A stretch of 64,000 nt of DNA from NCBI GenBank assembly GCA_040384805.1, contig JAZKIP010000009.1:1490-65489 (forward strand), in the 5' to 3' direction. Below, piece by piece: positions 1 through 64,000 of the stretch. The position numbers and the translations under genes are program-made. The notes under the pieces are model-generated. The model did not search any database and was not told where the DNA came from. It was given only the letters and a program-made list of their open reading frames with translations. Positions within the stretch are counted from its first letter, which is position 1. Each line of letters opens with the position of its first letter. This stretch comes from Patescibacteria group bacterium. GTDB taxonomy: Bacteria > Patescibacteriota > Minisyncoccia > Phycocordibacterales > UBA9973.

Positions 1-570
1 GATGTTCGCCTTGAGGTGATGGATCAAGGAGACTTGATTCTGCCGGATGGCTACCAAGACGGAGAGTGGTTTACACCGCTCGACGTGGCATGGGATGCCA
101 TCTGTGACGAGAGTTATCTGAATGGTAATTTATTTTACCGTTTTGGGGATAGTCTCAGCGGGAAATATCCAATCCTTAAAGGAGCTTTCTCCCGTTTTGG
201 CGAGAACTTGGGTTGGTCGTTGATCAACAAATATTCGTTGATCTACGACTTAGCTCACGACAAATTCGTTAAGGACGATGAGCTGTTGGTCATTGTCGCT
301 CAAAGCGACCTACCACTTCTCATTATGGAACTGCAAATTCTGGAGGGACACACCGATGTCACTCTAGAGAACTTGTCGTACAAATGTTGGGAGGTCTATA
401 AAAGTGGCCTTCAAGCAAAAATGTATGACAAAAATACTGAAGGCGATGGCAATTTTGACATCGCCATGGGCTATGTCGGGAATTTTAATTTGTCGGATTT
501 CGTTAAAAGCGGATTCGATGTCACCATTAAAAATGCTGGCTTACTGCTGGCGGAAAGGAGGTTGTTATGA
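1..570 (+). CDS. hypothetical protein, C-terminal portion (ORF open at window start)
   Basis: Frame-1 ORF 16..570 has no stop codon upstream to position 1. Protein is acidic/aromatic-rich with no motif I recognise. Confidence 0.35.
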   Translation, partial: DVRLEVMDQGDLILPDGYQDGEWFTPLDVAWDAICDESYLNGNLFYRFGDSLSGKYPILKGAFSRFGENLGWSLINKYSLIYDLAHDKFVKDDELLVIVAQSDLPLLIMELQILEGHTDVTLENLSYKCWEVYKSGLQAKMYDKNTEGDGNFDIAMGYVGNFNLSDFVKSGFDVTIKNAGLLLAERRLL

Positions 571-1469
571 AAAAAGAAAAAAGCGCGATCCCGATCGTGT
601 TTACTTTTGATGACAACTACGCCTTGCCAGCGGCAGTTGCCATCAAATCCCTCATTCACACAGGCAAGCGGGGGACCTGGTATGACATTTATTGTCTGTA
701 CCAGAATTTGTCGGATCAAAACCGTCGGGCACTTAACCAAGTGGCGAAAATCAACTGGATAAAGGTTAATGAAAGCCTCTTTACGGGCGCGCCGACCAGT
801 GTCGAATATCCGGTGGATGTCTATTATCGCTTGGCGATACATGACATCCTGCCCCAGTATGACAAGATTATCTACAGCGATGTGGATGTCCTGTTTCAGG
901 GCGACCTGACGGCAGTGTACAAGATGAATATGGAGGGCGCTTATTGGGCAGGCGTTCCTCTGGAAAAAAATGAGGTGCCTAGCCTCAAGGCCGTTTCCGC
1001 GCAGATTGGCAATCCGGACGACGCAAAATTCATGTCCGGACACACCAAGTTTGCCGAAAACAGCAATGCGAACATTTTCGCTAACGGTTTTATGGTTATT
1101 AACGTAAAAAAGATGCGTGAAGACCGTATGACCGAAAAATTCCTGCAAACTATCAAACAGTTTTCAGGAAGGTTGAAGATGTTCGACCTTGAGGTGCTGA
1201 ATCTCGCGTGCCAGAATGGAACGATCAAATCGCTTCCGTTCGAGTACTGTGTCCTTGAGGATATCGCGATAGCGAAGGATTACAGGAAAACAAACCTCTA
1301 TCCTTTTCTGTCGAGAGTATTCTCAGACAAAGAACTCACACATGCTGTTCGCAAGCCGGTAATCTTACATTATACCGGGGCGAATACAGTGCGAGTGTGG
1401 CATCGCGACGAAAAAATTCAGCCGTCGCCGTACAAGTTTTTCTTCAGTATGGTGGCGGTATTGTTGTAA
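567..1469 (+). CDS. glycosyltransferase family 8 (LgtC/GspA-like)
   Basis: N-terminal IVFTFDDNYALPAAVAIKSL and downstream YSDVDVL (DxD-like) motifs typical of GT8. Overlaps the upstream ORF by 4 nt. Confidence 0.7.
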   Translation: MKKEKSAIPIVFTFDDNYALPAAVAIKSLIHTGKRGTWYDIYCLYQNLSDQNRRALNQVAKINWIKVNESLFTGAPTSVEYPVDVYYRLAIHDILPQYDKIIYSDVDVLFQGDLTAVYKMNMEGAYWAGVPLEKNEVPSLKAVSAQIGNPDDAKFMSGHTKFAENSNANIFANGFMVINVKKMREDRMTEKFLQTIKQFSGRLKMFDLEVLNLACQNGTIKSLPFEYCVLEDIAIAKDYRKTNLYPFLSRVFSDKELTHAVRKPVILHYTGANTVRVWHRDEKIQPSPYKFFFSMVAVLL

Positions 1470-1502
1470 AAAAATAAAAACCAGTCGAGGAGGACTGACA
1501 AA

Positions 1503-2123
1503 ATGAAAGAATTAAATTTTTCTTCGTCAGCTCGTATCCTCGTGCTGGCACCACATCCGGACGATGAATCCATTGGTTGTGGAGGACTTCTCTTGAAGTA
1601 CCCAGGCCAATGCGATGTCATTGTCCTCACCGATGGCCGTCATGGTGGTCTACCGGGACAAAATGAAAAAGAAACCATGGCTATGCGTACGTCAGAGTTT
1701 AAAAAAGCAATGACGTACGCACGGGTAAAAAATTTTTCGTTCCTTGGAGTAGGAGACAGCAAACTGAGCGAAAGTTTCGCAAAGTTTGCTAGTTTGGACA
1801 CGAGTGGTTATGATGCCATTTTCTGTCCAGCTCCGGGGGATAATCACGTGGATCATATGTGCGTGTGCGAATTCTTGCTGAGGCTCAACCCTCAAGCAAG
1901 AATTTTCGGGTATGAAGTATGGTCTGCACTAGCCGTTCCCTCGCACTACTTGGATATTTCCAATGTAGTCGAAGGAAAAAAGAAGCTAATCAATTTTCAT
2001 GAGTCCCAAGTGGCTCAGGTTGATTATGTTGCCAAAGCGATCGGATTAAATTGCTTCCGCGGGATGCTGGTGTATCCGGCAATCCAATATGCAGAGGTGT
2101 ATGAAGAATTAGGGTTAGGGTAA
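1503..2123 (+). CDS. PIG-L/LmbE family N-acetylglucosaminyl deacetylase
   Basis: ILVLAPHPDDESIGCGG signature near the N-terminus; conserved His/Asp further on. Confidence 0.7.
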   Translation: MKELNFSSSARILVLAPHPDDESIGCGGLLLKYPGQCDVIVLTDGRHGGLPGQNEKETMAMRTSEFKKAMTYARVKNFSFLGVGDSKLSESFAKFASLDTSGYDAIFCPAPGDNHVDHMCVCEFLLRLNPQARIFGYEVWSALAVPSHYLDISNVVEGKKKLINFHESQVAQVDYVAKAIGLNCFRGMLVYPAIQYAEVYEELGLG

Positions 2124-2130
2124 AAAATTG

Positions 2131-2177
2131 GAAAGGGACGATTCTGTTTAAATACATGGCAACCCTTTCCTTTCTTA
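2131..2177 (+). terminator. hairpin GGAAAGGG..CCCTTTCC followed by a T-rich tract
   Basis: 8-bp GC-rich stem seen directly, 8 nt after the PIG-L stop. Confidence 0.5.
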
Positions 2178-2447
2178 TTAGGTTCCTGATTGAGAGAATC
2201 GGGGATCGATAGGGAAAGTAAGGTGTGTCGTCTCCGGCATGCTGTCTAATTTCACACGATATGGGCGGATACATCTCTCTCCTCGCCGAAGCTTTTATTT
2301 TATATTATCGCTTCGGTCATTCGCTCCGTACGAAATCAGATAGCATACTTGAGATGAAAAATAAAAGGCCTCCGACGATATGGATCGCGGAGGTTTTTCT
2401 TTTATTAAAATAATTTTTATGCGGCAATAAGTCTCGAGAGTAACGAA

Positions 2448-2837
2448 CTACTTGTCAGAGGAGTACCATACGCCTCCATTTAGCAAAGAATACGCTAACC
2501 CGGCAGATTTATTTGTTTTTCCATAGTCATAATATGCAACTAAGGGGTACAACATAAAAAAATCTTTCTGGCTCCATGCTTTTTCTGCAAACTCTCCTAC
2601 AAAAGCTAAACTGACTTCTGGCTCAATAATAATGACATCAGTTTTATTCTCACAGATGAATTCAATGAGATTATTAATGGGGGTGTTTTCTGAAAAAACT
2701 GTAATTGATTCTTTGTTTTCCACTATTAAATATCGTACAAGATCCTGCGATAGGGCTTGCTTTTCTTCCTGATCGTCTCCGATAAGGACAATTTTCTTGT
2801 TTATCATGAGGTAAGTATTTTCTATACTATACCACAA
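2448..2837 (-). CDS. hypothetical protein (weak receiver-like N-terminus KIVLIGDD; internal start at 2807 possible)
   Basis: ORF immediately downstream of clpP on the same strand. No conserved phospho-acceptor Asp, so it is not a confident response regulator. Confidence 0.3.
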   Translation of the reverse strand: MWYSIENTYLMINKKIVLIGDDQEEKQALSQDLVRYLIVENKESITVFSENTPINNLIEFICENKTDVIIIEPEVSLAFVGEFAEKAWSQKDFFMLYPLVAYYDYGKTNKSAGLAYSLLNGGVWYSSDK

Positions 2838-2843
2838 TTTGAT

Positions 2844-3434
2844 TTATTTTCCAGCCTTCGGCTTTGCGACGATCTCATCGACGATGCCGTACTTTTTGGC
2901 TTCATCGGCTGTCATATAGTAGTCTCGGTCAGAGTCTTTGTCGATTTGGGCGACAGACTGGCCGGTGTTCTTAGCGAGGATCTTGTTGAGAGTGTCTTTG
3001 GTGCGCAGGATGTGCTTGGCATTGATGGCGATATCGGATGCCTGGCCTTCGGCGCCGCCCATGACCTGATGGATCATGACTTCGGAATTCGGCAGGGCAT
3101 AGCGCTTGCCTTTCGCGCCTGCTGACAGGAGCACTGCTCCCATCGACGCTGCGATGCCGACGCAGATGGTCGAGACATCGGCTTTGACAAAGCTCATCGT
3201 ATCAACGATGGCAAGTCCTGCTGTGACCGAACCTCCCGGAGAGTTGATATAAAGCTGGATGTCTTTTTTCGAATCCGCGTGATCGAGGTACAGGAGCTGG
3301 GCGATGACGAGATTGGCGACATGATCGTCGATCGGGCCGCCAAGAAAGATAATGCGGTCGTTCAAAAGGCGCGAATAAATGTCATATGCGCGCTCGCCGA
3401 ATTGCGATTTTTCGATAACTGTAGGAATAAGCAT
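2844..3434 (-). CDS. clpP: ATP-dependent Clp protease proteolytic subunit
   Basis: GGPIDD..., [15 protein letters not shown], catalytic Ser/His/Asp context; classic ClpP over the full length. Confidence 0.92.
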
Positions 3435-3607
3435 AAATGAAAATAAGAATTAATTTGTATATTTCTCCTAGTTGATATTACCATATCTCGTCCCGTTTGA
3501 AATTTAAATGCATTCGATTCTAAATTTCTTGCGGGATAACTGTAGGAATTAACATAATGTAGAAATAAAATTAAGCTGATATATCTAGCTGACTAATTAT
3601 AGCATTT

Positions 3608-4660
3608 CTATTGTTCCTCAAGGAATTTAAACACTTTTTCATTTTCAAGCATATTCTCCACATAGGCGCGAGCGCGGGCGGGATCCGCATCCTTGTATGC
3701 CGTCATGATGTTAGAGACTTCTTTGTCGAGTTCTTCCACGGTCGGCTTGAGCTTTTCCTTGTCTGAAATAGTATGGATGATCATCTGAAGCTTCGCGCGT
3801 TTCTCGGCGTCAGGACGCCATTCGTTGCGAAGCTCCTCCTCGGTTTTCTTGATCTGGATCAGATAATCGTCGAATTTGAATCCCATCTGGGTTATATCAG
3901 CCTCGAGACGATACAAAATTTTATCCGTTTCGCTTTGAATAAGGATCTCAGGAATCTCGCCTCCAGTTTTCTCGAGAAGCTCTTCAATGATGGCAAGGCG
4001 CAGCTTATCTTTCTGCTCAACGTTTTTTTCTTTCTTTAAATTCTCGCGGATCTTGTTCTTGAATGCGTCAACATTCTCAAACTCGCCGAATGACTTTACG
4101 AATTCATCATCAAGAGCGGGCAGTTCTTCTTCGGAAAGTTCGGGATGATCCTGTCCGTCCTCGTGCTCGTGAGCGGGCATAGCCTGATGAGCGCGCATCT
4201 TGCGAAGATCAAGAAGCGCTTTTTCGACGGATGCCTCATCGACGGGAATTTCCTTCGTGTACTCTTCGTTCTTGGCATGAGCCTTGGCAAGCGTCTTATA
4301 GTCAGGCAGTTTCATTTCAGGCAATACGGCGGTGACGATCTTAAATTCAAGCGGCGACCCTTTGGCGATCTTGGTAATGGCGATCTCTGGACGTCCGATC
4401 GCGTCGAGCTTGTGTTCCTCGATGATTTTCGGATATGCGTCATAGAGTGCCTGTTCGGCCATTTCTTCGAGTATCATCATTTCCGTGACATTCTCCCGTA
4501 CGACAGTGGCCGGAGCCTTTCCCTTGCGGAATCCGGGGAGTTCAAGACGGTCGCCGATAATGCGAAGAGCCTTGTCTTCATATTTTTCGAATTCTATAAC
4601 TTCAAGAATACCTGTTATCTCGACTTGGCTTTTGTCTAGTTTTTTGGTGGTTGTTTGCAT
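3608..4660 (-). CDS. tig: trigger factor (short form lacking the FKBP/PPIase domain)
   Basis: N-terminal ribosome-binding domain with the GFRKGKAP signature. The C-terminal arm motif LPALDDEFVKSFG follows the N domain directly, with no PPIase segment. Conserved tig-clpP order. Confidence 0.8.
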   Translation of the reverse strand: MQTTTKKLDKSQVEITGILEVIEFEKYEDKALRIIGDRLELPGFRKGKAPATVVRENVTEMMILEEMAEQALYDAYPKIIEEHKLDAIGRPEIAITKIAKGSPLEFKIVTAVLPEMKLPDYKTLAKAHAKNEEYTKEIPVDEASVEKALLDLRKMRAHQAMPAHEHEDGQDHPELSEEELPALDDEFVKSFGEFENVDAFKNKIRENLKKEKNVEQKDKLRLAIIEELLEKTGGEIPEILIQSETDKILYRLEADITQMGFKFDDYLIQIKKTEEELRNEWRPDAEKRAKLQMIIHTISDKEKLKPTVEELDKEVSNIMTAYKDADPARARAYVENMLENEKVFKFLEEQ

Positions 4661-4817
4661 GATTTAGTACGGTAATAATTATTTCTAATTAGTCTTAATC
4701 TATCTTATTACAGGATATTTGTCTAATTAAGACTTATTATATCTTCCATATTGACTTATTATAACGGATTTGTTATATATAACCTATACGTTATTTAATA
4801 AGGTCGATATAAAAATT

Positions 4818-5213
4818 ATGGAAAATTGGTCTATAGAATTATGGGTAACAGAAGACGGTGTTTGCAGGGTTGATAAAGATCTTTTAAAAAAGCTGAGAAA
4901 TAAGGAAAAATTCCTCTTCAAGTCTTTGGAAGAAAAAATGAGACAGTACACATCGGCAAAAATTGCCGATGTTCAGCATCAAAAAGACTTAGAGAAAGTT
5001 AAAAATGAAGTGGATATGTGGGAATTGAAATTTCACTTATCCAAGAATGAAATACGATTTCTCGGATACATGGATCTTCAGAAAGAATTCTCCGTTTTCT
5101 ATGCGCTTTATGCTTTTAAGAAAAAGAACCAGGAGATCATGGAAAAACATAAGATAGCGGCGCGTAATCGCGTAAAAGAATTTACTAATTATTTTAATCG
5201 CAATGGACTTTAA
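4818..5213 (+). CDS. putative toxin, HigB/Gp49-like (RelE/ParE superfamily, DUF891-like)
   Basis: Small basic protein starting MENWSIELWV... Overlaps the downstream HTH gene by 11 nt in HigB-HigA order. ORF track start 4770; internal ATG at 4818 preferred. Confidence 0.45.
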   Translation: MENWSIELWVTEDGVCRVDKDLLKKLRNKEKFLFKSLEEKMRQYTSAKIADVQHQKDLEKVKNEVDMWELKFHLSKNEIRFLGYMDLQKEFSVFYALYAFKKKNQEIMEKHKIAARNRVKEFTNYFNRNGL

Positions 5214-5571
5214 AAAATACTTTGAACAACAGAATATCTCCTTAACGGACAAAGAAAGAATCGCCGTTAAGGTCGGAGGACTTATAACTGCTGCCCGGCT
5301 TTATGCGCGTCTCTCCCAGAAGGAATTGGCGGAGAAAATCGGCACGCAGCAGCCGAGCGTCGCGCGCGCGGAGAAGGGCGAAGTCATCGCGAGCGTCGAG
5401 TTTCTCGATAAGATCGCGAGAGCGATAAAAACAGAACTCATCCTGCGCTTTAGCTTTATGGAAGAGAAAATAAAGACGCAGACCGTCGAGAACAGCATTG
5501 ATGTGTCGCACAGCTCTTCGGGTTTCGTTGTTTCGCCCTTGTCCGGCAGTTATCAGATTTTATTTAAATAA
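5203..5571 (+). CDS. HTH XRE-family (Cro/C1-type) DNA-binding protein, putative HigA-like antitoxin
   Basis: LSQKELAEKIGTQQPSVARAEKG helix-turn-helix signature. Confidence 0.6.
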   Translation: MDFKKYFEQQNISLTDKERIAVKVGGLITAARLYARLSQKELAEKIGTQQPSVARAEKGEVIASVEFLDKIARAIKTELILRFSFMEEKIKTQTVENSIDVSHSSSGFVVSPLSGSYQILFK

Positions 5572-5575
5572 CCTT

Positions 5576-6067
5576 ATGAACAAAAAAGAAAATCAAAAAG
5601 TGGAACATATGATGACGATGCTGTGCAGCTCGTCCGCCGTCGATAAGGACAGCAACAGCTTGTCGCTCTTCAACATGATCGAAGAGATCACCGTCGATTT
5701 TAAAACAGAAAACAATCAGCCGATTAACTTTACCCAGAAAAAAGGCGTCCCCATTCCTTTTGAACTTGTTTCTATCTGGAACCGGCCGGATGACTCTCCT
5801 GAAGTCTCCACTGAAATCAAGATGGTACTTCACGATCCTGACGGAGAGATCATGCAGGAATCGGTTTCTCCGCTTGAGATCAAGAATCCTCACCACAGAA
5901 TGAGAATCAGGGTAAAGGGGAACGGTCTTAATGTTACCAAGCAGGGGAAATATTATTTCTCCATTTTGTTCAAGAACGACGGTTCCTTTGATGAGGTCGT
6001 CCGGGTTCCGCTTACGGTCAAAGTTTCCACTCCTATTCCGTCGGATCTTCGGATCTTGAAAAAATAA
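5576..6067 (+). CDS. hypothetical protein
   Basis: ORF 5498..6067. Start at MNKKENQ (5576) preferred because the upstream portion overlaps the HTH gene. No recognisable domain. Confidence 0.4.
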   Translation: MNKKENQKVEHMMTMLCSSSAVDKDSNSLSLFNMIEEITVDFKTENNQPINFTQKKGVPIPFELVSIWNRPDDSPEVSTEIKMVLHDPDGEIMQESVSPLEIKNPHHRMRIRVKGNGLNVTKQGKYYFSILFKNDGSFDEVVRVPLTVKVSTPIPSDLRILKK

Positions 6068-6086
6068 ATAAAATACTAAAACAAAA

Positions 6087-6113
6087 CACTCCGCAACCTG
6101 CGGAGTGTTTTGG
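6087..6113. terminator. bidirectional rho-independent terminator CACTCCGCA-ACC-TGCGGAGTG flanked by A- and T-tracts
   Basis: 9-bp perfect stem between convergent genes (5576..6067 + and ppa -). Confidence 0.7.
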
Positions 6114-6116
6114 AAA

Positions 6117-6653
6117 CTATTTGCCGAACTTCTCTTCGTAGAGCGTGATCGATCGGTGAATTGCTTCGATCGCTGCAGCCTTGTCTTTAAAACCATGTAC
6201 AGTTACGATGCTTTGTTTCGCCTTGAGTGCTTTATAGGTCTGGAAGAAGTCAGCGAATTCGCGCAATGAGTGTTTATTGATATCCTTTAAATCCTTTACA
6301 TCTTCCCAACGCTGGTCATCGATCGGAACGGCGATTATCTTACTGTCAGATTCGCCGCTATCTATCATTTCCATGATCCCGACGGGACGGACATTTACGA
6401 GTATTCCCGATGGAATCGGATAGGTTGAAAGCACAAGCACATCAAGCGCATCGCCGTCTTCCCAGAGAGTTTGTGGGACGAAACCATAGTCGAAAGGATA
6501 TGCTGTCGGCCCGTAGTTCGCACGATCAAGCTTGATCATGCCGGTGTCCTTGTCTATTTCATATTTATTATTCGATCCTTTTGGAATTTCAATTATGCAA
6601 TTGAATTCCTCCGGAATATTCTTGCCTCGTGTTACTTCATGCCACAGATTCAT
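6117..6653 (-). CDS. ppa: inorganic pyrophosphatase
   Basis: EIPKGSNNKYEIDKDTG..., DGDALDVLV and other family I PPase signature segments. Confidence 0.92.
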   Translation of the reverse strand: MNLWHEVTRGKNIPEEFNCIIEIPKGSNNKYEIDKDTGMIKLDRANYGPTAYPFDYGFVPQTLWEDGDALDVLVLSTYPIPSGILVNVRPVGIMEMIDSGESDSKIIAVPIDDQRWEDVKDLKDINKHSLREFADFFQTYKALKAKQSIVTVHGFKDKAAAIEAIHRSITLYEEKFGK

Positions 6654-6690
6654 AATAGTTATTTATTTGATTACTGTTGTTAATGTGCGA

Positions 6691-7863
6691 CTATGCAGGC
6701 GTTCCATCATCAACCAATCCTGTATCTTCCAGTATATCACTGTCGCTTGAAACGACCTCGCCTTCGACTCCCTTGATATCGATTCTCCAGCCGGTTAATT
6801 TCGCAGCAAGGCGGACGTTCTGGCCGCCCTTGCCGATGGCAAGAGATAACTGGTCGGCGGCAACTTCGACGGCTGCCTTGTGCTCCTGTTCGGAGACTTC
6901 AATATCAAGCACATGAGCGGGAGAAAGAGCGCTTGCGATATATGTTGCACTATCGGCGCTCCACGGGATAATGTCGATCTTCTCTCCGTTAAGCTCGCTC
7001 ATGACGGTCGTGACGCGGATGCCTTTCTGTCCCACGCATGATCCGACAGGATCAACATGGTCGTCATTGGAATAGACTGCGATCTTCGAGCGCGATCCCG
7101 CTTCGCGGGCGATGGCCTTTATTTCAACGACGCCTGAGGCGATCTCGGGCGCTTCAATGGCGAAGAGCCCCTCGATAAATTGAGGATGAGTACGGGAAAG
7201 CTTGAGATTGACTCCGCGCGGCGTTTCCTCGACAGAGTAGAGATATGCGCGAATGCGATCGCCTCTCCTGTAGAATTCTCCCGGTATCTGCTCTTCGGGA
7301 AGAAGGATACCCGTTGCGCGGTTGAAGTCAATGTAGACGACATTCCGCTCGACTTTCTGAATGAAACCGTTGATGATCTCGCCTTCCTTGCTGCCGTATT
7401 CGTCGACGATGGCGCTCCGTTCCGCTTCGCGGATCTTCTGGATGATCACCTGCTTCGCTGTCTGAGCGGCGATGCGGCCGAAATCATCTTTGCTCTCAAG
7501 AGGGAAAATGATCTCCTCTCCGAGCTTTACGTCGCTTTTTATTTTCTTCGCATCCTCGATCAATATATGATGCTCTTCGTTGAACCTGACGCGATCATCG
7601 TCTTCCGGTATCTCTTCCTCATCGTCTTCATCAGTTGTCATGCGAACCAGAGAGTCGTCGACAACGATCTTTACCTGGTAAAATTCCATTTTTGCTGCAT
7701 CAAGATCGATATGAACGCGGACAATCTGGCCTTTTTTGCCGTAATCCTTTTTATATGCGGCGGCTAAAGCCTGTTCCATGGCGTCTATGATCTTTTCATA
7801 GGGTACTTTCCTGTCTTCCTTGAGCTGTTCGATGGCTGATTTTATGGCTTTTAAATCTAACAT
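6691..7863 (-). CDS. nusA: transcription termination/antitermination factor NusA
   Basis: N-terminal domain, S1 and two KH domains recognisable (GVVEIKAIAREAGSRSKIAV..., GKGGQNVRLAAKLTGWRIDI). Confidence 0.9.
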   Translation of the reverse strand: MLDLKAIKSAIEQLKEDRKVPYEKIIDAMEQALAAAYKKDYGKKGQIVRVHIDLDAAKMEFYQVKIVVDDSLVRMTTDEDDEEEIPEDDDRVRFNEEHHILIEDAKKIKSDVKLGEEIIFPLESKDDFGRIAAQTAKQVIIQKIREAERSAIVDEYGSKEGEIINGFIQKVERNVVYIDFNRATGILLPEEQIPGEFYRRGDRIRAYLYSVEETPRGVNLKLSRTHPQFIEGLFAIEAPEIASGVVEIKAIAREAGSRSKIAVYSNDDHVDPVGSCVGQKGIRVTTVMSELNGEKIDIIPWSADSATYIASALSPAHVLDIEVSEQEHKAAVEVAADQLSLAIGKGGQNVRLAAKLTGWRIDIKGVEGEVVSSDSDILEDTGLVDDGTPA

Positions 7864-8081
7864 ATTCGTTTGGAGACTGAATATTACAGCTATTAAGCCT
7901 AATAACCAGTCTTTTATTAAGTTTTCTAAAAATAAAAGTCCGGTTTCGAAACGGACTGGAATATGAATATATTACTATATAAGGGTATTTCAGTCAAATC
8001 CCGTTAATGAGTTTTAACAACCCTACCTCTTCCTTTATATCTGTAAAGATTATAGTGTCAAAAGTTGCTATTGGGCAAATC

Positions 8082-8101
8082 TGTGGATAAAATGTGGATA
8101 A
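8082..8101. promoter_or_regulatory. two tandem perfect DnaA boxes (TGTGGATAA = TTATCCACA on the other strand), 11 bp start-to-start
   Basis: Exact 9-mers at 8082..8090 and 8093..8101. A third exact copy sits at 9111..9119. Confidence 0.5.
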
Positions 8102-8289
8102 ATATTGACTAAAAGTCAAAAATGCGTTATATTGCGAGAAGATCAAGGGTCAGCCCTTGGATTTGTGGTTCATTGAAAAATAGGTTTATTTGTTTGAAAA
8201 GCAATTTTCATCTTTTTTTGCTGATGAGTGGTAAGGTGAGCATTGTTTTCAAACAAATATTTTTCTAAACCTTTAAATACTAAAAAACC

Positions 8290-9012
8290 ATGAAAAAGTT
8301 TTTCAAAACCCATGATGGCCCGGGATGGGCTGTATTGATAGTCGCTTTTATTCTCAACCTCCTGTTGGGGGGGTGTAGCAAAAAAGGCGCCGATATAGTA
8401 CAGCCTCCTCCCATTGTCGTTGTGCAAAAATTACCAACAGTAACGGCAACCACACCTACAACAAGTGTCTGGTTTAAGGCGAGTCCTGTCGTTGACTACT
8501 CAGCCAACGATGCTGACTCGGTTCTCGTTAACGGTAAAAAGCTAAGTGCTCTCTCCGGCAGTATTCCTTTAACTGAATTACAAAGTGACACAACCCTGGC
8601 TTTTGCTGCTAAGAACAAGTTTGGTGTAGCCGGTTCCACTCTGTCTCTCCATGTTTATTCGCCTTTCCGCACCTTATTGTGCCAGTACGACCGATTCACG
8701 ATGAGCACTTACACTGTTCAGGCTGAGAACTCTTCGAACATTGAAACAAAATCAATTGTCAAAGACACTATTCAGTTTAAACCGAACGATTCCACGTATA
8801 CAAACAAGTATAATGAACCCGGAGTGCGGCGTGGCGGGAAGTATCAACTTTTCAACGAATGGTCTGCAACTGGCCGTCAATTGAAGTGGGGTGATCTGTG
8901 GGAGATAGATCATATTAATGCTTCAGGATTTAAATGCTACATGAGGAAACCATCACTGGATAACGCAAACGTATGGATTATCCATACTCAGGAGTATATC
9001 CGTGTTCAATAA
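8290..9012 (+). CDS. lipoprotein, function unknown
   Basis: Signal peptide followed by the lipobox LLGGC; remainder Thr/Ser-rich with no known domain. Confidence 0.6.
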   Translation: MKKFFKTHDGPGWAVLIVAFILNLLLGGCSKKGADIVQPPPIVVVQKLPTVTATTPTTSVWFKASPVVDYSANDADSVLVNGKKLSALSGSIPLTELQSDTTLAFAAKNKFGVAGSTLSLHVYSPFRTLLCQYDRFTMSTYTVQAENSSNIETKSIVKDTIQFKPNDSTYTNKYNEPGVRRGGKYQLFNEWSATGRQLKWGDLWEIDHINASGFKCYMRKPSLDNANVWIIHTQEYIRVQ

Positions 9013-9071
9013 GTTTTTTTAATTTTTAAGTTGAGTTTTAGTGGTTTTGCTCAACAAGTGTCGAATGTCAA

Positions 9072-9108
9072 TGCTGCTCTACCTAATACGGGGGCAGCAT
9101 TTTTTTTG
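9072..9108 (+). terminator. rho-independent terminator (ATGCTGC..GCAGCAT + T8)
   Basis: Stem plus an uninterrupted T-run seen directly, 60 nt after the lipoprotein stop. Confidence 0.7.
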
Positions 9109-9191
9109 TTTGTGGATAACTTTTTTTCCTGAATAAGAAAATGCTATACTTATAAGGTAATAATTAATATACGCAATCTCTTATTTTTATC

Positions 9192-11306
9192 ATGAAGAAT
9201 TTATTTATATTTTCGATTCTCGGCTTGTTCTGTTTTTCATTTACATTTTTTTCACACACCGCCTTTGCGGCGACTGCGTCTCCGATTGCAACGGTAAATA
9301 TTCAAGACGCACAAATCGTTTCTCAAAACGGCAATGACCTTACTGTTTCCTTCACTCTAAGCAATCGTGAAGGAATGCAAACCGGCGTGAAGTACGGCAT
9401 CCAGCTTGTTTCCGAAACCAAGGCACAGAGGTCCATAGTAGATGAGAAAGTATATGATGAATCTCTGACGCTCAACGAGAACAGCAGTTTTAAGAAAGAA
9501 ATCACATACACTACGCCATCGTATCTAAATGGAGATTACTCTTTGTTTGTGACAAGCCGTAATGCGAGCGGGTTTCCGTTCGGGGTAGCTTTTGCAGGAA
9601 AAATCACCTTTTCCTCTTCCGTGAAAAGCTTTGATATCGTTGAGGATTCTTGTTATCTGAAGGTTGAGGGAGAGAAAAGCAATACTCGCTACGGTCTTCT
9701 TGAAGGAGTCGATATTTCACAGGAGGAAACTCTTCGGTTGACATGCAGCACTATGAACAACTCTCCTTCGGCGCTTTCATTGAGTCCTTCTTTTGAGACA
9801 CGATACCGCTCCTCATATGGAGAGATTGTCCCTGTGGCAGGAGGAGACACGATGCCTATTGCTTTTAAGGCCCTTAAGAAAGAAAATTTTTCCATACTTC
9901 TTCCAAAGGCAACTGCGCCTCAGCTCTATGACTTGAAAGTACTTCTTGCAAACGGACAAACTTTTTCGAATGCGGTTACTATTCGTTATTTTATCCGCGG
10001 GACAAGCGCGACGATACAAAATCTGACTTTGGATAAGGATTATTATACGGCAGGCGAAACGGCGTCACTTTCTCTTGTATGGACGCAATCGGGAAACACG
10101 TTCCTGCGAAATTCGACCACTGCTTTTACAAAGCCTCCCGTGGTTTTCCTCACAACAACTATTTCCGATTCTAAAGATAATGCATGCGTTGATCCTGCGA
10201 AACAAACTCTCGTTAGAAATCCTGCACAATCGAAGACAATCGTAACGATTCCTGTAACAGCACCATGCCGTGATCCGCATATAAATCTTGTTGTGGCTGA
10301 TGAATCGGGTACTATTCTTGATCAGAAAGAATTTTCTTTTACAACAAAGGACGAACCTATGGAACCGCAATCATCTCACAATGCTCGACTATGGCTGATT
10401 GTCGGCGTCGTTTTTCTTACCATAATCATCTTTATATATATGAAAAAGAGAAATAGCGCGAAAGATACAACAACTATTGTAAGAGCTGTGCTCCCTTTCT
10501 TCCTGTTTGCGGCAATGGGAGTGATGTTCTCATCGCATACCGCCTTTGCGGATACGTATGCCTCAGGCATTAATGGTGAAATTCTCTCAACGGTATCGAT
10601 AAATAACGGCTCACCATATGCTCCAGGGGATACCATCACTGTCACATCGTCGATAGTATCGAACGCGACTGTTCCAAGGCGCGTAAATCTCAAAGCAACA
10701 ACAATTGGCAATGCAACTCTCACCCTGATTCCGGATCAAGAAATTGGAGCGGGAGGCATGGTTCCGACTGTCTATGACGCTTTCGCCGCTCCCGGCGCGC
10801 CGTCTTCCCCGGGCTCGTATCTGGTGAGCTTTGTCACAGGTGTCGATGAAGTTGCACAGGGGATATATGTGAAAATTACATCGACAACAGCGGTTGGAGC
10901 AATACCGATGCGAACAAATGCGAATGGAGTTTGCCCTCAAGGTTATGGTATTGGTGACGGTAGCTACGGGGGAGACACATTTACGGGAGCGTGGCAGAAT
11001 TATGCTTATGAGCATGTGACAGAAACAGCTGATTTCTATAGTGACCCGGATGCCACTACCCCTCTTGATGTTGGCGGCTTAGGATTTAGACTGCTGCAGG
11101 GGAAAGTTTCAGATGAAGGAGGAATTTCTTCCGAAAGCCCGACTCCGATCGGAGGAGGGACATCGTATACGTATCAAGGAAGAAGCTTCGATGAAAGCTA
11201 TACGGATCAGTACGGATTTTCATCGTGCGACAAACAGCTCCATTATAGCGGCTATGTCACCTTAGATGGAACAAGCGCTCCGGTCCCTTATGTGCTCTTG
11301 CCATAA
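9192..11306 (+). CDS. large secreted/cell-surface protein; possible in-frame fusion of two tandem signal-peptide-bearing paralogs
   Basis: N-terminal signal peptide ...FFSHTAFA|ATASP. At about aa 400 there is a TM helix, then MKKRNSAKD followed by a second signal-peptide-like segment ending FSSHTAFA|DTYASG. Confidence 0.55.
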   Translation: MKNLFIFSILGLFCFSFTFFSHTAFAATASPIATVNIQDAQIVSQNGNDLTVSFTLSNREGMQTGVKYGIQLVSETKAQRSIVDEKVYDESLTLNENSSFKKEITYTTPSYLNGDYSLFVTSRNASGFPFGVAFAGKITFSSSVKSFDIVEDSCYLKVEGEKSNTRYGLLEGVDISQEETLRLTCSTMNNSPSALSLSPSFETRYRSSYGEIVPVAGGDTMPIAFKALKKENFSILLPKATAPQLYDLKVLLANGQTFSNAVTIRYFIRGTSATIQNLTLDKDYYTAGETASLSLVWTQSGNTFLRNSTTAFTKPPVVFLTTTISDSKDNACVDPAKQTLVRNPAQSKTIVTIPVTAPCRDPHINLVVADESGTILDQKEFSFTTKDEPMEPQSSHNARLWLIVGVVFLTIIIFIYMKKRNSAKDTTTIVRAVLPFFLFAAMGVMFSSHTAFADTYASGINGEILSTVSINNGSPYAPGDTITVTSSIVSNATVPRRVNLKATTIGNATLTLIPDQEIGAGGMVPTVYDAFAAPGAPSSPGSYLVSFVTGVDEVAQGIYVKITSTTAVGAIPMRTNANGVCPQGYGIGDGSYGGDTFTGAWQNYAYEHVTETADFYSDPDATTPLDVGGLGFRLLQGKVSDEGGISSESPTPIGGGTSYTYQGRSFDESYTDQYGFSSCDKQLHYSGYVTLDGTSAPVPYVLLP

Positions 11307-11366
11307 GGAGTGCGATGTCGCGCGCCGCATAATAATAGTCGCAATTAACAATTATCTTTTAAGAAT

Positions 11367-12662
11367 ATGAAAAAAAAGCTTCCTCTCAATCTTAAATATG
11401 TCAGTTTCATCTTTATTTTCGGACTTGCTTTCGGAGTGTCGCACTCGGCCTCCGCTGTATGGACGTACTATAATTATGAAATTCCTTACACTGTTGCGGT
11501 TACTCTTCCCAACATGGCTCCTGCGGTTGATGCAGGTCCGGATAAGACGATTACCCTTCCCGCATCTTCCGTGTCGATTACAGGCACGGCAATCGATTCG
11601 GATGGTACGATTGCAAGCACGCAATGGTTCCCGGGAGTGCGGGGACAGGTTCCTTATTCATTCTCGAGCCCTTCTTCTTTGACGACAACCGTAAGCGGAT
11701 TTACGTCCCCTGGCGTGTATGTGATTTATTTGAGTGCAACGGACAATCAGATGAATACGGGATCCGATACGATGCAGATAACAGTCGTCGCAGCTTCCGC
11801 TTCCGTAGATCTTGTTGCAGGCAGTGTCTCTCCGGATGCGGCGGCTCTCAATTCTCCGACCCATTTCTTTTCGACGATTACCAATATCGGCGGTACGGCA
11901 ACTCCGGCCGGGTTCTCTAGCTTCTTCCAAGTCGCAACGAGCGCGAATGGCACGGGCGCTGTTACTGATCTTGCCCCTTCGTCAATGAGAGCTCTCCCCT
12001 CAGGCGGGAATAGTACGATTACGTCCCCCTCATATACCTTTTCATCTGCCGGCACATACTCTGTCCGGGCGTGCGCAGATAAAAGTTCATCATCCAATAA
12101 CGGAGTTATTGCCGAGTCGCATGAAGACAATAATTGCAGCCAATGGACGAATGTCACAGTCGCTTCTCTCGTAGCACCCGTTAATGGAGTATGCGGTGAG
12201 AGCCACTACTACTGCACATTCGGCGCGAGCGCGAATAATTCGCAAGAGTCTTCATCGTGGACATGGATGTGTATCGGCTCAAATGGCGGATCCAATAGTT
12301 CATGTTTAGAAATGAATCCTCCCGGAGAGGTGGAACCTGGAGAACCTGAACAGCCAGGAGAACCGGGACAACCAGGAGAGCCCGGACAACCGGGAGAACC
12401 TGGCGATCCCGGGCAACCTGAACAGCCTGGAGAGCCTGAGCAACCCGGAGAACCAACCGGTCCGGGATCGGGGGGAGGAGGTACCACCGGGCCGGGTACG
12501 ACGACATATCAATGCAGTGACGGCAAGGACAATGATAATGATGGAAAGATCGATTACAAAGGAGAGCGTACTGCAAGTCCGGCAGGCGCGGGCGATCCGG
12601 GCTGTGCGAGCGGTCAAGACAATGATGAAAGGAATCTCACTCCTATATATATAGAAAATTAA
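11367..12662 (+). CDS. secreted protein with PKD-like domain, collagen-like PGEPGQ repeat and C-terminal MopE-like Cys/Asp-rich metal-binding motifs
   Basis: Signal peptide; VDAGPDKTITLPASSVSITGTAIDSDGTIASTQW (PKD signature); (P)GEPGQPGEPGQPGEPGD repeat at nt 12333..12440; CSDGKDNDNDGKIDY ... GCASGQDNDE. Confidence 0.6.
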   Translation: MKKKLPLNLKYVSFIFIFGLAFGVSHSASAVWTYYNYEIPYTVAVTLPNMAPAVDAGPDKTITLPASSVSITGTAIDSDGTIASTQWFPGVRGQVPYSFSSPSSLTTTVSGFTSPGVYVIYLSATDNQMNTGSDTMQITVVAASASVDLVAGSVSPDAAALNSPTHFFSTITNIGGTATPAGFSSFFQVATSANGTGAVTDLAPSSMRALPSGGNSTITSPSYTFSSAGTYSVRACADKSSSSNNGVIAESHEDNNCSQWTNVTVASLVAPVNGVCGESHYYCTFGASANNSQESSSWTWMCIGSNGGSNSSCLEMNPPGEVEPGEPEQPGEPGQPGEPGQPGEPGDPGQPEQPGEPEQPGEPTGPGSGGGGTTGPGTTTYQCSDGKDNDNDGKIDYKGERTASPAGAGDPGCASGQDNDERNLTPIYIEN

Positions 12663-12663
12663 G

Positions 12664-12713
12664 CAAACACAAACAAAAAAGACGGGTAAGCCCGTCTTTT
12701 TTGTTTGTGTTTG
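12664..12713. terminator. 50-bp perfect palindrome (CAAACACAAACAAAAAAGACGGG-TAA-GCCCGTCTTTTTTGTTTGTGTTTG), bidirectional terminator
   Basis: Perfect 23-bp arms verified by hand; the right end overlaps the -35 of the tuf promoter. Confidence 0.75.
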
Positions 12714-12738
12714 ACAATCTTTTTTAATTTGCTAGTAT
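12711..12738 (+). promoter_or_regulatory. sigma70-type promoter TTGACA-N16-TGcTAGTAT (tuf operon)
   Basis: Consensus -35 plus extended -10. A 32-bp block (12710..12741) is repeated exactly at 21068..21099. Confidence 0.7.
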
Positions 12739-12761
12739 GGAGGTCTATCGCAATATTTGCG

Positions 12762-12780
12762 TTCCGACTAGCGGTCGGAA
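12762..12780 (+). other. leader hairpin TTCCGAC-TAGCG-GTCGGAA in the tuf 5' UTR (CCGAC..GTCGG family)
   Basis: 7-bp perfect stem seen directly. Confidence 0.5.
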
Positions 12781-12864
12781 TTATTTATTAATAATTTATG
12801 TTGGTGTTAGTAATAGAACGGGGTTTCTCGTACGGTCTGTTATTAAAATCAACCAATAATTCAT

Positions 12865-14064
12865 ATGGCAGAAGAATTTAACAGAGACAAGCCACACGTC
12901 AATGTGGGTACGATCGGTCACGTCGACCATGGTAAAACCACGTTAACTGCGGCTATTTTGCAGGTCCTTTCCCGACAGGGAGGCGGATATGGAGCGAAAA
13001 TCAAGGGTGTCGACCAGATCGACTCAGCTCCTGAAGAAAAGGCTCGTGGTATTACGATCGCCCTTTCTCACAACGAGTACTGGACTCCAGCTCGTCACTA
13101 CGCTCACATTGATGCTCCGGGACACGCTGACTACATCAAGAACATGATCACGGGTGCCGCTCAGATGGACGGTGCTATCATTGTCGTTGCCGCAACTGAC
13201 GGCGTTATGCCTCAGACACGCGAGCACATCCTCCTTGCAAAGCAGGTTGGTGTTCCAAAGATCATCGTATTCCTCAACAAGTGCGACATGGTTGATGATC
13301 CTGATATGCTTGACCTCGTCGAAGAAGAAGTCCGTGAACTCCTTACAAAGCAGGGATTTGATGGCGCTAACTCTCCGGTTATCCGCGGTTCAGGCCTTAA
13401 AGCCCTTGAATCTGCTGATAACAACGACGAATGGGCGAAGAAGGTCCTTGATCTTGCGAATGCTCTTGATACATATATTCCAACACCGGAACGTGATGTG
13501 ACAAAGCCATTCCTTATGCCGATCGAAGATATCTTCTCAATTGAAGGACGCGGTACAGTTGTTACAGGTAAGATCGAACGCGGTATTGTCAAAGTCGGTG
13601 AAGAAGTTGAAATCGTCGGTATCAAGGATACAGCAAAGACGACTGTTACGGGTATTGAAATGTTCAACAAGAACCTCAAGGAAGGTATGGCTGGCGACAA
13701 TGCTGGTATCCTTATCCGCGGTATCAAGAAGGAAGACATCACTCGCGGTCAGGTTCTCTGCAAGCCGGGTACTGTAACTCCACATGCTGAATTTGAATGT
13801 GAGGTATACATCCTCAAGAAGGAAGAAGGCGGCCGACACACTCCATTCTTTACAGGTTACAAGCCTCAGTTCTACATCCGTACGACTGACGTAACGGGAG
13901 AATCAACGCTTCCAAGCGGAGTTGAAATGGTTATGCCGGGAGATACAGTCAAGCTCACAGTCAAGCTCGTTACTCCCGTCGCTCTTGAAGAGCAACAGCA
14001 CTTCGCGATCCGCGAAGGAGGCAAGACAGTCGGAGCAGGAGTCGTTACGAAGATAATCAAATAG
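12865..14064 (+). CDS. tuf: elongation factor Tu
   Basis: [22 protein letters not shown] and full-length EF-Tu similarity. Confidence 0.97.
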
Positions 14065-14120
14065 CGAACAGCGGAATAGATGAAAGCGTCTTTCGCTTCG
14101 TCGCCCCTGATCCCTACCAT

Positions 14121-14489
14121 ATGGCAACAACAGAATTAAAACCTAAAAAGAAGACGGTCAAGAAAGGAAAAGAAGACGGGACTCAGGTCCAGCTTCGTAT
14201 CCGTGTCCGAGCCTACGAGAACAAGATCCTTGACGCATCCGTCAAGCAGATCATTGATACGGCTCTTCGCTATGATGCGACGATTGTGGGACCGATCCCG
14301 CTTCCAACCGAGATCAAGAAATACACGGTAAACCGCGCATCCTTCGTTTTCAAGAATGCCCGCGAACAATTCGAGATCAGAATCCACAAGCGCGTCATCG
14401 ATATCCTCAATCCGAATCCGAAAACGATCGAAGCGCTGACAAATCTTTCACTCCCTTCGGGTGTGGATATCGACGTGAAGATGATGTAA
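14121..14489 (+). CDS. rpsJ: 30S ribosomal protein S10 (with a roughly 22-aa N-terminal extension)
   Basis: QLRIRVRAYENKILDAS... matches the S10 core. Confidence 0.9.
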   Translation: MATTELKPKKKTVKKGKEDGTQVQLRIRVRAYENKILDASVKQIIDTALRYDATIVGPIPLPTEIKKYTVNRASFVFKNAREQFEIRIHKRVIDILNPNPKTIEALTNLSLPSGVDIDVKMM

Positions 14490-14529
14490 GTGAAAATAAC
14501 GAGCAAGCAGGGAGATTATTTTCCTTATA

Positions 14530-14543
14530 CCGACCCGGGTCGG
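14530..14543 (+). other. perfect palindrome CCGACCCGGGTCGG in the rpsJ-rplC spacer
   Basis: Seen directly; member of the CCGAC..GTCGG family. Confidence 0.5.
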
Positions 14544-14588
14544 GATGCAGATTTTAAAAATCTCACTACGTTCAATTAAAAAATCAAC

Positions 14589-15224
14589 ATGAAATTTATT
14601 CTTGGTAAAAAACAGCATATGATGCAGTGCTTTGATGATAATGGCACGGTGATCCCAACGACTGTCATACAGGCGGGTCCCCTTGTCGTTACTCAAGTCA
14701 AAACTCCTGATACTGACGGCTACACCGCAGTGCAGGTTGCATACGACGAGCAGAAGGAATCGCGCGCGACAAAAGCGCATCTTGGCCATGTTCTGCCATC
14801 GAAGCAGGAAGGCAAAGAAGGCGCATCGACAATCGGAGCTTTCAAGCATCTGCGCGAATTCCGTGATATCGAGGAAATAACAGTCGGCGACCGCATCACC
14901 GTTTCGGCTTTTGCCAAGGGCGATATTGTCACTGTATCGGGCCTTTCAAAAGGAAAGGGATTCCAAGGTGTCGTGAAGCGTCATGGATTCCATGGTGGTC
15001 CGCGATCTCATGGACAGAAGCACTCTGAACGCGAGCCCGGATCAATCGGCGGCGGTCTTCGCAACAAGGTTCCAAAAGGGATGCGCATGGCAGGACGCAC
15101 AGGCGGCGATCGCATTACGATCAAGAATCTTGAGATCATCGGCGTTGATGTGGAGAACAATCAATTACTCGTTAAAGGCGCAATCCCTGGTCGCCGAGGT
15201 ACTTTAGTTGAAATAATCGGCTAA
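14589..15224 (+). CDS. rplC: 50S ribosomal protein L3
   Basis: GKGFQGVVKRHGFHGGPRSHG... L3 signature. Confidence 0.93.
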   Translation: MKFILGKKQHMMQCFDDNGTVIPTTVIQAGPLVVTQVKTPDTDGYTAVQVAYDEQKESRATKAHLGHVLPSKQEGKEGASTIGAFKHLREFRDIEEITVGDRITVSAFAKGDIVTVSGLSKGKGFQGVVKRHGFHGGPRSHGQKHSEREPGSIGGGLRNKVPKGMRMAGRTGGDRITIKNLEIIGVDVENNQLLVKGAIPGRRGTLVEIIG

Positions 15225-15227
15225 TAT

Positions 15228-15902
15228 ATGGAAACACAGATATACAATCAAAAAGGAAAGTCTGTCGGGAAGCTTGATCTTCCAAAGGAGATATTCGATC
15301 TTCCGTGGAATGCCGACCTTGTTCACCAGGTCGTGACAGCGATGCAGGCTAATGCCCGTACGCCTGTTGCTCACTCCCGTACGCGAGCGGAAGTCTCCGG
15401 AGGAGGACGCAAGCCATGGAAACAGAAAGGCACGGGACGCGCTCGTCACGGTTCATCACGTTCTCCGATCTGGAAAGGCGGCGGCGTGACTCACGGTCCG
15501 CGCAATGATAAGATCTATACGCAGAAAATAAACAAGAAGATGAGAGTCAAAGCGCTCTTTACTGTTTTATCCGAGAAGCTCCGGAAGGGTCAGGTTCTCT
15601 TTGTCGAGGAATTGTCACTCAAGAACATCAAGACCAAAGACGCGGTTGCAGTCATGAAGGATCTAAGCGTCGTGAAGGGATTTGAGAAAATCGTCGGCGG
15701 AAAGAAGCCCAATACATACATAACCGTTCCGGCTAAAAGCGATGTCCTAAAAAAGAGCTTTGCCAATATCCCGACGCTTGAAATCGACGAGGTTCGCAAT
15801 ATGAATCCGGTTGATCTTCTGTCATATCGATACGTTATTATTTCACAGCCTCAGGAAAGCATCGCATTCTTGGGCGGCAAGATAGAAAAGCCCCGATCAT
15901 AA
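15228..15902 (+). CDS. rplD: 50S ribosomal protein L4
   Basis: SGGGRKPWKQKGTGRARHGS... L4 signature. Confidence 0.93.
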   Translation: METQIYNQKGKSVGKLDLPKEIFDLPWNADLVHQVVTAMQANARTPVAHSRTRAEVSGGGRKPWKQKGTGRARHGSSRSPIWKGGGVTHGPRNDKIYTQKINKKMRVKALFTVLSEKLRKGQVLFVEELSLKNIKTKDAVAVMKDLSVVKGFEKIVGGKKPNTYITVPAKSDVLKKSFANIPTLEIDEVRNMNPVDLLSYRYVIISQPQESIAFLGGKIEKPRS

Positions 15903-15908
15903 TCGGGG

Positions 15909-15927
15909 TCCCGACGCGAGGTCGGGA
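15909..15927 (+). other. hairpin TCCCGAC-GCGAG-GTCGGGA in the rplD-rplW spacer
   Basis: Seen directly; CCGAC..GTCGG family. Confidence 0.5.
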
Positions 15928-15944
15928 TAAAATTAAGAATTTAT

Positions 15945-16286
15945 ATGGCAACGACAAAAGAAAAAAAGAATACAAAAGAGAAAAAAGAAGCTGCTGTTGT
16001 CGCCAAGAAAGGCGCATCGCATCCTCTTATTCTCGGTCCCCGCATAACTGAAAAGGGAGCAATCGGAGCGGAAAAAGGCATCTATACTTTTAACGTGAAA
16101 GAAAACGCGAACAAAAACGAGATCAAGAAAGCGATCACTATGCTCTACGGCGTGACTCCCGTCCGAATTTCGATCACGCAAGTGACAGACAAAGTTGTCT
16201 TTCGCGGCGGCGCATGGGGCACGAAGCACGGCGGCAAAAAGGCAGTCGTTCACTTGAAGAAAGGAGATAAAATAACATTTGCATAA
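15945..16286 (+). CDS. rplW: 50S ribosomal protein L23
   Basis: Lys-rich N-terminus followed by the L23 core (KGIYTFNVKENANKNEIKKAI...). Confidence 0.88.
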   Translation: MATTKEKKNTKEKKEAAVVAKKGASHPLILGPRITEKGAIGAEKGIYTFNVKENANKNEIKKAITMLYGVTPVRISITQVTDKVVFRGGAWGTKHGGKKAVVHLKKGDKITFA

Positions 16287-16293
16287 TACCTGT

Positions 16294-16317
16294 CCCGTTA
16301 GAAAATTAACTAACGGG
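16294..16317 (+). other. hairpin CCCGTTAG-AAAATTAA-CTAACGGG in the rplW-rplB spacer
   Basis: 8-bp perfect stem; the CCCGTTAG motif recurs elsewhere in the window. Confidence 0.5.
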
Positions 16318-16357
16318 GAAGAAAAATAAAACTTTAGTAATTAAATTTTTTAATGGG

Positions 16358-17209
16358 ATGAAGAGCTATAAACCAACAACACCATCGAAGCGCCATCAGA
16401 CAACGGTCTCATACCGCAACGTTTTGACGACCGACAAGCCGACAAAGTCTCTGACTCACGGTTTCAAGCGCGCGGTTGGCCGTAACAATCACGGCCGCAT
16501 CACGACGAGGCACAAGGGAGGCGGTCACAAGCGCCTGTATCGCGACGTTGACTTCATGTACAACAAACGCGATATTCCTGCGAAGATCTCAACGATTGAA
16601 TACGATCCGAACCGCAACGCATTCATCGGCCTTGCAGTCTATGCTGACGGCGAGAAGCGCTATGTCGTTGTTCCAAAATCAGTCAAAGTCGGCGATGCAT
16701 TCATGGTCGGCGAAAAGGCGCCGCTTACAACAGGCAACCGCCTCCCGCTCCGCCTTATTCCTGTCGGAACTTTTGTATACAATATCGAGATCAAGCCGGG
16801 CAACGGCGGAAAGCTCGCTCGAAGCGCGGGAACATTCGGTCAAGTCGTGGCAAACGACCTTGGATACACCAATATCAAGATGCCATCGACAGAAGTCCGC
16901 AAAGTGTCTGAGAACTGCTGGGCATGTATCGGCGAAGTCTCAAACTCCGAATTTCATCTTCAGAATTTCGGCAAGGCTGGCCGGTCACGCTGGAAGGGAA
17001 TCCGTCCGACAGTCCGCGGCTCTGCCATGAATCCGGTTGACCACCCATACGGAGGAGGCGAAGGCGCTCAGGGACGAGGCCTGCGACGCGCAAAGACAAT
17101 GTGGGGCAAGCCATCCGGCAAGGGACAGAAGACACGCACTCCGAAGAAATACTCGAACATGTGGGTTGTATCCCGCCGACGGGTTGGCAAGGCTAAAAAG
17201 ACTAAATAA
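16358..17209 (+). CDS. rplB: 50S ribosomal protein L2
   Basis: Full-length L2 similarity (GRNNHGRITTRHKGGGHKR...). Confidence 0.95.
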   Translation: MKSYKPTTPSKRHQTTVSYRNVLTTDKPTKSLTHGFKRAVGRNNHGRITTRHKGGGHKRLYRDVDFMYNKRDIPAKISTIEYDPNRNAFIGLAVYADGEKRYVVVPKSVKVGDAFMVGEKAPLTTGNRLPLRLIPVGTFVYNIEIKPGNGGKLARSAGTFGQVVANDLGYTNIKMPSTEVRKVSENCWACIGEVSNSEFHLQNFGKAGRSRWKGIRPTVRGSAMNPVDHPYGGGEGAQGRGLRRAKTMWGKPSGKGQKTRTPKKYSNMWVVSRRRVGKAKKTK

Positions 17210-17210
17210 C

Positions 17211-17249
17211 TTACAACAAAAAATACCCGTACGGGTATTTTTTGTTGTA
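17211..17249. terminator. 39-bp palindromic terminator ACAACAAAAAATACCCGTA|CGGGTATTTTTTGTTGT
   Basis: Perfect inverted repeat ending the tuf-rplB transcription unit. Confidence 0.75.
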
Positions 17250-17260
17250 TACTTGAATAT

Positions 17261-17650
17261 ATGAAAAAAATGACAGAACAAAAACGCTTTTCCCTGATCT
17301 CCCGCATCAAAAGCGCCAATAACGCATGGCGCGGCGTTCTGATTTTCATGCGGAGTACTCACAACGCATGGCTTCAGATATTCTTCGGTTTATTAGCTGT
17401 CTATCTTGGCTTTCTCCTGCATATCTCAAGCGTTGAATGGGTGCTCATCATATTCTGCATCGGATTCGTCATCTTGGCAGAAACTATCAATACGGCGATC
17501 GAGATCGATATTGATCTGACAAGTCCTACATATCATCCCTATGCGCGTGATACAAAGGATGTCGCCGCCGGAGCGGTATTGATCGTTGTTTTTATGGCTT
17601 CTCTCGTTGGTCTTATAATTTTTCTTCCAAAGATACTAGCTCTCCTGTAG
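17261..17650 (+). CDS. dgkA: diacylglycerol kinase / undecaprenol kinase family (DgkA)
   Basis: Three TM segments and the ETINTAIEIDIDLTSPTYHPYARDTKDVAAGAVL segment resemble DgkA. Confidence 0.65.
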   Translation: MKKMTEQKRFSLISRIKSANNAWRGVLIFMRSTHNAWLQIFFGLLAVYLGFLLHISSVEWVLIIFCIGFVILAETINTAIEIDIDLTSPTYHPYARDTKDVAAGAVLIVVFMASLVGLIIFLPKILALL

Positions 17651-17879
17651 AGGGGTTTTTGCAATACGGGGTATTCTTGCCCCAGGTGACCCTGTTCCAT
17701 GCGCGCTCGTGAATGAAATAAACGGCAAGACTGATTGAATTTGAAAGAATGACGATGATTGTCGACTTTTCAAGATCCTTCGTTACGAGATAGGCGACAC
17801 TGTAATCGATGCAGATGCTGATAAGCCGGTAGGCGATTGCCTTGGCAAGCGAGCGGTATCGTTTGTCTTTGTGGTGCAT
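17613..17879 (-). CDS. DUF2061-like small membrane protein
   Basis: RSLAKAIAYRLIS ... YFIHERAWNRVTWG resembles the DUF2061 consensus. Convergent with dgkA, overlapping it by 38 nt. Confidence 0.45.
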   Translation of the reverse strand: MHHKDKRYRSLAKAIAYRLISICIDYSVAYLVTKDLEKSTIIVILSNSISLAVYFIHERAWNRVTWGKNTPYCKNPSTGELVSLEEKL

Positions 17880-17985
17880 AGACGCATCATACTATAACTT
17901 ACATTCTTTCGCATCAGTTTATATAAAATAAAACGCTTTGTATTCCAATGAATGCAAAGCGTTTAGTATTTTCCAATTTCTTGTC

Positions 17986-18909
17986 TTAAGCCATACCCGT
18001 GATTCTATTGTATTCAAAGAGGTTATCTGTAATAATCTCTTTCCAATCATCCGGAGCAGGCTGCTTCTCACCCCACGGATGAGTTAATCCGCTGGACAAA
18101 TTCAGTCGTGCAAGGTTGACATCATACCCGGCGTTCTTCAAAGCCTCGTACACTTCTTTGGCGTCGCCGCCTTGTCCGCCAACTGACTTTTTGCCGATAC
18201 CGGGTATCAAAAGAGGTATCTCGACCCCTCCTTGGGTATAATCATAAGCAATTTGTTCAAGCTGTGTGAGCCATGTAGCTCCTACGACGGCACCGAGTCC
18301 GATATGATTTTTGGCGTTCTTTCTTATCCAGTCTGCTACACGCATGTAAACTAGGCTGCCATCTGTAGTCCCCAGCATTTCAAAATCATTCTTCCCTTCA
18401 TTTGAAGTCAGGTTTAAGACATAGACACCGCGATTTTCTGATGCTTTATCTGGTACATTGCAAAAGGGCAGCATTGAATCGCTTCCCATATATGGGGGAA
18501 TCGTTACCGCATCTGCATCCCAGAATTCAAAACCCTCAAGCATGTAATTTTCTGAAGATTTCAGAATATCTGCTTTCTTAAAATCCAAAATTGTAATCAT
18601 ACCCGGGAAATAAAGTTCGATGAGATCAAAGATCTTCGCAAGCACTATTAATCCTTCAAAATTCAAGTCTTTGGCTTTTCCGTGTTTTGAATAAAATCCC
18701 AGATTTGGCTTGAATGCCCCAGGAGCTACTTTTTGACTTGCCATGTAATCAAAAAGTTCTTCAAGCATGTCATAGAATCCTTTGATTCCACCTGAAATGA
18801 ATTTTTTGTGAAGAGTTGAAATTACAGGGTCGAGACCAAAGCAGATGATGCTTTTGTAGATCTGAGTAGTAATTTTAAGCAACTCGAGATAATTCATAGA
18901 TCTTTTCAT
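17986..18909 (-). CDS. pyrF: orotidine 5'-phosphate decarboxylase, type 2 (long form)
   Basis: CFGLDP, FKPNLGFY and Lys/Asp catalytic context typical of long-type OMP decarboxylase. Confidence 0.8.
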   Translation of the reverse strand: MKRSMNYLELLKITTQIYKSIICFGLDPVISTLHKKFISGGIKGFYDMLEELFDYMASQKVAPGAFKPNLGFYSKHGKAKDLNFEGLIVLAKIFDLIELYFPGMITILDFKKADILKSSENYMLEGFEFWDADAVTIPPYMGSDSMLPFCNVPDKASENRGVYVLNLTSNEGKNDFEMLGTTDGSLVYMRVADWIRKNAKNHIGLGAVVGATWLTQLEQIAYDYTQGGVEIPLLIPGIGKKSVGGQGGDAKEVYEALKNAGYDVNLARLNLSSGLTHPWGEKQPAPDDWKEIITDNLFEYNRITGMA

Positions 18910-19104
18910 TGTAAAGAGTTTAAGTGATGAATATTGTTTTTGTAAGAGAATTTTCCCTCATACTACAGCACCTTATGTTTTTGTCAAACTACGAAGGATT
19001 GCCTGTATTAGTGATGTTATTAAAATAACTAATATTTTCTTAGAAATTAAAAATGGAACAAAAAAACAGGACGAAATCGTTCCTGCTTTTTTATTTTTGC
19101 AAAA

Positions 19105-19704
19105 TTATTTTTCTGTTTTTTGTAAATTGTGTTTATGGTCCCAATTCTCCTGGTCAGACATCCATTCCCTCAGCATCTCTTCATTATTTTTATCGATGAA
19201 GCCATGGTCGATGGCGACAGAAAGAAGCTGTTCATAGTGAAGTAGGGAAATCACCATGCAAGGCTCTTTCAATTGCTCACCTTCCTCCTTACCAAACGGT
19301 ACGATACCCTTGAACATATCAACAGCCTTGGGTAAGCCGTAATTGAAGATAGACAAGCAATAGGGCACAATGCCTCTTGCATTGCGTACGGCCTGTACAG
19401 CTTTCGCGCTCGAACCTCCTGTTGAGATCAGGTCTTCAATCACGAGTACTCGTGATTTACCTAAATCCTTATTCGCGTCAATGCCCTCTATCTGGTTTCT
19501 TAAGCCATGGTCTTTGGGCTTGTCCCTGATGTAAGCCATCGGAAGTCCCATTGCATCAGCTAAAAGGATTGCGTAGGGAATTCCGGCAGTAGCAGTTCCT
19601 GCAATTGCATCAGGGTTGAAATGCTCAAAAACCTGTAGCTTTAGAATAATTTCCAGGAATCCATCGACTATCAATCGACGGTATTCGGGATACCAAAGAA
19701 ACAT
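19105..19704 (-). CDS. pyrE: orotate phosphoribosyltransferase
   Basis: PRTase PRPP-binding motif RVLVIEDLISTGGS. Confidence 0.85.
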   Translation of the reverse strand: MFLWYPEYRRLIVDGFLEIILKLQVFEHFNPDAIAGTATAGIPYAILLADAMGLPMAYIRDKPKDHGLRNQIEGIDANKDLGKSRVLVIEDLISTGGSSAKAVQAVRNARGIVPYCLSIFNYGLPKAVDMFKGIVPFGKEEGEQLKEPCMVISLLHYEQLLSVAIDHGFIDKNNEEMLREWMSDQENWDHKHNLQKTEK

Positions 19705-19966
19705 TCTATTATCGTTATATATGGGATTTAGTGTTCCTGACGCCCATAAAAAAGGCTTTGAAGGGTTGCCCCCATTTTGAGCCCGGCTAAAGCAAGCTTT
19801 TCACCGATTGCTGTGAGTTGGTTTATCATGTTTAGAGTTTTATTTTAAAAAATCAAGATTCTGTGCTTAATCCTACTGATTCGACCATTTTTGTCAAACA
19901 AAAAATCCTCCTAAAATAAGGGAGGATTTTAAATAGATACACCAGTCGTCATGGCAGTTACTTGTC

Positions 19967-20533
19967 CTATAAAAAAATACCATTCTTGTACAGCAGCTTG
20001 CCTAAGATCCAGAAATGAGTGATTTTAGGAAGTCGTGTCCCATCCTTTGCTCCTTTGTCCTTATCAGGCTTCAGATTTACAATCATCAGGTCGGCATAAT
20101 TGCCGACATCGATAGTACCTCGTCCTTCTATGTCGTGAGCGACTGCATGCGATTGTTTCGCAATTTCAATCAAAGACAGTTTTCCGCCTATCGTTTCATC
20201 GATCTCTTCGAGAACAGCCCTCAATGCCTTGCCGTTGGCTATCATCGTGAAGTAAAGTGATGCGGACAAAAGATACCTATTGGCGCCGTCAACAACTTCT
20301 GTACGGGTGATGTTTGCCGTATTTGACGGAAGAATAGCTGCTATTTTTTCGCCGCTGATTAAAACGTCCTTCCAGGATTCTCCTGTTTCTGTGATGAGTG
20401 TTATTTTTTGGAGGAGTGTAGCTCTTTGTGTTTTCAGAGATTTCACTAAAGTTTCTTTCATATACTTCGGTTTAAATTTACAATTTTTCTTTATTTTATT
20501 TTGGAAGTACGAATCTGGTAACCCTGAAGCCAT
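19967..20533 (-). CDS. amidohydrolase-superfamily composite (beta-sandwich) domain protein lacking the catalytic TIM barrel; possible dihydroorotase remnant
   Basis: N-terminal DVLISGEKIAAI...TEVVDGANRYLLSAS and C-terminal SLIEIAKQSHAVAHDIEGRGTIDVGNYADLMIVNL segments of amidohydrolases are present. No HxH barrel lies between them. Adjacent to pyrE/pyrF. Confidence 0.45.
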   Translation of the reverse strand: MASGLPDSYFQNKIKKNCKFKPKYMKETLVKSLKTQRATLLQKITLITETGESWKDVLISGEKIAAILPSNTANITRTEVVDGANRYLLSASLYFTMIANGKALRAVLEEIDETIGGKLSLIEIAKQSHAVAHDIEGRGTIDVGNYADLMIVNLKPDKDKGAKDGTRLPKITHFWILGKLLYKNGIFL

Positions 20534-20972
20534 TGCGCAGGCTATAGCCGAACCTTGTGCTGACTGTTTCTAGAGAGGGACGGAAAGCCATTATTTGAAC
20601 ATTAGGGAATTTCCATTTGAAAGGAAAAATAAAATAGCGCAGAGACCTCCTATAATGAACCATATTATGGATAGTATTAATCTTGCCTCCTGCAATGACG
20701 ATCAAGTATGGTTCGGAATAACGCAAATCATTACAGAGTTTTTGCATGAATTCTTTCCTGACTCTCTTGATTTCTTTTCCTCCATGAGGAGGAAGGTGAG
20801 CCGCAGTTATACTGTATATAGGATTAGTTTTGTCTTTTGTTTCCGAAAAGATAAAGACCCCAATACAACAGTAAAGGTTCGGTATAACCATGGGTTTCCA
20901 TTCCTCAGGCCCGAAATGCTGGGTTGTCCATCGAGCACGTTTGGTTTTTGAAAGATCTACTTTTATAGCCAT
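20496..20972 (-). CDS. hypothetical protein
   Basis: ORF upstream of the amidohydrolase-like gene with a 38-nt overlap. No recognisable motif; an alternative + strand ORF 20595..20951 is equally uninformative. Confidence 0.3.
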   Translation of the reverse strand: MAIKVDLSKTKRARWTTQHFGPEEWKPMVIPNLYCCIGVFIFSETKDKTNPIYSITAAHLPPHGGKEIKRVRKEFMQKLCNDLRYSEPYLIVIAGGKINTIHNMVHYRRSLRYFIFPFKWKFPNVQIMAFRPSLETVSTRFGYSLRNGFRVTRFVLPK

Positions 20973-21068
20973 ATATATTTGATTTTATTTTTTAAAAATA
21001 GGTTTTTCTAAACCTTACCTTATTTATTAAATATGTCAATGATCTTCTATATCTATAACCTTTATAAT

Positions 21069-21096
21069 TTGACAATCTTTTTTAATTTGCTAGTAT
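21069..21096 (+). promoter_or_regulatory. second exact copy of the TTGACA-N16-TGcTAGTAT promoter (rpsS operon)
   Basis: 21068..21099 is identical to 12710..12741. Confidence 0.7.
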
Positions 21097-21187
21097 GGAC
21101 GGACAAGGCTCTAGCGAGCTTATTTATATTGTATGACCCGCCTCCGCAAAACTACGGATGGGCAGGTGCGATATAGAAGAATTTATT

Positions 21188-21532
21188 ATGACAAGATCAC
21201 TCAAAAAAGGTCCATATGTTGATCCACGGCTGATGAAGAAAATTGCCGGCAAAAAGCCTATTCAAACAGGCCCGATCAAGACATGGTCGCGCGCATGCGT
21301 TATTCACCCTGATATGGTCGGATTCGTCTTTGCAGTCCATAATGGGAAGATTTTCATAGAAGTCCTAGTAACCGAGGACATGGTGGGTCATCGTCTCGGC
21401 GAATTCGCACAGACTCGCAAGTTCGTCCGACACGGAGGAAAGATGCAGAAAGAACTTGAGCAGAAGAAGAAAGAAGCCGAAATTACCGCCGCCAAGTCCG
21501 CCAAAGCAACAACCGATACGAAAAAGAAGTAA
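21188..21532 (+). CDS. rpsS: 30S ribosomal protein S19 (Lys-rich C-terminal extension)
   Basis: [12 protein letters not shown]... S19 signature. ORF track start 21158; internal ATG at 21188 preferred. Confidence 0.9.
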
Positions 21533-21542
21533 TATTTAGATC

Positions 21543-21977
21543 ATGAAAGCATTTCTTAAAAACTACAGACAGTCTCCCCGCAAGGTTCGCCTTGTAGCAG
21601 ACTTAATAAAAGGCAAAAGGGTTGCCGACGCTTTTGTTCAATTGAAATCCCTTCCAAAGCGCGCATCAGGGCCAGTTGAGAAGCTCCTTGCAGGCGCAGT
21701 TGCCAATGCCAAGCACGCAGGTGTCTCGACCGACAATCTGATCGTTTCAAACGTGACGGTCAATAAAGGAATTGTCATGAAACGCAGCATGCCCCGCGCC
21801 CGCGGTTCTGCATCACGCATCAACAAGCGAACGAGCCATATCATGCTTACTCTTATGGAAAATTCCGAAACGAAGAGCAAAAAGAAAACGGTAAAGCCGA
21901 AGAAGGAAGTGAAGGAGACTGGAGCAGAAAAGCCAAAAACCATTAAAACAAAAGCTAAAAAACAAGAAACACAGTAA
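21543..21977 (+). CDS. rplV: 50S ribosomal protein L22 (Lys-rich C-terminal tail)
   Basis: L22 core SPRKVRLVADLIKGKRVADA... Confidence 0.9.
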   Translation: MKAFLKNYRQSPRKVRLVADLIKGKRVADAFVQLKSLPKRASGPVEKLLAGAVANAKHAGVSTDNLIVSNVTVNKGIVMKRSMPRARGSASRINKRTSHIMLTLMENSETKSKKKTVKPKKEVKETGAEKPKTIKTKAKKQETQ

Positions 21978-21982
21978 ATTAT

Positions 21983-22678
21983 ATGTCAAAAGTCGTCCAT
22001 CCATATGCACATAGATTAGTAACCCTTCGTGATTGGAAATCACGCTGGTTTGCTGACAAGAAATACAAGGATCTGCTAGAGAGCGATGTTGTTATCCGTG
22101 CGTACCTTTCTAAAAAGCTCCGCGGATTCTACGTATCCCGCATCGAGATTGAACGAAACGCTAAGACGACAAAGGTCATGATCTTTACATCACGCCCGGG
22201 AATGATCATCGGCCGATCAGGCGAAGGAGCGGCAAAGCTCAAGAGCGATCTCTTGACCCTTATGGCCAAGAAAGGCATCAAAGCTGTCGAGGATTTCAAG
22301 CTCGACATTGTCGAAGTGACCAATCCCGATGCTGACGCTGCCATTGTTGCATGCTCCATTGCCGAAGGTCTTGAGAAGCGCCTTCCATACCGCCGCGTGA
22401 TAAAACAGGCGATCGAAAAGATCATGGCAGCGCGCGGAGTCAAAGGAGCTCGTATCTATCTTGGCGGCCGTCTTGCAGGAAGCGAAATTGCCCGCAGCGA
22501 GCAGATCAAGCGCGGTTCGATCCCGCTTCAGACATTCAGAGCAGACGTTGATTTTGCCCGTGAGAAGGCTCACATGAGCTACGGCGATATTGGTATTAAG
22601 GTATGGATCTACCGGGGCGAAGTCTTTTCAGCCCAAAGTCCATCAGGATCGGGCAGGAATGATCGCAATGATAAGTAA
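21983..22678 (+). CDS. rpsC: 30S ribosomal protein S3
   Basis: KH and S3-C domains (GRSGEGAAKLKSDL..., RRVIKQAIEKIMAARGVKGARI). Confidence 0.93.
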   Translation: MSKVVHPYAHRLVTLRDWKSRWFADKKYKDLLESDVVIRAYLSKKLRGFYVSRIEIERNAKTTKVMIFTSRPGMIIGRSGEGAAKLKSDLLTLMAKKGIKAVEDFKLDIVEVTNPDADAAIVACSIAEGLEKRLPYRRVIKQAIEKIMAARGVKGARIYLGGRLAGSEIARSEQIKRGSIPLQTFRADVDFAREKAHMSYGDIGIKVWIYRGEVFSAQSPSGSGRNDRNDK

Positions 22679-22689
22679 ATTACATTTTT

Positions 22690-23106
22690 ATGTTACTACC
22701 AAAGAAAGTAAAATTTAGAAAATGGCAGACAGGACGTACGGATATGTCGAAAGTGACACCGGATACGCGCGGTATTACCCTTGCCTTCGGATCATACGGT
22801 CTCAAAGCCACATCCGGCGGACGCGTTCGCTCCAATCAGATAGAATCAGCCCGCAAGGTGACATCACGAACAATCGGCAAAACAGGCCGTATGTGGATCC
22901 GCATCTTCCCTGACCGGCCGTTTACTGCAAAGCCTGCAGAAGTAGGAATGGGAAAGGGAAAAGGAGATCCTCAAGGATACTGTCTCGATGTCCGTCCCGG
23001 CCGCATGCTTTTTGAAGTCGATGGCGTACCTGAAGCGATTGCAAAGGAAGCCCTCCGCAAGGCGGGAACAAAATTACCAGTGACGACTCGTATTGTTGCT
23101 CGATAA
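22690..23106 (+). CDS. rplP: 50S ribosomal protein L16
   Basis: L16 core (KVTSRTIGKTGRMWIRIFPDRPFTAKPAEVGMGKGKG). Confidence 0.93.
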   Translation: MLLPKKVKFRKWQTGRTDMSKVTPDTRGITLAFGSYGLKATSGGRVRSNQIESARKVTSRTIGKTGRMWIRIFPDRPFTAKPAEVGMGKGKGDPQGYCLDVRPGRMLFEVDGVPEAIAKEALRKAGTKLPVTTRIVAR

Positions 23107-23128
23107 ACCTGCCTGCCGGCAGGCAGGT
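23107..23128 (+). repeat. 22-bp perfect palindrome ACCTGCCTGCCGGCAGGCAGGT filling the rplP-rpsQ gap, where rpmC normally sits
   Basis: Exact copy also at 26544..26565; related hairpins at 27661..27677 and 61519..61537. Confidence 0.7.
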
Positions 23129-23141
23129 ATAAATAAAATCA

Positions 23142-23387
23142 ATGAATACACAAAAGACACAATCAAAGAAAGTTCTCAAAGGAGTCGTTATTTCCGACAA
23201 GATGGACAAGACTATCGTTGTCGAGGTAACGCGCTTTGTCGAGCATTCCAAATACCAGAAGCGCATCAAGAAGTCGAAGAAATACAAGGCTCACGATGAA
23301 GACAATAGCAAGAAAGTCGGCGATATCGTAGAGATCGAAGAAACACGCCCGATTTCAAAGGATAAGAAATTTAAAGTAATCGCATAA
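23142..23387 (+). CDS. rpsQ: 30S ribosomal protein S17
   Basis: [22 protein letters not shown]... S17 signature. Confidence 0.9.
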
Positions 23388-23394
23388 TACATAT

Positions 23395-23766
23395 ATGATT
23401 CAAGACGGAACAATAGTAAAGATCGCGGACAACGCCGGAGGAAAGATCGGCAAGGTCTTCAAGGTGCTTGGATCATCAAAGCGCCGCTATGCCGGCATTG
23501 GCGACAGGGTCATCATCTCTGTGAAGATCGCCGAACCGCGCAAGGGTGTCAAGAAGAAGGATGTCCACCAGGCTGTCGTTGTCCGCACCGTAAAGGCATT
23601 CCGCCGCAAGGACGGATCATATATCCGCTTTGATGACAACGCTGTCGTGATCCTCGAAAAGGACAAGCAGGATCCTAAGGGCGGCCGTGTTTTCGGGCCG
23701 ATCCCGCGCGAGATGGCAGACCGCGGATATCAGAAGATCATTTCGCTTGCGCAGGAGGTAATTTAG
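23395..23766 (+). CDS. rplN: 50S ribosomal protein L14
   Basis: MIQDGTIVKIADNAGGK... L14 signature. Confidence 0.93.
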   Translation: MIQDGTIVKIADNAGGKIGKVFKVLGSSKRRYAGIGDRVIISVKIAEPRKGVKKKDVHQAVVVRTVKAFRRKDGSYIRFDDNAVVILEKDKQDPKGGRVFGPIPREMADRGYQKIISLAQEVI

Positions 23767-23770
23767 AAAA

Positions 23771-23950
23771 ATAATGAAGCGAAGCGGAATATATTTTTCT
23801 AAATCCGCCATACAAATTTATTGATTATAGTTAAGAGGTGTGATAGGGTGATATAAGTTTTATAACATACAAGGAATATTTGAAGTAATAAATAAATTTG
23901 GGGCGGATAACGATTTTTATAGTCGTTCCTCCTTAAAAATCAGTCATATG
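23771..23950 (+). repeat. 180-bp element, copy 1 (rplN-rplX spacer, ends with the rplX ATG)
   Basis: Identical to 24163..24342 on base-by-base comparison. Confidence 0.85.
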
Positions 23951-24163
23951 CATATCAAAAAAGGAGACAATGTAATAGTTATAACAGGCGACAGCAAGGG
24001 CAAGAAGGGCAAGGTCCTTCGCATGCTTCCGAAGGAAGGCAAGGTCATCGTCGAAGGCATCAACGTACGTAAGAAGACCCGCAAGTCGCGCACGAAGGGA
24101 GAAGCAAGCCAAATCATCGAGCTTGCGATGCCTATTCATGCATCAAATGTCAGGAAGGGATGA
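23948..24163 (+). CDS. rplX: 50S ribosomal protein L24
   Basis: KOW motif IKKGDNVIVITGDSKGKKGKV. Confidence 0.85.
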   Translation: MHIKKGDNVIVITGDSKGKKGKVLRMLPKEGKVIVEGINVRKKTRKSRTKGEASQIIELAMPIHASNVRKG

Positions 24164-24342
24164 TAATGAAGCGAAGCGGAATATATTTTTCTAAATCCGC
24201 CATACAAATTTATTGATTATAGTTAAGAGGTGTGATAGGGTGATATAAGTTTTATAACATACAAGGAATATTTGAAGTAATAAATAAATTTGGGGCGGAT
24301 AACGATTTTTATAGTCGTTCCTCCTTAAAAATCAGTCATATG
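24163..24342 (+). repeat. 180-bp element, copy 2 (rplX-rplE spacer, ends with the rplE ATG)
   Basis: Identical to 23771..23950. Confidence 0.85.
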
Positions 24343-24879
24343 GAAACAGTCAAACAAAAAGAAAATAAGGCACTTGGTACGCTTAAAGACAAGTACGGCT
24401 ACAAGAACAAAATGGCTGCGCCTCACTTGGTCAAAGTTGTCGTTGCGTCAGGAACAGGAAGCGGCGTCAAGCGCGACAAGGATCGCAACAAATTCGTAAC
24501 AGAGCGCCTTGCAAAGATCACCGGCCAGAAGCCTGCAGTCAGGGGAGCAAAGAAATCAATCGCGAGCTTTAAGATGCGTCAGGGCGACCCGATCGGGGTC
24601 ATGGTGACTCTCCGCGGCGCGCGCATGTACGGATTCCTCGACAAGCTTATCAATGTCGCTATTCCCCGCACAAAGGACTTCCGCGGCATCGAGCGAAAGA
24701 TCGTCGACAATATCGGCAATCTGACAATGAGCATCAAGGAGCATACGATCTTCCCGGAAACAGGCGATGAAGAGTTCAAAGATGTCTTCGGTCTTGCAAT
24801 AACGATCGTCACAACCGCAAAGAACAAACAGGAAGCAACAGACTTCTTCGAACAAATAGGAATTCCATTCAAGAAATAA
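24340..24879 (+). CDS. rplE: 50S ribosomal protein L5
   Basis: L5 core (ITGQKPAVRGAKKSIASFKMRQGDPIG...). Confidence 0.93.
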   Translation: METVKQKENKALGTLKDKYGYKNKMAAPHLVKVVVASGTGSGVKRDKDRNKFVTERLAKITGQKPAVRGAKKSIASFKMRQGDPIGVMVTLRGARMYGFLDKLINVAIPRTKDFRGIERKIVDNIGNLTMSIKEHTIFPETGDEEFKDVFGLAITIVTTAKNKQEATDFFEQIGIPFKK

Positions 24880-24890
24880 AAATTATATTA

Positions 24891-24916
24891 AAACTCCCCG
24901 AAAGGGGAGTTTTAAT
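24891..24916 (+). terminator. hairpin AAAACTCCCCG-AAA-GGGGAGTTTT inside the spc operon
   Basis: Perfect stem with a T-run, immediately followed by a promoter. Confidence 0.65.
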
Positions 24917-24923
24917 ATATTGT

Positions 24924-24952
24924 TTGACATCCAAACCTCAATCTGCTAGTAT
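24924..24952 (+). promoter_or_regulatory. promoter TTGACA-N17-TGcTAGTAT upstream of rpsN
   Basis: Consensus -35 and the shared extended -10 motif. Confidence 0.6.
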
Positions 24953-25061
24953 GAGACAAGTTCGATAGGGAGTCTGATCTGTGTTTCTCCTTAAGGTTTT
25001 AGATAAAACTTTAAGAAATAACACATGATATCACTCACCCGAAGAACGGGCATTTTTATTT

Positions 25062-25247
25062 ATGGCAAAAACATCAGTCATTGCGCGACATAAGAAGAAG
25101 TCAAAATTCAGCACGCGGGAAACAAACCGCTGTTTTCGCTGCGGCCGCGGCCACGCATACATGAGAGATTTCGGTCTCTGCCGTATCTGCTTCAGGGAGC
25201 TTGCCAATGACGGCCTGCTTCCAGGTGTTCGTAAATCAAGCTGGTAA
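25062..25247 (+). CDS. rpsN: 30S ribosomal protein S14 type Z (zinc-binding)
   Basis: 61 aa with CxxC...CxxC ([20 protein letters not shown]). Confidence 0.9.
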
Positions 25248-25257
25248 TCAACATTAT

Positions 25258-25644
25258 ATGGATCAAATCGCAAACATGATAAATATGATCAAGAACGCGG
25301 GCGTGCGCGAGCATGAAACTATTACCGTCCCGTATTCGAAGATCAAGCACACGATTGCAGATTGTCTCGTCCGCGAGGGGTATCTCTCATCTGTCACGAA
25401 GAAAACAAAGAAAGGACAGGCTGTTCTTGAACTTGGGCTCGTATACGTCGAAGGAACTCCCAAAGTAACAGGGGCTGAGCGCGTTTCGAAGTCATCTCGC
25501 CGCATCTACAAAGGAGTCAAAGCTATCAAGCCATCGCGCAACGGATATGGGCTTACAGTCATGACGACATCAAAGGGTATTTTGACTGACAAGGAGGCAA
25601 AGAAGGAAATGGTCGGAGGAGAAGTTTTATTTAGACTCTGGTAA
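25258..25644 (+). CDS. rpsH: 30S ribosomal protein S8
   Basis: MDQIANMINMIKNA... S8 signature; internal start of ORF 25201..25644. Confidence 0.9.
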   Translation: MDQIANMINMIKNAGVREHETITVPYSKIKHTIADCLVREGYLSSVTKKTKKGQAVLELGLVYVEGTPKVTGAERVSKSSRRIYKGVKAIKPSRNGYGLTVMTTSKGILTDKEAKKEMVGGEVLFRLW

Positions 25645-25653
25645 TTATATTAT

Positions 25654-26193
25654 ATGTCACGCATAGGAAAACAAACAGTTATAGTTCCTGCCGGTACCGA
25701 AGTAAAGCTCTCCGGTGTGACTTTCTCCGTCAAAGGCCCGAAAGGCACTCTTGTTCGCGATTTCCCGGGAGATGTTGCGATCAACATCAACGGCAATGAA
25801 ATTACGTTTATCACAAAGGAGGATACGACTGACAAGAATATCAACGCTCTCTGGGGTACATACGCATCGCATGTGAAAAATATGATCACCGGCGTCAATG
25901 AGGGATTTTCCAAAAAGCTTATCCTCGAAGGAGTCGGATTCAAATCCGACGTCGCAGGCACAACTCTCAATCTTGCTCTCGGATTTTCTCATCCTGTTAA
26001 AGTGGCGATTCCTACCGGACTGACTGTGACTGCCGACAAGAACAATATTACGGTTACAGGGACTGACAAGGAACTTGTCGGATCGTTTACCGCATCAATC
26101 CGCTCCATGAAGAAACCTGAACCATACAAGGGCAAGGGATTCCGATACAGCGATGAAGTTATCCGCCGCAAGCAGGGCAAGAAAGCTGCATAA
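25654..26193 (+). CDS. rplF: 50S ribosomal protein L6
   Basis: MSRIGKQTVIVPAGTEVK... L6 signature. Confidence 0.93.
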   Translation: MSRIGKQTVIVPAGTEVKLSGVTFSVKGPKGTLVRDFPGDVAININGNEITFITKEDTTDKNINALWGTYASHVKNMITGVNEGFSKKLILEGVGFKSDVAGTTLNLALGFSHPVKVAIPTGLTVTADKNNITVTGTDKELVGSFTASIRSMKKPEPYKGKGFRYSDEVIRRKQGKKAA

Positions 26194-26202
26194 TATTTAT
26201 AT

Positions 26203-26544
26203 ATGAACAAGAAACTGGAAAAAAGAATACGTTTAAAGAAAAAGATCCGCACCAAAGTAAACGGAACTCTCGGTATTCCGCGTCTCTCGGTATTTCGTTC
26301 AAACAGCTATGTCTATGCGCAAGTCATCGATGATACGACAGGAACAACTCTCGTGTCTGCGTCGGATATGAAGGCGAAAGACGGTTCAAAAACAGACCGA
26401 TCAAAGACTGTGGGAATGGATGTTGCTAAAGCGTCACTTGCAAAAGGAATCAAGAAAGTTGTTTTTGACCGTAATGGATTTAAGTATACCGGTCGGGTGA
26501 AAGCATTGGCGGATGCAGCCCGTGAAGGAGGTCTAGAGTTTTAA
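26203..26544 (+). CDS. rplR: 50S ribosomal protein L18
   Basis: L18 core ([17 protein letters not shown]...). Confidence 0.9.
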
Positions 26545-26565
26545 CCTGCCTGCCGGCAGGCAGGT
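26544..26565 (+). repeat. second exact copy of palindrome ACCTGCCTGCCGGCAGGCAGGT (rplR-rpsE spacer)
   Basis: Overlaps the last base of the rplR stop codon. Confidence 0.7.
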
Positions 26566-26577
26566 ACATACAATATT

Positions 26578-27189
26578 ATGGATACACCAAAACCAAAACA
26601 GAATACGACACCGACACGAGGGAGCAATGACCGCGGAGGGCGTCGCGAAGGAGGAGATCGGAGGCCTCGCGCGACATTCGAGCGGCCGAAGCCCGAGTTC
26701 GACCAGAAGATGGTTTCTATCCGCCGTGTTACCCGCGTTGTTGCCGGAGGCCGCCGCATGACATTCGCAGTCGCCATTGCGATCGGTGATAAGAAAGGAT
26801 CTGTCGGATTGGGAACAGGAAAGGGAGGCGATACAGCGATTGCGATCGCTAAAGCGCTTCGTCAGGCAAAGAAAAATATGTTCAAGATAAAAACGACGAA
26901 AGAATTCTCGATCACTCATCCAGTATCCGCGAAATTTTCAAGCTCAAAACTCTCACTTATGCCGAACCGCGGCAAGGGTATGGTTGCAGGAAGTACAGTT
27001 CGCGACATGCTTACTCTCGCGGGACTCAAGAATATTACGGCAAAACTTCATTCAGGAAGCAAGAACAAGCTTAACAACGCTCGCGTTGCATATGCGGCAC
27101 TCTATGAGCTTCGCTCAAAAGCAACTCTTCCGAAAATTCCGGCGGTTGTGACTGAAGCAATAGCAGAAGAGAAGAAAGAGGCTAAATAA
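26578..27189 (+). CDS. rpsE: 30S ribosomal protein S5 (Arg/Gly-rich N-terminal extension)
   Basis: S5 dsRBD and C-domain (RRVTRVVAGGRRMTFAVAIAIGDKKGSVGLGTGKG). Confidence 0.93.
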   Translation: MDTPKPKQNTTPTRGSNDRGGRREGGDRRPRATFERPKPEFDQKMVSIRRVTRVVAGGRRMTFAVAIAIGDKKGSVGLGTGKGGDTAIAIAKALRQAKKNMFKIKTTKEFSITHPVSAKFSSSKLSLMPNRGKGMVAGSTVRDMLTLAGLKNITAKLHSGSKNKLNNARVAYAALYELRSKATLPKIPAVVTEAIAEEKKEAK

Positions 27190-27198
27190 ATATATTTT

Positions 27199-27630
27199 AT
27201 GCAATTAAACAATTTACAAAGGAAACATCCTAATAAAAAAGCTACACAGGTCGGTCGCGGCGGAACTCGCGGCAAGACATCAGGCCGTGGCGGCAAGGGG
27301 CAAACTGCCCGCGCCGGAAACAAGCGCCGCCCTCAAATGCGTGATATCATAAAGAAGCTTCCTAAACTGCGTGGATACCGGTTCAAGTCGCCGAATAAGA
27401 AGATCGTTGTGATCAATGTCTCGTCTCTTAATGTATTTGCTGCAGGAGACAAGATTACCCCGGAAATTGTCTTTGAAAAGGGTCTTATCCGAAGAATAGG
27501 CGGCGTATATCCGGCTGTAAAGATATTAGGTTCAGGCGATCTTGCCGTAAAACTCGACGTCATCGGTTTTGAAGTATCCGAGAGCGCTAAAGCCAAGATT
27601 GAAAAAGCTGGCGGCAGTATTGGAAAGTAA
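27199..27630 (+). CDS. rplO: 50S ribosomal protein L15
   Basis: GRGGTRGKTSGRGGKGQ... L15 signature. It follows rpsE after 9 nt, so no rpmD (L30) gene is present. Confidence 0.9.
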   Translation: MQLNNLQRKHPNKKATQVGRGGTRGKTSGRGGKGQTARAGNKRRPQMRDIIKKLPKLRGYRFKSPNKKIVVINVSSLNVFAAGDKITPEIVFEKGLIRRIGGVYPAVKILGSGDLAVKLDVIGFEVSESAKAKIEKAGGSIGK

Positions 27631-27660
27631 GGAATAGAATCCCGTTAGAAGCCAAGCCTT

Positions 27661-27677
27661 GCCTGCAGTAGGCAGGC
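27661..27677 (+). other. hairpin GCCTGC-AGTAG-GCAGGC in the rplO-secY spacer
   Basis: Same CCTGC/GCAGG arms as the 22-bp palindromes. Confidence 0.45.
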
Positions 27678-27705
27678 GCGATTGCAATTTAAATACTGAA
27701 ATAAT

Positions 27706-28977
27706 ATGGAAACAGCGTGGAATAAAATAAGAGCAATATTCACCGACAAATCGCTTCGATCGCGTGTTTTGTTCGTTCTTGCCATGCTTATTCTTTTCCG
27801 GTTTCTGTCAGTAATCCCGATTCCCGGAGTTGATCCTATCAAGCTTCAGGCGTTTCTTGCCAACAATCAGTTCTTCGGCGTTCTCAATATCTTTTCCGGC
27901 GGCGGTCTTTCGCATCTCTCGATCCTCATGCTTGGCGTAGGTCCCTATATTACGGCTTCGATCATTATGCAGCTTTTGACAATCATGTCTCCGCGCCTCA
28001 AAGCCATCTATCAGGAAGAAGGCGAAGCGGGACGCAAGAAATTCAATCAATGGAGCCGCTTGCTGACTGTTCCGCTTGGAATCGTTCAGGGGTTGGCTCT
28101 TCTAGTCGTCCTTAAAGGCCAGGGAATTCTGGGAAATATCTCGAATTTTGAAATGATTGCGAACCTTGCTGTCATCGTCGGAGGAGCGCTCCTTTTGATG
28201 TGGATCGGCGAGCTCATATCTGAATTCGGCATCGGCAACGGAGTGTCTCTTATTATCTTCGCGGGAATCGTTGCCAACATCCCGACCGAAGTTTCCCAGT
28301 TCCTCTTCACCTTCGATATGGCTAATCTGCCGGTGTATATTCTTTTCCTTGCTGTCGGAATCTTGATTGTCGCAGGCGTTGTTGTTGTCACCGAAGCGGA
28401 ACGTCCGATTCCTGTGACCTATGCCAAACAGCAGAGAGGAAACACTGCCGGCGGAAGCGTTCAGACCTATCTGCCGCTACGGGTAAACCAGTCCGGCGTT
28501 ATTCCGATTATTTTCGCGCTTTCAATTCTCATGTTCCCCCAGCTTATCGGAAACGCTTTGGCAAGCGCAACAAGCCCGGTACTTCTTAGCATTTCGCGCG
28601 GGCTTCTCTGGTTTGTTGCCAATACATGGCTTTATTCTCTTGTCTACTTTATTTTTGTATTCATGTTTACATATTTCTATACAGCAGTCACTTTCGATCC
28701 TGACAAGCTGTCGACGAATCTTCAGAAAAACGGCGCCTTCATTCCCGGCATCCGACCGGGTCCTGCAACACGCGAGTATATTGCAAAGATTCTCGGCCGC
28801 ATTACACTTATGGGCGCGATATTCCTCGGCTTGATCGCCGTTCTCCCGCTTGTTATGCGCGCCATCACCGGCATTACGGCTTTCGCCCTCGGTGGTACCG
28901 CCCTCTTGATCGTCGTGTCAGTTGTTATGGATCTCATCAAGAAAATCGAAGCGCAATTATCAATGAGAGAGTATTAG
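27706..28977 (+). CDS. secY: preprotein translocase subunit SecY
   Basis: 10 TM helices with conserved SecY segments (GVGPYITASIIMQLL, GNGVSLIIFAGIV). Confidence 0.95.
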   Translation: METAWNKIRAIFTDKSLRSRVLFVLAMLILFRFLSVIPIPGVDPIKLQAFLANNQFFGVLNIFSGGGLSHLSILMLGVGPYITASIIMQLLTIMSPRLKAIYQEEGEAGRKKFNQWSRLLTVPLGIVQGLALLVVLKGQGILGNISNFEMIANLAVIVGGALLLMWIGELISEFGIGNGVSLIIFAGIVANIPTEVSQFLFTFDMANLPVYILFLAVGILIVAGVVVVTEAERPIPVTYAKQQRGNTAGGSVQTYLPLRVNQSGVIPIIFALSILMFPQLIGNALASATSPVLLSISRGLLWFVANTWLYSLVYFIFVFMFTYFYTAVTFDPDKLSTNLQKNGAFIPGIRPGPATREYIAKILGRITLMGAIFLGLIAVLPLVMRAITGITAFALGGTALLIVVSVVMDLIKKIEAQLSMREY

Positions 28978-29015
28978 GATAATTACGAATTATCAATGAC
29001 TAATTACGAATTCAA

Positions 29016-29047
29016 CAAAAATCACAAATAATATTATTTGTGATTTT
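29016..29047 (+). terminator. palindromic terminator AAAAATCACAAATAA-TAT-TATTTGTGATTTTT
   Basis: Perfect inverted repeat after secY. Confidence 0.6.
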
Positions 29048-29062
29048 TGTTATAATATACCT

Positions 29063-29656
29063 ATGAATACACCGCTTACATTTGTTTTCTTTGGAATCGT
29101 CGGGTCCGGCAAGGGAACCCAGGTCGAGCTTCTGCAGAAATATCTGCGTGAAAAAACCCTTAGTATTGATTTCGTTGATGCTTCGCCCGGCCTTGAATAC
29201 AGGAAGCTTATTTCAAGCGGAAGCTATACGGGAGAGCTTGTTCGGGATGCCTACAATCAGGGATATCTCCAGCCTGATTTCCTGACGGACGGCCTCTTTA
29301 CGAAAATTCTCACGGAAAAAACATCGCCATCCTCCGTCATTATGGCGGACGGGTATCCTCGCACACTCGTGCAGTCAAAAACATTCGAAGATGCGATGAT
29401 ATTTTATCGCCGGGACGATGTCCGTGTTATTTATATACAGGTAGGAAAAGAAGAAGCGACACGAAGAATGAAACTCCGTGGTCGATCCGATGATACCGAC
29501 GAAGGAATCGCGAAGCGCTTCGATGAATATGTAAATAATGTTATTCCTTCAATGAATTATTTCGAAGGCAGGCCCGGATATGCTCTTTATGTCATCAACG
29601 GGGAGCAGTCGATCGAAGACGTCCATGCTGATATTATCAAGTCTCTCGGAATCTAA
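29063..29656 (+). CDS. adk: adenylate kinase (short type, no zinc lid)
   Basis: P-loop GIVGSGKGTQ plus NMP-binding and LID remnants. Confidence 0.85.
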   Translation: MNTPLTFVFFGIVGSGKGTQVELLQKYLREKTLSIDFVDASPGLEYRKLISSGSYTGELVRDAYNQGYLQPDFLTDGLFTKILTEKTSPSSVIMADGYPRTLVQSKTFEDAMIFYRRDDVRVIYIQVGKEEATRRMKLRGRSDDTDEGIAKRFDEYVNNVIPSMNYFEGRPGYALYVINGEQSIEDVHADIIKSLGI

Positions 29657-29657
29657 T

Positions 29658-30344
29658 ATGGAAGACTCGAAGCATATTGTCATATCGTTGGGCGGATCGC
29701 TTATTGTGCCGGAAGAGATAGACTCCGGATTCCTAAAAGAATTTATTCATGCTCTGAGTGAATATGCTAGCCGTGGCTTTCGATTTGTTATTATAACCGG
29801 CGGCGGGAGAATTTCCCGCAATTATACGCTTTCGGCGCAAGACATAGGGGAACCGACAAGCATCGATCTTGACTGGATTGGCATTGCAGTGACGCGACTT
29901 AATGCCGAATTCATTCGTGTTCTTTTTGGAAATCTGGCTCATCCTGACATTATCTTCAATCCTGAAGAGATGCCTGAGACAGATAAAGCGATTATGGTGG
30001 GAGGAGGATGGAAGCCTGGAAATTCGAGCGATTTGGCTGCTGTCATCGTTGCAAAGTCCATCGGCGCCCGCACGATCATCAATCTCTCCAATATCGATTA
30101 TGTGTACGACAAGGATCCTCGCTATAATCCCGATGCGATAAAAATCGAAAGTGCATCATGGGGGGATCTCCGCGCACTGTTGCCGAAAGAATGGGAACCG
30201 GGCCTTAATAGTCCTTTTGATCCCATTGCAGCCGAAAAAGCCGAAGCGCTTGGTCTCGAAGTTGCTATCATGAACGGCAAAAATATAGACAATCTCAGGA
30301 ATTATATCGACCAGAAGCCTTTTATTGGAACAATTATCCGTTAA
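29658..30344 (+). CDS. pyrH: amino-acid-kinase-fold protein resembling archaeal-type UMP kinase
   Basis: IVISLGGSLIVPE, GGGRISR, GIAVTRLNA, PGNSSDLAAVIVAK and a DPRYNPDAIKI-like segment parallel archaeal PyrH. ORF track start 29580; ATG at 29658 directly after the adk stop. Confidence 0.55.
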   Translation: MEDSKHIVISLGGSLIVPEEIDSGFLKEFIHALSEYASRGFRFVIITGGGRISRNYTLSAQDIGEPTSIDLDWIGIAVTRLNAEFIRVLFGNLAHPDIIFNPEEMPETDKAIMVGGGWKPGNSSDLAAVIVAKSIGARTIINLSNIDYVYDKDPRYNPDAIKIESASWGDLRALLPKEWEPGLNSPFDPIAAEKAEALGLEVAIMNGKNIDNLRNYIDQKPFIGTIIR

Positions 30345-30363
30345 ATCTTCCTCTATATCCTAT

Positions 30364-30391
30364 TTGCAAAAGGAGTTTTGATCGGCTAGTA
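30364..30391 (+). promoter_or_regulatory. promoter TTGCAA-N17-TAGTAT, 10 nt upstream of the map ATG (near-leaderless)
   Basis: Shared TAGTAT -10 motif. Confidence 0.45.
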
Positions 30392-30401
30392 TTGAGCCTA
30401 C

Positions 30402-31172
30402 ATGGGAGTTATCATAAAAACCAAAGAACAGATCGACATGCTGCGCGAGGGCGGAAGACGTCTCGGGGCAATTGTGGCAAAAGTAGCAGGGAAAGTAGCA
30501 CCGGGTGTGACGACGTTTGAACTTGATGAATACGCCCGCATGCTTATTCGCGATGGCGGCGATGAGCCGGCTTTTTTGAATTACAAGCCCGAAGGCCACG
30601 GCAAGCCCTTTCCGGCAGCTCTCTGCACATCGATCAATAATGAAGTTGTTCACGGGATTCCGAACAAAAATAGAATCTTGAAAGAAGGCGATATTATTTC
30701 CATTGATCTCGGGCTCAAACACAAGGGGTTCTATACCGATCACGCAATAACCGTTCCTGTCGGCATGATCTCTAAAAAAGATCGGCAGCTTCTTGATGAT
30801 ACGAAGGAAGCCCTCGATATCGGCATTTGGGCCGCGAAGAACGGCAAGACGGTTGGCGATATTGGCCATGCCATAGAATCTTTCGTCCATAAACGATATG
30901 GCATCATCAGAGAGCTGTCAGGTCATGGCGTCGGTATCTCTATTCACGAAGATCCCTATATTCCCAATTTCGGCAAGCCGGGCAAGGGACAAAAGCTTCT
31001 TCCCGGAATGGTTATCGCTATCGAACCGATGCTTGCTTTAGGCAAGGCAGATATCGTCAGTATGGCTGATGGATATACGATCAAGACCGCCGATGGATCC
31101 AGGAGCGCTCATTTTGAACATACGATCCTCATTACGGATAACGAGCCGGAAATCTTGACTATGGCGGCATAA
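30402..31172 (+). CDS. map: methionine aminopeptidase type I
   Basis: Pita-bread fold metal ligands (D..D..H..E..E context: HGIPN..., GDIISIDLG, HGVGISIHEDP, AIEPM). Confidence 0.93.
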   Translation: MGVIIKTKEQIDMLREGGRRLGAIVAKVAGKVAPGVTTFELDEYARMLIRDGGDEPAFLNYKPEGHGKPFPAALCTSINNEVVHGIPNKNRILKEGDIISIDLGLKHKGFYTDHAITVPVGMISKKDRQLLDDTKEALDIGIWAAKNGKTVGDIGHAIESFVHKRYGIIRELSGHGVGISIHEDPYIPNFGKPGKGQKLLPGMVIAIEPMLALGKADIVSMADGYTIKTADGSRSAHFEHTILITDNEPEILTMAA

Positions 31173-31229
31173 CCCCCTTCTTTAATCTTATAGATTTGAT
31201 ATACTATAAGAAGCATATTCGCAGAATGT

Positions 31230-31697
31230 ATGACAAGCACCTCCTTGAATAGAAAAACTATATTTATAAGTATCTTAACAGTAGCACTGTTTGCCCTGTC
31301 TTTTATGTCTCTTGACGCCGCCGGACTTATCCCCGACTGCAACAGGGGAACAACGGTCAATAGCGCAAAGACAGGCCTCGGGACAGCTTGCGGATTCAAC
31401 GAACTCATGGGCCTTGCCAATAAGGTCATCAGCTTCCTCCTTTTCACTATTGCCACGCCTCTTGTTGCGTTGATCGTGTGTTACGCGGGATTTCTCCTCT
31501 TAACATCGGGAGGAAGCTCTGAGAAACTGACTAAAGCCAAGCATATCTTCAAGAATGTCCTCATCGGCTATATTGTCGCCTTGGCCGCATGGCTGATCAT
31601 TCATACCATTGTCAAAACTCTCGGCTTTACCGGCGATGATTTCCTTGACGAATCGGCACAGATAGAGAATACGACTCCACTGCGAATGAGGGTATAA
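31230..31697 (+). CDS. VirB2/TrbC-like pilin-type membrane protein (putative T4SS pilin)
   Basis: Long signal peptide, a Cys pair, then two hydrophobic helices (VISFLLFTIATPLVALIVCYAGFLLL and VLIGYIVALAAWLIIHTIV). Lies directly upstream of a VirB4-like ATPase. Confidence 0.4.
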   Translation: MTSTSLNRKTIFISILTVALFALSFMSLDAAGLIPDCNRGTTVNSAKTGLGTACGFNELMGLANKVISFLLFTIATPLVALIVCYAGFLLLTSGGSSEKLTKAKHIFKNVLIGYIVALAAWLIIHTIVKTLGFTGDDFLDESAQIENTTPLRMRV

Positions 31698-31776
31698 GGA
31701 AAAAGTTTTATTGGAACAAGGTACACTCTTCCGAAAGCGCCCGAAATAATCGCGGGTTATGATATAATGTCTACTC

Positions 31777-34509
31777 ATGGAAGGTTTTAGTCTCACAAAT
31801 GCCCCGAAATTCAAGAGTCCTCAAGAGGAACTCGAATTTTTGCGTGCCCACATTGCCGAAAAGGAAAAAGCTCTCGTATCGCAGGGAGTAGAAACATCAA
31901 AAGAAGACATAGCGCATGAAATCGTGGAGGAGTACAAGCGCTATCAGCCGCAGGATGTCATGGACACGAGCGCTATTCTTGAGAATGTTCAAGCTGAAAG
32001 CCTTGTCTTGCGGCTTCATCCGGAAGAACATGATAAGAAGATGGAGGAAATGCTTGGAATATTGCTCGATAAAGGAGTGTCCAATGCTCTTTCTATCATC
32101 GGCAAGCTTAATAATCCCCATCTCGATGATGATTTTCATCGTTTCTTGGTCCAATACTTGATAAGTACTCATAAGATACCAGGATTAAAAGAGGGAACGC
32201 CCTTGTTTAAGTCTCTGGATATGAAGCTGTTTGAAATCACTCTTCCTGATCCGACCGATGACGAGAGCAATAAAAAAGGGCTCAAAGAACTTCTTTCCGC
32301 TATGGAGCAGTTTTATGCCGGAATGCACTCTGTCGGAGAGGGACGGGAGAATCGGAATCGCAATCACTTCACCCTTGAGATCGCTCTTGCCGAAGGAAGC
32401 GACCAGTTCATTTTTTATGCGGCTGTTCCCGCTTACAAGACGGATCTTTTCGAGAAGCAGCTCTTGGGAGTCCATCCGCACGCCAAGATCGTCGAGGTTC
32501 CCGATGACTACAATATTTTCTCGGAGGGAAGCGTTACTGCCGCGTCACATGCGACGCTCGCTCATCATGATGTATATCCTATCAAGCTCTATGACGCGCT
32601 TGATCATGATCCGCTCAACATCATTCTTAACGTCTTCACCAAGCTTCAAAAATCAGGGGAAGGAGCATCGATTCAATTTACCATCTGCCCCGAAGACGAT
32701 GACATCATCCGCAAATTTCACACTGTCCTTGCCGACGTTAAAAACGGCATGTCCGTGCGAACGGCATCGAGCATGACTCGCCAGTTTACCAAGGAATTCA
32801 AATCCATTGCCTCTGAAATGTTTTTTGGCGCATCAAAAAAGAAGGAGGAAAAGAAAGTCAACGACAAAGCGGTGGAAAATATCACCGAGAAGATGAAAAG
32901 CACCATCCAGGCATGCACTATACGCATTATATCCTCCGCTCAGACAAAGCTTCGCGCCGAGCAGATTCTCTCGGACCTTGAATCATCGTTTAATCAGTTC
33001 ACCGAATCGGACCGGAACGGCTTTGATTTCGTACATCCGCAAGGATCGGATCTCGCATCGCTCATCCATGCTTTTTCATATAGGACCTTCTCCCAGGATT
33101 ATTCGATGCCTCTGAATCTCAAGGAGCTTGCCACGATCTTCCACTTTCCTTATGGTATCGAAAGCTCGCCTCAGCTCAAGCAAGCGAAAGCGGGCATCGC
33201 TCCGGCTCCGATGGAAATGGGAACCCAGGGAGTCGCTCTCGGTATCAACAGCTACCGCGGCAAGGAAACCAGAGTGCACTTCGCCGAAGAAGACCGCATG
33301 CGGCATTTTTATGTTATCGGTCAGACAGGTACTGGTAAGACCACGATCATGAAAAACATGATCGCTCAGGATATCGCCGCGGGCCACGGCGTCTGTTATA
33401 TCGATCCCCATGGGACAGATATCCAGGATATTCTCAGCTACATTCCCCGGGAACGCATCGACGATGTCATTTATTTCGATCCGGCATATACGGCACGTCC
33501 CATGGGCCTTAACATGCTCGAATATGACGTTCGTTATCCCGAGCAGAAGACATTCGTCGTCAACGAGCTGATGAATATATTCAACAAGCTCTTCGACATG
33601 AAGACCTCCGGAGGTCCGATGTTCGAGCAATATTTCAAAAACTCCGCCTTTCTTGTCATGGAGCATCCTGAATCGGGATCGACTCTTCTTGAAATCAGCC
33701 GCGTTCTTTCGGATAAGGCATTCCGCGATATGAAGCTTTCCCATTGCAAGAACCCCATCATCAGGCAGTTCTGGGAGAACGCCGAACAGACGACAGGCGA
33801 TCAGGCCCTTGCCAACTTCGTGCCGTACATCACTTCGAAATTCGATAATTTCATTTCAAACGACATCATGCGCCCGGTCGTCTTGCAGGAGAAATCAGTC
33901 TTCAATTTCCGTGAGATCATGGACAGCAAGAAGATTCTTCTTGTTAATTTGTCGAAAGGACGCTTGGGAGACATCAATGCCAATCTTATCGGCATGCTTA
34001 TCGTCAACAAGATCCAGATGGCGACATTATCCCGCGTGGATATGTACGGCAAGAAAATGGAGGATTTCTTCCTCTATGTCGATGAGTTCCAGAACGTATC
34101 GACGGATTCCATCGAATCGATATTCTCCGAGGCGCGCAAATACCGGCTGTCGCTCACGGTGGCTCATCAATACATCTCCCAGCTTGAGGAGAAGATCAAG
34201 AATTCCGTCTTCGGAAACGTGGGTTCCATGGCGGTCTTCCGCGTCGGCGCCGAAGATGCGCAATTCCTCGAAAGCAAGTTTAAGCCGACATTTACTGCCG
34301 CCGATATCATGAAGATCGAGAATCGCAATGCTTATATCTCAATGCTCATCAACGGACAGCCGACAAAGCCTTTCAATATAGCGACATTTCCTCCACCCCA
34401 AGGCAATATGGCAGCAGTCGAGAAGATCAAGGAACTCTCATATCTTAAATTCGGCCGCGAGCGCGAGGAAGTCGAAGAGGAGATCATGAATAAATATAAA
34501 AAGAATTAA
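31777..34509 (+). CDS. VirB4/TrsE/ConE-like type IV secretion ATPase (FtsK/HerA superfamily) with an uncharacterised roughly 490-aa N-terminal domain
   Basis: Walker A HFYVIGQTGTGKTT...IDPHG, Walker B FLYVDEFQNV, C-terminal LSLTVAHQYISQL...VFRVGAEDAQFL resembling T4SS ATPase/TraG-D_C segments. No TM helices. Confidence 0.6.
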   Translation: MEGFSLTNAPKFKSPQEELEFLRAHIAEKEKALVSQGVETSKEDIAHEIVEEYKRYQPQDVMDTSAILENVQAESLVLRLHPEEHDKKMEEMLGILLDKGVSNALSIIGKLNNPHLDDDFHRFLVQYLISTHKIPGLKEGTPLFKSLDMKLFEITLPDPTDDESNKKGLKELLSAMEQFYAGMHSVGEGRENRNRNHFTLEIALAEGSDQFIFYAAVPAYKTDLFEKQLLGVHPHAKIVEVPDDYNIFSEGSVTAASHATLAHHDVYPIKLYDALDHDPLNIILNVFTKLQKSGEGASIQFTICPEDDDIIRKFHTVLADVKNGMSVRTASSMTRQFTKEFKSIASEMFFGASKKKEEKKVNDKAVENITEKMKSTIQACTIRIISSAQTKLRAEQILSDLESSFNQFTESDRNGFDFVHPQGSDLASLIHAFSYRTFSQDYSMPLNLKELATIFHFPYGIESSPQLKQAKAGIAPAPMEMGTQGVALGINSYRGKETRVHFAEEDRMRHFYVIGQTGTGKTTIMKNMIAQDIAAGHGVCYIDPHGTDIQDILSYIPRERIDDVIYFDPAYTARPMGLNMLEYDVRYPEQKTFVVNELMNIFNKLFDMKTSGGPMFEQYFKNSAFLVMEHPESGSTLLEISRVLSDKAFRDMKLSHCKNPIIRQFWENAEQTTGDQALANFVPYITSKFDNFISNDIMRPVVLQEKSVFNFREIMDSKKILLVNLSKGRLGDINANLIGMLIVNKIQMATLSRVDMYGKKMEDFFLYVDEFQNVSTDSIESIFSEARKYRLSLTVAHQYISQLEEKIKNSVFGNVGSMAVFRVGAEDAQFLESKFKPTFTAADIMKIENRNAYISMLINGQPTKPFNIATFPPPQGNMAAVEKIKELSYLKFGREREEVEEEIMNKYKKN

Positions 34510-35085
34510 ATGGAAGAAATCGAAGTAAAATTTTTGGATGTAAACATCGAGTCTCTGGAAAAGAAGCTTTTAGATATGGGAGCAGAAAAGATCGGGGAAA
34601 CTCTTTCTCGTATAACTTGTTTTGATTACCCGGATTATCAGTTAAGAGATAAAAATGCGTGGGTACGTCTTCGAACGGAATTTAATGAGACAACTCTTGC
34701 ATATAAAGAACGTCTTGGTGTTAGTTCTGAAGACGCTTCAATCAAGGATGATGGTATGAGAGAGATTGAAGTCGTTGTTTCTGATTTTGACACCACGAAG
34801 TCATTTCTTTTTGAAATCGGTATGATTGAAAAATTCTCGCAGGAAAAAAAGAGAATTCGTTTTAAAAAAGATACAATCGTATTTGATATAGACACGTGGC
34901 CACTTACACCGCCATATATTGAAATCGAAGGTTCATCATGGGATGACGTGAAGACTGCCGCTGAAAATCTAGGTTTTAAATACGAAGATCACTTGAGGTG
35001 TTCTGCCCACAATATATTTATTAAATATGGTTTTAATGATCATGATTATTCGGTCTTCACCTTCGCAGAGCAGATTAAAAAATAA
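34510..35085 (+). CDS. CYTH-domain protein (CyaB/thiamine-triphosphatase-like triphosphate tunnel metalloenzyme)
   Basis: EIEVKFLDVN... and the alternating acidic/basic beta-strands characteristic of CYTH. Its ATG abuts the TAA of the ATPase. Confidence 0.65.
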   Translation: MEEIEVKFLDVNIESLEKKLLDMGAEKIGETLSRITCFDYPDYQLRDKNAWVRLRTEFNETTLAYKERLGVSSEDASIKDDGMREIEVVVSDFDTTKSFLFEIGMIEKFSQEKKRIRFKKDTIVFDIDTWPLTPPYIEIEGSSWDDVKTAAENLGFKYEDHLRCSAHNIFIKYGFNDHDYSVFTFAEQIKK

Positions 35086-35157
35086 TTGCAGAGCAAGGCT
35101 TTTTCTGCTACACTGTGCCTATTACAATCACCAGAGCACAGGCTCTTTTTTATTTAT

Positions 35158-35742
35158 ATGAAGCATCCAAAAGAAGAAGTCACATATGTCATGCTGAAGC
35201 CCGACGGCGTCCGCAAAGGCCTCATTGGAGAGGTTATTAAGAGATTCGAACAGCGCGATCTGAAAATCGTCGCTCTTGAAATGTTCAATCCCGAATTCGA
35301 CAAGGTCAACGATCACTATCCGAAAAGCGAAGAATGGATCACGCGTCTCGGCAATAAAACACTCACGACATATGAAAAATACGGCTATGACGCGATGAAG
35401 GATTTCGGTACGACCGATGCTTCCAAAATCGGACCTGAAATCCGAAAATGGCTCATCGATTACATGACGTCCGCTCCGCTTGTGAAAATGATCGTCAAAG
35501 GCGTCCATGCTGTTGATGTCGTCCGCAAAGTAGCAGGGGATACGATGCCGTACAAAGCCGATATGGGCACGATTCGCGGCGATTTCTCAATCGACAGCCC
35601 CGCTCTTGCAAATATGGAGAAGCGCGCAGTTATGAACATCGTTCACTGCTCTGAGACTCCCGAAGAAGCTGAGCATGAGATCAAGCATTGGTTCGGTGCT
35701 GCCGAGATCCTCGACTACAAGCGCTTTGGTGTTGACGAATAA
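35158..35742 (+). CDS. ndk: nucleoside diphosphate kinase (with a roughly 50-aa insertion)
   Basis: TYVMLKPDGVRKGLIGEVIKRFEQ and the active-site His region NIVHCSETPEEAEHEIKHWF. ORF track start 35086; ATG at 35158 preferred. Confidence 0.8.
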   Translation: MKHPKEEVTYVMLKPDGVRKGLIGEVIKRFEQRDLKIVALEMFNPEFDKVNDHYPKSEEWITRLGNKTLTTYEKYGYDAMKDFGTTDASKIGPEIRKWLIDYMTSAPLVKMIVKGVHAVDVVRKVAGDTMPYKADMGTIRGDFSIDSPALANMEKRAVMNIVHCSETPEEAEHEIKHWFGAAEILDYKRFGVDE

Positions 35743-35751
35743 AATGAAAAA

Positions 35752-35782
35752 GCATAAAATCCGCCATCGGCGGATTTTATGC
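35752..35782 (+). terminator. hairpin GCATAAAATCCGCC-ATC-GGCGGATTTTATGC
   Basis: 14-bp perfect stem; overlaps a TGcTAGTAT -10 element at 35781..35788. Confidence 0.65.
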
Positions 35783-35796
35783 TAGTATATTTTAGT

Positions 35797-36441
35797 ATGA
35801 GAAAGATCGCCGATATATACGAAGAATACAAAATCATGCCGAATCTGCAGATACATCAATTGCGTGTCGCCGCTGTGGCAGCCAAGGTGTGCGATTCACT
35901 CGATATCCCGGTAGACAAGGACGCAATAGTAACTGCTTGTCTTTTCCACGACATGGGCAATATCATCAAATTCAAGCTCGGCTATTTCCCGGAATTTCTG
36001 GAGCCCGAGGGTCTCGACTATTGGGAAACTGTTAAAAGGGAATATATTGAAAAATATGGAGAAAATGAGCATATAGCCACGATTGCCATAGCCCGGGAGT
36101 TTGGTATCGGTGCAGATATTATAAAAAATATGGAAGCGATTGAATTTTCCAATTGGTGCGCTGTAAATGTAGATGAAAACTGGAGCCAAAAGATATGCAC
36201 CTATGCCGATGCGCGCGTCGGCGTTACGGGCATCATAAGCCTTGAGGAAAGGCTTGAAGACGGAGAAAGGCGATACAAAGGAATACATGAAGATATGGAT
36301 GCGAAAAGACTGTTCCTTCAGAATTGTATGCGCACTATCGAAAAAGAAATTTCTTCTCGTATGAAAATTGCCCCAGAAGACATTACTGACGAGTCTATCT
36401 CTCCGTATATTGAAGAACTGAAAAATTTTTCTCTCGCGTAA
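35797..36441 (+). CDS. HD-domain phosphohydrolase
   Basis: LFHDMGN (H...HD) metal-binding motif. The ATG lies 8 nt after the -10 hexamer, so the mRNA is probably leaderless. Confidence 0.6.
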   Translation: MRKIADIYEEYKIMPNLQIHQLRVAAVAAKVCDSLDIPVDKDAIVTACLFHDMGNIIKFKLGYFPEFLEPEGLDYWETVKREYIEKYGENEHIATIAIAREFGIGADIIKNMEAIEFSNWCAVNVDENWSQKICTYADARVGVTGIISLEERLEDGERRYKGIHEDMDAKRLFLQNCMRTIEKEISSRMKIAPEDITDESISPYIEELKNFSLA

Positions 36442-36673
36442 ACTTGAAAAATCTCAAAAAACGTGATGTTGTGAAAAAAATCCTTGCGCGTGACTTCCAA
36501 AAGAGTATAGTTGAAGTAGGGTTATTTGAGATGTATTACCTAGAACATATTTTATAGGGGATATATTGTTTTGATATGGGGCTGTAACGTTATTAATGTG
36601 AACAAATCCATGGCATCCGTTGTCCCACGTAGCATAACGCTATGGTAATATCCCTTGAATAGTCCTAATAAGC

Positions 36674-36711
36674 ATCCTCGGCTCATAGTATGAGTCTGAG
36701 GATTTTTATTT
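36674..36711 (+). terminator. imperfect hairpin CCTCGGCTCATA-G-TATGAGTCTGAGG followed by a T-run (possible 3' end of an unannotated small RNA)
   Basis: About 13-bp stem with a T-tract, inside a 410-bp ORF-free region. Confidence 0.4.
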
Positions 36712-36723
36712 TACCTTTATCCC

Positions 36724-36767
36724 CCACTTCCATTTTAAGTTCCGATCGGAACTTAAAATGGAAGTGG
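36724..36767. repeat. 44-bp perfect palindrome CCACTTCCATTTTAAGTTCCGA|TCGGAACTTAAAATGGAAGTGG
   Basis: 22-bp arms verified by hand; unique in the window. Confidence 0.8.
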
Positions 36768-36853
36768 CACTATTCCTGATTGTCGTAGCGGCAAAAGCGC
36801 AAACTTCTTCTTATTTCGCACAATTGTAGTATCTAGGGTATAATAAAGCCCAT

Positions 36854-38224
36854 ATGGCAAACGATACAAACCTAAAACTGACATTCTGCTCGGGTGCGGG
36901 GACTGTCACGGGCGCAAACTTTTTATTGGAAGGGAATGGCAAGAAATTCCTCGTCGATTGCGGACTCATCCAGGGCGAAAAGCTCGCTGATGACATGAAC
37001 TGGGAGAAATTTCCTTACGATGCATCCGAAATCGATATTCTCTTTATTAGTCATGGCCATATCGACCATATCGGCCGTATTCCAAAGATCATAAGCGAAG
37101 GCTTCAAGGGGAGAATCGTCTCAACGATCCCGACTAAGGAGATCACCGAAGTTATGCTTGCCGATACTGCCCATCTTTTGTCTCGGGACACCGAGAACAA
37201 TCTCGACAAAATATACTCCGCCGAGAATATACAAAAGGCCATGAGTCTCTGGGAAACTCTCGAGTACGGGCAGAAGCTCAATGTCGACCACGGCTTTCAA
37301 TTTTCATATAAGGACGCGGGGCATATCCTCGGCTCAGGAATGCTCGAGATCGTTTATAACGGCAAGAAAATAGTTTTTACAGGCGACATCGGCAATTCGC
37401 CGTCACCTCTTCTTCCTGACCCTGATTTCATCACCGATGCTGATTACCTCGTCATGGAATCGGTGTATGGCGACCGCAATCATGAGGATCGCAGCTTGCG
37501 CAAAAAGAAGCTTGAACAGGTCATCAAGGACAACTATGCCCGTAAGGGAACATTGATGATCCCGACGTTTTCTCTTGAGCGTACGCAGGAACTTCTCTAT
37601 GAGATAGATTCTTTGGTGGAGAATAAGATCATACCCGAGATGCCGATCTTTCTCGACTCTCCTCTTGCGATCAAGCTGACAGCCGTTTATCTCAAATACG
37701 AAAGATATTTCAACGAGACTGCCAAGAAGATCATTGCCGCAGGAAACCGCCTTTTTGAATTTCCGGGATTAAAGCAAACAGAGGAGACTGAAGAATCAAA
37801 GGCAATCTTGCATGCGCCGAATCCAAAGATCATCATCGCAGGGTCAGGCATGTCCAACGGCGGCCGTATTATTCATCATGAGAAGAATTATCTGCCGGAT
37901 CCGAACAATACGATTCTCCTGATCGGGTATCAGTCAATCGGGACTCTCGGCCGGTTGATTGAAGACGGCGTGCGGGATCTTCATATTCAAGGAACTATTG
38001 TTCCTCTACGCTCGCACGTGGAAATGATCAGCGGCTATTCGGGACACAAGGATTCCGACGGTCTTGTCGAATTCGTCGGGCATACGGCTAAAACAGTCAA
38101 GAAAGTTCTGGTTGTCATGGGTGAGCCGAAATCATCCCTCTTCTTGTCTCAGAAATTGCGTGACAACCTCGGCGTGGATACGTATGCGCCTCAGGCCGGA
38201 GAAACTGTCATTCTTGAGTTTTAA
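36854..38224 (+). CDS. MBL-fold metallo-hydrolase of the beta-CASP (RNase J/CPSF-like) family
   Basis: HGHIDHIG motif, beta-CASP motifs A/B/C context and the C-terminal RNA-specificity region. Confidence 0.75.
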   Translation: MANDTNLKLTFCSGAGTVTGANFLLEGNGKKFLVDCGLIQGEKLADDMNWEKFPYDASEIDILFISHGHIDHIGRIPKIISEGFKGRIVSTIPTKEITEVMLADTAHLLSRDTENNLDKIYSAENIQKAMSLWETLEYGQKLNVDHGFQFSYKDAGHILGSGMLEIVYNGKKIVFTGDIGNSPSPLLPDPDFITDADYLVMESVYGDRNHEDRSLRKKKLEQVIKDNYARKGTLMIPTFSLERTQELLYEIDSLVENKIIPEMPIFLDSPLAIKLTAVYLKYERYFNETAKKIIAAGNRLFEFPGLKQTEETEESKAILHAPNPKIIIAGSGMSNGGRIIHHEKNYLPDPNNTILLIGYQSIGTLGRLIEDGVRDLHIQGTIVPLRSHVEMISGYSGHKDSDGLVEFVGHTAKTVKKVLVVMGEPKSSLFLSQKLRDNLGVDTYAPQAGETVILEF

Positions 38225-38225
38225 T

Positions 38226-38864
38226 ATGAATTTAAAAAATACACGAACCCAATATCTCTGTTATAACGGGCCTGTCGGCGCAGGGGGAACGAACGATCAT
38301 CTGAAAATCAAGATCGGCGTTTCAGGTGCGGCTGAGACAGGCGCCTGCGGCGTACGCGCTTTCGATCAGGCACAGGAGCTTGGCCGGGAGATCATCCGGC
38401 AGGGAGGCATACTTGTGACCGGAGCGACATCGGGATTCCCGATCTGGAGCGCCATGGGTGCAAAAGAAGAGCAAGGGTTGAGCATCGGCATTTCTCCGGC
38501 TTCCAATGAGCATGAGCATATCGACGTATATAAGCTTCCGATGGAACATATGGACTTTATCATCTATACAGGTTTCGGTTTTCCGGGCAGAGATCTCCTC
38601 TTTACGCGAAGCTGCGAGGCGGTCATCGTCGGATGCGGCCGAATCGGAACTATCCACGAGTTTACGATCGCGTTTGAGGACGGCAAGCCTATCGGAATTC
38701 TTGAAGGAGAGTGGACGATGGATGAGACGATCCGCGATATCATCGCCCGCGGCAACCGTCCTAACGATAAAATTGTTTTTGATTCGGACCCTAAAGCGCT
38801 TGTGGAGAAAGTCATCGCTCTAGTGGCGAAGGATAAGGCTCAGAGAAAACTCGCTCTAAATTAA
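38226..38864 (+). CDS. SLOG/TIGR00725-like Rossmann protein (DprA/LOG-related)
   Basis: IKIGVSGAAETGA...GGILVTGATSGFP...VIVGCGRIGTIHE resemble the LOG/DprA-like fold. ATG at 38226, internal start of ORF 38064..38864. Confidence 0.5.
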   Translation: MNLKNTRTQYLCYNGPVGAGGTNDHLKIKIGVSGAAETGACGVRAFDQAQELGREIIRQGGILVTGATSGFPIWSAMGAKEEQGLSIGISPASNEHEHIDVYKLPMEHMDFIIYTGFGFPGRDLLFTRSCEAVIVGCGRIGTIHEFTIAFEDGKPIGILEGEWTMDETIRDIIARGNRPNDKIVFDSDPKALVEKVIALVAKDKAQRKLALN

Positions 38865-38903
38865 AAATCCCCTCCGACCTTACGTCGGAGGGGATTTTTA
38901 ATT
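38865..38903. terminator. bidirectional terminator AAAAATCCCCTCCGAC-CTTAC-GTCGGAGGGGATTTTT
   Basis: 16-bp perfect stem between convergent genes. Confidence 0.75.
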
Positions 38904-39243
38904 AAAGGCTTTTTGCGATGCGGGAGAATGTTTCAGGATTGTCTTGAGCAAGCGTTGCCAAGATCTTGCGATCGATGACGATGTTCTTCTTTTTAAGCTT
39001 GTTCATGAATACGCTATAGGACATATCGAATGGCCTGATCGCCGCGTTGATGCGTGTTGTCCACAATGATCGGGCATCGGCTTTCTTGTCTCTTCGGTGG
39101 GCGAATGCGTATGCTCCTGCATGGAGAAGTGCTTCTTTTGCCTGCGCCTCCTTGGTGCTGCGGCCGAATCTGAATCCTTTCGTCTGCGCAAGGATATTCT
39201 TGCGGCGCTTGTTCTTGATAACTCCTCGTTTTACTCGTGTCAT
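38902..39243 (-). CDS. rplT: 50S ribosomal protein L20
   Basis: MTRVKRGVIKNKRRKNIL... L20 signature. Confidence 0.93.
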   Translation of the reverse strand: MTRVKRGVIKNKRRKNILAQTKGFRFGRSTKEAQAKEALLHAGAYAFAHRRDKKADARSLWTTRINAAIRPFDMSYSVFMNKLKKKNIVIDRKILATLAQDNPETFSRIAKSL

Positions 39244-39275
39244 AAAATGGTGATGTAATTAGTATTTGGTAAATA

Positions 39276-39467
39276 TTACGCGTTTGGCAGATATGTGCGT
39301 GTAATCTTGTTGGAAAGATGAAGGGTATTCATTTTCTTGCCGTTGAGCTGTTTCGTGCGGGATTGTTTCGCATTGAAGTGGTTGAAGCCCGGAGCGCGAG
39401 AAAGGATCTTCCCGTTCTTGGTGACCTTCAGGCGCTTGGTCATTGATTTGTTTGTTTTAATGCTCAT
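39276..39467 (-). CDS. rpmI: 50S ribosomal protein L35
   Basis: MSIKTNKSMTKRLKVTKNGKI... L35 signature. Confidence 0.88.
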   Translation of the reverse strand: MSIKTNKSMTKRLKVTKNGKILSRAPGFNHFNAKQSRTKQLNGKKMNTLHLSNKITRTYLPNA

Positions 39468-39491
39468 ATACTTCTTTTTTATTAATAAAAT

Positions 39492-40055
39492 TTAACTTAT
39501 TGCTTCTTGTTTTGGAACCTTGTTCTCGGCATCTGCACCTTTTGAAGGTATCTTGTCCTTTTCGATGGTCATCGTCGGGCCTTTGGGACCCTTTTTGTAT
39601 CCTTCCGCGATCTTGAAATTTTCGGTAATCAGATGAAGCACACGATCGAGGCGTTCCTTGAGAAATGCGTCTGCCATGTATTTCGCGCGGCCGGAAAGGA
39701 AAAGCTCTACCTTGATGCGATGGCCTTCGCGAAGCCATTCGGAGGCTTTCTTCGCCTTCATGGCAAGATCATTGTCTCCGGTTCCGATTTTTATCTGGAT
39801 GGATTTCGTCTCGGTCGTTTTGGCACCTTGTTTGGCTTTTTTCTGCTTCTTATTTTGCTCGTACTGGTATTTGCCGAATTCTGCTATTTTCACTATCGGA
39901 GGTTTGGCATTGGGAGAAATTTCAATCAAATCAAGACCGTCCTTTTGGGCAAGTGCAAGCGCCTCCTTTAAACTTAAAACGCCAAGGTTCGTACCCTCGC
40001 TTGAGATTACGCGAACCTCGAGAGCTCGTATTTGATTGTTGATTCTTTCTCTCAA
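39492..40055 (-). CDS. infC: translation initiation factor IF-3
   Basis: N and C domains of IF3 (INNQIRALEVRVIS..., KVELFLSGRAKY). The true start may be a non-ATG codon upstream. Confidence 0.9.
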   Translation of the reverse strand: MRERINNQIRALEVRVISSEGTNLGVLSLKEALALAQKDGLDLIEISPNAKPPIVKIAEFGKYQYEQNKKQKKAKQGAKTTETKSIQIKIGTGDNDLAMKAKKASEWLREGHRIKVELFLSGRAKYMADAFLKERLDRVLHLITENFKIAEGYKKGPKGPTMTIEKDKIPSKGADAENKVPKQEAIS

Positions 40056-40133
40056 AAAATTAGATACCGATAGAAATAAATAGAATTTGCCTACCTGTGA
40101 TTGATAATAGCATATTCATGTTAGTATGGCAAT

Positions 40134-40916
40134 ATGGATCAGAAAGTGATAAACGTCTATAAAAAATCAGGTCAAACCCCTCTTGAGTGCATTCAAAAAC
40201 TCAAAAACGCCCATCTGGAACTCAGGCATGTGCCGCTTTCATACGCGGGGAGACTTGATCCTCTTGCCGAGGGTGTTCTCCTTATTCTTGTAGGAGATGA
40301 GTGTCTGAAAAAGGATGACTATCTGGCTTTGGACAAGGAATATGAGATGACTATCCTCTTCGGCTTCTCCACGGATACATATGATGTGATGGGACTAGTT
40401 GACGAGTCGAAAGAGTCGCAAGATCTGATAGAGGATATCTCGGATAAAGTCTCACATATTCTCCCGCAATTTGTGGGCCGCATCAGTCAGAAATATCCGG
40501 CATACTCATCACGAACAGTGGATAGTAAACCCCTTTTCCAATGGGCCCGCGAGGGGAAGCTTGATGAAATCGTCATACCGTCGCATGATGTCTTTATAAA
40601 AAGTATCAATATCGTCTCCTCGGGCTCCGTGTCGTCAGAGGAATTTCGCAAGAAAATACACGAAATGATCACCGCTGTCCATGGCGATTTCCGACAGGAC
40701 CAGATTCTTGGTATATGGAATAAAATCCTACGACCGCTTCCGGAAAAGGAATTTCCCGTTCTGACTCTTCGTATTGTTTCCGGAAGCGGGGTTTATGTCC
40801 GGGCACTTGCTCATGATATCGGACAGGCTCTCGGCATTCCCGCTCTTGCCCTTGGAATTGTACGTACGAGAGTAGGGGATTACCGGAATCCGGAATATCA
40901 ACAAGAGATGATATAA
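40134..40916 (+). CDS. truB: tRNA pseudouridine(55) synthase TruB-like
   Basis: YAGRLDPLAEGVLLIL catalytic Asp motif. Confidence 0.8.
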   Translation: MDQKVINVYKKSGQTPLECIQKLKNAHLELRHVPLSYAGRLDPLAEGVLLILVGDECLKKDDYLALDKEYEMTILFGFSTDTYDVMGLVDESKESQDLIEDISDKVSHILPQFVGRISQKYPAYSSRTVDSKPLFQWAREGKLDEIVIPSHDVFIKSINIVSSGSVSSEEFRKKIHEMITAVHGDFRQDQILGIWNKILRPLPEKEFPVLTLRIVSGSGVYVRALAHDIGQALGIPALALGIVRTRVGDYRNPEYQQEMI

Positions 40917-40924
40917 TTTTATGT

Positions 40925-41878
40925 ATGAAAAAAATCGTTACAATCGGCGGCGGCACCGGACACTTTGCTATTCTTTCGGGATTGAAGAATCTTCCAGATA
41001 TTTCCCTGTCTGCGATCGTAACAATGTCAGACGATGGAGGTTCGTCCGGACCGCTTCGGCATGAGCTTGGCGTATTGCCTCCGGGCGATGTCAGGCAGTG
41101 TCTCGTTGCTTTGAGCGAAAGCGATGATGTGGTGAAAACTCTCATGAACTATCGATTCCGCGAAGGCAACCTTTCGGGGCATAGTGTCGGCAATATTTTG
41201 CTTGCGGGTCTCGAAAAAGTAACGGGGAATTTCCAAAGCGGTCTTGACGTTGCGTCCGATCTTCTGAAAGTCCGGGGCACTGTTATCCCTGTCACCGATG
41301 ATAATGCCATCCTCGCGGTTTCGCTTCTCGACGGATCAGTGATTGAAGGACAGGTCAACATTGGCCGGGCACGAATCCGCGAAGTGGGGCTTGATAAGAT
41401 CTTTTATACAAGCGATGTACGCTTGTCGGAGAAGGCTCGACAGGCGATCGTCGAAGCCGACTATATTATTATCAGTCCCGGCGATTATTATGAATCGATC
41501 ATCCCTGCTCTTATTGTTGGAGGATTTAAGGAAGCTTTGTCTGCAAGCGCAGCCGCGATAGTTTTTCCGATCAATCTTACCAATAAGGAGATCCATATGA
41601 AGCATTGGAAAGCGAGCGATTATATAAAAAACATAGAAACATATCTCGGAAAACGCATTGATGTTATTTTGATCAACAGCGAAAAGCCTTCTCTCGAACA
41701 GGAGAAACAGTTCGATTTGAAAAAAGAATCGGGAATCTTGGTCGAGGATGATATAAATGACGAGCGTGCAATCCGGAAGCCTCTTCTATCTTCTCTCCTT
41801 TTTGATCATGTTCGAAGTTTCCTGCGCCATGATCCTTCGAAGTTCGCCGAGGCTGTTTCTTCCGTCATAGAAAAATAA
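40925..41878 (+). CDS. YvcK/CofD-like gluconeogenesis factor family (UPF0052)
   Basis: MKKIVTIGGGTGHFAILSGLK...DDGGSSG signature. Confidence 0.8.
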   Translation: MKKIVTIGGGTGHFAILSGLKNLPDISLSAIVTMSDDGGSSGPLRHELGVLPPGDVRQCLVALSESDDVVKTLMNYRFREGNLSGHSVGNILLAGLEKVTGNFQSGLDVASDLLKVRGTVIPVTDDNAILAVSLLDGSVIEGQVNIGRARIREVGLDKIFYTSDVRLSEKARQAIVEADYIIISPGDYYESIIPALIVGGFKEALSASAAAIVFPINLTNKEIHMKHWKASDYIKNIETYLGKRIDVILINSEKPSLEQEKQFDLKKESGILVEDDINDERAIRKPLLSSLLFDHVRSFLRHDPSKFAEAVSSVIEK

Positions 41879-41879
41879 T

Positions 41880-42449
41880 ATGAAACTCATTTTTGATTTT
41901 GACGATACGCTTTTTGATATGAAAAATTTCAAGGAACGCATCTTCGCGCATTTAGAGAAAGCGGGAATATCGCGACAGGTTTCAGAGGATACCTATGCGA
42001 ATATGCGCGCCGATAACAGTCCTTTTTCTTTAAAGCAATTTATCTCGTCTCTTCTTGATCTTCAAGCCGCAGAAACTCCTGGTCCTGATTTTCTGTATAA
42101 CGAAATCTTACAAGAATCTCCCGCATACCTTCAGACTGCTCTCTGTGATGTTGTTAAAAAAGCGGGCTCCTCGAATTGTTATATTGTCACCAATGGAGAC
42201 GCGCAATATCAGCGCGATAAAATTAAAAAAAGCGGTGCAGAGCATTTATTTTCTGAAATATATGTGACTCCCGGGAGCAAAAAAGACATTATAGCCGGCA
42301 TCTGTGATCGAAACAGAAATGACCGCATCATCTTTATCGACAATAAGATCGAATTCATCCAAGATCTTGATATGAAGAAGTGTCCAAATCTCCAAACATT
42401 TCTGTACGACGGAAATAATCTATCGGACTTTATAAAACTAATAGGCTGA
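41880..42449 (+). CDS. HAD-superfamily hydrolase
   Basis: Motif I FDFDDTLFD at the N-terminus. Confidence 0.6.
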   Translation: MKLIFDFDDTLFDMKNFKERIFAHLEKAGISRQVSEDTYANMRADNSPFSLKQFISSLLDLQAAETPGPDFLYNEILQESPAYLQTALCDVVKKAGSSNCYIVTNGDAQYQRDKIKKSGAEHLFSEIYVTPGSKKDIIAGICDRNRNDRIIFIDNKIEFIQDLDMKKCPNLQTFLYDGNNLSDFIKLIG

Positions 42450-42547
42450 AGTCCGGAAAAGACAACTCAATAAATGAATATTTTTCAGGCTTATATCGCC
42501 TAATCCAGAATATTTACTTGAGCCTGTAAATAGTCTACTATGGGGAT

Positions 42548-45517
42548 ATGATTTCACGGATATATGTGACTCCGACGGTATCTGATTCCCGAGCGGAGAT
42601 TCTGGCCACATCCTTCAATAATCTCGACATTAAAGGAAAAGTCACTCATATATCCGTCATCGATTGCTATACGATCGACGCTCCGCTTTCGCCAACTGAC
42701 CTTTCCGCTTCTGCCGCTCTTTTTGCGAATCCTGTCGCCGAAAATGCGACCGTCGGCGGATTTCCGAAGATCCCGCCATTTTCATATCTCGTCGAGATCG
42801 GGTATCTTCCGGGTGTCACTGACAATGTGGGTCACACGGCCATGGAGGAGATCGCTGACAAGCTCGGACGACCCTTTAAAGACACGGAAGCTGTGTATGT
42901 ATCACGGCTTTTTTGTATCTCAGGAGAGCTTTCCGAATCCGATGCAAAAATAATTTCCTTATCGCTTCATAATCCTCTGATCGAGCGGGCGTATGTGGCA
43001 AAAGCCGATCTTATTAAGAAACAAAACGGCCTGCCTCTTGTTGTTCCTCAAGTTATTCTTCCCACGAAAACTCCCGTTATAAAAGTCTCGCTTGATCTGT
43101 CTGACGAAGAACTTATAAAGATCGGCAAAGAAGGAATTTCAGGCCCCGACGGCATACGGCGCGGACCGCTTGCTCTTGATCTTGAATCTATGAAAGTCAT
43201 TCAGGCATTCTTTCGGAAACTCAAGCGTGATCCGACGGATATCGAGCTTGAATCTCTTGCCCAGACGTGGAGTGAGCATTGCAAGCACACGATATTCGCA
43301 AATTCGATCGATGATATTAAAGACGGGCTTTACAAGACATACATCAAGGCGGCGACGAATATTATACGAAAAAACAAAGGCAAAGATGATTTCTGCGTTT
43401 CCGTTTTCTCCGATAACGCAGGCGGCATTGTGTTGGACAAGGATTTTATGGTGACGCACAAGGTTGAGACTCATAACAGCCCGTCGGCGCTTGATCCTTT
43501 CGGCGGAGCGATCACAGGCATTGTCGGAGTTAATCGCGATACGATCGGATTTGGTCTCGGAGCAAAGCCTATCGCCAATACGTACGGATTCTGTTTTGGG
43601 TATCCGGGCGATGTGCGGCCGCTCTATCGCGACAAGAATCTCACGCAGAAAATGCTCCCTCCACGCCGCATCATCGATGGTGTCATAAAGGGAGTCAATG
43701 TCGGGGGAAACTGCTCGGGCATTCCGACAGTGTCGGGATTTGTTCGCTACGATGACCGCTTCCGCGGGAAACCTTTGGTATTCGTCGGTACGGTCGGATT
43801 GATCCCGCGAAAAATAAACGGAAAACTTTCGCATGAAAAATCCGCTCGCATAGGCGACTTGATTGTCGTCGTCGGGGGACGGGTCGGAGCCGACGGGATT
43901 CACGGAGCGACATTCTCCTCTGTTGCCATGGATTCATCGAGCCCTGCGACTGCTGTTCAGATCGGCGATCCGATCACTCAGAAAAAATTAAGCGACGCGA
44001 TTATCAAGGAAGCTCGTAACAGGGAACTCTATACGAGCATCACCGACAATGGCGCAGGAGGCCTTTCATGCTCGGTTGCCGAGATGGCCAAGGAGTCCGG
44101 CGGAGCAGTCGTCGATATTGAAAGCATTCCGACGAAATATCCCGGCCTTTCGCCCTGGGAGATCTGGATCTCCGAATCGCAGGAGCGAATGACCCTTTCG
44201 GTGCCGAAAAAGAAATGGAATGAATTCAAGAATTTGATGGAATCGCGCGGTGTGCTTGCCGTTGTAATCGGAGAGTTTACCGATTCCGGGAAGTGTATTG
44301 TCCGCCACAATGGGAAAATGATCATGGATATGCCGATGGAATTCCTTCATAACGGCTTGCCGGTTCGTCATCTCATATCAGAAAAAAGTAAGAGCGTACA
44401 TAAAGATCCGAAAATTCCCAGGGGAGATTCTCGGACGAAAGAATTGCTCGCGCTTTTAAGAGAAGGGAATGTCGGAGGATTTTCATTCATTTCGGAGCAA
44501 TATGATCATGAGGTGCAGGCTACATCGGTAATCAAACCGCTTTCCGGAAAAGGTCGCATCAATACCGATGCCCAAGTCATCCGCCCTGTTCTTGATTCTA
44601 CGAAAGGAGTGATACTTTCTGAAGGCGTATATCCTTCGTACTCCGATATCGACACATATCACATGGCTGCATGCGCGATCGACACGGCTATCAGGAATGC
44701 TGTCGCCGGAGGCGGAAGCCTAAAACATTTGGCAATTCTCGATAACTTCTGCTGGTGCTCGTCATACGACAAGAAACGCTTGGCGGAACTCGTCGCAGCC
44801 GTTCGCGCCTGCTATGACTACGCCGTCGGGTACGGAACCCCCTTTATTTCAGGCAAAGACAGTATGTTCAATGATTTCCGCGGATACGATGAAAAGGGAA
44901 ATCTGATCGCGATTTCAATCCCGCCGACGCTTTTAATATCGGCGATCGGAGTGATGAAGGATATATCAAAGGCGGTCAGTCCTGAATTTAAGATGGCAGG
45001 CGATATCATTTATGTCTTGGGTGAAACTCATGATGAGCTTGGTGCAAGCGAGTATTACAAGCTCCTTGCTAAGGGTACCCTTGAGGATATCGGAAATAGT
45101 ATGCCTCGGGTTGATCTCCAAAAGAATATTAAAATATATCAGGCGCTTGAAAAGGCGATCGATAAGGAATTAATCGCATCATCACTCTCCCTTACGTCCG
45201 GAGGCCTTTCTGTTGGATTAGCGAAGGCCTCTCTTGGCGGCATGCTCGGATGTACGGTGAATGTCAAAAATATTCCCGGCACGGCATCATCGATTGACGC
45301 GAAGCTTTTCTCCGAAAGTCAGGGGCGAATCATCGTTACTGTAGCGAAGAAAAACATACGCGCTTTTGAGAAACTGATGAGGAATATCCCGCATGCGAAG
45401 ATCGGCACTGTTTTAAGGAACAAGAGTTTCACCATAACCGATGAAAAGAAAGCGATTGATACGATGGTCGATATTCTTGCAAAAAATTATCATAACTTCT
45501 CGCGGCAATTTAAATAA
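42548..45517 (+). CDS. purL: phosphoribosylformylglycinamidine synthase PurL with a roughly 225-aa PurS-like N-terminal extension
   Basis: WSEHCKHTIF, GVNRDTIGFG and GGRVGADGIHGATFSS are PurL signatures. The extra N-terminal region resembles the PurS-like domain of large PurL. Confidence 0.85.
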   Translation: MISRIYVTPTVSDSRAEILATSFNNLDIKGKVTHISVIDCYTIDAPLSPTDLSASAALFANPVAENATVGGFPKIPPFSYLVEIGYLPGVTDNVGHTAMEEIADKLGRPFKDTEAVYVSRLFCISGELSESDAKIISLSLHNPLIERAYVAKADLIKKQNGLPLVVPQVILPTKTPVIKVSLDLSDEELIKIGKEGISGPDGIRRGPLALDLESMKVIQAFFRKLKRDPTDIELESLAQTWSEHCKHTIFANSIDDIKDGLYKTYIKAATNIIRKNKGKDDFCVSVFSDNAGGIVLDKDFMVTHKVETHNSPSALDPFGGAITGIVGVNRDTIGFGLGAKPIANTYGFCFGYPGDVRPLYRDKNLTQKMLPPRRIIDGVIKGVNVGGNCSGIPTVSGFVRYDDRFRGKPLVFVGTVGLIPRKINGKLSHEKSARIGDLIVVVGGRVGADGIHGATFSSVAMDSSSPATAVQIGDPITQKKLSDAIIKEARNRELYTSITDNGAGGLSCSVAEMAKESGGAVVDIESIPTKYPGLSPWEIWISESQERMTLSVPKKKWNEFKNLMESRGVLAVVIGEFTDSGKCIVRHNGKMIMDMPMEFLHNGLPVRHLISEKSKSVHKDPKIPRGDSRTKELLALLREGNVGGFSFISEQYDHEVQATSVIKPLSGKGRINTDAQVIRPVLDSTKGVILSEGVYPSYSDIDTYHMAACAIDTAIRNAVAGGGSLKHLAILDNFCWCSSYDKKRLAELVAAVRACYDYAVGYGTPFISGKDSMFNDFRGYDEKGNLIAISIPPTLLISAIGVMKDISKAVSPEFKMAGDIIYVLGETHDELGASEYYKLLAKGTLEDIGNSMPRVDLQKNIKIYQALEKAIDKELIASSLSLTSGGLSVGLAKASLGGMLGCTVNVKNIPGTASSIDAKLFSESQGRIIVTVAKKNIRAFEKLMRNIPHAKIGTVLRNKSFTITDEKKAIDTMVDILAKNYHNFSRQFK

Positions 45518-45518
45518 T

Positions 45519-46391
45519 ATGACAAACGAGAAATTTTTCCCTACAGGAAATGAGCGCAAAAAAGTAGTAGAAGAGAATCAAAAGCAAACTGTCTCTTTTC
45601 AGGAAAAAGGCAAAAGCATGATACAAGATTCCCACTATTATACGGATGTCGATTCTCCTCTTGAAGGTTCAATGGTAGATACGGGCAATAGTTTCAGCTT
45701 TTCATTCCATGAGATAATTCCGCAGGGTTACATAAATATGCGCGACTATATTGAAAAAAATCTTGCAGAGAAAAAAGGCCACGCTGTGGGAATTGAGTTC
45801 GGAGGTCTTGGGTACAATCTTTTTGCCGGATTCGACAGGGGATTTTTTAAAAAGTCGCTTGGCGTAACTCTCGTTGACCATAGGATGGATAGCTGGAAAC
45901 AACAAGACGAAAAAATAGCAGAAGAAAAGAAATTAGATCATACCGTCGTCGAAGGGAATATTCTGTCGCCGGATTTATATAAGAACTTGGAGAAAAAGCT
46001 CGATAAGAAAAAAGCGGATCTCGTCATTGAGAGAATGTTCAGAGGTCTTGAATTCATGCCGCAGGAGCCATATGAAATAGGCAAGGTGTTGCAGAAATGG
46101 TATTCGATGCTTAATGAGAACGGAATGATGTTTGTCCAGGTGCCGGTTGTTTTCAATAATCTTCTTGAAAAATGGGGTTTGATGATTCAAAAAGGATATG
46201 GTCATGTTATAGAATTAAGATACAAGAAAGGAAAGTATGACATGGGCAGAGTGGATGATCCGTCGGTCTTCATCTTGAAAAAATTAAAAGGAGCTCCCGA
46301 GAAGCTGCCTTTCCTTGATCCGAGAACTGTTCAGGAAACGGAAAAAAATACTGATATAAATTATTATGAAAAAAGAAACACTGAAAATTAA
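45519..46391 (+). CDS. hypothetical protein, possibly a Rossmann-fold methyltransferase-like protein
   Basis: HAVGIEFGGLGYNL (motif I-like), VTLVDHRMD and ADLVIERM. Inserted between purL and purQ; 26-nt overlap with purQ. Confidence 0.4.
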   Translation: MTNEKFFPTGNERKKVVEENQKQTVSFQEKGKSMIQDSHYYTDVDSPLEGSMVDTGNSFSFSFHEIIPQGYINMRDYIEKNLAEKKGHAVGIEFGGLGYNLFAGFDRGFFKKSLGVTLVDHRMDSWKQQDEKIAEEKKLDHTVVEGNILSPDLYKNLEKKLDKKKADLVIERMFRGLEFMPQEPYEIGKVLQKWYSMLNENGMMFVQVPVVFNNLLEKWGLMIQKGYGHVIELRYKKGKYDMGRVDDPSVFILKKLKGAPEKLPFLDPRTVQETEKNTDINYYEKRNTEN

Positions 46392-47163
46392 GAAACCGTG
46401 TGTCATGATCCTTTCGGGATACGGCATCAACTGCGAAGAGGAAACAAAATTCGCTTTCGAATCTGTAGGCGGCGCGGCCGACATTATCCACATCAACGAT
46501 CTTATTGATGATCCGGCATTATTTTCGAAATACCACATCCTTGCATTTCCGGGAGGGTTCTCGTATGGGGATGATACAGGATCGGGAAAGGCCTTTGCCA
46601 ATAAAATGAAGAATCATCTCGGGAAAGAACTCAAGGAGTTCGTCAGTCGCGACACGCTTGTTATCGGCATCTGTAATGGATTCCAGATTATTACGAATCT
46701 CGGCCTTCTGCCGGGAGCACTGGTACACAATAAAGGGGGCCTTTATATCGACCGTTGGGTTGATCTTGAAACAAAAGAAAATAAAAGCCCATGGCTTTCC
46801 GGTATAGAAAAGATTTCCCTCCCGATCGCCCATGGCGAAGGACGCTATGTTGTTGGTACTGATGAATATAAGGCGATGAAAAAAAGGGGAGACATAGCCT
46901 TTTCTTATACGAAAGGAGAAATATGCGATTATCAGAATCTCGAGGCCAATCCGAACGGCGCCATGCATGACATCGCGGGCATCCTCGGCTATAATGGAAG
47001 AGTCTTAGGGCTCATGCCTCATCCGGAAAGGGCACTTTTCTTCCATCATCGCCCCGATTGGCAGTTACGCAACGAAGTTCTTAAGAGGAAAGGGAAGAAA
47101 ATGGAAAAAGAAGGAGCAGGAATTGTCTTATTCAAAAACGCAGTTAAATACTTTAAAAAATAA
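46366..47163 (+). CDS. purQ: phosphoribosylformylglycinamidine synthase I (glutamine amidotransferase)
   Basis: GICNGFQ nucleophile Cys and HPE triad context. Confidence 0.9.
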   Translation: MKKETLKIKKPCVMILSGYGINCEEETKFAFESVGGAADIIHINDLIDDPALFSKYHILAFPGGFSYGDDTGSGKAFANKMKNHLGKELKEFVSRDTLVIGICNGFQIITNLGLLPGALVHNKGGLYIDRWVDLETKENKSPWLSGIEKISLPIAHGEGRYVVGTDEYKAMKKRGDIAFSYTKGEICDYQNLEANPNGAMHDIAGILGYNGRVLGLMPHPERALFFHHRPDWQLRNEVLKRKGKKMEKEGAGIVLFKNAVKYFKK

Positions 47164-47174
47164 ATCAAGAATAC

Positions 47175-48572
47175 ATGGAGCATCTTAAAGAAAAGTGCGG
47201 TATTGTAGGACTGTACGGCAGAGATTTGCCATTGGCGAAGCTTGCCTTTTTCGGTCTCTTTGCCCTTCAGCACAGAGGACAGGAAGCATCGGGAATTACG
47301 ACGTCAGATGGCGTCTCTTTTTATAATCATAAGGGCGCAGGCCTCGTGTCAGCAGTTTACAGCGAAGAGGATATTGCGCGCCTAGCGGGCCATATCGGCA
47401 TCGGACATAACCGCTACTCAACATCAGGCGGCGGAGCGCTCTCTCATGCTCAGCCGGTCGTAACGGGAGATTTTTCATTTGCTCTTGCTCATAATGGCAA
47501 TCTGCCGAGTACGAAGGCCCTTGAGGAATTCCTTTCATCACATGGCGTTCTTGTTGCTGACAGGACCGATTCTGAACTTATCGCCGATGCCGTGTCATTT
47601 TACCTTTCTCAAAGCCTATCCCTTGAAGAAGCGATAGAAAAAGTCTTCCCGCTTTTAACGGGAGCATTCTCTCTTGTCATGATGACGCGCGAAAAACTCG
47701 TCGCAGTGCGGGATTCATACGGGATGAGGCCGCTTTGTCTGGGAACCATCGGCGATGGATATATGATCGCGTCGGAGACATGCGCGCTTAAAACTATCGG
47801 GGCGACTTTTCTACGAGAAGTTAATCCGGGCGAAATGATGGTGATCGACGATTCGGGTCTTAAAAGCGTAACGCTTGCGAATGCGACGCCGAAACATGAC
47901 ATATTTGAATACGTGTATTTCGCTCGGCCTGATAGCGTTCTTAACGGAAAGCTCGTTTACGAAGTCAGAAAGAATTTCGGCAAAAAATTGGCCGAAGAAT
48001 GCCTCCTTGATGTCGACTGCGTGGTGCCCGTGCCCGATACTGCAACGCCTGTTGCCGTCGGATATACCGAAAAGTCGGGAATCCCGCTTGAGCTTGCTCT
48101 TGTGAAGAACCGTTATGTCCATCGCACCTTTATCGAGCCTGACCAGAAATCCCGCCGCAACAGTGTCGCATTAAAGCTTGTGACATTGCCGGAAGTTCTT
48201 GCCGGCAAGAAGATTGCGGTGATCGACGATTCTATCGTCCGAGGGAACACGAGCAAGAAGCTCGTCGAGGCTCTTTTTGCCGCAGGTGCGGCCGAAGTGC
48301 ACTTCCTCGTCTCATCGCCCCCGGTGAAGTTCCCCGATTTTTACGGGATCGATACTCCAATGCAAAGCGAGCTTATCGCATCGCACAAGACAGTTGAGGA
48401 GATCAGGGAATTTCTCGGAGCAACATCGCTTCACTTCTTGTCTCTTGAAGGACTGATAGAGTCGATCGGATTGCCGGAAGAAGAGCTCTCGACGTCATTT
48501 TTCACCGGAGAGTACCCGATCGATATTTTGGAAAGAAAAGATGAAGTTAGCTACGATGTATCGCAGGAATAG
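47175..48572 (+). CDS. purF: amidophosphoribosyltransferase (with propeptide before the catalytic Cys)
   Basis: KCGIVG N-terminal nucleophile and PRTase domain VIDDSIVRGNTS. Confidence 0.93.
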   Translation: MEHLKEKCGIVGLYGRDLPLAKLAFFGLFALQHRGQEASGITTSDGVSFYNHKGAGLVSAVYSEEDIARLAGHIGIGHNRYSTSGGGALSHAQPVVTGDFSFALAHNGNLPSTKALEEFLSSHGVLVADRTDSELIADAVSFYLSQSLSLEEAIEKVFPLLTGAFSLVMMTREKLVAVRDSYGMRPLCLGTIGDGYMIASETCALKTIGATFLREVNPGEMMVIDDSGLKSVTLANATPKHDIFEYVYFARPDSVLNGKLVYEVRKNFGKKLAEECLLDVDCVVPVPDTATPVAVGYTEKSGIPLELALVKNRYVHRTFIEPDQKSRRNSVALKLVTLPEVLAGKKIAVIDDSIVRGNTSKKLVEALFAAGAAEVHFLVSSPPVKFPDFYGIDTPMQSELIASHKTVEEIREFLGATSLHFLSLEGLIESIGLPEEELSTSFFTGEYPIDILERKDEVSYDVSQE

Positions 48573-48598
48573 AAATCGTAGGGTATTGGAGCAAGCAT

Positions 48599-48686
48599 AG
48601 TCTTCGAGAAATAACTTGCGCAAGGGCGACGGTCCGAGCAGAGAAAAAATTCAGCAGAATTTTATTCGTGTATTTCGAGAAGAGCT
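48599..48686 (-). repeat. pur-cluster intergenic element, copy A (inverted orientation)
   Basis: Its reverse complement aligns with 52179..52270 and 54941..55030 (AGCTCTTCTCGAAAT...CTGCTCGGACCGTCG.CCT.GCAAG...ATTTCTCGAAGACT). Confidence 0.7.
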
Positions 48687-48712
48687 ATGCTTGTGGAAAG
48701 AATAAATAATAT

Positions 48713-49432
48713 ATGAAAATTGCATTATTAATTTCAGGGGGAGGAACGACGATGGAAGCGATCATCAAGGCGTGCAAGAACGGATCGCTTCTTGGGGTTG
48801 TCCCGGGGCTTATTATTTCAAGCACTCCTTCTGCGGGCGCAATAGAGAAAGCCAAAGCTCTTGGCATATCGCCCGATGACATTTTAATATTGAATCCCAA
48901 ATCATTTTCGTCTCAGGAGGAATTTGGGGAAGTTCTCATTGCTGAATGCAGGAAGAGAAATATCGATTTCATCGGCCAATACGGCTGGCTTATCAAAACT
49001 CCGGACATCGTCTGTGAAGCTTTTAAGGGGAGAATCGTTAATCAGCACCCTGGGCCTTTAGATAATGGCCGCCCTGATTTTGGAGGGCCCGGCATGTACG
49101 GCATGCGAGTACATCAGGCGCGACTTGAATTTGTTCGCAAAACCGGACATGATTTCTGGACCGAAGCGACCACTCATAGAGTGACATCTCATTTTGACAA
49201 AGGCAGAATTGTCAAAAGAAAGCAGATACCCATATTTCAGAATGACACAGCAGAAACTCTTCAAGCGCGCCTCTTGCCTGTCGAACACGAAGTCCAGATT
49301 GAAGCGCTCCGGGATTTTGCCAATAATACCGTTTCTGAGTTTACGCGGGAACACCCACTCGTTCTTGCGGACGAATTAGAGACTCTCGCAGAGTGCAAAG
49401 AAAATGCCCGTAAAGCGTACCCGAATGGGTGA
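48713..49432 (+). CDS. purN: phosphoribosylglycinamide formyltransferase
   Basis: IALLISGGGT and NQHPGPL motifs; insertion relative to canonical PurN. Confidence 0.85.
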   Translation: MKIALLISGGGTTMEAIIKACKNGSLLGVVPGLIISSTPSAGAIEKAKALGISPDDILILNPKSFSSQEEFGEVLIAECRKRNIDFIGQYGWLIKTPDIVCEAFKGRIVNQHPGPLDNGRPDFGGPGMYGMRVHQARLEFVRKTGHDFWTEATTHRVTSHFDKGRIVKRKQIPIFQNDTAETLQARLLPVEHEVQIEALRDFANNTVSEFTREHPLVLADELETLAECKENARKAYPNG

Positions 49433-49444
49433 TATACTAAAAAT

Positions 49445-50737
49445 ATGACAAAACAGAAAATCTTGATTATCGGTTCCGGCGGCCGCGAGCATGCCATCGG
49501 ATGGAAGATAAAGCAATCCGCGCGCTGCGGAGAGCTTTTCTTTGCGCCCGGTAATGCGGGAACGCTTGCACTCGGGACGAATATGGATATCAAGGCGACT
49601 GATATACTGGGGTTGATCGAATTTGTGAAATCGCAGAAGATCGATGTTACTCTCGCTATTCCTGATGATCCGCTTGCTCACGGGATCGTCGATGCGTTCC
49701 GTGCGGTCGGCTTGCGTATCTTCGGTCCTATGAAAGAAGCCGCACAGCTTGAATCATCGAAAGCATATGCGAAGTATTTTATGGAAACCCATAACTTGCC
49801 GACTGCGAAATTCAAGACATGCACCAGTTTTCCTGAAGCTGAGGAATATGTCAGAGAACAAACGTTTCCATTGGTTATAAAGGCAAGCGGACTTGCTTTG
49901 GGGAAAGGGGTTCTCATCTGCCATGATATGACCGAAGCTCTTGAAGCTCTCGACAGCATCTTGGTGAAAAAGATATTCGGAGATGCTGGAAGCGTCGTTG
50001 TCATAGAAGAATTTATGACAGGCCCCGAGGTCTCTATACACGCGTTTTCGGATGGAATTACATCGCAGCTTTTCCCCGCGTCGCAGGATCATAAAAGGAT
50101 CGGTGACGGGGATACAGGGCCGAATACCGGAGGAATGGGAACGATCGCCCCGCTCCCTTTCGTTAGGCAAGAGTGGATGGAAAAAATCAAGAAAGATATT
50201 GTCGAGCCGACAATCGAGGGAATGAAAACCATTAATGCTCCTTTTGAAGGAGTTCTGTATCCGGGGCTGATGCTTACTGCCGAGGGCCCCAAAATTCTCG
50301 AATACAATGCTCGGTTCGGCGATCCTGAAACGCAAACATATATGCGCCTGCTTGAGACTGATCTCATCGATATTGTTGATGCCTGTATCGACAAAAAATT
50401 ACATGAAATAGAGATTGTATGGAAAAATAGATCAGCGTGCACGGTTATTTGTGCATCAGAAGGCTATCCGGGTGTTTATGAAAAAGGAAAGGTAATTGCA
50501 GGGATACAAGACGCGGAAAGCCACGATGACATTGTCGTTTTCCATGCGGGAACTATCATGCACGAGGGAGAGCTTGTGACCAACGGCGGCCGGGTGCTCG
50601 GAGTAAGCGCGATCGGCGTAACTTTACATCAAGCGCTTGATAAAGCTTATAAAGCTATAGAGATGATTTCATTCGACGGGATGCAATACAGAAAGGATAT
50701 TGGCCAAAAGGCCCTTCAACAAAAATTATTAATATAA
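49445..50737 (+). CDS. purD: phosphoribosylamine--glycine ligase
   Basis: ILIIGSGGREHAIGWK and ATP-grasp core. Confidence 0.93.
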   Translation: MTKQKILIIGSGGREHAIGWKIKQSARCGELFFAPGNAGTLALGTNMDIKATDILGLIEFVKSQKIDVTLAIPDDPLAHGIVDAFRAVGLRIFGPMKEAAQLESSKAYAKYFMETHNLPTAKFKTCTSFPEAEEYVREQTFPLVIKASGLALGKGVLICHDMTEALEALDSILVKKIFGDAGSVVVIEEFMTGPEVSIHAFSDGITSQLFPASQDHKRIGDGDTGPNTGGMGTIAPLPFVRQEWMEKIKKDIVEPTIEGMKTINAPFEGVLYPGLMLTAEGPKILEYNARFGDPETQTYMRLLETDLIDIVDACIDKKLHEIEIVWKNRSACTVICASEGYPGVYEKGKVIAGIQDAESHDDIVVFHAGTIMHEGELVTNGGRVLGVSAIGVTLHQALDKAYKAIEMISFDGMQYRKDIGQKALQQKLLI

Positions 50738-50765
50738 TTGACATGCTATCTCTGTTTGTTATGCT
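50738..50765 (+). promoter_or_regulatory. promoter TTGACA-N16-TATGCT directly after the purD stop
   Basis: Consensus -35 and an acceptable -10 with a TG two bases upstream. Confidence 0.4.
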
Positions 50766-50792
50766 GTAAATATCACCAAAAGTTTCCAACTT

Positions 50793-50957
50793 ATGGACGA
50801 AAAAAAGGATGATGTGCCTGATCCTCAGGTAGGAAAAGGTACAAAAAATGTTATTTTAACCCCTAAAACTGGTGGTTCAAAGGAAACACCTATCGCTGAT
50901 AGACAAGATGATGCTGATGATAACGGGACAGGATGGGACGAACGCTGGGGAAAATAA
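50793..50957 (+). CDS. candidate 54-aa acidic small protein
   Basis: ATG..TAA ORF, below the ORF-track cutoff, bracketed by a promoter-like element and a hairpin+T terminator (50965..50995). Coding status unproven. Confidence 0.25.
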   Translation: MDEKKDDVPDPQVGKGTKNVILTPKTGGSKETPIADRQDDADDNGTGWDERWGK

Positions 50958-51033
50958 TATTTTAAATATAGAAAGTCCTCCTTGAGGGGACTTTTTTGTT
51001 GTTTCATCACTCCTCCTCTGCTACAGTTAGGAT

Positions 51034-52158
51034 ATGAAAACGATTGGAATCGCCGGCGGAGGACAGTTGGGGCGGATGCTTGCGGAAGCGGCGCAGCATC
51101 TCGGTTTTTCAGTCGCTATTCTTGATCCGACGGAAAAGTGTCCAGCAGCGGAATTTGCCGATACTCACATCGTTGGGAGTTTCAAAGACAAGGACAAGAT
51201 TCACGAGCTTGCCCGGATTTCTGACTATATAACGTTTGAGATCGAGTCCGCCAATGCCGAGGCTCTCGACGAGCTTGTCGCTTCGGGGAAGATCGTTCAT
51301 CCGTCGCCTGCGACTCTCCGTACTATAAAAGATAAGTTCGGACAGAAAGCATTTTTGCGTGATAATGATATTCCTGTAGCTGATTTTGCGCTTATTGAAA
51401 CGGAAGAAGACTGCAGAAAGCAGGGCGATATATTCGGCTATCCTTTTCTTCTGAAGGCTCGGTTCGATGCATACGACGGACGGGGGAACTGTGTCATTCG
51501 TAGCGAATCAGATATTGCAGATGCTTTTTCTGCGCTATCGAAGAGCCCACTTTATGCAGAGCGATTCGTACCATTCATAAAAGAGCTGTCGGTTGTTTCG
51601 GCGCGTGATACAAACGGCAGTATCGTTTCGTATCCTGTCGTTGAGACGATCCATAAAAACAATATCTGCCATATTGTTCGCTCTCCTGCGCCCGTTGATA
51701 GTGAAATTCAAAAAAACGCCGAGGCACTTGCTAGAAAAGTACTCGATGTTTTGGGCGGGGTCGGAGTGTTCGCCTGCGAAATGTTCCTGACAGCCGGGGG
51801 AGAAATTCTTATAAACGAAATCGCCCCGCGGGTTCACAATTCAGGCCATCATACGATAGAGGCGTTTACTGCCTCTCAATTCGAACAGCACATACGAGCT
51901 ATCACGGGCATGCCTCTTGTCATACCTGAATCTCTTTCACAGGCGGCCGTGATGATCAATATATTGGGCGAGCGGGATGCGCAAGCAGAGCTTTTTGGGA
52001 ACGATCAGGCTCTTGCCCTCGGTGGTGTCACGGTGCATATCTATGGTAAACTGCAGACACGAAAGGAGCGCAAGATGGGCCATATAACAGTACTTTCTGA
52101 CAGTATTGAAGAGGCCGAAAACAAAGCAATTGAAGCGCGCAAATTGATATCTATATAA
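51034..52158 (+). CDS. purK: N5-carboxyaminoimidazole ribonucleotide synthase
   Basis: ATP-grasp with IGIAGGGQLGRML N-terminus. Confidence 0.9.
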   Translation: MKTIGIAGGGQLGRMLAEAAQHLGFSVAILDPTEKCPAAEFADTHIVGSFKDKDKIHELARISDYITFEIESANAEALDELVASGKIVHPSPATLRTIKDKFGQKAFLRDNDIPVADFALIETEEDCRKQGDIFGYPFLLKARFDAYDGRGNCVIRSESDIADAFSALSKSPLYAERFVPFIKELSVVSARDTNGSIVSYPVVETIHKNNICHIVRSPAPVDSEIQKNAEALARKVLDVLGGVGVFACEMFLTAGGEILINEIAPRVHNSGHHTIEAFTASQFEQHIRAITGMPLVIPESLSQAAVMINILGERDAQAELFGNDQALALGGVTVHIYGKLQTRKERKMGHITVLSDSIEEAENKAIEARKLISI

Positions 52159-52178
52159 TTAAGTAGTCGTCAGAAAAT

Positions 52179-52270
52179 AGCTCTTTGCGGAATGCACGCA
52201 TAAAATTCTGCTCTATTTTTGCTCAGACTCGGACCGTCGTCCTCCGCAAGTCATTCCGCCAAGACTATTT
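52179..52270 (+). repeat. pur-cluster intergenic element, copy B
   Basis: About 75 percent identical to copy C and to the reverse complement of copy A. Confidence 0.7.
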
Positions 52271-52288
52271 TCTTCTGACCTTTAACGA

Positions 52289-52804
52289 ATGAAAAAACAA
52301 ACTCACATCGCAATTATCATGGGTTCGGATTCGGACCTTCCTGTTATGCAGGAAGCGGCACAGATGCTCGAGGATTTCGGCGTTGGATATGAAATAACCA
52401 TTGTATCCGCTCACCGCACTCCTGATGTTTTGGTGTCATATGCGACAAAAGCTCTCGGTCGCGGTATAAAAGTTATCATCGCAGGCGCAGGCGGGGCAGC
52501 GCATCTTCCCGGTATGACGGCATCGATGACGGTGCTTCCTGTGATCGGTGTGCCGATCAAGACGAAGACAATGGATGGCCTCGATTCTCTTTTATCAATC
52601 GTCCAGATGCCGCCCGGCGTTCCGGTTGCAACAGTCGCCGTCAACGGTGCGAAAAATGCCGCCCTCCTTGCTCTCCAGATGCTTGGTATCTCTGATAAAA
52701 AATTACAGAAAAAGATATCCGATTATAAAAAGAAAATGAATACTGACGTGAAAGGAAAAGCCAAGACATTATCTGCAAAGGGCTATAAGAAATATTTTGC
52801 ATAA
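52289..52804 (+). CDS. purE: N5-CAIR mutase
   Basis: [14 protein letters not shown] and [10 protein letters not shown] signatures. Confidence 0.93.
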
Positions 52805-52805
52805 T

Positions 52806-53846
52806 ATGAGTGATCTTTACGCACAATCAGGAGTCAACATCGACGCAGGCAACGAATCGGTCAGCCGGATCAAGGCTCATGTTACCACGACGCACACAAG
52901 CGCGGTACTAACAGGGATCGGAAGCTTCGGCGCGCTCTATGATATCGGCGATGTTCTTAAGTCATATTCGCATCCGGTTCTTGTTCAGTCGATCGATGGC
53001 GTTGGCACAAAGCTCTCGGTTGCGCGCATGATGGGAAAATACGATACAGTGGGAGAAGATATTGTGAACCACTGCTGCGATGATCTTCTTGCTATGGGTG
53101 CGCGATCGCTTACGTTTCTTGACTATGTCGCCAACGACAAGCTTGATCCCGACGTTATGGAAGCCATGGTCAAAGGAATGTCTAAAGCATGCAAAGAAAA
53201 CGGAGTATCGCTCATCGGCGGGGAAACCGCCGAAATGCCGGGCGTCTATATGCCCGGCGAACACGATATTGCCGGGTGCATTACGGGCGTTGTGGAAAAA
53301 GACAGGATCATCACAGGAGAGAAGATAAAGGAGGGAGATATCATTCTCGGCTTCCCCTCATCAGGCCTTCATACGAACGGATTTTCTCTTGCCCGCAAAA
53401 TACTTTTCAGTATCGCGGGTCACACGACAGAGACTGTCGTCGATGAGCTTGGCGAAAGCGTAGGCGAAGCCCTTCTGAAAGTACATGTTAATTATTCGCG
53501 GCCTGTTCTTGAAATGCTTGATCAGGGTATCGACATCCGCGGGATCGCTCATATAACTGGTGGCGGATTCATTGAGAATATTCCACGCGTACTTCGCAAT
53601 GGTCTTGATGCTGAAATAAAAAAAGGATCATGGCCAATGCTTCCTATATTTCCGTATATGCAAAAAATGGGGAATGTCGACGAAAGCGAAATGTATCGCG
53701 TCTTTAATATGGGGGTAGGACTTGTCCTGATTGTACCTGAAAGCGAGAAAGGGAAAATTGAAGCAATTCTCAATAACTATTCGGAATTCAAAATATATGA
53801 AATCGGAAAAATTAGCCCGGGTGAAGGAAAAGTTGTCTTGAAATAA
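52806..53846 (+). CDS. purM: phosphoribosylformylglycinamidine cyclo-ligase (AIR synthetase)
   Basis: DGVGTKL and GGETAEMPG signatures. ATG 52806 directly after the purE stop. Confidence 0.93.
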   Translation: MSDLYAQSGVNIDAGNESVSRIKAHVTTTHTSAVLTGIGSFGALYDIGDVLKSYSHPVLVQSIDGVGTKLSVARMMGKYDTVGEDIVNHCCDDLLAMGARSLTFLDYVANDKLDPDVMEAMVKGMSKACKENGVSLIGGETAEMPGVYMPGEHDIAGCITGVVEKDRIITGEKIKEGDIILGFPSSGLHTNGFSLARKILFSIAGHTTETVVDELGESVGEALLKVHVNYSRPVLEMLDQGIDIRGIAHITGGGFIENIPRVLRNGLDAEIKKGSWPMLPIFPYMQKMGNVDESEMYRVFNMGVGLVLIVPESEKGKIEAILNNYSEFKIYEIGKISPGEGKVVLK

Positions 53847-53847
53847 T

Positions 53848-53974
53848 TGAATCCCGTTAGAGATGTGCCTCAATATATAATATGGTGTAAGATAAAATAA
53901 GATATAGGTTATATTATTAATAATACATAAATAAGAAATGGAAGATTTAAAAGGCTTCCTATCTCTAACGGGAT
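53848..53974 (+). other. 17-bp inverted repeat TGAATCCCGTTAGAGAT ... ATCTCTAACGGGATGAAT enclosing about 96 nt of AT-rich sequence; the right arm contains the purC start codon
   Basis: Arms at 53848..53864 and 53961..53974 seen directly. Confidence 0.6.
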
Positions 53975-54929
53975 GAATATCGAACTTATAAAAGACCATA
54001 TTAATGATGTCCTGATTGAAACGAATTTTGAAGACTTGGGAGAGAAAAAAGTTGGCAAGGTCAGAGATATTTATATTAATGATAAAAATATTATTCTTAT
54101 TGCAACCGACCGCCATTCGTCATTCGATCGCATTATCGCCCACGTGCCATTTAAGGGGGAAGTCCTCAACCAGATAAGCGCTTTCTGGTTCGAGAATACG
54201 AAGGATATCATTCCCAATCATGTCATCTCGATTCCCGACCCCAATGTTCTTGTTGCCCGAAAATGCACGCCTCTTCCGATCGAGGCGGTCGTCCGAGGAT
54301 ATATAACAGGAGTGACGGGCACATCGCTCTGGACGCATTACGAGAAAGGCAAACGCGACTTCGGAAATTTTATCCTTCCTGAAGGATTGGAGAAAAATCA
54401 GAAACTTTCTGAACCGGTTTTCACGCCGACCACCAAATCCGACGAGCATGACCGGCCAATCACACCCCGAGAGATCGTCGCCGAAGGGTTGTTAACGAAA
54501 GAAATGTGCGATGAAATCGAACGTGTTGCTAAAGCATTATTTACGCGTGGGCAGGAAATCGCTCTTTCGAGGGGACTCATACTTGTCGATACGAAGTATG
54601 AATTCGGTATCGATGACGAAGGGAAACTTGTTCTTATCGATGAGATCCATACGCCTGATTCCTCGCGCTACTGGAAAGCAGCTACATATGATGAGCGATT
54701 CAATGCTGAAGAGGAACCCGAATACTTCGACAAGGAATTCCTGCGCCTCTGGTTCAAGGACAACTGCGATCCGTATAATGATCCTGTGTTGCCCGAAGCG
54801 CCTCCTGAACTTGTGGCAGAACTGTCCCGCCGCTATATCGAGATCTATGAAACAATCACTGGCAAGGCATTCGAACATGATTTTTCTCAGCCTATTATTG
54901 AAAGGATACAAAATAATTTAAGGACATAA
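53973..54929 (+). CDS. purC: SAICAR synthetase (long form)
   Basis: GKVRDIY and LVLIDEIHTPDSSRYW signatures. Confidence 0.9.
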   Translation: MNIELIKDHINDVLIETNFEDLGEKKVGKVRDIYINDKNIILIATDRHSSFDRIIAHVPFKGEVLNQISAFWFENTKDIIPNHVISIPDPNVLVARKCTPLPIEAVVRGYITGVTGTSLWTHYEKGKRDFGNFILPEGLEKNQKLSEPVFTPTTKSDEHDRPITPREIVAEGLLTKEMCDEIERVAKALFTRGQEIALSRGLILVDTKYEFGIDDEGKLVLIDEIHTPDSSRYWKAATYDERFNAEEEPEYFDKEFLRLWFKDNCDPYNDPVLPEAPPELVAELSRRYIEIYETITGKAFEHDFSQPIIERIQNNLRT

Positions 54930-54940
54930 CTTCATAAAAC

Positions 54941-55030
54941 AGCTCTTCTCGAAATGTACACATAATTTCCTGCTGGAAATTTGCTCTGCTCGGCCCGTCG
55001 GTCTCCGCAAGACATTTCTCAAAGACTGTT
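54941..55030 (+). repeat. pur-cluster intergenic element, copy C
   Basis: Aligns with copies A (reverse complement) and B. Confidence 0.7.
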
Positions 55031-55054
55031 TTATTGTGTTATAGTCTAGTTTAG

Positions 55055-56422
55055 ATGATTAACGCTATAACTCCATTAGACGGACGCTATTACGAGAAAA
55101 CCAAGGCTCTTTCTCTGTATTTCTCGGAGTGGGCTCTCATGAAGTACCGTGTCATGGTTGAGTGTGAATTCTTCATATTCCTCTCCGAGTCCAAAATGAC
55201 AGATCTCCGAGCGTTGACCGCAGGCGAAGCTAAAAAAGTGCGTGAGCTTTATGAAAAGTTCGACGATGTATCATACAAAAAAATAAAGACATTCGAATCA
55301 ACGACGAATCATGATGTTAAAGCCGTGGAATATTTCCTGAAGGAATCTCTGAAAACGACGAGTCTGAAAAATGCGATCGAATGGATCCATTTCGGTCTCA
55401 CGTCCGAAGATACGAACAATTGCGCCCATGCCCTGATGCTCGGTCTCGGTATTAAGAATGTCATTTCTCCGGCTCTGAGAGATATTGGAAAATTCCTTCT
55501 AGATTCTGCAAAAGTTTACGCCGCGCTTCCGATGCTTGCCCGCACTCACGGTCAGAGCGCATCGCCGACAACGCTCGGGAAGGAATTCGCAGTCTTCGGC
55601 GCACGGCTTTCCCGCCAGATGAAGCAATTGAATAGTTATAAAATCCTGATGAAGCTTAACGGCGCAACAGGCAACTACAATGCTTTCGTTGCCGCATACC
55701 CGAAAGGAAAATGGGATATCTTTACGCGAAAATTCATTGCCCATCTCTCCAAAATTGTCGGGATACACTATGAGGCCAATCTGATTACGACCCAGATCGA
55801 GTCTCACGACACCTATGCTGAGCTTTTCGACACGATGCGTCGGATCAATACGATTCTCGTCGATTTTAATCAGGATATGTGGCGGTATATAAGCGACGGA
55901 TATATCACACAGAAGCCCAAGAAAGGAGAAGTCGGATCATCGACCATGCCGCACAAGATCAATCCAATCGACTTTGAGAACAGCGAAGGAAACCTCGGCC
56001 TTGCTAACGCGCTCTTTACATTCTTCTCCCAGAAATTGCCGATCTCGCGTCTTCAGCGCGATCTCTCGGACTCGACCGTTGAGCGGTCTTTCGGAACGGC
56101 ATTTGGATACTCATATGTAGCATACTTGTCTCTTTTGAAGGGCTTAGGCAAAATAAGCGTAAATGTTGATAAAATAAAGGATGATTTGCTATCGCACCCC
56201 GAGGTGGTCGCAGAGGCGATCCAGACGGTTCTCCGCCGTGAGGGGTATCCGATCCCGTACGAAGCGCTCAAGGAACTGACCCGCGGAAAAGAAATAACAA
56301 TGGACGGTTTCTTAAGATTCATCGACAACTTAAAGATATCTTCGAAGCTCAAGACGGAGCTTAAAAGATTTACTGCCGAGAATTACACGGGCATGGCGAA
56401 GAAAATTGCAATTATTAACTAA
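55055..56422 (+). CDS. purB: adenylosuccinate lyase
   Basis: Fumarate-lyase signature GSSTMPHKINPIDFEN. Confidence 0.93.
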   Translation: MINAITPLDGRYYEKTKALSLYFSEWALMKYRVMVECEFFIFLSESKMTDLRALTAGEAKKVRELYEKFDDVSYKKIKTFESTTNHDVKAVEYFLKESLKTTSLKNAIEWIHFGLTSEDTNNCAHALMLGLGIKNVISPALRDIGKFLLDSAKVYAALPMLARTHGQSASPTTLGKEFAVFGARLSRQMKQLNSYKILMKLNGATGNYNAFVAAYPKGKWDIFTRKFIAHLSKIVGIHYEANLITTQIESHDTYAELFDTMRRINTILVDFNQDMWRYISDGYITQKPKKGEVGSSTMPHKINPIDFENSEGNLGLANALFTFFSQKLPISRLQRDLSDSTVERSFGTAFGYSYVAYLSLLKGLGKISVNVDKIKDDLLSHPEVVAEAIQTVLRREGYPIPYEALKELTRGKEITMDGFLRFIDNLKISSKLKTELKRFTAENYTGMAKKIAIIN

Positions 56423-56435
56423 TCATATCCACTAT

Positions 56436-56804
56436 ATGGGTGATAATTCTTTTTTGGGCGGAAATAAGGAAAATAAAAGCGAGTACTCTAGCAAGATACA
56501 AGAATGGCTTCAAGACTATGCCAATAATTTTATAGCTTTGCAGATGCATCATAATTTTTCAGGGATAGAGGGTGTAAGAAAAATAATAGCAAAACATCCA
56601 ATACCTGCAATTGAAGACTACAAGAAAACTTCTGCTCACGAGCCGCTAACTGATGAAGAGGCAAAGAATCCTGAACTTCTCAAACGGCTTTCGGAACTTG
56701 AAACACTAAGAAAAGAACTCTCAGAAAGTGAATCATTACCCGAGGATAGATTCATTGTAATTATGGATGAGGTTAGTGATATTGTAAGAAGAAAAGCTAG
56801 CTAA
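56436..56804 (+). CDS. hypothetical protein
   Basis: ORF 56406..56804 overlapping the purB end; internal ATG 56436 preferred. No motif. Confidence 0.35.
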   Translation: MGDNSFLGGNKENKSEYSSKIQEWLQDYANNFIALQMHHNFSGIEGVRKIIAKHPIPAIEDYKKTSAHEPLTDEEAKNPELLKRLSELETLRKELSESESLPEDRFIVIMDEVSDIVRRKAS

Positions 56805-56870
56805 TTTTACATAAATAAATCCCGGATCTTGTATTATTGTGATTAAGTAATATGGTACTATACATGTATC

Positions 56871-57311
56871 ATGATCCTGATCGACAACAGAAAAGCCCAT
56901 TTCAACTATGAAATCATTGAAAAATATGAAGCAGGTATTGAGCTTTTCGGATTCGAGGTCAAATCGATCACAAGCGGCCGGGCAATCCTTCCGGGATCCT
57001 TTGCGATCGTCCGCGGCGGGGAAGCTTTCCTTGTCGGGATGCAGATACCACCCTATCAGGCAGGCAATACGCCTGCTGACTACGATCCCGAGCGTACGCG
57101 AAGGCTTCTTTTGAGCAAAAAGCAGATCGCTGAAATCGCTCCGTCGGACAATATGAAAGGCTTGACCCTTGTACCGCTTTCGCTGTATAGTAAGGGGCGC
57201 TTGATCAAGGTCGAGCTTGCTATCGTAAAGGGAAAGAAGAATTACGATAAAAGGGAGACGATCAAGAAGCGTGATACTGATCGCGAGATCAGGAGAGAAT
57301 ACAAGAGGTAA
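56871..57311 (+). CDS. smpB: SsrA-binding protein
   Basis: NRKAHFNYEIIEKYEAGIEL... SmpB signature. Confidence 0.9.
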   Translation: MILIDNRKAHFNYEIIEKYEAGIELFGFEVKSITSGRAILPGSFAIVRGGEAFLVGMQIPPYQAGNTPADYDPERTRRLLLSKKQIAEIAPSDNMKGLTLVPLSLYSKGRLIKVELAIVKGKKNYDKRETIKKRDTDREIRREYKR

Positions 57312-57420
57312 TTACCAATTACCAATGACGAATTACTGATTACGAATGGAGCCCGTATGGATTTCATTATTGATCGGTAATTAGTAATTCGTAATTAAAG
57401 TTTTCCTTGAAAATTTTATA

Positions 57421-57807
57421 GGGGGATGACGGGCTTCGACAGGAGATCGTCCTCATGTATGTGCGTGTCGAGTGCGAAGGTATCTCGTAAAACTACTTTC
57501 AAAAGACTACGTGCAAACAAAGTCGCTTCAGTAAAGTCACCATACACTGGTAACTTTGCTCTCGCATTCGCCTAATTTAGGTCATGTGAGTGTCTCTTAT
57601 ATAGACATCCGATATATACGAGAGGCATAACTTATCGGGTTACGGATCATGCCGTGTTCGCGCATGATCCCGACAATACAGAACTCAGCATGCGTTTGTT
57701 TTGCTTGTTCTCTAGAGCGTATGCTTAAACCGATCGAACAAGTTACACACGTAGACTCATATATGAACATCTTCTGCATGGCGGTTCAACTCCGCCCATC
57801 TCCACAA
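57421..57807 (+). ncRNA. ssrA: tmRNA (ssrA); predicted tag ANKVASVKSPYTGNFALAFA (57513..57572, stop TAA 57573..57575)
   Basis: 5' GGGGGATGACGGGCTTCGACAGG. 3' tRNA-like arm GCGGTTCAACTCCGCC-CATCTCC pairs with the 5' GGGGATG. The reading frame ends ...LAFA-stop like canonical tags. Located directly after smpB. Confidence 0.8.
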
Positions 57808-57810
57808 TAA

Positions 57811-57848
57811 AACTTCCCGCGAAAGCGGGATTTTTTATTGTGGAGATG
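57811..57848 (+). terminator. hairpin TCCCGC-GAAA-GCGGGA + T6, nested in a larger near-palindrome that includes the tmRNA 3' end and its inverted copy ATTGTGGAGATG
   Basis: Seen directly. Confidence 0.65.
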
Positions 57849-58216
57849 AATAAGCAAACTGCTTTGCTTATGTGGCGGAGATGAAGACCTTTTCCCTATG
57901 AGCGTACTCGCGAATGGAAAAGGCTAAAACCTTAATAGGTTTTAGAGTCGGAGGCTGATGAGCCGAGACGGGGTCGCGAACTTTTTCAACAGAAAAAGAT
58001 TTGTGACTACTGATCCTGTAAGGATCAACATGTGTAATCATGGTCCACCCATCTCCACAACCTTGACTTTCTTCTCATTTTATGCTATTGTCCTATCAAT
58101 GGTAGCACTTTGACACACTTTGATGAATTTTGCTGTGAGAACTATTTTCGCATCTGTTTTTAGATGTTCGATTAGTTTTCACAGTAAAAATTAAACTAAT
58201 CATCAAAAAATTAATT

Positions 58217-58501
58217 ATGAAAAAGAAGATTTTGAACATCTCAGTTGTCGCTATTATAGTGGCTGTAATATTTTCATTTTTTCAGAGCATCTACTGGGAA
58301 AAGGAGGCAGGCAAAATATTTTTAAAATCAGTTCCATTAAGGCAAATAATTAGCAGTGATATGAGGATAATTGATAATGCCGAAAGATTGGAAAAGATTA
58401 CAGGTCCTTTGATTGCTAAACTGGAAGAAATGAATAAAAAAATGGAAAGGCAAAAGAATAATGCCATCTTTTACAAATTGTTTGGTTGGGAAATATCATA
58501 A
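58217..58501 (+). CDS. small membrane-anchored hypothetical protein
   Basis: N-terminal TM helix, then a coiled-coil-like charged region. Lies in the AT-rich segment downstream of ssrA. Confidence 0.4.
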   Translation: MKKKILNISVVAIIVAVIFSFFQSIYWEKEAGKIFLKSVPLRQIISSDMRIIDNAERLEKITGPLIAKLEEMNKKMERQKNNAIFYKLFGWEIS

Positions 58502-58535
58502 GACACCATCCATGAAAATTATTTAGCCACCGGAA

Positions 58536-58566
58536 AAGCCACGCTTCTCCGGTGGCTTTTCTTTTT
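58536..58566 (+). terminator. hairpin GCCAC-GCTTCTCCG-GTGGC + T-run
   Basis: Seen directly after the small ORF. Confidence 0.5.
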
Positions 58567-58709
58567 ACCTCCCTAGATTTATATCACGTATCATTGACTT
58601 ATTCTATTTTTTATGTTATCATGCAAATGATATATAGCTCCTTGATATTTTTATTGGTTGAACAGAGAAGATCTCTACAGTCTTTTGCGTTCAACCAATA
58701 ATAAACAAA

Positions 58710-59489
58710 ATGAAGAAAACAATCTTTTTTGCGGTGATTTTTTTCATTGCCACACTTGTTCAGGGTCAAACCTCTTTGCAAAAAACGTCCGAGCAATTTC
58801 GGAATGGAAAATCAGTCTGGGATTTATTAAGCGATGATGAAAAGATAGGCGAATTCTGGCCTATTAATGGGCTTAACCTGGTAACTAAAGAAACTGACCC
58901 TGATATTTTTTCTCACCCCGACATCACGGCAATCCAGGCAAGTTTACGTGGCATTGCCACTGCGCCGGACGGAATGACAGCCGGCTCTCTCGGGTCTTAC
59001 CGCATGGAAGGCAAGTCACTTTCTCATGGCCGCCCTTGTGGCGATGGTTTCGTCTATCAGTATGGAATTGTGTGCGTAAGTCCGAATGGATACTCTATCC
59101 AGTTTACCCATGCAAATGAAGTGAAAAATTTTGATTCTCTGTATGCCCATTATCAGCAGATCGGAGCCACTTTATTTTTCCTGCCGAGTATTTTTCGTAA
59201 CGGGAATTTTCTTTCATCTGAGAAGATGATCGACAAAGTACTTGTACGAAGAACAACCTACGATGGTGAACAAATAGGAGTTATCCTGTTTGATCAACCA
59301 ACAACGTGCAACAAGGCACGGGAGATTATCTTAGGCTTAGACAGGCCCGGCAGATCTCAAACAACACATATCTATGTTTTAGACGGGGGACCGGCTTGGG
59401 GACAAGCTTGCAAGGAGACAAATGGAACTGTCACGGTACTGGGAACGCGCGATCCTCGCGTCGTGACCAACTATTTGGTTTTCTATTAA
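58710..59489 (+). CDS. secreted hypothetical protein (signal peptide; weak, unverified resemblance to phosphodiester glycosidase/DUF2233)
   Basis: Signal peptide MKKTIFFAVIFFIATLVQG. Preceded by the 11-bp inverted repeat ATTGGTTGAAC...GTTCAACCAAT. Confidence 0.5.
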   Translation: MKKTIFFAVIFFIATLVQGQTSLQKTSEQFRNGKSVWDLLSDDEKIGEFWPINGLNLVTKETDPDIFSHPDITAIQASLRGIATAPDGMTAGSLGSYRMEGKSLSHGRPCGDGFVYQYGIVCVSPNGYSIQFTHANEVKNFDSLYAHYQQIGATLFFLPSIFRNGNFLSSEKMIDKVLVRRTTYDGEQIGVILFDQPTTCNKAREIILGLDRPGRSQTTHIYVLDGGPAWGQACKETNGTVTVLGTRDPRVVTNYLVFY

Positions 59490-59597
59490 AAAGATTTAAA
59501 ACAAGAAGTTCAATGGACCTGTCGAAATGACGGGTCCTTTTACATTGAGTTATTCTAAAACTACTCTTAATTTTATTTACCCCCTCTTTCATGTATA

Positions 59598-61496
59598 ATG
59601 CCCAATATGGATAAAAACAAAAAACAGTCAAAACAACCGAAACCCCCGCGAATTGGCAACCAGATTTTTGTTGCTCTTATGATATTTATAAGCATTACAA
59701 TTATTTATTCCTTTATTGCACGGCCCGCTGAAGATATTGAGAATCTCACGATCGCAGGCGTGGCTCAAAGCATCACTGAAGGTACGGTGGAGAAAATCGA
59801 AGTCGCGGGAAGCGATGTAACGGTTTACTTTCTCGATCAGAGAAAAGGCATTGCCAAGAAAGAAGTGGAAAGCTCCCTGTCTGAAACGCTCTCTCATTAT
59901 GGTGTCACTCCGGAGAAACTTGCCGCAGCTCCAATTGAAATAAAAGATGAAACAGGATTTACGTACTGGCTCCTTAATATCTTGCCGTTTCTCCTGCCGA
60001 TTGTGATCGTCGGATTCTTCATCTGGATGCTCACGCGCCAGGTCAAAGGCGCAGGCATGCAGGCATTCACCTTCGGACAGTCAAAGGCGCGCATAACGGA
60101 CCCCAATGACAAAAATAACCGGGTGACATTCAAGGATGTGGCCGGGGCGAAAGAAGCCAAAGAAGAATTGAAGGAGATCGTCGATTTTCTTCGCAATCCG
60201 AAAAAATTCCTCGACATCGGAGCACAGATTCCCAAGGGAGTTCTTTTAGCTGGAGCACCCGGTACGGGAAAGACCCTTCTTGCACGCGCTGTTGCCGGAG
60301 AAGCGGGGGTACCGTTCTTTCATCTCTCAGGTTCCGAGTTCGTCGAGATGTTCGTCGGCGTCGGAGCGTCACGCGTACGAGATCTTTTTAAGATGGCCAA
60401 GAAAGCTGCGCCCGCGATCGTTTTCATCGATGAGATTGACGCCGTCGGCCGCGTTCGCGGTACGGGCGTCGGTGGCGGCAATGACGAGCGCGAGCAGACT
60501 CTCAATCAGATCCTCGTCGAGATGGATGGATTCGAGCCTAATGAAAAAGTGATCGTCATGGCAGCCACTAACCGCTCCGACGTCCTTGATCCGGCACTGC
60601 TGCGTCCTGGCCGCTTTGATCGTCGGGTAATGCTTGATCTCCCTGACCGTTCCGATCGAGAAGAAATCCTTACGATCCATGCCCGCAAGAAGCCTTTCGC
60701 TGAAGATGTGAATCTTAAAGTCGTAGCAGAGCGAACGCCCGGATTCTCGGGAGCGGATCTCTATTCTCTTATGAACGAAGCGGCAATTTTGGCTGCACGC
60801 GAGGATCGTAAGAAAGTCGCTCAGTTTGACCTCATCCGTTCGATTGAAAAAGTGATGATGGGTCCCGAGCGCAAGAGCCATCTTCTTTCGACAAAGGAAA
60901 AAGAAATCACGGCGTATCACGAAGCGGGGCATGCTCTTGTCGCATCGGTCTTGCCATATGCCGATCCGGTTCACAAAGTTTCGATTGTTTCGCGCGGCCG
61001 CGCAGGAGGCTATACGCTTAAATTGCCCCTCGAGGAGCGCAGGCTCCAGAGCAAAAAAGAATTTATCGACGATATCGCGATGGCTATGGGAGGATACGCG
61101 GCAGAAAAGATCGTTTTCGGAGATATCACAACCGGACCGTCCAATGATCTTCAGGTCGCGACAAATCTCGCCCGTGCTATGGTTACTCGCTGGGGAATGA
61201 GCGATGAGATCGGGCCGGTCGCTATTGATTCGGACGGAGGAAAAACAATGTTCGGCGAAGGAGTCGGGGACAGTGATATTTCCGATGCGACGGCTACGAA
61301 AGTCGGCGTCGAGGTCAAGAAGATCCTCGATGCGGCCCTCAAGACAGCGGAACGCGTCATTAACGAGAAGCGCGCGACTCTCGATGCCATTGCTCGGAAA
61401 TTGATCGAAGTTGAGACTCTCGAGCAGAATGAATACAACCAGATCATAATTGCTAATGGAATCACCCCGAAGACAAAAGAGGGTGTGCAAGGATAA
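59598..61496 (+). CDS. ftsH: ATP-dependent zinc metalloprotease FtsH
   Basis: N-terminal TM, AAA module [25 protein letters not shown], and zinc motif HEAGHALV. Confidence 0.95.
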
Positions 61497-61948
61497 TATA
61501 TGAAATCGCGGTTTTTAGCCTGCAGCCAATAGGCAGAGGAACATATTTTCTGGGGTATATATATCATACTTATGATCATGTCCGTGGCGTCCGGCATTAC
61601 GACGGTCTCTACTGGTATGTCCTCTCTGGGTGAGTTTCGATTCCATCCTGTTTCTCTCCTTTTACCTTTGCTGCTTTTGTATGGGATTATAAGCGTTTGG
61701 CGGATATTTCCAAGAATCCGTTTCTTCTCCTGCTCCTCCTTCTCCCTATCGCAAGTTTTTTTGAAGTTATATCAGCCAAAGACATTATGTCCTTTATCGA
61801 GTCTGATATAACGGTCCTTGATATCGCAACCGTGGCATTTTCCCTGTTCCTTATTTTTAAGAAAAGGGAAAAACATGCTCCCGAAGAGCGTATTGTTCGA
61901 AAAGACTAGAAGTTATATAATGTATATTATTATATATTCACATAGATT

Positions 61949-62158
61949 ATGTCCCACATCAAAAAAATCGCCGTTTATATTCTTATTGCTTCTGTTTCTA
62001 TTCTGACCCTTGTTGCTATTTTGTCCGTCTGGGATGTCTTCTCAGATGACGTCTTGTGGAAGTCGATCTCAACGATTGGCATTGTCGCCTTTGGTGCTTT
62101 GATCGTCATTATCGTAAGTCAGGTGTTCGATCATAAAGAAAATCATCCGGAAATATAA
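61949..62158 (+). CDS. small two-TM membrane protein
   Basis: Hydrophobicity only. Confidence 0.35.
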   Translation: MSHIKKIAVYILIASVSILTLVAILSVWDVFSDDVLWKSISTIGIVAFGALIVIIVSQVFDHKENHPEI

Positions 62159-62162
62159 TAAT

Positions 62163-62603
62163 ATGAACTCACCCATCTTAAAACCGATCCGCAGACGCAC
62201 GTATGTCGTAGGACTCCTTGTTTTTGCTCTCATAAGCATGATATTCGGCCTTGGCATGTTCGTCACTCGCGGACCCCAGATTGCCGGAGGAACCCTTTCC
62301 TTTTTCTTGATTCTTGCCGTCCTGAGGCTCATATGGGATTACAAGCGCATCAAAGATATTTCGTTAAATCCCACCTATCTCCTCCTTCTCTTGATCCCTA
62401 TCGTCGGGAACCTCGTAAATCTGATCCGATGGCGGCCGGAAGGAGAGTTTTATCCGGGGACAGGAATAGAAATGATCATATTTGTGATAGTTTTTGGAAT
62501 TATAAGCCTCATCTATACTCTTTTCCTTATATTCAAAAAAGGCGCTATGCGGAGAATCCCTCCAAAAGGAAAAGAGATAGAAAACTTTCAGAAGCCTGCT
62601 TAA
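62163..62603 (+). CDS. multi-TM membrane protein, function unknown
   Basis: Four predicted TM helices; follows the previous ORF after 4 nt. Confidence 0.4.
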   Translation: MNSPILKPIRRRTYVVGLLVFALISMIFGLGMFVTRGPQIAGGTLSFFLILAVLRLIWDYKRIKDISLNPTYLLLLLIPIVGNLVNLIRWRPEGEFYPGTGIEMIIFVIVFGIISLIYTLFLIFKKGAMRRIPPKGKEIENFQKPA

Positions 62604-62610
62604 TCCTAAG

Positions 62611-62652
62611 GCAAATGAAAAGATCCCTTACGTAAGGGATCTTTTCATTTGC
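62611..62652. terminator. 42-bp perfect palindrome GCAAATGAAAAGATCCCTTA-CG-TAAGGGATCTTTTCATTTGC
   Basis: Verified by hand. Confidence 0.7.
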
Positions 62653-62689
62653 ATGTCAGGCTTATTTTGGGTAGTATTGCAATATATAT

Positions 62690-62763
62690 CCACCCTTAGC
62701 TCAGTTGGTTAGAGCACAGAGCTTATACCTCTGGGGTCCTTGGTTCGAATCCAAGAGGGTGGA
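62690..62763 (+). tRNA. tRNA-Ile (anticodon UAU), no encoded CCA
   Basis: Cloverleaf: acceptor CCACCCT/AGGGTGG, D-arm GCTC-AGTTGGTTA-GAGC, anticodon stem CAGAG/CTCTG with loop CTTATAC, T-arm CTTGG-TTCGAAT-CCAAG, discriminator A. Confidence 0.8.
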
Positions 62764-62804
62764 CACTTTAAAAAACAAGCTAAACCTTGTTTTTTAAAGT
62801 GTCC
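62761..62804 (+). terminator. 44-bp palindrome GGACACTTTAAAAAACAAG-CTAAAC-CTTGTTTTTTAAAGTGTCC overlapping the tRNA 3' end
   Basis: 19-bp perfect arms. Confidence 0.65.
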
Positions 62805-62814
62805 AAGCCGGAGG

Positions 62815-62837
62815 CCGACGGGCCGAGGCCGGGTCGG
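62815..62837 (+). repeat. GC-rich quasi-palindrome CCGACGGGCCGAGGCCGGGTCGG (CCGAC..GTCGG family) in AT-rich surroundings
   Basis: Seen directly; followed at 62914..62932 by a C8 T9 homopolymer pair. Confidence 0.5.
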
Positions 62838-62957
62838 GCAAATTTTTAGCAGAAAATTATGCCTGACGACACCAAAACAATATTAAAACTCCTTAATGTA
62901 AAGGAGAAAAAGCAGACCCCCCCCTTTTTTTTCTTTTAAAGTAAAAATCATGTGGTA

Positions 62958-62986
62958 TTGACAAATTTTGAACTTCGTGATAGAAT
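62958..62986 (+). promoter_or_regulatory. promoter TTGACA-N17-TAGAAT
   Basis: Near-consensus hexamers with 17-bp spacing, 90 nt upstream of the 63077 gene. Confidence 0.6.
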
Positions 62987-63076
62987 TTAAGAAGTAACAT
63001 TAAAATACATTCTTTTCTTTCTTGTAAAGTTGTATAATAAAAGTATTATTTTTTAAAGCCTATAAAAGGAAATAGT

Positions 63077-63367
63077 ATGAAAGACTTAAATCAGTTTATT
63101 GATAAGCTCATTGAAGAGAAAGGTTTTGACGAGAAAGACCCAGAAGTTCTAGAGCAAATCAAGACAGATCTCATAAGCCATCTTGAAGACCGCATTGATG
63201 CGATGGTACTTAATAATATAAAAGAAGAAGACTTGCCTGCTTTTGAAAAAGCTCTTGATTCGAACAATAAGGAAGAAATTGAGAAATTTACCCTTGAGCA
63301 CATCCCCGACATTAATGAAAAAGTCGCCAACGAAATGTTAAACTTTAGAAATATTTATTTAGGCTAG
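63077..63367 (+). CDS. small acidic hypothetical protein
   Basis: ORF with a strong upstream promoter; no motif. Confidence 0.4.
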   Translation: MKDLNQFIDKLIEEKGFDEKDPEVLEQIKTDLISHLEDRIDAMVLNNIKEEDLPAFEKALDSNNKEEIEKFTLEHIPDINEKVANEMLNFRNIYLG

Positions 63368-63371
63368 ACAT

Positions 63372-64000
63372 ATGGATAAAAAGATTTTCAAAGCAGCTAT
63401 TGTTGATACTACCCGTCTTGTCGAAGCGGAAGCCCGCGATGTGGCCGACCACAGGATGACTGAAAACAATGCCGATCGTTCTAACAAAAGTTTGATGTCT
63501 CGGATTTCCAGAACAATAAAACGGATTTGGACACATAATATTGCCCTAGAATACAATCGTCAAAAAGAAATAAAGAAAGTAAGAGGAGAGATATTAAAAA
63601 GCGGCAATTTATACATAGGCGAAGAGGACGCCGCGCAGAAAAGTGACGAAGCGATGAAGGCCATCGTTGAGCGCTTTACAAGTGAATTCGAATACGATCT
63701 ACTCCGTCAAGAAGAAAAAGACTCTAAAACACCGGCACATCGGGCCTTGAATGCCGAAATAGAAGATTTGATAAGAGATTTTGCTTCAGCGGTGGGACCT
63801 TTGGATAAGAGTGCTTTTGAAGCCGAAAAGAAAGACATAATCTCAAAGTACGACCCAAGTTATGGAAGCGAAGCAAAAATGCACGCTGATAACCTCTTTG
63901 AAATTCTCCAAGAAGTCCGCGATGCGATTGATCACGGCCAAAAGCTCGAAGAGATGAATTTTGAAGTTGAAGTTACTCTAGCCGAGGCTCGTGAAAGCCT
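63372..64000 (+). CDS. hypothetical protein, N-terminal part (runs off window end)
   Basis: ATG at 63372, open through 64000. Charged/helical composition, no motif. Confidence 0.35.
   Translation, partial: MDKKIFKAAIVDTTRLVEAEARDVADHRMTENNADRSNKSLMSRISRTIKRIWTHNIALEYNRQKEIKKVRGEILKSGNLYIGEEDAAQKSDEAMKAIVERFTSEFEYDLLRQEEKDSKTPAHRALNAEIEDLIRDFASAVGPLDKSAFEAEKKDIISKYDPSYGSEAKMHADNLFEILQEVRDAIDHGQKLEEMNFEVEVTLAEARES

Follow-up and report, generated by a model that had tools for sequence, protein, structure and literature searches.

The three genes that follow map on the forward strand of the window (the whole 64-kb stretch of DNA analyzed here), encoding a VirB2-like pilin, a 910-aa ATPase, and a CYTH enzyme, appear to be three units with separate evolutionary histories and not one machine. 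The explanation that we favor, and consider rather likely, is that a stray pilin gene and a CYTH gene lie beside a conserved coupling-type ATPase of the T4SS family, that no compact secretion machine is encoded here, and that the ATPase acts with a T4SS. A check of the sequence located all three ORFs described in a first-pass annotation of this DNA.

The gene map (methionine aminopeptidase; positions 30402 to 31172, + strand; Pfam Peptidase_M24 in the same-organism contig L002) is the final gene of a conserved secY-adk-kinase-map run, and 3' of it lies a variable slot, followed in the conserved order by the ATPase gene, ndk, and genes for HD, beta-CASP, and SLOG proteins. The first-pass annotation had noted that the alpha operon is missing after map, and this was borne out: none of infA, rpsM, rpsK, rpsD, rpoA, and rplQ directly follows map, and a scan of nearly all ORFs of at least 110 aa in the window turned up no alpha-operon gene. 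Its observation that VirB6 and VirB8 homologues are not nearby also held, as the VirB4, VirB6, and VirB8 families had no match anywhere in the window, which contains none of the channel components VirB6, VirB3, and VirB8 and no T4SS gene besides the stray pilin. The accompanying statement that no VirD4 homologue is nearby was incorrect, because the 910-aa ATPase is itself VirD4-like.

The pilin gene (31230 to 31697, + strand; 155 aa) was assigned from its match to Pfam PF18895 T4SS_pilin (33.8 bits, above the cutoff of 26.6), from hydropathy, and from an alignment of 42 homologues. The protein has an N-terminal signal-like hydrophobic segment (residues 8 to 35; signal peptide at approximately residues 1 to 31), two more TM-like segments (residues 62 to 97 and 105 to 134), and a pair of conserved Cys residues. 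The 42 homologues have in common a signal peptide of the form MKK-hydrophobic-AxA and, after it, GLVPDC...PC-DFN. The earlier description of a pilin-like protein with a signal peptide and two TM helices agrees with both the family match and the hydropathy profile. The NCBI call of 130 aa starts at an internal Met, which removes the signal peptide.

This pilin is a solitary copy, 79 nt upstream of the ATPase gene on the same strand, and it occupies the slot after map in this genome only. Neighborhood counts throughout refer to 87 ATPase-carrying loci from other genomes; a pilin within 4 to 10 kb of the ATPase was found in none of them, and relatives with an ATPase 79 to 86% identical also lack an adjacent pilin. 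The closest pilin homologues are found in four-gene pilin arrays at other loci, as in GCA_040384245.1, which has a map-ATPase-ndk locus and carries the closest homologue in such an array on a different contig. The GC contents of the pilin and ATPase genes are in line with those of neighboring genes. PF18895 is the family that defines the pilins of the Patescibacterial T4SS arrays (PMC10633639, PMC12102498), but the pilin here is single, lies in the slot after map, and is away from any array or virB4. It is probably a single-copy paralogue of the genes in those Patescibacterial T4SS arrays that, in this genome alone, was inserted into the variable slot separating map from the gene after it.

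A putative promoter upstream of the pilin was read from the sequence as an extended -10-like box, TGATATACT (31197 to 31205, + strand), and in the closest relative (L086) the same box precedes the ATPase ATG. Between the pilin and ATPase genes, a second extended -10 element, TGATATAAT (31760 to 31768, + strand), ends 8 nt before the ATPase ATG and is the putative ATPase promoter. In 15 of 17 relatives, a -10 hexamer ends 6 to 9 nt upstream of the ATPase start codon, and 12 of those 15 have the TG extension. The ATPase gene is probably separately promoted, with a predicted leaderless layout.

The ATPase gene (31777 to 34509, + strand; 910 aa) encodes a protein with a TraG-D_C match above the cutoff, Walker motifs, and no TM-like segment in its hydropathy profile, in line with the initial description of a soluble ATPase with Walker A/B and TraG-D_C-like motifs in its C-terminal half. 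Residues 1 to 135 (31777 to 32181) form a helical domain. Residues 140 to 480 (32194 to 33216) are the DUF8128 domain and are predicted to fold like the N-terminal domain of VirB4. The P-loop motor, which belongs to the VirD4/VirB4/HerA clade, spans residues 485 to 910 (33229 to 34509) and has a helical stretch inserted at about residues 590 to 700. The N-terminal 490 aa, once described as having no recognizable domain, thus contain PF26449 (DUF8128; precomputed annotation) and a fused small-protein domain. Walker A (GQTGTGKT, residues 515 to 522, nt 33319 to 33342), Walker B (DEFQN, residues 769 to 773, with D769/E770 at nt 34081 to 34086), and an EARKY...HQ motif 3' of Walker B (nt 34129 to 34170) show little or no variation among 59 diverse homologues. 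When 17 proteins encoded at position -1 to the ATPase were used to build an HMM, it matched ATPase residues 14 to 128 (E value, 1.6e-9). This small-partner family occurs strictly at position -1, and in other Patescibacteria classes it is a separate soluble protein of ~140 aa encoded directly upstream; the partner is fused to the ATPase in 47 loci and is a separate gene in 23. Judging from these sequence comparisons, residues 1 to 135 are a gene fusion of the small helical partner.

Several comparisons place the ATPase with coupling proteins (T4CPs). Pfam T4CP families scored above their cutoffs, AAA_10 and CagE_TrbE_VirB had no match, and NCBIfam gave weak matches to TraD and VirD4-like CD1115. 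A profile of the 59 homologues searched against PDB found TrwB and DotL and no VirB4 chain, and hhalign against a Bacillus AAA_10 VirB4 returned a probability of 2.3%. At the level of sequence, then, the ATPase is of the coupling-protein type (VirD4/TraG/TrwB) and not VirB4; it is within the VirB4/VirD4 branch of FtsK-HerA ATPases and is a member of a known but uncharacterized family. Among the Pfam families named in the first-pass annotation, CYTH and TraG-D_C were recovered above cutoff and AAA_10 was not. Its "VirB4-like" label fails by sequence, the best matches being TrwB and DotL, but stands for the predicted N-terminal fold, which is that of the VirB4 domain contacting VirB3 and VirB8 in R388. 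The AF2 models had pLDDT values of 88.6 and 90.6. Structural neighbors of the ATPase also include the HerA and FtsK DNA translocases.

The ATPase also differs from both classes in its layout. VirD4/TraG/TraD, TrwB of R388, DotL, and Cag-beta have an N-terminal transmembrane domain; the ATPase lacks it, carrying instead a soluble VirB4-N-terminal-domain-like domain of ~340 aa and the fused helical partner of ~135 aa, and in Patescibacteria it is encoded without a relaxase and away from T4SS genes. Compared with VirB4 (TrwK of R388, PDB 7o42; Thermoanaerobacter pseudethanolicus VirB4, PDB 4ag5), it gives no sequence-profile match and is not beside VirB3, VirB6, or VirB8, and its plasmid versions coexist with a separate true VirB4. 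These versions, on Bacillus subtilis plasmid NZ_CP032854.1 (WP_121549396.1) and in Haladaptatus (WP_227357333.1), are soluble without a TM segment and share ~24% identity with the query across both the DUF8128-like region and the P-loop region (BLASTP E value for the Bacillus protein, 6e-39 over query residues 209 to 887). The Bacillus gene heads an operon with an abutting Replic_Relax relaxase, TcpC, TcpE, and an AAA_10 VirB4, and the haloarchaeal gene directly follows that of a weakly AAA_10-like ATPase that scores below the Pfam cutoff. By these alignments, the second ATPase carried by conjugative plasmids of Gram-positive bacteria and haloarchaea is a homologue of the protein studied here. 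TMD-less T4CPs such as TraJ of pIP501 and archaeal TraG of pKEF9 are a recognized subfamily (PMC7434980) that the ATPase resembles, as aligned here with the two plasmid homologues only. The plasmid proteins are embedded in conjugation operons, whereas the ATPase has a chromosomal gene at a fixed housekeeping locus, lacks a relaxase, and is fused to a Patescibacteria-specific partner.

The ATPase family is very widespread across Patescibacteria: 5,261 clusters at 50% identity reached an E value of ≤1e-30, over 100 clusters contain homologues 77 to 86% identical, and at least 600 stretches matched in a one-genome-per-species collection, from which 80 loci were kept (nearly all labeled Patescibacteria MAGs, several with other, probably automatic, labels). 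Among fused-type loci, map precedes the ATPase in 25 of the 42 with enough flank, and ndk, its most conserved downstream neighbor, is within 3 kb in 22 of 43 and within 200 nt in 15. The closest relative reads map-ATPase-ndk-HD. This synteny with nucleotide genes holds only for some loci of the fused (Paceibacteria) group, and at other loci the small upstream partner is the only recurring neighbor. The map-ATPase-ndk order without a pilin recurs in relatives. The first-pass annotation had listed conservation of the gene order, with the ATPase annotated as housekeeping, as a result that would count against its reading; this applies in part, as the ATPase is annotated there as T4SS type and not as housekeeping. 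The Paceibacteria neighbors (adk, ndk, HD, beta-CASP, SLOG, and CYTH) belong to nucleotide and RNA metabolism and not to the envelope.

The CYTH (triphosphate tunnel metalloenzyme) gene (34510 to 35085, + strand; 191 aa) matches PF01928 (48.4 bits; cutoff, 23.2), has an ExExK motif at residues 3 to 7, and has the Saci_0718 TTM as its closest solved structure. It shares the family match and the motif with Saci_0718 and the class IV adenylate cyclase CyaB but scores only 28.8 against NCBIfam cyaB (cutoff, 57.95), too low to assign it a specific activity. Its ATG at 34510 abuts the ATPase TAA (34507 to 34509), as first described, and in relatives the two codons overlap as TAATG; CYTH probably shares the predicted ATPase transcript. 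The abutting arrangement is found in only 3 of the 87 loci (L001, L088, and L091). CYTH is missing from the 86%-identical relative, and the ATPase-CYTH pairing does not extend to most relatives. The GC content of CYTH is 36%, versus 47 to 49% for most neighboring genes and 42% for HD.

Between CYTH and ndk, a consensus scan found a putative terminator-like hairpin, AGAGCACAGGCTCT, with a T-run (35133 to 35156, + strand); a distance of only 11 nt separates it from the likely start of ndk (ATG 35158, not TTG 35086). Pfam matches identify ndk (nucleoside diphosphate kinase; 35158 to 35742), an HD phosphohydrolase (35779 to 36441), a beta-CASP RNase (36854 to 38224), and a SLOG/LOG-like protein (about 38298 to 38864), all on the + strand. 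The last three form a conserved nucleotide/RNA-metabolism block with the same order in L001, L086, L088, L092, and L093, and in relatives as many as three divergent paralogues of CYTH occur there. CYTH is probably part of a nucleotide-metabolism block of variable content (ndk, HD, beta-CASP, SLOG, and one to three CYTH genes), and its place on the ATPase transcript here and in a few close relatives would most likely reflect tight gene packing and not a dedicated partnership.

Following the suggestions of the first-pass annotation, one can picture the pilin and ATPase as a minimal device for pilus formation, DNA uptake, or secretion that is functionally coupled to CYTH as a nucleotide-signaling partner. 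A genuine T4SS pilin immediately upstream, the abutting CYTH start, and the VirB4-like N-terminal fold (VirB4 being the pilus-biogenesis ATPase) would fit such a device, but we regard it as very unlikely: the pilin is confined to this genome while the closest relatives read map-ATPase directly, its nearest homologues are in arrays elsewhere, the ATPase has its own predicted conserved promoter, CYTH is an infrequent neighbor, and channel components are missing from the window. Comparison of the 87 loci largely refutes the three-gene module. Still less probable is an anti-phage defense pair in which a HerA/DptH-like ATPase works with CYTH as effector or signal generator; PADLOC gave a partial mad8 match (E value, 2.9e-13) and weak HerA matches, and the GC content of CYTH is deviant, but the matches cover the generic P-loop only, CYTH, HD, and SLOG have no defense-family match of weight, and CYTH is missing beside the ATPase in most relatives. 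Defense genes are usually patchy and variable, whereas this ATPase is highly conserved at a fixed housekeeping locus. Least probable of all is a remnant of an integrated conjugative element with pilin, coupling protein, and cargo, as might be suggested by the presence of homologues on Firmicutes and archaeal conjugative plasmids and by the variable slot after map; integrase, relaxase, and repeats are all absent, the pilin and ATPase match their neighbors in GC content, and the ATPase locus and promoter are common to many species and look vertically inherited.

A more serious, though still unlikely, alternative is that the ATPase is an exapted cytoplasmic motor, a coupling-protein descendant that no longer works with a T4SS and serves as a housekeeping nucleic acid translocase or remodeler, perhaps by handling chromosomes or by supplying nucleotide salvage with DNA or RNA. 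Such a role would account for the placement of its gene with adk, ndk, HD, beta-CASP RNase, SLOG, and CYTH, and it is consistent with the soluble protein, the synteny with these genes and the spc operon kept in Paceibacteria, the gyrB and gyrA genes adjoining the ATPase in a Saccharimonadia-like locus, the HerA and FtsK structural neighbors, and the very high conservation. T4CP homologues are present in 2,918 of 3,035 Patescibacteria genomes, more than have VirB4 (2,417), orphans away from virB4 are the rule, and exaptation was raised by the authors (PMC12102498); these numbers allow a T4SS-independent role. However, the nucleotide-gene synteny is limited to part of one group, the N-terminal fold is that of a domain contacting VirB3 and VirB8, the plasmid homologues are located inside conjugation operons, and the Saccharimonadia-like ATPase has a hydrophobic N-terminal segment, with a four-TM protein encoded two genes upstream, which suggests that it is membrane associated.

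That Saccharimonadia-like locus (L094) reads ComM ... membrane protein, small protein, DUF8128 ATPase of 994 aa, and gyrB, with gyrA also beside the ATPase region, and mirrors SEML1_0138-0145 of S. epibionticum. By synteny, size, and domain positions, its ATPase corresponds to SEML1_0142 (1019 aa; P-loop at 381 to 800), which was essential at all three time points, with SEML1_0141 scored GD/ES/ES (PMC10633639 supplement). The nonessential T4CP-like SEML1_0293 could be a closer relative. The essential T4SS cluster of S. epibionticum has no recognizable coupling protein (PMC10633639). Neither PMC10633639 nor PMC12102498 describes the DUF8128/VirB4-N-terminal-domain-like architecture, the small partner, its fusion, or the spc-operon-linked locus.

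Because T4SS genes other than the stray pilin are absent from the window and Patescibacterial T4CP homologues are seldom beside virB4, coupling of the ATPase to a T4SS is something that we infer. Under this preferred reading, the ATPase would oligomerize like other VirD4/VirB4/HerA motors and, as it has no membrane anchor, would dock through its VirB4-like N-terminal domain on the inner membrane platform of the chromosomal Patescibacterial T4SS, whose VirB3, VirB4, VirB6, TrsD, and pilin genes would be encoded elsewhere. The small partner domain may be a built-in adaptor or regulator, and the ATPase may spend ATP to recruit substrates to, or drive them through, the Patescibacterial T4SS.

The plus-strand genes around the ATPase run from secY (27706-28977, preceded by rplO) through adk (29063-29656), a kinase of the amino-acid-kinase fold ending at 30344, and map (30402-31172) to the pilin (31230-31697, Pfam PF18895), the ATPase (31777-34509, a P-loop domain of the type IV coupling protein [T4CP] type plus DUF8128), and the CYTH gene (34510-35085, PF01928). 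They continue with ndk (35158-35742), HD (35779-36441), beta-CASP (36854-38224), and SLOG (ending at 38864) genes, after which rplT-rpmI-infC follow on the minus strand. The first-pass annotation had described a compact T4SS-like module in the place of the alpha operon, and much of that description holds. Scanning nearly all ORFs of the 64-kb window revealed no alpha-operon genes, either after map or elsewhere, and no members of the VirB4, VirB6, or VirB8 families, in line with the VirB6 and VirB8 homologues having been reported missing nearby. Hydropathy agrees with a signal-like segment and two transmembrane (TM)-like segments in the pilin-like ORF; the ATPase is, as described, soluble, without a TM segment and with Walker A, Walker B, and EARKY/HQ motifs intact; and its TAA stop is directly followed by the CYTH ATG. 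All three genes are members of known families and are already annotated so in public records.

The rest of the window has several features of its own. The S10 operon is broken between rplB (16358-17209) and rpsS (21158-21532) by about 4 kb (17261-20972) carrying a diacylglycerol kinase gene on the plus strand and, on the minus strand, an OMP-decarboxylase-like gene, a phosphoribosyltransferase gene, and two ORFs without a Pfam match. Before the run of ribosomal-protein genes lie a 704-aa ORF without a Pfam match and a 431-aa PKD/CARDB-domain protein (9192-12662), both of which may be surface proteins, followed by a 399-aa ORF (12865-14064). A Gp49/HigB-like toxin gene and an HTH_3 antitoxin-like gene (4770-5571), a probable toxin-antitoxin pair, are located between the genes for trigger factor and inorganic pyrophosphatase. 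Patescibacteria are generally described as lacking nucleotide synthesis, and a purine operon such as the near-complete de novo operon at 42548-56422 (purL and purQ [FGAM synthase], purF, purN, purD, purK, purE, purM, purC, and purB) is unusual among them. The tmRNA gene (57422-57805) adjoins smpB (56871-57311), and ARAGORN placed at 62690-62764 a tRNA-Ile whose anticodon, TAT (UAU), is an unusual means of reading AUA in bacteria.

The pilin scored 33.8 bits against PF18895 (T4SS_pilin; cut-off, 26.6) and 14.4 bits, below the cut-off, against TrbC (PF04956), and its hydrophobic segments span residues 8-35, 62-97, and 105-134 by hydropathy. Its 42 homologues, all at 36 to 64% identity except for one entry identical to the query, share in alignment a basic-hydrophobic-AxA signal peptide, a GLVPDC...PC-DFN motif containing two conserved cysteines, and two helices. 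A cleavable signal peptide, on which the first-pass annotation had made its pilin reading depend, is thus predicted from both hydropathy and the homologue alignment. The NCBI call, at 130 aa, takes an internal Met as its start and loses the conserved signal peptide (31230-31304); the 155-aa reading is correct, since the homologues share the signal peptide of the longer form. This pilin is the sole pilin match in the window and is neither part of an array nor encoded with virB4 or other T4SS genes. Pilin arrays are a described feature of Patescibacterial T4SSs (PMC12102498; PMC10633639). Among the homologues on long contigs, the two nearest to the window pilin are found in tandem four-gene arrays at another locus altogether, downstream of gyrA, a methyltransferase gene, and a solute-binding protein gene. 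The pilin of the window is a stray copy of this known Patescibacterial family.

Gene order was compared across 87 independent loci, comprising 80 loci from different species in a genome collection together with loci from close relatives. An HMM built from 43 pilin sequences, which picks up divergent array paralogues down to E values of about 1e-5, found no pilin within the 4- to 10-kb flanks of the ATPase in any of the 87 loci, and the proposed compact pilin-ATPase module is therefore not supported. Gene order likewise speaks against placing the ATPase in a pilin/CYTH module, as relatives read map-ATPase-ndk. At the locus of the closest ATPase relative (L086; 86% identical), map is followed after 36 nt by the ATPase, ndk, and HD. 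The position between map and the ATPase is without a gene in two other related loci, L001 and L091, and is occupied by a soluble 163-aa gene in L088 and a soluble 205-aa gene in L008; both were rejected as pilin counterparts, since their products are soluble and bear no relation to the pilin. Assembly GCA_040384245.1 has its ATPase in a map-ATPase-ndk arrangement (L092), and the closest pilin homologue of that assembly is part of an array on a separate contig (L004). One or two Cys-rich paralogues of about 560 to 585 aa, starting METR(N/T)CQNC and without a Pfam match, are inserted between the kinase and map in close relatives (L001, 5753-9195; L088, 2844-4532; L091, 1468-3156) and are absent from the window.

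The gap between the pilin and the ATPase carries TGATATAAT, ending 8 nt before the ATPase ATG. Of 17 relatives, 15 have a -10 hexamer ending 6 to 9 nt ahead of the ATPase start codon, 12 of them with the TG extension. Because the -10 box is kept directly before the ATG, the ATPase probably has its own, and probably leaderless, transcription start. Upstream of the pilin, the box recurs as TGATATACT, and the same TGATATACT stands before the ATPase ATG in L086, a placement that would agree with the pilin gene having been inserted directly behind the original promoter. Genes with an extended -10 box (TGnTATAAT or TGnTATACT) ending 6 to 8 nt before the ATG include adk (29048-29065), the ATPase (31760-31779), cofD (40909-40927), and purD (49430-49447), and leaderless transcription therefore looks like a genome-wide habit rather than a peculiarity of the ATPase.

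Judged by its sequence, the CYTH protein is a genuine CYTH/TTM protein: it scored 48.4 bits against PF01928 (cut-off, 23.2), has the N-terminus M-E-E-I-E-V-K with ExExK at residues 3-7, and has Saci_0718 as its closest solved structure (E = 4e-4); its score against NCBIfam cyaB (28.8) is below the cut-off of 57.95. A CYTH HMM placed such a gene downstream of the ATPase in 5 of the 87 loci, abutting in 3, and CYTH was rejected as a conserved ATPase partner on this count. The orthologue abuts the ATPase in L001; in L088 and L091, a TAATG overlap is preceded by AAGGA. L006 and L012 have it at a greater distance downstream, and it is missing in L086, whose ATPase is 86% identical, as well as in L092, L093, L007, and L008. 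The divergent CYTH paralogues of relatives number one to three and are interspersed with ndk and HD. What remains of the suggested translational coupling is that CYTH is probably co-translated with the ATPase in the window; a dedicated partnership does not follow, because the pairing is too sporadic. A conserved linkage of the ATPase to the pilin or to CYTH is lacking.

The CYTH gene is consistently 5 to 12 GC points below the ATPase, here 36% versus 48%. Its GC3 is 31%; most neighbors have GC and GC3 values of 47 to 49% and 52 to 58%, HD is intermediate (42% and 44%), and the CYTH orthologues in L001, L088, and L091 have a GC content 5 to 7 points lower than that of their ATPase. On the 3' side of CYTH (35133-35156), a hairpin that resembles a terminator and has a T-run could be a terminator or an attenuator, a role that is uncertain because the hairpin is only 11 nt before the ndk ATG. 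The same CYTH-ndk gap (35086-35157) holds a promoter-like TTGCAG-17 nt-TACACT upstream of the hairpin, and the ndk-HD gap (35751-35783) holds a hairpin whose 15-bp stem is perfect and which is scored as a terminator on either strand.

The ATPase matches three Pfam T4CP families above their cut-offs, namely, TrwB_AAD_bind (PF10412, 27.2; cut-off, 20.5), T4SS-DNA_transf (PF02534, 25.4; cut-off, 20.1), and TraG-D_C (PF12696, 24.8; cut-off, 22), the last confirming the TraG-D_C-like motif noted earlier in the C-terminal half; DUF87 matches as well. NCBIfam gave weak matches to TraD and VirD4-like CD1115, and a profile of 59 homologues had TrwB (4.9e-7) and DotL (1.6e-6) as its top sequence matches in the PDB. 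That profile found no VirB4 chain in the PDB at an E value of ≤10, the Pfam families AAA_10 (PF12846) and CagE_TrbE_VirB (PF03135) had no match to the ATPase at an E value of ≤0.1, and hhalign of the family against a Bacillus AAA_10 VirB4 was insignificant (probability, 2.3%). With Pfam, NCBIfam, the PDB profile search, and hhalign all negative, an assignment to VirB4 by sequence was rejected. The model of the ATPase has a helical insertion at about residues 590 to 700, and 362 of 420 TrwB residues align with the model; such an insertion does not separate T4CPs from VirB4, because VirB4 C-terminal domains carry one too. The ATPase shares its nucleotide-binding-domain profile with T4CPs (VirD4/TraG/TraD) but lacks their N-terminal TM anchor, as its maximal 19-residue hydropathy is 1.16 and no window reaches 1.6. 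T4CPs without a TM domain are a recognised subfamily (PMC7434980).

The ATPase family comprises 5,261 clusters at 50% identity with an E value of ≤1e-30 and at least 600 matching stretches in the one-genome-per-species collection. Judged by record title, almost all of the 80 loci kept come from Patescibacteria MAGs, with several carrying other, probably automatic, labels. Full-length identity is 77 to 86% within the close group, and the ATPase of the window, whose contig is of the Paceibacteria/Nomurabacteria type, is 100% identical to an NCBI MAG protein. Database labels for the family are limited to "T4SS DNA-binding/conjugative transfer" and DUF8128; the family is very large, highly conserved, and uncharacterised in Patescibacteria.

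The N-terminal 490 aa, earlier described as having no recognisable domain, contain DUF8128 and a fused small-partner domain. At about 800 aa, the homologues from other Patescibacteria classes are shorter, and their alignment begins at about query residue 145. A soluble gene of about 140 aa stands strictly at -1 of these shorter ATPases in 23 loci, and its product has the C-terminal motif ...KGI..AV..A...DPYILDAFHD.L.D.LY. An HMM of these upstream proteins matches residues 14-128 of the window ATPase (E = 1.6e-9) and also the N-termini of the whole 900-aa ATPase group. The Paceibacteria ATPase is therefore a fusion with its conserved small partner, which occupies residues 1-135, and this fused form is present in 47 loci. 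Four other loci (L064, L065, L077, and L085) have a different small protein of about 150 to 166 aa directly upstream of the ATPase, ending ...W L..IPGVN.FF.EQ.AKIKT.KIL. Since the upstream proteins differ in this way, including at the Saccharimonadia-like locus L094, the small partner seems to be lineage-specific.

Residues 140-480 correspond to DUF8128 in precomputed Pfam annotation, and their AF2 model reached a pLDDT of 90.6 and a pTM of 0.90. For the full-length AF2 model (pLDDT, 88.6), the best Foldseek matches were TrwK chains over about 890 columns. On these predicted models, DUF8128 adopts the VirB4 N-terminal-domain fold, and the ATPase has a three-part architecture. The predicted protein thus shares with VirB4 an N-terminal domain joined to a C-terminal ATPase domain but not a genomic association with VirB3, VirB6, or VirB8. 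The original term "VirB4-like" is apt for the modeled architecture and not for the sequence, which points to a coupling protein. We found no description of DUF8128, its VirB4-like fold, or the fused partner in the published literature.

Homologues outside Patescibacteria were recovered by tblastn on 588 plasmids (about 24% identity over query residues 205 to 887, approximately), whose hosts include Bacillus (276 records), Streptomyces (109), Staphylococcus, Clostridium, haloarchaea, and Sulfolobus. On the Bacillus subtilis plasmid NZ_CP032854.1, an 886-aa homologue without a TM segment (BLASTP E = 6e-39) heads a conjugation operon, followed directly by a Replic_Relax relaxase and then by TcpC, TcpE, and an 848-aa AAA_10 VirB4. 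A Haladaptatus plasmid encodes a 1193-aa homologue directly after a 1039-aa ATPase with weak AAA_10 and P-loop_TraG matches, below the Pfam cut-offs. The ATPase is thus homologous to plasmid ATPases that adjoin a genuine VirB4-type ATPase, and the plasmid gene order indicates that the family takes the "second ATPase," or coupling-protein, place alongside VirB4 in those elements. Whereas the Bacillus plasmid homologue is encoded with a relaxase, neither the window nor the Patescibacteria loci examined have a relaxase or a T4SS beside the ATPase.

An abundant subgroup of the family is about 994 to 1006 aa long and 36% identical to the query. One of its members is encoded on a Saccharimonadia-like contig at locus L094, where the order is ComM ..., a four-TM protein of 121 aa, a protein of 210 aa, the ATPase, gyrB, and gyrA. 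This ATPase combines DUF8128 and T4SS-DNA_transf with an N-terminal hydrophobic segment, a feature noted together with the two preceding proteins at 5991-6996 of L094, and the 210-aa upstream protein had no detectable relation to the "LDAFHD" small partner. To our knowledge, the S. epibionticum screen is the only Tn-seq screen of a Patescibacterium, and we take K07391, the assignment of its gene SEML1_0138, to be ComM. The Tn-seq table of strain ML1 lists SEML1_0138 (K07391), SEML1_0140 (DUF2178), SEML1_0141 (139 aa), and SEML1_0142, a 1019-aa "TraM recognition domain" ATPase with its P-loop domain at residues 381-800; two minus-strand genes, SEML1_0143 and SEML1_0144, separate it from SEML1_0145 (gyrB) (PMC10633639). 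The order ComM ... small proteins, ATPase ... gyrB is common to L094 and SEML1_0138-0145. From synteny, size, and domain positions, we infer that SEML1_0142 is the counterpart of the L094 ATPase, and SEML1_0141 and SEML1_0142 look like members of the ATPase family studied here. SEML1_0142 was scored essential at all three time points and SEML1_0141 as GD/ES/ES, and SEML1_0293, another T4CP-like gene, was non-essential (PMC10633639). The essential T4SS cluster of S. epibionticum has no recognisable coupling protein, and the main text of that study discusses neither SEML1_0141 nor SEML1_0142 (PMC10633639). A likely essential relative adds to the interest of the family.

Our best guess is that the protein would serve the chromosomal Patescibacterial T4SS as a soluble ATPase for coupling or energising and would dock via its VirB4-like N-terminal domain. 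The main rival is exaptation as a T4SS-independent nucleic-acid motor, a possibility that has been raised for T4CP homologues, which occur in 2,918 of 3,035 genomes and lie near virB4 in 148 of 5,713 cases (PMC12102498). Such a motor would suit the nucleotide- and RNA-metabolism neighborhood. In the fused group, 25 of the 42 loci with sufficient flank have map upstream, 22 of 43 have ndk no more than 3 kb downstream (15 of them no more than 200 nt), and HD, beta-CASP, SLOG, and rplT-rpmI-infC commonly follow; in loci outside this group, the small upstream protein is the only recurrent neighbor. When neighbors at the related loci were clustered without supervision, the recurrent families were limited to map, adk, ndk, beta-CASP, and the small upstream protein, with no T4SS-like family among them, and ten large neighbors from 8 of the 87 loci included no Pfam T4SS family, most having no Pfam match at all. 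Two further readings are poorly supported. A HerA-type anti-phage defence system would agree with the P-loop matches returned by PADLOC, but these are partial and generic (mad8, 48 bits; HerA, 24 bits or less), and CYTH has no PADLOC match. Against a remnant of an integrated conjugative element, the locus has no integrase or relaxase and is common to many species.

Returning to the coupling or energising ATPase, we speculate on a fuller version that we consider unlikely as a whole. The DUF8128 protein would be the ATPase "missing" from the essential, relaxase-less Patescibacteria T4SS, which it would couple or energise; as a soluble coupling protein docked on the T4SS by a VirB4-type N-terminal domain in place of a membrane anchor, it would be a living intermediate linking VirB4 with VirD4. 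A dedicated small partner, fused to it in Paceibacteria, would act with it, and the epibiotic lifestyle would require it, as the Tn-seq scores of the syntenic SEML1_0141 and SEML1_0142 suggest.

Overall, the finding as first stated is not a new machine, and its remaining interest lies in the ATPase family, to which the present analysis adds the predicted VirB4-like fold of DUF8128, the small partner fused in Paceibacteria, and the plasmid homologues beside a VirB4-type ATPase. The ATPase is thus a concrete candidate for the missing ATPase partner and for how the relaxase-less Patescibacterial T4SS is energised.

Follow-up and report, generated by a model that had tools for sequence, protein, structure and literature searches.

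The REP, BIME and REPIN repeats of Proteobacteria, which are mobilised by RAYT, resemble the element described here in having many extragenic copies, at the 3' ends of genes and in either orientation, each forming a hairpin of which one strand is recognised, and they share with it a possible side effect, as stabilisers of mRNA 3' ends. REP units, however, measure 20 to 40 nt and have a conserved stem with a 5' GTAG, whereas the present element is 87 to 188 nt long, with a stem specific to each locus and a conserved branched apex of ~55 nt. It also spans distant classes, whereas REP keeps to one species, and no RAYT (Y1 HUH) gene was seen among its neighbours or the scanned open reading frames (64 kb of the source genome, 8-kb flanks elsewhere). 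MITEs and the Correia/NEMIS, ERIC/IRU, RUP and BOX repeats are similar in other ways, being ~100 to 150 nt long, non-coding, intergenic, often cotranscribed, found in both orientations and present or absent between relatives. MITEs have terminal inverted repeats common to the copies and a parent IS, together with short target-site duplications, whereas the outer arms of the present element are unique to each locus and its internal structure covaries like that of a functional RNA.

Other systems share single features with it. Integrative elements that target tRNA genes through tyrosine integrases are like one variant of the element, here called type 2, in that a direct repeat of the tRNA 3' end, beginning in the T-loop, brackets the insert; type 2, however, is only ~150 to 200 nt long and non-coding, has no integrase on it or nearby, and is joined to at least 16 tRNA identities at position 56. 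Integron attC sites were rejected, as they have conserved R and L boxes at the base and a variable apex, while the element has the reverse arrangement and forms no cassette arrays. Like the element, TIGR arrays occur in Patescibacteria and have variable palindromic flanks around conserved motifs, but TIGR units form tandem arrays adjoining tas genes, with box C/D motifs as well as spacers (PMC12045711). The element occurs as dispersed single copies without box C/D, and TIGR-Tas stem-loop arrays were rejected.

Eukaryotic tRNA-linked retroelements and SINEs offer an analogy only. They too are small, non-autonomous and structured, with selection on the RNA strand whatever its orientation, an antisense bias relative to genes and a preference for tRNA genes as safe sites, but for the element no reverse transcriptase has been demonstrated, nor a poly-A or the signature of target-primed duplication. 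We know of no established bacterial equivalent of SINE-like retroposons.

Five copies in the window

The window, that is, the whole stretch of 64,000 nt that was analysed, comes from a Patescibacteria metagenome-assembled genome (MAG). A preliminary description had noted a repeat of ~90 bp at three junctions of its purine (pur) cluster, with one copy inverted, and this was confirmed: the three copies, A, B and C, lie at these junctions, are ~102 nt each and have pairwise identities of 74 to 76% (mean column identity of 80% in the three-way alignment), with A being the reverse complement of B and C. The flanking genes were identified with NCBIfam as purF/purN (A), purK/purE (B) and purC/purB (C). 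A pattern of 17 specified core bases matches A, B and C and no other place, against 0 matches expected from 100 shuffles, and all three copies fold far more stably than shuffled sequence (z = -4.1 to -4.9). The outermost ~9 bp of the hairpin arms are different in each of the three, yet complementary. A covariance model found two diverged copies, D and E, so that the window holds five, three of them within the pur cluster. The copies, each placed by its covariance-model hit and its fold, are as follows.

48592..48693, + strand (folded, or sense, strand +): copy A, type 1, between the purF stop at 48572 and the purN start at 48713; hit 48602-48683(+), 83.1 bits, E 1.6e-22; fold z = -4.3
48592-48614 and 48670-48693: the two P1 arms of copy A
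48617-48640: P3ext, tandem G.A and P3 arm of copy A, with the GACG loop at 48628-48631
48643-48667: P2ext and P2 arm of copy A, with the AGCA loop at 48653-48656
about 52166..52279, sense strand -: copy B, type 1, between the purK stop at 52158 and the purE start at 52289; hit 52182-52263(-), 72.1 bits
54927..55041, sense strand -: copy C, type 1, with the purC stop codon (54927-54929) inside its outermost arm and the purB start at 55055; hit 54944-55024(-), 85 bits, E 4.4e-23
57937..58018, + strand: copy E, type 2 variant; hit of 29.7 bits, E 2.5e-6
62791..62878, + strand: copy D, type 2 variant; hit of 37.8 bits, E 9.3e-9

Copy B is present in the pur mRNA as its antisense form and is partly degenerate, with two mismatches beside the loop of its P2 helix. 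Copy E has the same P3ext/G.A/P3 arm as type 1 (GUC GGA GGCU-GAUG-AGCC GA GAC), a longer P2 arm and no long P1. It lies 130 nt 3' of the tmRNA gene (57422-57807), past a terminator-like hairpin at 57815-57830, and fits the type-2 pattern of at least 120 metagenome contigs. Copy D lies 27 nt 3' of tRNA-Ile(TAT) (62690-62764), and its 5' arm overlaps the 3' half of the post-tRNA hairpin; tRNA-Ile-linked type-2 copies in other contigs are arranged alike. Copies D and E, and the fact that each copy is a long hairpin, had been missed in the preliminary description.

Fold and folded strand

The conserved unit is a three-way junction of ~55 nt with two arms, closed by a long stem, P1. In the first arm, P3ext (3 bp) and P3 (4 bp) are separated by a tandem G.A loop, and GACG forms the terminal loop; in the second, a small internal loop lies between P2ext (2 bp) and P2 (7 bp), and the cap is C-AGCA-G. 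The inner part of P1 is common within subfamilies, while its outer 5 to 25 bp are specific to the locus but complementary. Across 87 aligned copies, 91% of cells are paired, compared to 65% in shuffles, and there are 617 double-sided changes, compared to 170, with covariation in all five helices. An alternative pairing of UUGC with GCAA across the junction was rejected, since it is with the 3' side of the P2 arm that the GC of GCAA covaries. Between distant Patescibacteria classes the core hardly varies. Copies within one genome are old and diverged, and their pairing has been kept through compensatory changes (loci L004, L016, L034 and L044; L012 and L035). Degenerate copies also occur (B, L089, L024:286 and L034:697).

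On one strand of the family copies, G.U pairs outnumber A.C by 70 to 26 and G.A outnumber U.C by 101 to 21; an unbiased arm-against-arm comparison gives 51 versus 11, and the bias is constant in every gene context. One strand of the element is the folded strand, irrespective of the orientation of the genes, and its G.U and G.A pairs place it on + in copies A, D and E and on - in copies B and C. The inversion of copy A had been taken as an argument against a strand-specific leader RNA or riboswitch. As a case against a strand-specific folded nucleic acid this is not supported, since the G.U and G.A pairs keep to one strand however the genes are oriented and since the type-2 form is always co-oriented with the upstream tRNA gene.

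Distribution of the family and the pur cluster

A further 67 homologous copies were found, several per genome and all in Patescibacteria genomes or MAGs of unclassified bacteria (one labelled Bacteroidetes), and 14 extra copies lie within 473 kb of flanking sequence. Viral contigs gave 0 matches. Searches with Rfam 15, in which tRNA and tmRNA were the only believable matches, gave no match to the element at the gathering score over the whole window, nor with copies A and C at E values up to 10 or with 16 type-2 loci at E values up to 0.1; the earlier statement that the repeat matches no known riboswitch, ZTP/pfl included, therefore stands. Self-cleaving ribozymes (hammerhead, twister, pistol, hatchet and HDV-like) were rejected, as their covariance models gave no match. 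Strings in type-2 copies that look like hammerhead or ZTP motifs (CUGAUGAG; GGGUCG...GUGAC) have helices that do not fit and do not score with the models, and CUGAUGAG in copy E is the P3 hairpin and not a hammerhead core. A literature search by keywords and with the core sequence string found no paper matching the element, and the family is apparently undescribed.

The 109 proteins adjoining copies belong to 145 Pfam families, none of them dominant; they are products of unrelated housekeeping genes, found in either orientation. The related pur clusters of L085, L086 and L088 have gaps of 1 to 20 nt at purF-purN and purC-purB and no covariance-model match at any of the three pur junctions; these empty sites all come from relatives at ~85% protein identity, too distant to place the insertion boundaries. 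One cluster (L087) has a copy after purB, and another relative (L089/L090) has in common with the window only the purC-purB copy, which is orthologous to copy C. Copies are thus present or absent among related genomes, as is characteristic of MITEs. Given the unrelated neighbour genes, the three empty pur clusters and the relative with only the purC-purB copy, the copies are gained or lost insertions and not a riboswitch, a PurR operator or a U-tract terminator.

That three of the five copies in the window lie in the pur cluster, and that two relatives also have a copy beside purB, would fit a purine-specific regulator, whether the three junctions held a novel leader RNA or riboswitch or an operator of the PurR type. 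We give this almost no credence, as the distribution of the family already refutes it. The preliminary description had considered a pur-specific role, to be given up if copies lay at non-pur loci; the 67 copies at unrelated housekeeping genes of other genomes and the related clusters that lack the element dispose of that role. A purine riboswitch or leader (purine, ZTP/pfl, PRPP, Fibro-purF and others) is at odds with the lack of any Rfam match and with the many adjoining families in both orientations, one of the three pur copies itself being inverted. The PurR-like operator proposed earlier was rejected as well. A PUR box is a conserved box of dyad symmetry in pur promoter regions, whereas the only dyad here is the palindrome CCTTGCGCAAGG, found in A but missing from B and C; the sites lie between cistrons, and the element has no tie to pur genes.

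Gene context

The gene contexts given here rest on crude ORF calls. Copies are more common between convergent genes (16) than between divergent genes (5), and the four adjacent pairs of copies are all head-to-head. Where both neighbouring genes run in the same direction, 25 copies have their folded strand antisense to the genes and 14 have it sense. For one orientation, every one of the 35 hairpin bases falls between -42 and +23 nt of a stop codon, and in about half of cases the stop codon of the neighbouring gene is inside an arm of the element. A check for an own promoter showed that -10 boxes are not enriched upstream of the folded strand. Of 68 copies, only 9 on one strand and 10 on the other have a T-run of at least 4 after the stem. 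Transposase, reverse transcriptase and integrase families are not among the 25 most common Pfam families of the adjoining proteins, and no transposase, reverse transcriptase, HUH or integrase gene was seen among the neighbours (8-kb flanks) or the scanned ORFs of the window.

Hairpins at gene ends could be ordinary bidirectional intrinsic terminators, and some outer arms (those of L041 and L067, for example) do look like terminators, with runs of A and T around a G+C-rich stem. However, the rarity of T-runs means that the copies do not have the G+C-rich stem directly followed by a U-tract that defines an intrinsic terminator, and a terminator scan of the window calls none of its copies. Palindromes that are similar by chance would not have a branched core of 55 nt conserved and covarying across distant genomes, with a chance expectation of 0. 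We consider both of these explanations very improbable.

A host-selected cis-acting RNA signal deserves more weight, and we regard it as possible, if rather unlikely. The junction would then be bound or cleaved by a conserved Patescibacterial protein, for instance an RNase, a termination factor or a 3'-end factor, and would work after tRNA and tmRNA genes and at the ends of cistrons to process, terminate or stabilise transcripts, with the antisense copies serving transcription from the opposite direction. The near-invariant core, the compensatory changes that keep old paralogues paired, the consistent orientation of type 2 with the upstream tRNA or tmRNA gene, the tight placement at stop codons, the excess at convergent pairs and the head-to-head arrangement of adjacent copies are all in line with such a signal. 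Against it are the antisense excess in co-directional pairs, the lack of -10 enrichment upstream and of a U-tract after the stem on either strand, the related pur clusters that work with gaps of 1 to 20 nt and no element, the position of copy E past the canonical terminator of the tmRNA gene, and the existence of degenerate copies.

Type-2 copies and tRNA genes

Among 116 type-2 copies, 79 have a tRNA or tmRNA gene on their own strand within 200 nt upstream, and in none is a nearby tRNA gene on the opposite strand only. A direct repeat (10 to 38 nt) of the tRNA 3' end was found in 38 of 68 type-2 copies, and in 29 of these 38 it starts at T-loop position 56. The order is an intact tRNA gene, the element and then the direct repeat, which runs from the T-loop to a few nucleotides past the gene end; the inserted segment contains no ORF. 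In type 2, then, a duplicated tRNA 3' end is fused to the element at T-loop position 56. Among 60 type-1 loci scanned there was no consistent link to tRNA genes, and type-1 copies have no flanking direct repeat of at least 10 nt, the only repeat lengths assessed. The idea of a REP/MITE-like repeat from the preliminary description is borne out as regards dispersal, but not as regards a conserved terminal repeat or, for type 1, flanking direct repeats of at least 10 nt.

Direct repeats of the tRNA 3' end from the T-loop are the typical trace of tRNA-targeting integrases and could point to a DNA-level repeat that acts as single-stranded DNA, with a REP/RAYT-like or attC-like hairpin handled by a HUH nuclease or a tyrosine recombinase and with the tRNA-linked form being a miniature integrative element that carries its own tRNA 3' end. 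An orientation independent of transcription agrees with this, as does the finding that the folded strand is on the C-rich strand in 47 cases versus 23 (28 versus 9 where the skew is strong), and DNA hairpins also tolerate G.T and G.A pairs. A replichore rule was rejected despite the C-rich-strand bias, since copies of opposite orientation lie together in single 8-kb stretches and in the window. The conserved apex and variable stem are the opposite of what REP, REPIN and attC have, no recombinase or HUH gene was seen nearby, and the use of one structural position in many tRNAs is unlike a sequence-specific integrase. An element acting as single-stranded DNA seems to us distinctly doubtful.

A proposed mobile or recently mobile element

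A, B and C belong to a non-coding interspersed family that is common in Patescibacteria, and we hold with about even confidence that it is non-autonomous and mobile or recently mobile, with the pur copies as passengers. In the pur cluster the copies have the look of insertions and not of regulators of purine synthesis. In such a mechanism, the element would spread through a single-stranded intermediate, and a trans-acting factor would recognise the single-stranded folded form, which we think more likely to be RNA than single-stranded DNA. The landing sites would be hairpin-forming 3' ends of genes or tRNAs, and the flanking inverted duplication would arise with or after insertion. The pur copies are predicted to put very stable stem-loops between the cistrons, sense after purF and antisense after purK and purC, and these may incidentally affect the processing or stability of the mRNA with no sensing of purines.

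Some features sit uneasily with mobility. Old paralogues that have kept their pairing suit a host-selected function as well as they suit several master lineages, and a core that is near-invariant across classes is unusual for selfish DNA and would need a very conserved partner. No mobilising enzyme was identified beside the copies or in the window, and the type-1 copies lack a target-site duplication of 10 nt or more.

In a bolder and, in our judgement, unlikely version of the mobile element, the three-way junction would serve as the active part of a novel kind of bacterial mobile RNA, a small non-autonomous retro-element or a ribozyme-like one. This RNA would insert into hairpins, at their apex or on their 3' side, and join to T-loop position 56 of tRNAs, its spread making the locus-specific inverted duplications. 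If true, this would be a SINE-like or group-II-independent system of RNA-mediated mobility specific to Patescibacteria.

Implications

A large part of bacterial diversity belongs to the Patescibacteria, whose ultra-small cells have tiny, tightly packed genomes; to our knowledge the non-coding content of these genomes is almost unexplored. The element appears to be a multi-copy structured family, conserved across classes, with a defined folded strand and a precise T-loop joint in many tRNAs. It explains unusually large intergenic gaps in Patescibacteria operons, and such repeats should not be taken as pathway-specific regulators; the covariance model can be used for annotating copies. The element would be either a new mechanism of mobile elements or a new general RNA signal of Patescibacteria.

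Element copies in the window and in related purine clusters

The three copies of a roughly 90-bp repeat that the preliminary description had placed at gene junctions of the purine cluster were confirmed by the sequence and fold of each, as was the inversion of one of them, copy A being the reverse complement of B and C. A covariance model of the element family (R1) brings the total for the window to five, with A, B, and C of type 1 and D and E of a diverged, tRNA-linked type 2.

48592-48693, closing stem included: copy A, between purF and purN
about 52166-52279, closing stem included: copy B, between purK and purE
54927-55041, closing stem included: copy C, between purC and purB
57937-58018, + strand: copy E, R1 match, tmRNA gene 130 nt upstream
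62791-62878, + strand: copy D, R1 match, tRNA-Ile 27 nt upstream

The pairwise identity of A, B, and C is 74-76% (~102 nt compared), a pattern derived from their core matches at these three places only (0 in 100 shuffles), and all three are much more strongly folded than shuffled controls (z = -4.1 to -4.9). The order by NCBIfam is purL, purQ, purF, A, purN, purD, a 54-aa open reading frame (ORF), purK, B, purE, purM, purC, C, and purB, followed by smpB and then the tmRNA gene. Patescibacteria are commonly portrayed as being without nucleotide synthesis; positions 42548-56422 of this Patescibacteria MAG hold a complete de novo purine pathway cluster, and many Paceibacterota relatives are equipped likewise. 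Between purD and purK (50738-50996), a promoter-like TTGACA-16-TATGCT (50738-50765) is followed by the 54-aa ORF, and a good terminator-like hairpin lies at 50970-50996 in the interior of the cluster; given these two sites, the cluster is probably divided into more than one transcription unit.

PurC homologues at 78-85% identity come, in all 10 cases with an organism name, from Paceibacterota, Parcubacteria, Nomurabacteria, or the "Patescibacteria group." In three of their pur clusters (loci L085, L086, and L088), the purF-purN and purC-purB gaps are 1-20 nt or the genes overlap, and none of the three pur junctions carries a copy. On a Nomurabacteria scaffold (L087), a single copy follows purB, and L089/L090 have one at purC-purB in the orientation of C, with the same inner closing stem as C and a 48-nt insert in place of helix P3. 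Degenerate copies also exist in the family. On sequence comparison, these empty or partly filled clusters indicate that the pur copies are lineage-specific insertions. By a rough estimate, finding three of the five window copies in the pur cluster departs only marginally from expectation (p about 0.05, for 11 of ~60 junctions), and their clustering is likely to reflect local spread, since A, B, and C belong to one subfamily. A purine-specific regulator is excluded by the evidence.

Structure, covariation, and folded strand

Each copy is a long hairpin with a three-way junction as its cap. The closing stem, P1, has an inner part of ~14 bp that is common to A, B, and C and an outer part of ~9 bp whose sequence varies among them with complementarity kept (CAAGCAUAG/CUAUGCUUG, AGAAAAUAG/CUAUUUUCU, and AUAAAACAG/CUGUUUUAU). 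The P3 arm, which begins after C(C)U, comprises P3ext (UGC/GCA), a G(N)A/GA loop able to form tandem G.A pairs, and P3 (GGNC/GN'CC), capped by a GACG loop. The P2 arm begins after GA and consists of P2ext (2 bp), a small internal loop, and P2 (7 bp), the closing C-G pair of which surrounds an AGCA loop, and GU joins this arm to the 3' arm of P1.

Alignment and covariation analysis, proposed in the preliminary description, showed that all five helices covary across 87 copies. Pairing was found in 91.2% of cells versus 65.2% when shuffled, with both-side changes in 617 cells versus 170, and it fell to 34-49% when partner columns were slid out of register; the alignment was fitted to the model and hence leans to structure, and an independent MAFFT alignment agrees. 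The paired fraction was 99% for P2, 98.5% for P3, and 96% for P3ext, the last being replaced in diverged copies, as seen by eye, by AGC/GCU, UCC/GGA, UUU/AAA, GCC/GGC, and GUC/GAC, only a few of which the automatic alignment scores as double changes.

Comparing arm against arm in DNA is neutral between the strands, and the mismatches are G.U on the sense strand (the folded strand, in the orientation of the + strand of copy A) in 51 cases versus 11 on the other strand. The structural alignment has, on the sense strand, 70 G.U versus 26 A.C and 101 G.A versus 21 U.C. Pair 46-70 is G-C in 34 sequences, G.U in 15, and A-U in 5, and tandem G.A pairs (CGAG/CGAG and GAGCGA/GAGCGA) recur in P1 at variable depth. 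Because the asymmetry persists with flanking genes on either the same or the opposite strand, these comparisons assign the folded strand to + for A, D, and E and to - for B and C, an assignment under which the sense form would occur in pur mRNA only after purF.

In the A/B/C subfamily, between-genome homology stops at AAUAGU-CUU...GAAGA-GCUAUU, past which 5-25 bp are unique to each copy and near-perfectly complementary. No direct repeats of at least 10 nt were found flanking type-1 copies. The arms could derive from insertion into the apex of a pre-existing hairpin, from an inverted duplication made at insertion, or from later palindrome extension via template switching. At the empty sites the genes almost abut, which speaks against a hairpin already being present before insertion, at least in the pur cluster.

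The tRNA-linked variant

A search for the variant core common to D and E matched at least 120 metagenome contigs. Among the matches listed, 79 of the 116 type-2 copies with enough upstream sequence were preceded on their own strand by a tRNA or tmRNA gene no more than 200 nt away, mostly at a distance of 25-90 nt, and none had such a gene on the opposite strand only, which independently supports the strand assignment. At least 16 tRNA identities, tmRNA counted, adjoin type-2 copies. A direct repeat of the tRNA 3' end follows the core in 38 of 68 distinct cases among the matches listed (median, 19.5 nt), beginning at T-loop position 56 in 29 of the 38 and ending 0 to +3 nt beyond the tRNA gene, sometimes further. 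With this layout, the upstream tRNA is intact, and about 150-200 nt of noncoding DNA lies between the two copies of its 3' end. The first 7-11 nt of the repeat are complementary to the type-2 5' arm, which in the clearest examples fits the inverted copy more closely than it fits the T-stem strand of the tRNA itself. As read from these sequences, the linkage is a highly specific junction with a hairpin loop. Enzymes that bind the T-arm are candidate partners of the element; the window encodes TruB, the tRNA pseudouridine-55 synthase (40134-40916), and the fact that the type-2 joint falls beside T-loop position 55/56 is probably a coincidence.

Hairpins with conserved loops of their own (GGGGUGGGACCC; GAAUACUUGGAG; GCGAAGC) stand directly 5' of type-2 cores at L094, L142, L147, L149, L164, L181, L194, and L210 and also at L098, L101, L128, L166, L182, and L206, which suggests more modular variants of the family. 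L114, L101, and L131 each have two same-strand type-2 units spaced about 90-215 nt.

Distribution and genomic context

A pattern of 22 specified bases, scanned over one genome per species, matched at 83 places, 67 of them clear homologues and 16 chance matches in high-G+C coding DNA. The homologues, frequently several per genome, are mostly in named Patescibacteria (Saccharibacteria, Paceibacterota/Parcubacteria, Nomura-, Yonath-, Taylor-, Vogel-, and Doudnabacteria, and Minisyncoccia), the remainder coming from MAGs classified no further than "bacterium" and from a single contig of 3.4 kb that is labelled Bacteroidetes. In 473 kb of flanks, R1 found 14 more copies, a density of roughly one per 34 kb, and 2.9 million viral contigs yielded none. 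The element has no match in Rfam 15, and a literature search by keyword and sequence string found no description of it, so that within these limits the family is apparently undescribed.

The 109 proteins adjoining copies match 145 Pfam families, the commonest being SpoU methylase (4/109), and no transposase, reverse transcriptase, or integrase is among the 25 commonest. According to crude ORF calls, the sense strand is antisense to the genes in 25 co-directional pairs and in gene direction in 14, the other pairs being convergent (16) or divergent (5). The hairpin base lies -42 to +23 nt from the stop codon in all 35 cases with the antisense form in mRNA, and the arm contains the stop codon in about half of them. 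The sense strand is the C-rich strand in 47 cases versus 23 (28 versus 9 where the skew is strong), and despite this tendency neighbouring copies can have opposite orientations; the four adjacent pairs are all head-to-head, - then + (L039, 2022-2219; L006, 6785-7037; L053, 7019-7228; L008, 6326-6585). No U-tract follows the stem, -10 boxes are not enriched upstream of copies, and a terminator scan of the window made calls at 50970-50996, in the pur cluster, and 57815-57830, after the tmRNA gene, and on no element copy. A plain terminator is excluded by the evidence.

Other repeats and genes in the window

A perfect, A+T-rich, noncoding direct repeat of 180 nt in the ribosomal-protein operon (23771-23950 and 24163-24342), with a 71-aa L24-like ORF (23948-24163) between its copies, represents either a further intergenic repeat or an error of assembly. 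The G+C-rich perfect palindrome AACCTGCCTGCCGGCAGGCAGGT, found twice after ribosomal-protein genes (23106-23128 and 26543-26565), is a second hairpin repeat, unrelated to the element. An identical 32-nt box, TTTGACAATCTTTTTTAATTTGCTAGTATGGA, at 12710-12741, upstream of tuf (12865), and at 21068-21099 looks like a shared promoter. A 9-nt-period repeat (12316-12477) encodes a collagen-like G-E/Q-P tract in an ORF (11367-12662) with no NCBIfam match. Further genes encode a beta-CASP ribonuclease that falls below cutoff on Cas14/aCPSF1 models (36854-38224) and a protein of 910 aa that weakly matches a TraD-like coupling ATPase (31777-34509).

Discussion

The most likely explanation of the family, to which we give about an even chance, is a non-autonomous mobile element that spreads through a folded single-stranded intermediate. 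For this intermediate we favour RNA over single-stranded DNA (ssDNA), because the G.U/G.A signature holds whatever the context of replication or transcription and because the antisense bias relative to genes resembles that of retroposons. No partner enzyme was found near the copies or in the window, which is the chief weak point of all mobile models and also counts against an ssDNA mechanism based on a recombinase or HUH enzyme, third in rank and in our judgement improbable. The main rival, which we regard as possible but rather unlikely, is an RNA signal kept by host selection, with a conserved Patescibacterial protein that binds or cuts it; it is favoured by the extreme degree to which the core is conserved and by the long persistence of pairing in old paralogues.

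The REP/MITE-like character proposed in the preliminary description holds for genomic behaviour, in which the element is like REP/BIME, Correia, and ERIC-type repeats and MITEs, but not for structure, as it lacks their conserved stem or terminal repeat and type 1 shows no target duplication of 10 nt or more. The type-2 footprint is similar to that of tRNA-targeting integrative elements; however, type 2 is far too small for an integrase gene and uses one structural position in many tRNAs. We place the element among the bacterial interspersed hairpin repeats, as a family that behaves as an interspersed repeat, being gained and lost, yet is constrained in structure on one strand like a functional RNA.
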